DNA from: an uncultured virus (IMG/VR IMGVR_UViG_3300032050_000089)
Taxonomy: Duplodnaviria > Heunggongvirae > Uroviricota > Caudoviricetes
Virus record (IMG/VR): IMGVR_UViG_3300032050_000089
Reading direction: 5' to 3' (one strand)
DNA length: 20,000 nucleotides
Of this stretch, positions 1 through 20,000 are shown piece by piece; position 1 is the first letter of the stretch; every line of letters begins with the position of its first letter. Below the pieces are notes generated by a model that was not told where the DNA came from, ran no database searches, and saw only the letters and a program-made list of their open reading frames with translations. Position numbers and translations under genes: made by a program.

Positions 1-1
1 G

Positions 2-1387
2 GGAGCCACTGGAGGAAATCCACAATATCCTTATAATTTACCATACTCAGATTTCGTTGGTATGTTTACCCAAGAATGTTGTGAACTTATGGAAAATTGT
101 CCAGAATGTAAACTTGGCAATAATTTTGCAGAGGACTGTGCTTATAAAGCTGCAAGATGGTGTAGATGTCCAAAATATCCAGAACAAGGTATTTCCGCAT
201 GGGCTGCTAATGGACCAATTACAAATAATGATCCTAATGCTTTTGGTCCTTGGAATCAAGGATTGTTTGGCGGTGTGTCTGGAATAGTGCTGGGTTATGG
301 GTATAGTCGAAGTGCCGATTATGATTTTAAGAGATGGGACAGGGATCCAGCAACTGGAAATATTTTAATTACTCCAAACGGAGGGTTCATAAATTCAGAT
401 CAAAATCCTCGTAGTATATTAGAATTTGATACTGATTTTGAACTTAATTTTATTAATACACTATCCCCTGCTACTGGACGAACATGGGGGATTTGTAGTC
501 CAGTAACTAGCCAAGGAAAAATCATGTTTGGTTCCGATGATCAATTTGATTGTTCAAAAATTATGTTTAATATTACAGAGGAACAATTGAGATCTATTGG
601 ATTTGTAAATGATGATATGATCAATTTTTATAAAGGAAGTTTTTGTGGGTGCGAAGGAATAATTGTAGATCGTAATACAAGTAGTGGATACGAAGAATCA
701 GAATTTAATAATGACTGCTATAATTCTGATAATGAGCTAGGAAATTGTTCACCTCCAAATTATGATGCTATGGGTGGTGGTGGTGGATATACTTTAGGCT
801 CTTACAAATCCGCAGTTATCAATAATCCTCAAACACCCCATTATACGATTTGTCGTTATATAGCAAATTCTTTATGTGGCGGATTAAATATTTTCGGTGG
901 TGGTGTTGCGAAATTTAGAGATATAGAAGCTCCTTGCCATTTAAAAGGTTCGCTTTGGAATGGCACAGAACTTCCTAGCACTCCAGTAGAACAGCAGGGA
1001 TTGACGGGAGTAACTTGCTATGGTACACTCGATTATCTTTATAGTGGAAGTTGTTATGTCGCTCCTAGTACATATGAAGAACCGGGTTCTGGAAATTTTG
1101 TTGCTTGTCAAGACGATGGTATGTTTGGGGCTAACTGTGTTGACCTATTATCAGGTTTAGAGTTAGATCCTGAAAGTGATTGTTGTAAAGAATGTTTAAA
1201 TTCTGTTCCACCCGGTGATTTTGTCTCAAGCTTTGACTGTGCAACAGATTGTAATGTAAGTGATGAAGATATATTTGTATTTGATACTCCAGAAGAACAG
1301 CAAAATTCTTTATGGTGGGACCAAAATCAATTTGCGAATTGGGCACGTTCTTTAGGGCTTATAGGTTGTTGGAAGAAAAAAACATGA
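2..1387 (+). CDS. Cys/Gly-rich hypothetical protein, 5'-truncated (possible virion/tail-associated protein)
   Basis: The frame is open from base 2 (GATGGNPQYPYNLPYSDFVG-M...) through the listed ORF 62..1387, so the true start lies outside the window. Many Cys clusters (ECCELMENCPEC, CRCP, CCKEC). Confidence 0.75.
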   Translation, partial: GATGGNPQYPYNLPYSDFVGMFTQECCELMENCPECKLGNNFAEDCAYKAARWCRCPKYPEQGISAWAANGPITNNDPNAFGPWNQGLFGGVSGIVLGYGYSRSADYDFKRWDRDPATGNILITPNGGFINSDQNPRSILEFDTDFELNFINTLSPATGRTWGICSPVTSQGKIMFGSDDQFDCSKIMFNITEEQLRSIGFVNDDMINFYKGSFCGCEGIIVDRNTSSGYEESEFNNDCYNSDNELGNCSPPNYDAMGGGGGYTLGSYKSAVINNPQTPHYTICRYIANSLCGGLNIFGGGVAKFRDIEAPCHLKGSLWNGTELPSTPVEQQGLTGVTCYGTLDYLYSGSCYVAPSTYEEPGSGNFVACQDDGMFGANCVDLLSGLELDPESDCCKECLNSVPPGDFVSSFDCATDCNVSDEDIFVFDTPEEQQNSLWWDQNQFANWARSLGLIGCWKKKT

Positions 1388-1878
1388 AATTTAGAATAAT
1401 AGAAAAAGAAATACACAAAGGAGAAAAAATTGAAGTTCCTGAAAACAACAACAAAACATCTCCTCTTATTAAATTCCCAACACAAAATAATACAGCTAAA
1501 AAAATATCTCCCATTGTAAAAACAAAACTATGGGAAAAAATATTATTATATTTTTTATTCGAATTAAATAGCGCATTCACTACAGAAGTATCCAAGAAAG
1601 TATTTGAGGCCAGAAAAGAACAATGCCTTAAATGCCCCGGTCTTGCCAAATCACCACAAGATCCGATAGGGTATTGCAAACTCTGTGGCTGTGGAATGAA
1701 CCCAAGAGCAAGGTTGACTGTAAAGTTAACTGTTGCTGGAGCCACATGCCCAAAGAAACTCTGGAAACCAGTACGGGGAAAGTTCTCAGTCAAGAATTTC
1801 ATGAAGTCACTGCTTGGAATTTCACAGACACTGTGGTATAATCTCAAGCAACTATGCAAATTAAAGAAACACAATTAG
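1384..1878 (+). CDS. small Cys-motif protein (RxxxCxxC...CxxCGC...CP..W; DUF6171-like, probable metal binder)
   Basis: The ATG at 1384 overlaps the upstream stop (ATGA). Motif RKEQCLKC...CKLCGC...TCPKKLW. Confidence 0.7.
   Translation: MKFRIIEKEIHKGEKIEVPENNNKTSPLIKFPTQNNTAKKISPIVKTKLWEKILLYFLFELNSAFTTEVSKKVFEARKEQCLKCPGLAKSPQDPIGYCKLCGCGMNPRARLTVKLTVAGATCPKKLWKPVRGKFSVKNFMKSLLGISQTLWYNLKQLCKLKKHN
1814..1842 (+). promoter_or_regulatory. sigma70-type promoter with extended -10, upstream of guaC
   Basis: TTGGAA-N17-TATAAT with TG immediately before the -10 (TGTGGTATAAT). The ATG follows 11 nt later. Confidence 0.6.
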
Positions 1879-2879
1879 ACTATTCGGATGTTCTGATCGT
1901 ACCGCAACCATCAAAGGTCAACTCAAGATCTGATGTTTCCCTGATCAGAACTGTGGGTAGAATTCCTTGGACTGGTATTCCAGTCGTTGCAGCTAATATG
2001 GCTACGACTGGGACGTTAAACATGGCAGAAGCCCTCACCAAGCACATGTGGTTGACTTGCTTGCATAAGCATTATACCGCGAATGATCTACAATCACTTG
2101 CAAAGGATGTTCAGTATTTTTCTGCGCCGACTATCGGCATGGATACGGCATCACAGCAAACATTCTACAAGGTGATGGAAAAGGAAAACTTTTTCAAGTT
2201 TGTCTGCATCGATGTGGCAAATGGTTACATCGAAAGTTTCAAGACACTAGTAAAAAATATTCGTAGTAAGTACGGAGATCGTGTAAATATTATTGCAGGA
2301 AATGTTGTCACCCCAGAAGGAGTAGAAGCACTATGGATCGAAGGAGCAGACTTTGTAAAGGTTGGAATCGGCCCCGGCAGCGCATGTACGACACGCAAGA
2401 TGACCGGAGTAGGGTATCCCCAGTTTTCGGCGGTTCACCATTGCGCCGAAGATGCAAAGAATCTTCCGGGGTTCTCGGGTATAGTCGCGGATGGTGGGTG
2501 CGTACATCCCGGTGATGTAGCCAAGGCTTTCGCCGCTGGTGCTAAGATGGTCATGCTTGGCGGCATGCTAGCAGGCCACGACGAGTCTGGTGGGTGGGAA
2601 TATGACTATGCACAAGGCAAGTCAGTCCCGACCTTCTATGGCATGGCATCGGAACATGCAATGACAAATCACTACAATCATCGGCCAGAGTATCGTTGTG
2701 CTGAGGGAAAGAAGATTGTGGTTGAAGAGCGCGGTGAAGTAGCAAATACTGTCAAGGAAATTATGGGTGGGGTTCGCTCTGCTTGCACCTATGTCGGTGC
2801 AAGGGATCTAAATGAATTGCACAATAATGCACAATTCGTTAGAGTAAACAATCAATACAACAAAATTTTTGGAGAATAA
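1854..2879 (+). CDS. guaC: GMP reductase
   Basis: Motifs LDYSDVLIVP..SRSDV, GIPVVAANM, CIDVANGY, AGNVVT, KVGIGPGSACTTR..TGVGYPQFSA, ADGG, MLGGMLAGHDE, FYGMAS, AEGK, GGVRSACTYVGA. No CBS domains, 341 aa. Confidence 0.95.
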   Translation: MQIKETQLDYSDVLIVPQPSKVNSRSDVSLIRTVGRIPWTGIPVVAANMATTGTLNMAEALTKHMWLTCLHKHYTANDLQSLAKDVQYFSAPTIGMDTASQQTFYKVMEKENFFKFVCIDVANGYIESFKTLVKNIRSKYGDRVNIIAGNVVTPEGVEALWIEGADFVKVGIGPGSACTTRKMTGVGYPQFSAVHHCAEDAKNLPGFSGIVADGGCVHPGDVAKAFAAGAKMVMLGGMLAGHDESGGWEYDYAQGKSVPTFYGMASEHAMTNHYNHRPEYRCAEGKKIVVEERGEVANTVKEIMGGVRSACTYVGARDLNELHNNAQFVRVNNQYNKIFGE

Positions 2880-2880
2880 C

Positions 2881-3120
2881 ATGTTTGGTGATCCAGAAGA
2901 ATTTATCAAAAACTTTAATGTTCAAAACCTGTCAGACGAAGAACTGATGCTGCTGTGGTTAGTGATGTATTTTACCAACTACACCACATACATCGAAGAA
3001 CTTAATAAAGATCTTCATGAGAAAGCTATTGACTATGCGAACGATGAGACTAAGATACCGGGTGTCAGCCTAGTATATACTGACAAATTCGTTACTAAGT
3101 CTAAACCTCCCAAGGAATAA
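2881..3120 (+). CDS. hypothetical protein
   Basis: GGAG RBS before the ATG at 2881. Fills the gap between guaC and the next gene. Confidence 0.7.
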   Translation: MFGDPEEFIKNFNVQNLSDEELMLLWLVMYFTNYTTYIEELNKDLHEKAIDYANDETKIPGVSLVYTDKFVTKSKPPKE

Positions 3121-3121
3121 C

Positions 3122-3643
3122 ATGAACATCTTTGTACTTGACCAAGATCCAGTACTTGCAGCCAGTTACATGTGCGATAAGCATGTCGTAAAGATGATCC
3201 TTGAAAGTGCTCAAATGCTTTCTACGGTTCATCATCTTTCTAACAACCCACACAATCTGCCACTTTACAAGAAGTGCTTTGTCAATCATCCATGCACTAA
3301 GTGGGCTACAGAATCTTCTGCAAATTACGAATGGCTTGTACTACACGCTCGTAGCCTCTGCCACTTCTACAGTAAGCGGTATGAGCGCAATCATAAGTCT
3401 GAATCTCTTATCAACGAAATGTTTCAAATGCGACCGAATTTCATCAACAAAGATATCACGCCATTTGCTCAGGCAATGCCTGATAAATACAAGGTAACTG
3501 GTGATGCTGTCCGAGCATATCGTGCTTACTACGTTGGCGAAAAGAGTAAATTCGCCAAGTGGTCTTGCAATCCCTGTCCGTTTTGGTATACTGATGCAAT
3601 AAAGGAAAAAGAACATGCAAACACTTATTCTACGTCTTACTAG
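3122..3643 (+). CDS. pyrimidine-dimer DNA glycosylase / endonuclease V (DenV)-like phage protein
   Basis: N-terminus MNIFVLDQDP..AA..CDKHVVKMILESAQMLST, plus NHPCTKW, QAMPDKYK and AYRAYY..K, typical of this widespread phage family. Confidence 0.8.
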   Translation: MNIFVLDQDPVLAASYMCDKHVVKMILESAQMLSTVHHLSNNPHNLPLYKKCFVNHPCTKWATESSANYEWLVLHARSLCHFYSKRYERNHKSESLINEMFQMRPNFINKDITPFAQAMPDKYKVTGDAVRAYRAYYVGEKSKFAKWSCNPCPFWYTDAIKEKEHANTYSTSY

Positions 3644-3932
3644 TGGTGAAGAACTTATCGGCAAGGTTTCATTTGATGGAGTTGCCGCAACATACACGAT
3701 TCAGAAGCCATTTATTCTGATTCCTGTCGGTGATGGAAAGATTGGTTTCGCTCCATATATGCCATATGCAAACCATGGCGATGGTCTTGAAATTTCTGAT
3801 ATCTTTGTGGTATTCGAAACCGAACCAGTCAAGGAAATGGAAGCCAAGTATATTGAGGCTTCAACTGGTATCTTTACAGGCAATATGGGATCTGGACCGA
3901 TTCTAGGTAGCGGTCTACGACTCAGTGAGTAA
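3615..3932 (+). CDS. conserved T4-like phage small protein (Sm-like beta fold)
   Basis: The pattern ILRLTSGEELIG...KP..L......IGFAPYMPY is typical of small T4-like phage proteins. Confidence 0.65.
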   Translation: MQTLILRLTSGEELIGKVSFDGVAATYTIQKPFILIPVGDGKIGFAPYMPYANHGDGLEISDIFVVFETEPVKEMEAKYIEASTGIFTGNMGSGPILGSGLRLSE

Positions 3933-3938
3933 AGACAT

Positions 3939-4012
3939 ATTCCCGTAGCTCAATTGGATAGAGCGTGGCACTTCTAATGCTAAGGTTACAGGTTCAATTC
4001 CTGTCGGGAATG
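3939..4012 (+). tRNA. tRNA-Arg(TCT)
   Basis: Acceptor ATTCCCG/CGGGAAT, D-arm GCTC..GAGC, anticodon arm TGGCA-CT-TCT-AA-TGCTA, T-arm ACAGG-TTCAATT-CCTGT. No encoded CCA. Confidence 0.95.
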
Positions 4013-4018
4013 TTTATG

Positions 4019-4126
4019 AATCCATCGGCGTGGTAGGAACACGCGGTGTTGACAAGACTCGCTCTAGCGTAAAACCACCTATTCTGTGACAAAGCTAGGT
4101 AATGGGTGCAAATCCCATATGGATCT
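4019..4126 (+). ncRNA. tRNA-like RNA with enlarged anticodon/variable domain
   Basis: Acceptor-like ATCCAT/ATGGAT, D-like GCGTG-GTAGGAA-CACGC, T-like ATGGG-TGCAAAT-CCCAT. The middle is about 55 nt, with GGTG...CACC enclosing CGC-TCTA-GCG. Confidence 0.55.
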
Positions 4127-4128
4127 TT

Positions 4129-4329
4129 ATGAGAAAAAAGCCACTATATAAAACGACGATTACACTTTGGACAGTGTATGACACAAGATTTAGAAAGCCT
4201 ATGGATGTTATGGATTATGCGGTAAGGAAAGAATTTGGATCTTATTTGGCTAAGATTGATTGCGTAGAAATCAGAGAGCCATTTAAGGACGAAGACTGGA
4301 AAGACGAAGCAAATCAATACTTCCATTGA
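4129..4329 (+). CDS. hypothetical protein (MRKKPLYKTT...)
   Basis: In-frame ATG just after the tRNA-like RNA. The stop abuts tRNA-Gln. Confidence 0.6.
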   Translation: MRKKPLYKTTITLWTVYDTRFRKPMDVMDYAVRKEFGSYLAKIDCVEIREPFKDEDWKDEANQYFH

Positions 4330-4400
4330 TGGAGATTGGTGTAACGGTAGCACAACTGACTCTGACTCAGTTTGTCCTAGTTCGAATCTAGGATCTCTAA
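4330..4400 (+). tRNA. tRNA-Gln(CTG)
   Basis: TGGAGAT/ATCTCTA acceptor, anticodon arm ACTGA-CT-CTG-AC-TCAGT, T-arm CCTAG-TTCGAAT-CTAGG. Confidence 0.93.
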
Positions 4401-4403
4401 TTT

Positions 4404-4475
4404 GAGGATGTAACTCAACGGCAGAGTGTGACCCTTCCATGGTCAATGTTGCGGGTTCAAGTCCCGTCATCCTCT
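4404..4475 (+). tRNA. tRNA-Gly(TCC)
   Basis: GAGGATG/CATCCTC acceptor, anticodon arm TGACC-CT-TCC-AT-GGTCA, T-arm GCGGG-TTCAAGT-CCCGT, U73. Confidence 0.9.
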
Positions 4476-4476
4476 T

Positions 4477-4550
4477 TCTTCGGTAGCTCAGTTGGTAGAA
4501 GCGGAAAGCTGTTAACTTTCATGTCGCTGGTTCGAATCCAGCCCGAAGAG
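4477..4550 (+). tRNA. tRNA-Asn(GTT)
   Basis: TCTTCGG/CCGAAGA acceptor, anticodon arm GAAAG-CT-GTT-AA-CTTTC, T-arm GCTGG-TTCGAAT-CCAGC, G73. Confidence 0.95.
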
Positions 4551-4552
4551 TT

Positions 4553-4873
4553 ATGTCAACCCTAGAAGAAGAAATCTATGCACTCAAGCGTTGTAAAGAA
4601 TTCATTTACAGCCTTCTTGATCCAAAACAAACACCAAAAGTGCCAAAAGAAATTCGTCAACGAGCACGAAATGTGGTAAAACACTATCCTTTGGTGGTTG
4701 ATGTTTTTGTAGAGAAATACTATAATGAGAAGATAGTCGGGTCAAAGGCGACTACTTATGATTATTCCAAAATTGAGTACGAAGCTAAACGATATTTTAG
4801 AGCAAACGATGCCAATCTGTCTGGAAATGCAGCGACAGAAGAAGCATGTAAGCCTGATCTTCCACAAGAATAA
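4553..4873 (+). CDS. conserved phage hypothetical protein (BPSL0761-like N-terminal half)
   Basis: Motif EFIYSLLDPKQTPKVPKEIRQRARNVVKHYP. The C-terminal tail overlaps the next ORF. Confidence 0.65.
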   Translation: MSTLEEEIYALKRCKEFIYSLLDPKQTPKVPKEIRQRARNVVKHYPLVVDVFVEKYYNEKIVGSKATTYDYSKIEYEAKRYFRANDANLSGNAATEEACKPDLPQE

Positions 4874-5153
4874 GCTAGTTTCAATCGGAACTAACCAGTT
4901 CAAGACTCATCCACTTGCTCGTAAGTATGGTTATGTCATTGATTGTGTCCATTCTGAACTGGATGCGTTCAATAAGTTGCCTAAATCATACAAGAAGGGT
5001 GACAAAAAGCTGAAACTGATCAATTTTCGTATGAATCGGTTTCATGAATTGAGGAATTCAAAGCCGTGTAAGCATTGTCTGACATGGTGTGTTGACTTCT
5101 TCGATGAGATCTGGTATACTGATGATGAAGGTTTTCAAGAATTGGAGGTTTAA
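4758..5153 (+). CDS. zinc-dependent cytidine/dCMP deaminase-superfamily protein (start uncertain, possibly 4809)
   Basis: HVSLIF...SIGTN..KTHP, HSE (HxE) and NSKPCKHC (PCxxC) Zn-deaminase motifs. Confidence 0.8.
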   Translation: MIIPKLSTKLNDILEQTMPICLEMQRQKKHVSLIFHKNKLVSIGTNQFKTHPLARKYGYVIDCVHSELDAFNKLPKSYKKGDKKLKLINFRMNRFHELRNSKPCKHCLTWCVDFFDEIWYTDDEGFQELEV

Positions 5154-5154
5154 C

Positions 5155-5346
5155 ATGTACAAGCACGGCGAACACGTAGTAAATTCACAAAACAACAAGG
5201 CTTGCACCATTATGGGAAGCCAGTCAGAGAAGATCAAGACCAAGAATGGTATGATCACCGAAGAAGTTGAGTATTTTGTTCGTTATGAGGATGGTTCGAC
5301 TGATTGGATTCCATCCGAAAACGCCAAGAAGCTTCTTATCGACTAA
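5155..5346 (+). CDS. hypothetical protein (small beta-rich)
   Basis: GGAGG RBS before the ATG at 5155. Sequence MYKHGEHVV...YFVRYEDGSTDWIP. Confidence 0.7.
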   Translation: MYKHGEHVVNSQNNKACTIMGSQSEKIKTKNGMITEEVEYFVRYEDGSTDWIPSENAKKLLID

Positions 5347-5612
5347 TGGCATATCGCATTCACATTGATATTCCACTTGAGGTGGCCTCGCAGGAAGCCG
5401 CTATTTCAGCCGCCAAGGCAATCCTAGCCCAGATGACTGGGCAGGGGGTGCAAGACCTTACCAAGGGGCTTGGCGGCTCCCAGATCAACTATCGGCTTGG
5501 TGACGATACTGATCGCCAGAAGAGCAATTATTTGGTTTTGACTCCTTCTGGACATGCAACAAACCAAAAATGTAAAATTCTCTTGACAGAGGAGCCATCT
5601 TCAGTAGAATGA
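5346..5612 (+). CDS. hypothetical protein
   Basis: TAATG stop/start coupling with the upstream gene. Confidence 0.65.
   Translation: MAYRIHIDIPLEVASQEAAISAAKAILAQMTGQGVQDLTKGLGGSQINYRLGDDTDRQKSNYLVLTPSGHATNQKCKILLTEEPSSVE
5583..5610 (+). promoter_or_regulatory. sigma70-type promoter driving the ncRNA and tRNA-Ile
   Basis: TTGACA-N16-TAGAAT at the end of the upstream CDS. Confidence 0.6.
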
Positions 5613-5619
5613 TGGCATA

Positions 5620-5696
5620 ATAGGGAACGACAAAGCACAAATCGTTCCGCCCTAACGGGAAAGCGAGGACTAGATCGCCAGTACTTCGGGTACTGT
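5620..5696 (+). ncRNA. putative small structured RNA (four tandem hairpins)
   Basis: Hairpins GGAACGA/TCGTTCC, CCC-TAAC-GGG, GCGA/TCGC and CAGTAC-TTCGG-GTACTG lie between the promoter and tRNA-Ile. Confidence 0.5.
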
Positions 5697-5700
5697 AATT

Positions 5701-5773
5701 GGGTAGGTAGTTCAACTGGCAGAACCAACCGCTTATAACGGTTGATGTGTGGGTTCGACCCCCACCCTACCCA
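5701..5773 (+). tRNA. tRNA-Ile(TAT)
   Basis: GGGTAGG/CCTACCC acceptor, anticodon arm AACCG-CT-TAT-AA-CGGTT, T-arm GTGGG-TTCGACC-CCCAC, A73. Confidence 0.92.
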
Positions 5774-5793
5774 TTTGAGGACTAAGTATAGTT

Positions 5794-5943
5794 ATGACTG
5801 ATGAAGAAAAAAAGCTAATACTTGAACTCAAGCAAGAGGTTGAAAAGATCAAAGTAAATCTTATTCTAGAGAATAGGAAACTAGATCAGATCGTTTCGGT
5901 TGTAAATTTTATTATTCAAAAGGAGAATTTAAATGCACAATAA
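5794..5943 (+). CDS. 49-aa coiled-coil hypothetical protein (below the ORF-track cutoff)
   Basis: MTDEEKKLILELKQEVEKIKVNLILENRKLDQIVSVVNFIIQKENLNAQ*, translated by hand. Fills the gap and overlaps the next start. Confidence 0.6.
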   Translation: MTDEEKKLILELKQEVEKIKVNLILENRKLDQIVSVVNFIIQKENLNAQ

Positions 5944-6241
5944 TGTTTTTACTTATCGTTGGCTTGCTGTTTTTACCGCGTTCGCTGCTCTGATTCTACA
6001 CCTTGATAACGCAAAGGCTCCGCTTGTTTGGTCATTTGCTGGACTGACTGGATTCCTGCTTGTTGCAGAAATTCGTCGGCTATCAAAGGAAGTCTGCTCA
6101 CTTGAGCGTAGCCATACTGATCGGACTCACAATGAAAATATTGATGAGCTTCGCCGTAGCATGTGGCATCAGACTGACTCGCTCCATGAGCGGATTGACC
6201 ATTGCTCAAATACTTGCTCCAAGGCAAAGACTCGTCTTTGA
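5933..6241 (+). CDS. membrane protein (two N-terminal TM helices)
   Basis: AAGGAG RBS. Hydrophobic segments WLAVFTAFAALILHL and LVWSFAGLTGFLLVAEI. Confidence 0.75.
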   Translation: MHNNVFTYRWLAVFTAFAALILHLDNAKAPLVWSFAGLTGFLLVAEIRRLSKEVCSLERSHTDRTHNENIDELRRSMWHQTDSLHERIDHCSNTCSKAKTRL

Positions 6242-6259
6242 TCTAAAGGGCAACCCCAC

Positions 6260-6285
6260 AAAACCCCGCGCAAGCGGGGTTTTTT
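6260..6285. terminator. bidirectional rho-independent terminator
   Basis: AAAA-CCCCGC-GCAA-GCGGGG-TTTTTT between convergent genes. Confidence 0.9.
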
Positions 6286-6286
6286 A

Positions 6287-6550
6287 TTAGGTTAGGAATG
6301 CTACGCTTACAGCAGCAGATGCAGTCAATCCAGTAATTCGGAGTGGTAATAAAACGGGTCCATTTGCATCTGCATCAACAAACATATTAAATTGGTTCGA
6401 TGGGGAGCCAGTGGTATCCATAAACGAAAGAGTAAGTCCGGCAGCACCAGTAGTAAGATTGCTAATCAATACAGAACGGTGCTTCGGGATTTGCCCTAAT
6501 GTCAATCCGGTGGTTGAAGATACTACAGAGACAGCTGTTTTGTTTTCCAT
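6287..6550 (-). CDS. small beta-rich hypothetical late protein
   Basis: 87-aa ORF preceded by CATAAATA 5 nt upstream. Confidence 0.7.
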   Translation of the reverse strand: MENKTAVSVVSSTTGLTLGQIPKHRSVLISNLTTGAAGLTLSFMDTTGSPSNQFNMFVDADANGPVLLPLRITGLTASAAVSVAFLT

Positions 6551-6555
6551 ACTAG

Positions 6556-6575
6556 TATTTATGTAATCATAAATA
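6556..6575. promoter_or_regulatory. divergent pair of T4-type late promoters (CATAAATA on both strands)
   Basis: TATTTATG at 6556-6563 (minus-strand promoter) and CATAAATA at 6568-6575 (plus strand). The T4 gp55 consensus is TATAAATA. Confidence 0.75.
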
Positions 6576-6577
6576 TC

Positions 6578-7300
6578 ATGATGAACTTCTTGTCCCTATT
6601 AAATGAAAAATTAACTCTTGAGTACCACAATAAACTCAATCCTATTTACTGGGATGGAGAAACGCTCAAACCACAGGTCAAAAAGACATTGACCAAGATA
6701 GGCTACAAATGGGCCAAATTTGCCAACGTCCCGGAAGAAGCTATTATTGATATCGTCATGACAGGGGGAAATGCCAATTACAATTATACAAATAATTCAG
6801 ATTTGGATATCCATCTAGTAATTGACCCCACCTTTTTTGAAATGGACAAGGATTTAATTCTTGATTATTTTAAAGATAAAAAAACAATCTGGAATCTATC
6901 TCATAAAATCAAGGTTTATGGGGCAGATGTTGAAATATTTGCACAACCCATAACCCAAGTGACCCACAAAGATCAGGGTGTTTATTCTCTACTTAATGAC
7001 CAATGGGTATCTAAACCCAAATATAAAGATCTAAATTTTGAAAAGGATAGCTTTCTCACAAAGAAAGTTGAATCCTATATGGCCAAAATAGATCATTTGA
7101 TTGAAACGGAATCAACTGATGAAAACCTTTATAGATCATTACTCAAGAAGATCAGCAAAATGCGAGATGAAGGACTTGAAACTGGTGGAGAGTTTTCTAT
7201 GGAAAACTTGCTCTTCAAAGAACTTCGTAGCCGTGGTTATATTGACAAGCTTCGCAATGCTGCTAATCGCGCACTCGACAAAGAACTTACACTGGAATAA
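6578..7300 (+). CDS. Pol-beta superfamily nucleotidyltransferase (T4-like phage type); probable start 6581
   Basis: DIVMTGGNANYNYTNNSDLDIHL (G-x-x...DxD), a third acidic residue in DVEIF, and C-terminal GEFSMENLLFKELR..GY. N-terminus MNFLSLLNE. Confidence 0.85.
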   Translation: MMNFLSLLNEKLTLEYHNKLNPIYWDGETLKPQVKKTLTKIGYKWAKFANVPEEAIIDIVMTGGNANYNYTNNSDLDIHLVIDPTFFEMDKDLILDYFKDKKTIWNLSHKIKVYGADVEIFAQPITQVTHKDQGVYSLLNDQWVSKPKYKDLNFEKDSFLTKKVESYMAKIDHLIETESTDENLYRSLLKKISKMRDEGLETGGEFSMENLLFKELRSRGYIDKLRNAANRALDKELTLE

Positions 7301-7304
7301 AACT

Positions 7305-8552
7305 ATGCACTACTTTTCTATAGACAGACAATACAAGTTTATTTTAAATTTGATAGAATCGAAGAAACAAACTCCACCAAAACGGAAACTTGGTTATATT
7401 AGTCAAAATTATGAGAGTCATAGTGGAATAGGAACTATATCTCCCGGTAAAGGCGATAAGGGAGGTGTCAGTTATGGTACCCATCAGTTTGCTAGTGCAG
7501 TTGGAACCCCCAAAGATTTTGTTGATTATATTGGTAAAAATGAACCAGAAGATTCGCCATTAAGAGCTTTGATAGGCCCAACAGATTTTGGTGATTTTAA
7601 TGGAGCGTTTGCAAACACTTGGAGAAAGTTATCGGGATCACATCCCGATTTATTAACGAACGTAGCTCAAGCATTCACAGATGTTAGATATTACGAAGAA
7701 CCTTTAAAAAATCTAAAGAAAAAAGATTCAGAATTAGGAAATCTTATTGAAACAAATGAAGGTTTGAATGAGTTGTTTTATTCTACAAATGTACAGCATG
7801 GTCAATCAGGCGGTCCACGAATATTTTTAGACGCAAGGGCTAGATGTCCAGACGGCAAAAAAAATTGTCCCTTTGCTATTACTAAAAATGTATTTGAAAT
7901 TAGAAGAGATAGAATATTAGCATCGGATAATAGTCAGGAGATAAAAAATGCTGTAACCCAATCAAGATATCCAGAAGAAGAAAAGGCTGTTACTGCTTTA
8001 TTAAAAACTACGAGAACAACACAAACACCACCCCAGACACCACCGCCACAAACAGAAAATGTACCGGAGCCACAAGTCGGTAGTGGAACATATAAAATCC
8101 AACCGGGAGATTCTTTAAGTGTCATAGCACAAAAACTATCGAAGGAACGTGGTTTTAAGATAACAGCCGACGATTTAGCTAAACTAAATGAAATACCAGA
8201 CATGAATAAAATTAGTGCTGGTCGTGAATTAAAAATTCCAGAAAATCCAAATGCTCAAAAACAAACTGCAACAGCACAAGCAGCACCAAAACAAGAACTT
8301 CCAGCAAAGCAAGAACCAAAAGAAACAAAAACGCCGGAAGATATTGTTACAATGAGCAAACAAGAACTAGCTGACAGGATGAAACAAGCAGAAGATAAAG
8401 CTGTACAAAATGCCTTTGATGTGGAAACGCAAGCTAAAGAAGCTAGAGAATCAAAAAAATCCGCTGGTATGATTGATAAGGTAAGAGCAGAAAGAGAAAG
8501 GCTTGAAGCTGAAAATAAAAAGGCTCAAGAAAATAAACAAAAAAGTAAGTAA
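7305..8552 (+). CDS. peptidoglycan hydrolase-like protein: VgrG3-C-like lysozyme domain, LysM domain and charged coiled-coil tail
   Basis: LGYISQNYES...GTISPGKGDKGGVSYGTHQFAS...STNVQHG (lysozyme-like), a PT-rich linker, and YKIQPGDSLSVIAQK...LAKLNEIPDMNKISAGRELKIP (LysM). The ATG at 7305 is preferred over the TTG at 7101. Confidence 0.8.
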   Translation: MHYFSIDRQYKFILNLIESKKQTPPKRKLGYISQNYESHSGIGTISPGKGDKGGVSYGTHQFASAVGTPKDFVDYIGKNEPEDSPLRALIGPTDFGDFNGAFANTWRKLSGSHPDLLTNVAQAFTDVRYYEEPLKNLKKKDSELGNLIETNEGLNELFYSTNVQHGQSGGPRIFLDARARCPDGKKNCPFAITKNVFEIRRDRILASDNSQEIKNAVTQSRYPEEEKAVTALLKTTRTTQTPPQTPPPQTENVPEPQVGSGTYKIQPGDSLSVIAQKLSKERGFKITADDLAKLNEIPDMNKISAGRELKIPENPNAQKQTATAQAAPKQELPAKQEPKETKTPEDIVTMSKQELADRMKQAEDKAVQNAFDVETQAKEARESKKSAGMIDKVRAERERLEAENKKAQENKQKSK

Positions 8553-9398
8553 TTATCTCGGGAACAGAGTTGGTGGATAATTTTCGCCCTTCTTCTGTCT
8601 ATCCCTCACTGCTTTAAATCCTGCTGGATCGGCTTCTAGTTCTCCATCGGAACCTAGATTAAATCCTAGACCAAGATCAGTCTGTGCATCTTCCTCTGCG
8701 GTCATTCTATCTTGTATAGAAGGCTGAGTCACCAAAGCACCAGCTGCATCCCAAACATTTCCTAATGCGGTAGCAACAGTTCCCATTCCAAGAGCAGTTA
8801 AAACATCCTTCGAAGTAAATGCTCTTCTTGGGGTTGGTGTTTGTGTTGGTTTGGCTGGAGTCATGGCAGCACTTACTGAAGTTTTTGCCTTTTCGAGTCT
8901 AGCTTCTATTCTTGCAATAGAATCATCCACTCTCTTAGTTCTGTCGCTTCCTTCTTTTCTAGGAAGTCCACGCAACAGAGTTAGGCGATCTTCTAATGAC
9001 TGTACAGAGTCTGGTGTAGGTATTGCGGTTGTTAAACGGCTAGAGCGGTCCCTTCTCAGACGAGACATTCGTTGTGGGTATGTTTCACCGAATAATGCAG
9101 TTTCAATATCTCTAATTATTGGGCCTTGAGATCCAGATTTCATGTGACCCTTACTAAAACCACCTAACATTTTTTTACGCCCTTCACTATCGATGTGAAA
9201 TACTTTAAAATGTTTTCCACCCTCTTCAAAAATTATTCTTCCTTTGAGATTAGGAGTTTTAGATTGTACTCTTTCGACTGCTTTTTTTATTTCTGCGACA
9301 TCCGCACCTAAATGATCTACTCCAAAAAAATTTACTCTACCTTCATTTTCAATAAGTAGTTCAATATCTTCAGTTAAAAATTCGGAAAATGATTTCAT
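8553..9398 (-). CDS. hypothetical protein with capsid-targeting-like N-terminus
   Basis: Starts MKSFSEFLTE, like the T4 internal-protein CTS MKTYQEFIAE. Confidence 0.8.
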   Translation of the reverse strand: MKSFSEFLTEDIELLIENEGRVNFFGVDHLGADVAEIKKAVERVQSKTPNLKGRIIFEEGGKHFKVFHIDSEGRKKMLGGFSKGHMKSGSQGPIIRDIETALFGETYPQRMSRLRRDRSSRLTTAIPTPDSVQSLEDRLTLLRGLPRKEGSDRTKRVDDSIARIEARLEKAKTSVSAAMTPAKPTQTPTPRRAFTSKDVLTALGMGTVATALGNVWDAAGALVTQPSIQDRMTAEEDAQTDLGLGFNLGSDGELEADPAGFKAVRDRQKKGENYPPTLFPR

Positions 9399-9399
9399 G

Positions 9400-9996
9400 T
9401 TATATTTTCTGTTTTTGAGTTGCCATGAATTGATCGATGTGGTCGGTGATGTGACCGCCTTTAGCTAGATTAGCCGCGATCATATCACTATTTGCTTGCG
9501 CCCACAAATTAAACTGTGGATGTGCAAAGGCCATATCTTCAAGTTGAGTATCCAAGCGCGTGAGTCTTGTTTCAACTTGAATGGAACTTCCACCAGATTT
9601 TTTATGCTTTTCTCTTAAAATTTTTCTAATTATTGGAAGTGCTTTAAAATTTGAAATTAAAGAATATGCAGCATCTTGTGATCCTTCTTGTGTTGGCATC
9701 GGCCCTTGTCTATCTCCCATTTCCCAAGACTGCATTCTTGAATTGTGCAAATGATCTTTTAGTTCATTGAATATGCTATTCGTAGAATTTTTTACATCCC
9801 TTGATTGAATATCTGAATATTGTCCAGTACCCGGAATACCTTCATATTTTTCGGAGGGTATCTCTCTACCTTTGTCATCTAAAGATACTTGGCGAGAATT
9901 GGTGTACCAAGGAGATTCAATAGCATAAGAAGGACGTACATTTACATAAGGGTCAATGTCCTTCGCTTCAAAAAGATATTGGATAAAAGTTCGCAT
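9400..9996 (-). CDS. hypothetical protein with capsid-targeting-like N-terminus
   Basis: Starts MRTFIQYLFEA. CTAAATA lies 4 nt upstream. Confidence 0.8.
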   Translation of the reverse strand: MRTFIQYLFEAKDIDPYVNVRPSYAIESPWYTNSRQVSLDDKGREIPSEKYEGIPGTGQYSDIQSRDVKNSTNSIFNELKDHLHNSRMQSWEMGDRQGPMPTQEGSQDAAYSLISNFKALPIIRKILREKHKKSGGSSIQVETRLTRLDTQLEDMAFAHPQFNLWAQANSDMIAANLAKGGHITDHIDQFMATQKQKI

Positions 9997-10000
9997 ATAT

Positions 10001-10008
10001 TATTTAGA
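10001..10008 (-). promoter_or_regulatory. T4-type late promoter (TCTAAATA)
   Basis: TAAATA core 4 nt before the ATG at 9996. Confidence 0.6.
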
Positions 10009-10023
10009 TTTACAGATCTATTA

Positions 10024-12348
10024 TCAACCTTCCATTCTAAATCTATTTCTTACTCTTCGTCTTTCAATTTCATCAGTATCTCTCGCAACCTTTGCTATAA
10101 AATCATCATCAAACGCCTTTATCGCACCAAATCCTCTGGGATTAGATCTGATTTCATCATGCACGGAATTTAATATATCGTATTCCAAATCCTTTGCATT
10201 GAAGTCTGGATGATTGTAAATTGCGAGTGCAGTGTTTTTGCGTTCTGGTTTCATGAAATTTGTTCTAACTTCATGAAATAATTGTTTATCCTTTAATATT
10301 TTTCCAAAATCTTTATGCTGTAATGCTTCGTTTCTTACCTCCTCCGAATCATGCGCTAAAGCATAAGCAATATTTCGTTTTGATATTTCTGATAAAACAG
10401 AAGGAATTCCTCCCACATCATCACTTACACTATCACGCTCATGCTGATGAAAATATGGTGTTTTGTGGAATGCATCGGACTTTGCTAATTTTATAGACAA
10501 GTCTGTAAATGCTTTCTTTAGTTGGGGATTATCTTCATGCCGTGCGCGTTCAAATACTCTGTGTAGTTCAGAACCGGGACCAATACGGTTTAATAACAAA
10601 GGTTCATTTGCCGCAGCTTCCAACACAGGAGTATTAGGAAGAGAAGTTATGGATGCCTGAGCTATTTCATCTAACATATCATTAGATTTAATAGTTCCAT
10701 CTTTTATATCATTCATTAGTTTATTGAAAGATTGTAATGATCGTTTATCATCTAATCTACTCAATTGTCCAATTAGTGATTTATGAAACGATGAATGGTT
10801 TTTGGCATTTGGATTATCGATAATTGAATCAAATACTTTATCATGGTGCGAACTTAAAGCAAATTTTATGTAGTTTTTTGCTGTTAGATCAGTTGGACCT
10901 GATCGTTCTAAATATGAATTGACGTAATCCAATCCCCTAAGAGCAAATTCTTCGTGTGGAGATTTGATTAAATGTTCAGGACTCATTAAATCCACAAATT
11001 CAAAAGCTTTATTTCTCACTGCCTTGTGCTGCGAATCTGAAAGTTTTTCCAAAGATGTCCTATCTTTTAGCAAAGATGGAACTTTTTCAAGAGCCTTTAA
11101 AACTACAGATTCGTGGGGAGATTCCATTATATCCACGCTAATCTTATCCACAAGCCCACTAATATAAGGTGTATCTTTGAATTTATAAGATTCTAATTTT
11201 CTGTGTACTTCCGGATCTTCAAGTGCTTCTAGTTGATGATGTTCAAATGGAGAAGATACCTTTTTAAATGCAGTATAGGTAGCTTCGGAAGATGAAAGTA
11301 TATCACGATCATCGTGATCACGATATAAACTTGGTTCGATATAATATTTGTAATGCTGTAATGGCATTTTTTCAGATAAATGTGAATCTAAAACATACTT
11401 GAATGCTTGTATTAATGACTTACCATTACTTTTTAAATTACTAGAGGCATATGTAACAGGCGAAGCTCTTAAGACCGTATGCTCAGGTTTCACATCTTTC
11501 CAAGAAACATATCTAAATTCACCACCTACACCATTTTCAGCACGACTTATTTTATTTTTCATATCCTCGCTATGAAATGGTTCAAGCATGATTCTGGCTA
11601 AAGGATTTTTTAAATCATGATCTCCAGCAGCAATCAAATATGCCATATGCGCTCCACCCGTAAGTGCTCTCTTGACATATTGGGCATTTTGTCCGGGTTG
11701 TTGATATCCGGGCATCTCATTATAAGGGGGTTCGCCAAATTCTCGCTCTGGGGGTTCTTGTCCCTCAATATCAACATCTGGACAAGTACCAAGTGCCATG
11801 CAGCTTGTCCATCTTGGTTTATTTGAAGACATCTCGGCAACTTTATAAGGATCTCTTGTTATGACGATCTGTAAAGGCGACCTCATAGCAACACGAACAT
11901 CATCACGATTGTATTCATCCAAGATTCGCTTTTGCTGAAAACTTCTTTCTTTATGATCTCGCCATGCTGGATGAGCTGCATCGTATGGAATGCCTTCTGG
12001 TTCTGCGATTGGTTGAGACAAAACTTTAGCAATTGAGATTGGGCGAGTGTGACCCTTTCTTACTGCCAATCCAGCTTTGAAGTCGTGAACATCATATCCC
12101 AATTTATCTAAATGATCTGCAAGATAAGCTGGTGCTGCTAACTTCAATCCTTCTGTCGGCATATCAAACACAACTGTGTCACCATTATCCATAACAGTAC
12201 CACCGCCGATTGGATTCTCCTTATCAAAAAGATGATTCGAAAAATCAACTGATCTTGTTAATCTATTATGCCAATCAACAAAGTGATCAACCCAAAATTT
12301 TTGATTGTCGGTTAGTGCTTCAGTTAAAAATTTATAAAAGGATAACAT
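10024..12348 (-). CDS. large protein with CTS-like N-terminus, PcfJ-like motif region and alpha-helical repeat C-terminus
   Basis: Starts MLSFYKFLTEA. Motif IVITRDPYKVAEMS...WTSCM...AYL...LARIML. The C-terminal half has repeated S-x-H-E/K-x-V HEAT-like helices. Confidence 0.75.
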   Translation of the reverse strand: MLSFYKFLTEALTDNQKFWVDHFVDWHNRLTRSVDFSNHLFDKENPIGGGTVMDNGDTVVFDMPTEGLKLAAPAYLADHLDKLGYDVHDFKAGLAVRKGHTRPISIAKVLSQPIAEPEGIPYDAAHPAWRDHKERSFQQKRILDEYNRDDVRVAMRSPLQIVITRDPYKVAEMSSNKPRWTSCMALGTCPDVDIEGQEPPEREFGEPPYNEMPGYQQPGQNAQYVKRALTGGAHMAYLIAAGDHDLKNPLARIMLEPFHSEDMKNKISRAENGVGGEFRYVSWKDVKPEHTVLRASPVTYASSNLKSNGKSLIQAFKYVLDSHLSEKMPLQHYKYYIEPSLYRDHDDRDILSSSEATYTAFKKVSSPFEHHQLEALEDPEVHRKLESYKFKDTPYISGLVDKISVDIMESPHESVVLKALEKVPSLLKDRTSLEKLSDSQHKAVRNKAFEFVDLMSPEHLIKSPHEEFALRGLDYVNSYLERSGPTDLTAKNYIKFALSSHHDKVFDSIIDNPNAKNHSSFHKSLIGQLSRLDDKRSLQSFNKLMNDIKDGTIKSNDMLDEIAQASITSLPNTPVLEAAANEPLLLNRIGPGSELHRVFERARHEDNPQLKKAFTDLSIKLAKSDAFHKTPYFHQHERDSVSDDVGGIPSVLSEISKRNIAYALAHDSEEVRNEALQHKDFGKILKDKQLFHEVRTNFMKPERKNTALAIYNHPDFNAKDLEYDILNSVHDEIRSNPRGFGAIKAFDDDFIAKVARDTDEIERRRVRNRFRMEG

Positions 12349-12352
12349 ACCA

Positions 12353-12360
12353 TATTTATG
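12353..12360 (-). promoter_or_regulatory. T4-type late promoter (CATAAATA)
   Basis: 4 nt before the ATG at 12348. Confidence 0.7.
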
Positions 12361-13041
12361 CTATCTTCTTCTAGACCCAACCAGCCCAGCAAAGCACAGA
12401 AGGGCAAAGAAGCCGGGAGCAGGAACGCTAATAGCCGCAGCAGCAAAGTCAATATCACTCAGGCCATCGTAGGGAAGCTGGCTTCCAAGGCTCACCAACC
12501 TCAAAGGAGGAATGTCTAGCTGCGTCGAAGAAAAATCCAAAAAATTTTCACTCTGCTCCGGAGTCACTAGAACAGGTTCTTCCTCCTCCTTCATTGCAGT
12601 CTGAATGGGAACAACAGGAACAAAGGAGGAAGGAATCTCTTCAAAAAGATCTTTTTTGTAGTAAACTAAATTATTTTCTTTCTTTTCGTTTTGAATCTGA
12701 ACCAATCTTCTTACAGACTCGGCATAGTCAAAGGAAAAGTCATTTGAAGGCAAGGATGAGGTCACATCAGCAGGAAGGCTGATCTTCTCCTCCAACCGCT
12801 CCTGAACCTTCTCCACATTGTCCAGAGCATCAATGATCTTGTCAGCAAGTTCTTTGCCAACCACAGCAACTGCAACAGCACCAGCAATGGTCATGGCAAA
12901 AAGTTTCTTTTCTAATTTACCAATCTTCTCTTCGTTAGCAATCACAGCTTTTTTGCAATTGCTGTGTTTTTCTTCTTTTTCTTTTTCAAGTTTTTCTGAA
13001 AGCTCTTCGCATCCAGAACATCCTTTGTGATTGTGTGCCAT
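12361..13041 (-). CDS. membrane protein with C-terminal PEP-CTERM-type (VPAPG) sorting signal
   Basis: GGAGA RBS before MAHNHK (13041). Coiled coil, then hydrophobic AMTIAGAVAVAVVG. Ends VPAPG-FFALLCFAGLVG-SRRR. Confidence 0.75.
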   Translation of the reverse strand: MAHNHKGCSGCEELSEKLEKEKEEKHSNCKKAVIANEEKIGKLEKKLFAMTIAGAVAVAVVGKELADKIIDALDNVEKVQERLEEKISLPADVTSSLPSNDFSFDYAESVRRLVQIQNEKKENNLVYYKKDLFEEIPSSFVPVVPIQTAMKEEEEPVLVTPEQSENFLDFSSTQLDIPPLRLVSLGSQLPYDGLSDIDFAAAAISVPAPGFFALLCFAGLVGSRRR

Positions 13042-13106
13042 AGCATCTCCTCTGTGTGGAAAAGAAGGAAAACACACCCCGTGGTATCATCTCAAACCAT
13101 TTACTT

Positions 13107-13114
13107 TATTTATA
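13107..13114 (-). promoter_or_regulatory. T4-type late promoter (perfect TATAAATA)
   Basis: Exact T4 late consensus upstream of the PEP-CTERM-like gene. Confidence 0.65.
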
Positions 13115-13251
13115 CAAATGGAACCATGGGAGGGGACCCATAGAAGAAAAAACGGCCACCAAATAACAAATCGCAAAAAAGAAAAAGAAGAACCAAAAGA
13201 TTCCTTTTTTTATTTTGGGAGGAATCTTTGGAAGGGGACCCATTTTTATTT

Positions 13252-13674
13252 TTACCCAGCAGATCTTGCGATATTTTTCAATCTTCTCGTCATGTAGTTA
13301 AAATCATCAAATTGTTCCCTCGACAAAACCATAGCAGGAACATGTGACTTTCCTTCAACACTGTGAGCTTTCATGATTCTATTCAAACCATCTGCGACAG
13401 TATATTGATCCTCTCCAGTTTCAATGGCCAACACTGGGAATGTTGTATCGGCATTTTGCATTCTCTCCACATGGTCAGGATTTTCCAAAGAATATGATTT
13501 ATGCCACCACTCTATTCCATCAGTATGCTTGATGGGAAGCATGACTGGTTCTCCAGCTACTTGATTAGCGTAATCATACAAATGCTTTACTGAATAAAGA
13601 CTTCCTTGCCCATCCCCAGTCATTTGGGAATCCCAGTTTTCTACTTCAGTAATGTATTGTTTAAAAGAGAGCAT
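13252..13674 (-). CDS. ParB/sulfiredoxin-like N-terminal domain protein with CTS-like N-terminus
   Basis: Starts MLSFKQYITE. The segment ERMQNADTTFPVL.....YTVADGLNRIMKA......VPA matches the ParB-N pattern (DGxHR variant). Confidence 0.7.
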   Translation of the reverse strand: MLSFKQYITEVENWDSQMTGDGQGSLYSVKHLYDYANQVAGEPVMLPIKHTDGIEWWHKSYSLENPDHVERMQNADTTFPVLAIETGEDQYTVADGLNRIMKAHSVEGKSHVPAMVLSREQFDDFNYMTRRLKNIARSAG

Positions 13675-13679
13675 GGAAT

Positions 13680-13687
13680 TATTTATG
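13680..13687 (-). promoter_or_regulatory. T4-type late promoter (CATAAATA)
   Basis: 5 nt before the ATG at 13674. Confidence 0.7.
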
Positions 13688-13759
13688 ACCGGGGGATCCT
13701 AAAGGGGGGACCCAAATTCATTTTTTACTTTGGAGGTGACGGGGGGACCCATGAATTTA

Positions 13760-14062
13760 TTATCGAACTATTAGATTACCATTCCAAATTTTGAGTTTTG
13801 CACCCGGAAAGAATTCTTGTAGAAGCTCTAGGAGTTCTTTTTCTTTTTCTTTTGTTAATTTTGTTGGTTTTTTGTTTCCAATAAAATTACCAGATTGAGT
13901 AATACCTTGATTTAGATTGAAGTCAGGAGCATCATCAAAATCAGGAACAAGAAAGAGAATGTCCTGAATTGGAATTATTTTTACTTGAGAAGATGCTACT
14001 ACAGGAGATGCAAGTAGAGAAATACAGAGAAAGATCACGATTAGTATTTTTGAAAGCTTCAT
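13760..14062 (-). CDS. secreted small protein (signal peptide)
   Basis: MKLSKILIVIFLCISLLASPVVA signal peptide. CCTAAATA lies 5 nt upstream (14068-14075). Confidence 0.75.
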   Translation of the reverse strand: MKLSKILIVIFLCISLLASPVVASSQVKIIPIQDILFLVPDFDDAPDFNLNQGITQSGNFIGNKKPTKLTKEKEKELLELLQEFFPGAKLKIWNGNLIVR

Positions 14063-14107
14063 GATATTATTTAGGTGGGGATCCTAGAGGGGGGACCCAT
14101 TTTTAAT

Positions 14108-14569
14108 TTAGAGTTCCTTTTTCATGTATTCATAGAACTTGAACACTGCTGTTGCAGCTGGACCTTCAATACTTCCAATTATAGGCTCACCAGTATCAAC
14201 ATGAGTTCCAATATCTTCTGCTCTACCCTGATATCTTTCATGTTCGGCTCCTGCCAAATCTAATCTTGGTGTAGGAGCTGATCCGGGAATTTGTTGCAAG
14301 TAAGGAAATAAATCTACTTTATCTCCTCTTCTAGGAGTTCCTGATTTTCTATCCATAAAAAAAGTATGAACATGACCACCATCAGTCAAAATATGAGCAA
14401 GATATCCCTCATCAGGAAATTCTGGGTGCTTCTCAATATGAGCAATATGACCAACCACGGATTCAGATTTATTTATTTTATTTTTTTGTATTGCACTTAT
14501 CATAGAACCAGATCTAGCCCAATCAGGCCAAAATTGTGATTCTGTAAGATATTGTGTGAAAGTAAACAT
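14108..14569 (-). CDS. hypothetical protein with capsid-targeting-like N-terminus
   Basis: Starts MFTFTQYLTES. CATAAATA at 14575-14582, 5 nt upstream. Confidence 0.75.
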   Translation of the reverse strand: MFTFTQYLTESQFWPDWARSGSMISAIQKNKINKSESVVGHIAHIEKHPEFPDEGYLAHILTDGGHVHTFFMDRKSGTPRRGDKVDLFPYLQQIPGSAPTPRLDLAGAEHERYQGRAEDIGTHVDTGEPIIGSIEGPAATAVFKFYEYMKKEL

Positions 14570-14924
14570 GAAATTATTTATGTCGGGGGATTGGTGTGTC
14601 GAAAAAAACGGAATAAATCGACAGGTTATATGGACATGTCGATTGGATCGACATAGGCTTCAGGATGACTCATGAAAGAATTTGGTGGGGGATCCTATGG
14701 AGGGACCCAAATTTATTTTTTACTTAGGAGGTGACGGGGGGACCCATGAAAGAATTTGGCGGGGATCCTAGAGGGGGGACCCATTTTTAAATTTTAGGGA
14801 AGTTTTTTGGGAGGGACCCTTTTGAGGTTTTTGAGGGGGGTGGGCTAGCCCCGGGGTCTGTGCAAGGTTCCACGGTCGAATCCACTACTCGGACAGGGAT
14901 ATTTCTTTCGAGAATATCGCTAGG

Positions 14925-14954
14925 TGCTCAAGTCATCGGGGCATCACGCCGATA
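14925..14954 (+). promoter_or_regulatory. repeated early promoter copy A (sigma28/FliA-like)
   Basis: TGCTCAAGTCATCGGGGCATCACGCCGATA, near-identical to 17923-17952 and 19117-19146. Confidence 0.75.
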
Positions 14955-15038
14955 TTAGTAGTGTGAGGAACGCAGCGCACGCCACACGCATTCCGCGTGT
15001 GGGTGACGCAAGCGACCTGACATTGGAGGCCACCTACC

Positions 15039-15449
15039 ATGGCAACCTACAGCGTCCACACTCTCCCGCCTGCCTTGGCCACCGCGCTCGGCAACGCGGC
15101 CAAGGCAACCTGTCCGGATCAGCCGGACGGGTCTACCTTGACTGTCACCCTCTCGGGTGAGGTCAAGGTCAATGTCGTGCGCGGTGACGCGCACGACAAG
15201 CGTACCAGTCCGATTGACTGGAAGCGCGTGGCCATGGCGTTGGCCGCGCGGCTTCCCGCCTCGCAGCGTCGTTCGTTCGTCCGTGATGTCCTCGCTGGCA
15301 TCACTAACGGCACTCTCCTCGACTTCGATAGCGAAATCGAGGCCGAGGCCAAGGCCATCGTGGCCGCTGCCAATGCAGCCAAGCCGTCCGGGCAGCAGCC
15401 CGGGCAGCAGAAGGCCAGCGTGACCGAGGCCACCATCACGGTGGCCTGA
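15039..15449 (+). CDS. hypothetical early protein
   Basis: GGAGG RBS, strong GC3 bias, first gene after promoter A. Confidence 0.8.
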   Translation: MATYSVHTLPPALATALGNAAKATCPDQPDGSTLTVTLSGEVKVNVVRGDAHDKRTSPIDWKRVAMALAARLPASQRRSFVRDVLAGITNGTLLDFDSEIEAEAKAIVAAANAAKPSGQQPGQQKASVTEATITVA

Positions 15450-15464
15450 ACCAACCCGAGAACC

Positions 15465-15488
15465 GGGAGGGGGCTTCGGCCCCCTCCC
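15465..15488 (+). repeat. intergenic GGGAGGGGG/CCCCCTCCC hairpin, copy 1 of 4 (others 16037-16061, 16530-16556, 17324-17348)
   Basis: GGGAGGGGG-C(TTCG)G-CCCCCTCCC. Each copy sits between a stop codon and the next RBS. Confidence 0.85.
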
Positions 15489-15506
15489 ACAACCGAAAGG
15501 ATAGAA

Positions 15507-15965
15507 ATGCCCTACCAAATGATTCAGCCACGCTGCATCGTCGTGACCCGCCATGCGGGTCTCGTTGAGTTCCTCCGCGAGGAGGGACTCATCACCTCGG
15601 ATACCGAGGTGGTGGCCCACGCCACCCCCGAGGCGGTGACGGGATGCCGAGTGATCGGCATCCTCCCCCTCCACCTCGCCGCCAAGGCGGCAATGGTGGA
15701 GCAACCGATTCTCGACCTTCCCCCGGAACTCCGGGGGAAGGAGTTGACTGCCGCAGAGATGCGGCAGTACTTCAAGGGGATGGAGACCTTCGTGGTCTCC
15801 ACTCCCGCCGAACTGGAGACAAACCTCCAGAAGTCGAACGAAAACGGCCATCACGGATATGGCCGTACTCTCGGCAAGTGGGAACCGAAAGAGGAGTGGG
15901 TGTTCCCCACCCCCACCGCTGCCGAGTGGCGGCGGCAGAACATCGCGGACGGGATGGCATCGTAG
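15507..15965 (+). CDS. csx16: Csx16-like (Cas_VVA1548 family) putative cyclic oligoadenylate ring nuclease
   Basis: VVTRHAGLVEFL...VVAH......VIGILPLHLAA......LDLPPELRGKELTAAEM matches the Csx16 pattern (SRHxGA..W...VIGTLPxHLAA...LDLP...RGxELS.EE). Has an extra C-terminal tail of about 50 aa. Confidence 0.75.
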   Translation: MPYQMIQPRCIVVTRHAGLVEFLREEGLITSDTEVVAHATPEAVTGCRVIGILPLHLAAKAAMVEQPILDLPPELRGKELTAAEMRQYFKGMETFVVSTPAELETNLQKSNENGHHGYGRTLGKWEPKEEWVFPTPTAAEWRRQNIADGMAS

Positions 15966-16103
15966 CCGTCCCGTCCACTTCCCCCCTCCCCCCGCAAGCC
16001 TAGTGGCTCCGGGGGCAAGGGAACGGAAGGAACCCCGGAGGGGGGAGCGTTTCCCCCCTCCATCATCGTCTTGCCCCCACAGGGGCAGAAAGGAAGGTGG
16101 ACC

Positions 16104-16520
16104 ATGAAGATGTCCACCATCAAGACGGCATACCAGTTGCTGGATGCCACCGTGCAGGATCCCACCGCAATGGCGGTGGCAATCCTCACCCTCACCCGCG
16201 CTGGGCGGGTGTACGGGGGAGTCCGCCGTGGACTCCTCTGGGTCCGGACCGGGGCGCATTGCCCCGGGGTCGTCCCCCCTCCCGAATTCGTGGAGGTCTT
16301 CAAGCGTGAGGATGATATCCTCCTCACGCTTGAGGTTCTGTCCAGCCTCGACGGCGAGGCGGACGTGACCCACCCCATCGGGTGGATCTTCAACGACGGG
16401 AGCGTCTGGCTCTCGTCGTTCTCCGGTCGGGAGTCGGCCTGTCGTTATCGGGCCTACTTCCGGGAGGCGGTTATCCGCCTCCAGCCCAAGGCGGTGATGC
16501 GCCCCGCCCCGACCCGCTGA
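16104..16520 (+). CDS. hypothetical early protein
   Basis: AAGGAAGG RBS before the ATG at 16104 (MKMSTIKTAY...). GC3-biased. Confidence 0.7.
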   Translation: MKMSTIKTAYQLLDATVQDPTAMAVAILTLTRAGRVYGGVRRGLLWVRTGAHCPGVVPPPEFVEVFKREDDILLTLEVLSSLDGEADVTHPIGWIFNDGSVWLSSFSGRESACRYRAYFREAVIRLQPKAVMRPAPTR

Positions 16521-16573
16521 CCCTCGCACGGGAGGGGGTGTAGTTCACCCCCTCCCCCAACCCAAGGAGCCAC

Positions 16574-16834
16574 ATGGCATTTTTTCGTATTGGTCTTCCA
16601 CACCCCAATGGGGTGTGGGTCTTGGAGGCTTCCGCTGACTGCACCTGTTGCAGGGGCAGCGGAACCTTCGTGGAGCGTCACGGTCCCGGCTTGAACGAGC
16701 CGATGGACTGTGACTGCGCGTTCGCTCTCCTCACTCCCGAGGAGAGCGAAGAAATTGAACGCGGTGCCGCGTTCATCGTTGAACCCGCCCCAGCGTATCT
16801 GGAGCGGATGTCCCAGTCTCATCAGGAGAATTGA
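16574..16834 (+). CDS. small putative zinc-finger protein
   Basis: AAGGAG RBS. Motif DCTCCRGSG...DCDC. Confidence 0.7.
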   Translation: MAFFRIGLPHPNGVWVLEASADCTCCRGSGTFVERHGPGLNEPMDCDCAFALLTPEESEEIERGAAFIVEPAPAYLERMSQSHQEN

Positions 16835-16837
16835 ATC

Positions 16838-17311
16838 GTGAACTTCACTACCGACCCGACCAAGGCCTACTCCATCCTCACCGCCATGGCAGCGAAGGGG
16901 GGCCGTACTGCCCCCTTCGCCCTCTCCCTCGCGGGAGCGATCATCCAGAACCGTGTCTCCCCCAAGCAGGGGGAGTGGATCGACAAGTTGTGCCGCCCCG
17001 TCGCCGGGGAGGCTGAGTCGATCTCCCTGCCCCGCATCGTCGCGGCCATGCGCCGTGCCGACCGCAAGGCTCGCAAGTTCGTGATCCTCGTCGGGGATCT
17101 CACGATCACGGGCCGCTACACCGCCCTCGACTCGTTCCGCGCGAACCCGGCCAACCGTGGCTCGGTCTCCTTCAGCGTCGGTGAGTACGGCGATCCCGCG
17201 TCCAAGTGGTTCGGGCGCATCAACGCGCAGGGTGAGTTCGCCCCCGGCAAGGACTCCACAGAGGCTTTCGTGGCCTATCTCAAGGCGTGGGAGGCGAACC
17301 TCCCCGAGTGA
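16838..17311 (+). CDS. hypothetical early protein
   Basis: AGGAG RBS, GTG start, strong GC3 bias. Motifs LAGAII..RVSPKQGEWIDKL and WFGRINAQGEF. Confidence 0.75.
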   Translation: MNFTTDPTKAYSILTAMAAKGGRTAPFALSLAGAIIQNRVSPKQGEWIDKLCRPVAGEAESISLPRIVAAMRRADRKARKFVILVGDLTITGRYTALDSFRANPANRGSVSFSVGEYGDPASKWFGRINAQGEFAPGKDSTEAFVAYLKAWEANLPE

Positions 17312-17378
17312 TACAATGGCGACGGGGAGGGGGGCGTTCCCCCTCCCCTACCCTTCAACTTTGAAAGGAAATTTTCCG

Positions 17379-17750
17379 ATGGCTCTCAATTACAATCTCG
17401 ACAACATTCTCAACTCCGGTTCGGTGTGCTTCCGCGACGATGGCACGATGTGCCCAGATACTTACCACCTGATCTGGGCCACCATGGCCCTTGATCTCGG
17501 CAAGATCACGAAGGAGAACATCAAGGAGTGGATGGTGCGCCTCAAGTTCCTCTCCATCGTGGACTCCGAGAATGGTATCTGGGATACCATCAGTGAGGAA
17601 GTGGTGACCATCCACATCGGCCTCTCCACCAACGTGTCGAGCACCACCCGTGCTCAGTTCAAGAAGAAGATCATCAACGGAGTCGAGCGCAACGCTCTCA
17701 ACCGCGTTCGCTACGCTGCGAACAACCCCACCGTGGTTCAGGTGGGCTGA
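17379..17750 (+). CDS. hypothetical early protein
   Basis: GAAAGGAA RBS before the ATG at 17379 (MALNYNLDNI...LIWATM...IGLSTNVS). Confidence 0.8.
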   Translation: MALNYNLDNILNSGSVCFRDDGTMCPDTYHLIWATMALDLGKITKENIKEWMVRLKFLSIVDSENGIWDTISEEVVTIHIGLSTNVSSTTRAQFKKKIINGVERNALNRVRYAANNPTVVQVG

Positions 17751-17798
17751 TTCATGCTCCAATCCGCTCCCCCGCGCCTGTATGGGCGGGGGTTTGCG

Positions 17799-17878
17799 GA
17801 TCTATCAGCACTGAGTGGCCCTGCCACTCAGTGCTGAGGCCTCAGCATTTAGAGCTTTGCTCTAAATGCTGATAGGTC
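17799..17878. repeat. double-hairpin palindromic element, copy 1
   Basis: GATCTA-TCAGCACTGAGTGGC-CCT-GCCACTCAGTGCTGA-GGCC-TCAGCATTTAGAGC-TTT-GCTCTAAATGCTGA-TAGGTC. Confidence 0.9.
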
Positions 17879-17922
17879 CTGCGGCGTGGTTTCGTTTCGT
17901 TTTTTTCTGGATTCTTTCGTAG

Positions 17923-17952
17923 TGCTCAAGTCATCGGGGCATCATGCCGATA
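17923..17952 (+). promoter_or_regulatory. repeated early promoter copy B (sigma28/FliA-like)
   Basis: TGCTCAAGTCATCGGGGCATCATGCCGATA, preceded by the T-rich TTTCTGGATTCTTT shared with copy C. Confidence 0.75.
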
Positions 17953-18012
17953 TAGTATATGCAAGCACTTCGCTTGTACGGTAGCCGTCCGGAACGGCAA
18001 GGGAATAGAATC

Positions 18013-18903
18013 ATGAACGCATCGCTCTCGCTCGCTGTCCTGTCCGATACCATCGTCAAGGGCAAGCCGATCAACTGGGTCGGTGTCCGCGCCGCCGCAC
18101 TCGCTGCCGAGCGCGATTGGGCGCAGGGCGCACCCATGCCCGAGGGGTCGGGGCCGATCCTCACGGCCCCCACGGGTAACCTCAAGATGACGAAGGGCGA
18201 CGGCCTCCCAGTCTATTCGCTCTCGCTCGCTCCCGCTGACCTGTCCGGGTACGAAGTCTGCCCGTGGCGCACGGTCGATTGCACCCGTGGTTGCATCGGC
18301 CATCGCGCTGGTAATGCGCGGTTCCCGTCCACCATGCGTGGTCGCGTGAATCGCACTATCGAATTGGCAGAGAATCCGTATCGGTTCTTCCGTCGCGTGC
18401 TCCGCGACCTGTCGAACGCACGCAAGCGCGGCCCGTTTGCCTACCGTGACAACGCATTCTCCGACATTCCGTGGGGGTCGATCCTCCCGACGCTCCACAC
18501 GTTCGCGGCGCAGCACTACAATTACACGAAGAGTGTGCAGATGGCGTTCGCTTCCCTGCGGGTTCGCAAGGAACACGCCATGTGTGGGGTTCGTGGTGAT
18601 TCGCTCATGCACCACACGCTGTCGTTCACTGGTGATAACATTCGGGAGTGCATGATGTACCTTCGCGCGGGTGGCAACGTGGCTGTGATCATGAACAAGC
18701 GCAAGGCGGATCCGGTTCCCGATACCGTGTGGGGGTTCCCTGCGGTGGACGGGGATGCCAACGACCGTCGCTACATGGATCCCGCCGGATCCGTGGCCGT
18801 CCTGACCCCGAAGGCGGGACTCGACCGCACTCGCAAGTGGGTGGTGCACCCGTGCGAGACTGGATCGGATTCCGCCGAACAGCGGATCGAATCCATCCAC
18901 TAA
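18013..18903 (+). CDS. GP88-family phage protein
   Basis: NLKMTK...YSLSLAPADLSGYEVCPWRT..CTRGCI...AG; R.NAFSDIPW; YNYTK; HHTLSFTG; GGNVAV; DGD.ND.RYMDP. Confidence 0.8.
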   Translation: MNASLSLAVLSDTIVKGKPINWVGVRAAALAAERDWAQGAPMPEGSGPILTAPTGNLKMTKGDGLPVYSLSLAPADLSGYEVCPWRTVDCTRGCIGHRAGNARFPSTMRGRVNRTIELAENPYRFFRRVLRDLSNARKRGPFAYRDNAFSDIPWGSILPTLHTFAAQHYNYTKSVQMAFASLRVRKEHAMCGVRGDSLMHHTLSFTGDNIRECMMYLRAGGNVAVIMNKRKADPVPDTVWGFPAVDGDANDRRYMDPAGSVAVLTPKAGLDRTRKWVVHPCETGSDSAEQRIESIH

Positions 18904-18956
18904 CGAACTATTCCCCCAGCCGCCCCCGTCCCGGAGAGATCCGGGGCGGGTGGTTT

Positions 18957-19037
18957 GATCTATCAGCATTGGGTGGGCAAGCCACCCAATGCTGATGCCT
19001 CAACATTTAGAGCATAAGCTCTAAATGTTGATAGATC
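18957..19037. repeat. double-hairpin palindromic element, copy 2
   Basis: GATCTA-TCAGCATTGGGTGG-GCAAG-CCACCCAATGCTGA-TGCC-TCAACATTTAGAGC-ATAA-GCTCTAAATGTTGA-TAGATC. Confidence 0.9.
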
Positions 19038-19116
19038 GCCCCCGTCCGATAATGCTGGTTCTCGCTGGTTTCAATGCCGTTTGAAACCACAAGTTTGTTT
19101 CTGGATTCTTTGCGGT

Positions 19117-19146
19117 TGCTAAAGTCATCGGGGCATCACGCCGATA
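19117..19146 (+). promoter_or_regulatory. repeated early promoter copy C (sigma28/FliA-like)
   Basis: TGCTAAAGTCATCGGGGCATCACGCCGATA, i.e. TAAA-N16-GCCGATA. Confidence 0.78.
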
Positions 19147-19241
19147 CTATTAGTGTGGTGAGCGTGTTGCTCATCACGGGATGGCAACCTAACGCCCCCA
19201 ACGCACTCCGCGTATGGGTGACCAGTCTGAAAGGTACTACC

Positions 19242-20000
19242 ATGGCTCACATGATCTTCAAGAACGATTCCGTCGCGGTCGCACAGCAGCAGGCGTGGCA
19301 CGGCCTCGCCAAGGTGCTGCCCGATACCTTCACGCCGCAGCAGGCGCGCGACCTCGTCGCCCCGTGGGATGCGTTGGAAACCTGCGATCTGACCATCAAC
19401 CTCGCGGACGGCTCCAAGCAGTCGTGCGACGAGTTCAAGGTCATCATCCGTTCCGATGACCGCAGCGTCCTCGGGATGCACTCCTCGGGGTACACCATGC
19501 TCCCGGTGCAGTCGTTCTTCGACCTCGCGTATGAGTTCCAGTCCGGTTCCGACGAGGTCGAGGTCGAGACCGCTGGCACCCTGCGCGGCGGTCGCTTGCT
19601 GTTCCTCGCCCTTGCGGGTAACACCGTGGATATCGGGTCGCGCGGCGACTCGCTCTGCCCGTACCTCATGCTCTCGACTTCGTTCGACGGCACGACCCCG
19701 ACCCGCGTCGATCCGACCGCGATTCGTCCGGTCTGCTACAACACGGTCAGCGCGGCATGGGCTTCGTCCCGCGCTGGCATGAGCCTCAAGCACACTTCCA
19801 AGGCCGATGACCGCATGGACAGCATTCGCAAGGCCATCCTGAACTGGCGCATGGGCATCGATGCCCTGACCACCAAGGCGCGCGGCATGGAGGCCGCACC
19901 TGTCCGCAGCCGCGCGGATGTTCAGGAGTACTTCCTCCGCGCGTTGGAGTCGATCTACGGCAAGTTGCCCTCGCCGTCCACGACCAACAAGCGCGAGCGT
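19242..20000 (+). CDS. DUF932 (TIGR03299 phage/plasmid-like) protein, 3'-truncated
   Basis: Hand translation: MAHMIFKNDS...AWHGLAKVL...VETAGTLRGGRLLFLAL...PYLMLSTSFDGT...IRPVCYNT...KHT. AAAGG RBS. Absent from the ORF track because it runs off the window. Confidence 0.85.
   Translation, partial: MAHMIFKNDSVAVAQQQAWHGLAKVLPDTFTPQQARDLVAPWDALETCDLTINLADGSKQSCDEFKVIIRSDDRSVLGMHSSGYTMLPVQSFFDLAYEFQSGSDEVEVETAGTLRGGRLLFLALAGNTVDIGSRGDSLCPYLMLSTSFDGTTPTRVDPTAIRPVCYNTVSAAWASSRAGMSLKHTSKADDRMDSIRKAILNWRMGIDALTTKARGMEAAPVRSRADVQEYFLRALESIYGKLPSPSTTNKRER

Follow-up and report, generated by a model that had tools for sequence, protein, structure and literature searches.

Background

Viral ring nucleases are the main known means by which phages escape from the cyclic-oligoadenylate signalling of type III CRISPR systems. 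To our knowledge, AcrIII-1/Crn2 is the only viral ring nuclease that has been tested as an anti-CRISPR, and we know of assays of Csx16 with the cellular enzyme only.

Csx16, which is associated with type III CRISPR, is a cyclic tetra-adenylate (cA4)-specific ring nuclease in vitro, according to the available part of Hoikkala et al. 2025 (PMC12409355). [quoted passage not shown] Csx16 was also reported to possess His, Arg and Asp/Glu residues that are compatible with a ring-nuclease function and to be partly similar to DUF1874/AcrIII-1 (PMC8284326, available part). Csx15, a related predicted ring nuclease, is described as an efficient cA4 sponge with very slow nuclease activity, unseen in phages, as far as the available part of that paper goes (PMC13148439), and the phage and plasmid subclade of Crn4 carries terminal extensions of unassigned function (PMC12830947, available part). 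In the part of the literature on Csx16 as ring nuclease or anti-CRISPR that was covered, no virus- or plasmid-specific Csx16 clade is described and no viral Csx16 was tried as an anti-CRISPR.

Here, we analysed a csx16-like gene in a stretch of 20,000 nucleotides of viral DNA (IMG/VR record IMGVR_UViG_3300032050_000089), which as a whole is called the window below. A preliminary description, made from the letters of the window, had presented this gene as a stand-alone, Csx16-like phage ring nuclease and candidate anti-type III CRISPR protein.

Results and discussion

Family assignment and conserved residues of the csx16-like gene

The open reading frame starts with an ATG, preceded by a Shine-Dalgarno-like AAAGGA 7 nt upstream, and consists of a Csx16 core and a tail:

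15507..15965, + strand: csx16-like gene, 152 aa, with the Csx16 core at aa 12-96 (15540-15794)
15801-15962, + strand: C-terminal tail of the csx16-like gene (about aa 99-152), clade-specific and beyond the Pfam match

The Csx16/VVA1548-like motifs that had been noticed beforehand are present in the translation, which contains VVTRHAGL, VIGILPLHLAAKAA and LDLPPELRGKELT. Pfam PF09652 (Cas_VVA1548) matched the protein with an E-value of 4.6e-19 and 68.9 bits and was the sole Pfam family at E<=1. This match spans residues 12-96, corresponding to positions 2-89 of the 91 positions of the profile, and as its score is to be set against a gathering cut-off of 25 bits, family membership at the Pfam level is solid and far beyond chance. 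On the same stretch, NCBIfam TIGR02620, the Csx16 equivalog model, gave 25.5 bits, which is below its cut-off of 46.35, so the window protein is not a typical CRISPR-associated Csx16. The proposed Csx16 identity therefore held for the Pfam family but not for the equivalog. PHROGs returned no family for the protein, and no DUF1874 Pfam match was found at E<=1. The extra C-terminal tail mentioned in the preliminary description indeed falls outside the Pfam match (residues about 99-152).

In 38 aligned sequences, T14, R15, H16, H38, L53, P54, L57, R76, G77, E79 and L80 are invariant. We also compared residues over the two clades of the family that are set out below, placing the window protein beside 18 cellular sequences of clade I and 39 viral ones. 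R15, H16, H38, G46, G51, L53, P54, L57 and R76-L80 are conserved across both clades and the window protein; R15, H16, H38, K78 and E79 show little or no variation among the 18 cellular and 39 viral sequences and are all present in the window protein. The polar Arg, His and Glu residues that serve as a criterion for ring-nuclease chemistry in the available part of PMC8284326 are retained as well. Full-length variants of the protein, nine in number and of 65-86% identity, keep all invariant residues, and this maintenance of both length and invariant residues suggests purifying selection.

The window protein thus resembles the Csx16 of PMC12409355 in belonging to the same Pfam family with a domain of ~90 aa, and it keeps the T/S-R-H motif, the second His, G.LP and RGKEL of Csx16. 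It differs from this ~90-aa domain by an extra C-terminal tail of 55 aa.

A Csx16 lineage of viruses and plasmids

Among 5.8 billion proteins searched there were 42 matches, all with PF09652. Eight of these (P0002-P0009, 65-86% identity) are full length with the tail included, and the remaining ones are mostly domain-only proteins of 94-120 aa. When viral contigs were scanned with the single csx16 protein, no relatives appeared and an alignment was needed to find any. Alignment-based scans gave 39 viral loci in IMG/VR (of 69 pattern matches) and 27 genome loci in GTDB (of 49); both sets lean towards the clade of the window protein, because the single peptide pattern came from its relatives.

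These sequences were arranged in a quick maximum-likelihood tree of 105 rows and 97 columns, with the partial or doubtful rows L060, L072 and L073 left out. Clade I comprises 19 rows, all from bacterial genomes (SH-aLRT 94), and the second group (clade II) comprises 86 rows, including all 39 viral ones, a nine-member clade with the tail (SH-aLRT 90) and 5 genome rows. Gene context was scanned by comparing ORFs of at least 200 aa in 19 genome loci with Pfam. In clade I, cas families stand beside csx16 in 11 of 15 loci, with the Cas10 palm domain in 4 of them, and Card1, Cas6, Cas1, RAMPs, Cmr3, NE0113 and APE2256 are also found among the neighbours. No cas family was found at the three clade II genome loci with ORFs of at least 200 aa (0/3); the fourth, L048, had no such ORF. 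TIGR02620 gave 100-123 bits in 9 of 10 clade I sequences tested, the exception being L055 (41 bits), which has a phage-like context, and 17-41 bits, below 46.35, in all viral (13/13), clade II genome (3/3) and tail-clade (2/2) sequences tested.

Five records of the plasmid collection contain csx16 homologues. The closest of these, on Deinococcus proteolyticus pDEIPR02 (54% identity), is embedded in a long series of short hypothetical genes that all point the same way, alongside three SSB genes, a RES-domain gene and a lytic transglycosylase; within 12 kb of it no cas genes were found. In the cultured-phage collection the sole matches, both weak, were to Methanobacterium virus Drs3 and to PhiF3 (E 0.6 and 0.02, 33-35% identity), viruses of methanogenic archaea in which the proteins are annotated as 'putative CRISPR-associated protein'.

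Judged by its sequence, the window protein is a member of a Csx16 lineage that is carried by viruses and plasmids and is separate from the CRISPR-associated clade. Unlike CRISPR-associated Csx16, it scores 25.5 bits on TIGR02620 against 100-123 in nine of the ten clade I sequences, groups in a separate clade (SH-aLRT 94) and has no cas neighbours. The suggestion that the phage had co-opted an off-switch of its host is not supported by this placement in a mobile-element clade apart from the CRISPR-associated one. A comparable arrangement is Crn4b, which, in the available part of PMC12830947, likewise forms a mobile-element subclade apart from a CRISPR-associated one, some members having terminal extensions. 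The fold and family of Crn4b are unrelated, however, and its extension is N-terminal (PMC12830947, available part).

Predicted structure, dimer and tail

An AlphaFold2 model of the csx16 protein, built with a 38-row alignment, reached a mean pLDDT of 83.7 and a pTM of 0.67. The beta-alpha-beta core (residues 10-98) has a pLDDT above 90 and is followed by a helix (100-112), a poorly defined segment (113-137) and a second helix (138-147). The core, predicted with high confidence, appears Rossmann-like in this model. A Foldseek search of the model against the PDB gave nothing at E<=0.001, and an exhaustive alignment to 48,161 representative chains ranked two DUF1874/Crn2 ring-nuclease structures first, with weak scores (all Z <5) and 11-18% sequence identity in the structural alignments to DUF1874. 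With all Z below 5, a shared ancestry of the csx16 protein with DUF1874 is only suggested. In the model, H16 would lie near His495, the residue mutated in 8y7g, as placed by a simple offset rather than a residue-level alignment. When the sequences of the PDB were searched with the family profile, nothing but designed ankyrin proteins came up, which we rejected as spurious hits through a PLHLAA-like motif.

In the structural comparison put forward as a check on the Csx16 reading, ring nucleases of the DUF1874 family ranked first but weakly and Foldseek returned nothing at its threshold. Compared with AcrIII-1/Crn2, a viral cA4 ring nuclease of the DUF1874 family, the window protein has no DUF1874 match by sequence and 11-18% identity by structure. 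Csx16 itself is described with a similar weak structural link to DUF1874 (PMC12409355, available part). The claim that the protein represents an anti-CRISPR of a different family has to be toned down in this light, given the partial similarity of Csx16 to DUF1874/AcrIII-1 in the available part of PMC8284326 and the first rank of the DUF1874/Crn2 structures (Z <5).

Prediction with two copies of the csx16 protein gave a homodimer score of 0.70, with 0.00 as the best of 3 controls. Among proteins of solved structure, 20 of 30 one-chain pairs and 1 of 23 single chains attained the mark used for a homodimer. Contacts agreed by at least 41% among the runs, and the partner pLDDT was at least 70. By sequence, the PDB yielded no structure of Csx16, which makes it less likely that the prediction reproduced a solved dimer; DUF1874 dimers have been solved, however. 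These predictions support the formation of a homodimer by the csx16 protein, as is also the case for Csx16 in the published AF3 model (PMC12409355, available part). The predicted interface consists of the last strand (93-100), paired across the axis, of residues 55-66, and of the first helix of the tail with the next segment (103-126).

The tail, 55 aa long (residues about 99-152), is accordingly predicted to extend the dimer interface, and it would strengthen the dimer. Some additional contribution of the tail, as had been supposed earlier, thus seems likely from the model. The tail is conserved just in the nine-member clade. It has no Pfam family, the ESM Atlas offered no usable match (aa 98-152), and HMMER of the tail against 1.84 billion representatives found its own clade only, besides two repeat or spectrin-like matches that were rejected as spurious, via a short W..P..W motif.

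The csx16-carrying virus and the compositional junction

The left 14.8 kb of the window has about 38% GC and contains five tRNA genes, a GMP-reductase-like gene, a DenV-type pyrimidine-dimer glycosylase, a VgrG3-C/LysM lysin and several genes matched by PHROGs alone. Positions 1-4315 are 100% identical to the end of a second IMG/VR record of 81 kb (G001), which ends at window base 4315 and has an estimated completeness of 45%. G001 encodes the T4-like proteins gp32, baseplate hub and wedge, neck proteins, large terminase, sheath, tube and portal, as well as a prohead protease, scaffold, major capsid protein, UvsW-like helicase and gp55 late sigma factor; its capsid protein is ~56% identical to those of T4-like Synechococcus myoviruses. 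From this gene content and capsid identity it follows that the window lies in a T4-like myovirus that is a distant relative of the cyanomyoviruses, and the virus carrying csx16 is a freshwater T4-like phage. Against 50,697 phage records, neither tblastn of the csx16 protein (E<=1e-5) nor blastn of 14900-20000 and of 7000-14800 gave a match. A Csx16 match is likewise absent from G001, which carries no weight for this locus because that record stops at window base 4315.

Upstream of csx16 the composition of the window changes abruptly:

14830..14900: compositional junction, with ~38% GC phage DNA to the left and a ~62% GC block to the right

The GC content is 0.392 for 1-14850 versus 0.621 for 14851-20000, and that of G001 stays at 28-44% along all 81 kb. 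Since so abrupt a step makes an assembly chimera conceivable, the junction was examined in independent data. A bridge across it comes from an independent run (X11 record 5, freshwater, 2025), in which a 1204-nt contig matches 14553-15756 with 0 differences. The stretch 13500-16500, about half of which belongs to the AT-part and half to the GC-part, reaches a word share of at least 0.82 in 19 DNA runs belonging to 17 studies; eight runs are flagged as a possible source, and the other 11, from 8 studies, are unflagged. Contigs of three unflagged DNA runs (X11, X12 and X13) were compared with 10000-20000. Those of X12 break at 14777 and 14889 and those of X13 at 14850, adjoining the repeats at 14667-14796, and as they end beside these repeats they neither bridge nor contradict the junction. 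Moreover, a JGI contig of 20,863 nt (L046) matches window positions 5507-20000 with 1 mismatch in 14,494 nt, junction included. We take the GC junction as real. L046 reaches 3.2 kb further right than the window and its GC content is 48-65% up to its end, so that within a phage of ~38% GC there is a block of ~62% GC with a length of at least 8.3 kb.

Contig depth in the GC-rich block was about twice that in the AT-rich part in all three runs (X11, X12 and X13). This could be due to GC bias or to extra copies of the block elsewhere. In the RNA run X20, only short fragments matched, all of them at other places of the stretch, and csx16 had no cover, which bears neither way on its expression.

Organisation of the GC-rich block

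All genes of the GC-rich block are on the + strand. The features of the block around csx16 are:

14902..14972, + strand: 71-nt repeated element, copy 1 (candidate promoter or operator), found as a repeat family by alignment
15039..15449, + strand: first ORF of the unit, 136 aa, no Pfam family at E<=0.1 and no PHROG
15465..15488, + strand: 10-bp GC hairpin with UUCG loop and without U-tract, -26 kcal/mol, z -3.07, between the first ORF and csx16
16037..16061, + strand: 10-bp GC hairpin without U-tract, -23.6 kcal/mol, z -2.81, downstream of csx16
16104-16520, 16574-16834, 16838-17311 and 17379-17750, + strand: four small co-oriented ORFs, no Pfam or PHROG match
17799..17855, + strand: strong terminator-like hairpin, copy 1, -33.4 kcal/mol, z -4.62, repeat family
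18957-19013 and, beyond the window, L046:16725-16816: copies 2 and 3 of the terminator-like hairpin (blastn)
17900-17970 and 19094-19164: copies 2 and 3 of the 71-nt element, preceding the GP88-family and DUF932-family genes
17959..18903, + strand: GP88-family gene (PF17338, phrog_1617), Pfam E 2.1e-17, PHROG E 3.6e-34, directly after element copy 2
19074..20000, + strand: DUF932-family gene (start probably 19242), PF06067 E 1.5e-22, after element copy 3, running off the window

In the alignment of its three copies, the 71-nt element has a 5' part rich in T and a core of ~29 nt that hardly varies, AAGTCATCGGGGCATCA.GCCGATA. The csx16 gene is the second ORF after copy 1. The preliminary description had called it the second gene after a repeated promoter; the repeat, with its 3 copies, and the position of csx16 stand, but a scan for the sigma-70 consensus did not call the element as a promoter. 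Its core folds no better than shuffles (z -0.6). The element is absent from G001 and its core is absent from IMG/VR as an exact pattern. Readings as a T4 MotA-box or as an N4 hairpin-promoter were dropped because of mismatches in spacing and fold.

Among the small ORFs downstream of csx16, the one at 16574-16834 has a CxxCxGxG-like Cys motif and the one at 16838-17311 has two homologues near the csx16 gene of a viral contig (L007). This contig carries the nearest viral homologue of csx16, and its neighbouring genes have no Pfam family. The GP88-family gene has relatives in Pelagibacter, Xanthomonas and Mycobacterium phages. The DUF932 gene is complete in L046 (E 1.7e-26), which beyond the window also contains a WYL_2-domain gene and further ORFs of no assigned family. 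Genes for an integrase, a transposase or replication were not detected in the 8.3 kb of the block that the sequences cover. GP88 occurs near csx16 in the window and in L029, L047 and L020; with PF17338 in just 2 of the 39 viral records, this linkage is weak and we do not claim GP88 and csx16 as a functional pair.

Absence of cas genes around the csx16-like gene

All 27 ORFs in the window lacked a match to cas families of Pfam, and repeats at regular intervals that would point to a CRISPR array were not found in it, in line with what had been noted before. The Cas10 models TIGR02578 and TIGR02577, which as positive controls gave matches in 6/14 and 5/14 known genomes, extended this result beyond the window, with 0 matches in the overlapping 81-kb record G001 (45% complete) and in the 39 viral records with csx16 homologues. 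Cas10/Csm1 or Cmr2 was thus found in 0 of 40 viral records (the 39 homologue records and G001). Six of the 39 are at least 90% complete according to CheckV and four have terminal repeats. We consider a type III locus elsewhere in the genome of the csx16 phage unlikely, with G001 45% complete. The description of the gene as a stand-alone Csx16-family member on phage DNA, based on its PF09652 match and the lack of cas context, is hereby upheld.

Proposed function and alternative explanations

By analogy with the characterised Csx16, we regard it as fairly probable that the csx16 protein would be a homodimeric cA4 ring nuclease that is used as an anti-type III CRISPR protein. In such a mechanism, a type III CRISPR complex of the host would detect phage RNA, upon which Cas10 would make cA4. 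The phage protein would bind cA4 in a site across its dimer and cut it to linear products, and cA4-dependent effectors of the Csm6/Csx1/Card1/Can type would never become activated or would be switched off. We infer that the protein binds and cleaves cA4, that csx16 is expressed early in infection and that the host of the phage possesses a cA4-signalling type III system. The Csx16 that was assayed came probably from the CRISPR-associated clade, so the activity of the window protein is extrapolated across ~35-40% identity.

The protein could also hold its ligand rather than destroy it. A sponge that binds cA4 or another cyclic oligonucleotide with slow or no turnover would be in keeping with Csx15, which proved to be effective as a cA4 sponge but very slow as a nuclease (PMC13148439, available part), with the many positions at which the mobile-element clade differs from the assayed Csx16 type, and with a tail that enlarges the predicted dimer interface and could help to hold a ligand. 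We nevertheless deem this quite unlikely, as neither clade shows any change in the Arg-His pair, the second His or the Lys-Glu pair, in keeping with a catalytic site that has been kept. It seems very unlikely to us that the protein has a role outside CRISPR, be it in breaking down or sensing a different nucleotide signal (CBASS, Thoeris or Pycsar-type) or in the regulation of a phage process. The clade was never beside cas genes at the loci scanned and it fails TIGR02620, so its substrate is not tied to type III by context. Against such a role, however, the only characterised relatives are cA4-specific (PMC12409355, available part), the best structural neighbours are cA4 ring nucleases (weak, Z <5) and the signature residues are conserved.

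Two further explanations concern the GC-rich block instead of the biochemistry. That the AT-rich and GC-rich halves stem from different organisms and were joined by assembly, so that csx16 would not be phage-borne, is highly improbable: the GC step does adjoin the repeats at 14667-14796 and the contigs of two of three DNA runs (X12 and X13) break there, but the 1204-nt X11 contig spans 14553-15756 with 0 differences, L046 shows the same junction in a second assembly, and 19 runs from 17 studies contain at least 0.82 of the words of the stretch 13500-16500. The block may on the other hand be a foreign GC-rich element that was inserted or recombined into the phage, either as a hitchhiker or as a captured cassette, with csx16 serving the element or being a passenger. 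Its composition (~62% GC in a phage of ~38%, with G001 at 28-44% throughout), its own repeated upstream element and hairpins that are absent from G001, the occurrence of its GP88 and DUF932 genes in many unrelated phages, and a contig depth of ~2x the AT-rich part in 3/3 runs speak for such an origin. Yet the search of 8.3 kb detected neither an integrase nor a transposase or a replication gene, and the AT and GC parts are jointly present in 19 DNA runs of 17 studies; on balance we judge this explanation unlikely. An enzyme from a captured cassette would still act in the infected cell, so that a foreign origin touches the ownership of csx16 more than its mechanism; csx16 may serve the compositionally foreign block rather than the phage.

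For the anti-CRISPR ring nuclease favoured here, both the ring-nuclease activity of Csx16, cA4-specific as stated earlier, and the occurrence of Csx16 in phages are already in print in the available part of PMC12409355. The window gene is a further example and holds no new principle. It shares with the phage Csx16 of that source its status of stand-alone viral gene, with an anti-CRISPR role by analogy (PMC12409355, available part). The interpretation in the preliminary description is thus partly supported: it was right in substance but assumed a host origin and early expression, and it overstated the novelty of the anti-CRISPR, as Csx16 had been counted in 2 of 28,114 phage genomes (PMC12409355, available part). 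If Drs3 and PhiF3 are the two phage genomes of PMC12409355, which is a guess on our side, the window gene would be their counterpart in a T4-like phage of bacteria, only distantly related to them. A wider reading, in which a hitherto undescribed mobile-element Csx16 lineage with copies on conjugative plasmids, a recently acquired portable counter-defence cassette of at least 8.3 kb and a dimer-clamping tail come together, is in our opinion rather doubtful as a whole.

The 39 viral contigs and the plasmid copies suggest that the mobile-element Csx16 lineage is much commoner than the count in cultured phages implies; curated models that are tuned to CRISPR-associated Csx16 miss this lineage. The copy in a T4-like phage offers a concrete protein for study, and the GC-rich block could show how large AT-rich phages acquire ready-made accessory modules. 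Among the plasmid copies there is also the 671-aa 'Csx16' of Allomeiothermus pMESIL02, which stands without cas neighbours and contains three matching stretches.

A GC-rich block within an AT-rich T4-like phage

The csx16-like gene lies in a GC-rich block (approximately 62% GC) of at least 8.3 kb, seen at window positions 14830-20000 and, reaching further, at positions 9300-17695 of L046, a JGI contig which matches window 5507-20000 and extends further to the right. The GC content of this block falls to about 50% towards the far end of L046, whereas the rest of the T4-like phage, of which approximately 96 kb was seen, ranges from 28 to 44%. The repeated 71-nt upstream element and the hairpins are the block's own, and contig depth in all three runs was about twice as high in the block as in the AT-rich part.

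The AT-rich part carries its own features:

window 3938-5774: five tRNA genes (Arg-TCT, Gln-CTG, Gly-TCC, Asn-GTT and Ile-TAT)
window 13199-14822: intergenic repeat of about 56 nt (families D1 and D6), with GGGGATCC...GGGGGGACCC, between minus-strand genes

The overlapping 81-kb IMG/VR record G001 ends within the tRNA cluster, at window base 4315. At least four copies of the intergenic repeat are present in the AT-rich part, and the 9-mer GGGGGACCC occurs five times on the plus strand of the window, compared to zero times in G001. The stretch 13199-14822 is also a break point in the assemblies of two runs.

Possible duplication of a leader, and a small ORF, in the block

The ORF following copy 1 of the upstream element begins with 20 nt (ATGGCAACCTAC..., 15039-15058) that recur with 80% identity at 19181-19200, following copy 3, where the frame ends with a stop at the fourth codon. 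This recurrence suggests that the units of the block originated by duplication of a module consisting of a candidate promoter and its leader. The block further contains a small ORF for which Pfam and PHROG searches gave no match:

window 16574-16834: 86-aa ORF whose cysteines form a CxxCxGxG-like motif (CCRGSG ... CDC) that we take to resemble DnaJ-type zinc fingers

Composition and neighbours of csx16-like genes

In 27 of the 39 viral loci, the csx16-like gene exceeds its own 5-kb flanks by at least 5 GC points (e.g. 0.47 versus 0.32 in L034 and 0.52 versus 0.39 in L020), which may reflect either amino-acid composition or repeated recent transfer. In four unrelated loci, a GP88-family (PF17338) gene is located 0.25-5.4 kb from a csx16 gene of clade II, the group holding all 39 IMG/VR viral homologues found, although this family was found in only two of the 39 viral records searched:

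window 17959-18903
viral locus L029, 1855-2562
locus L047, 1796-2449
G015 (record of viral locus L020), 11090-11617

Fused and multiplied forms of Csx16 were also encountered. L052 encodes a 499-aa Csx16-Card1 fusion (CARF plus endonuclease), neighboured by Cas6 and a CARF-adenosine deaminase, and L061 an 882-aa Csx16-TPR protein. Immediately upstream of the 94-aa gene in L051, a 329-aa protein carries a second VVA1548 domain, with a serine recombinase adjoining, and in the 671-aa protein of the Allomeiothermus plasmid (L075) three stretches match.
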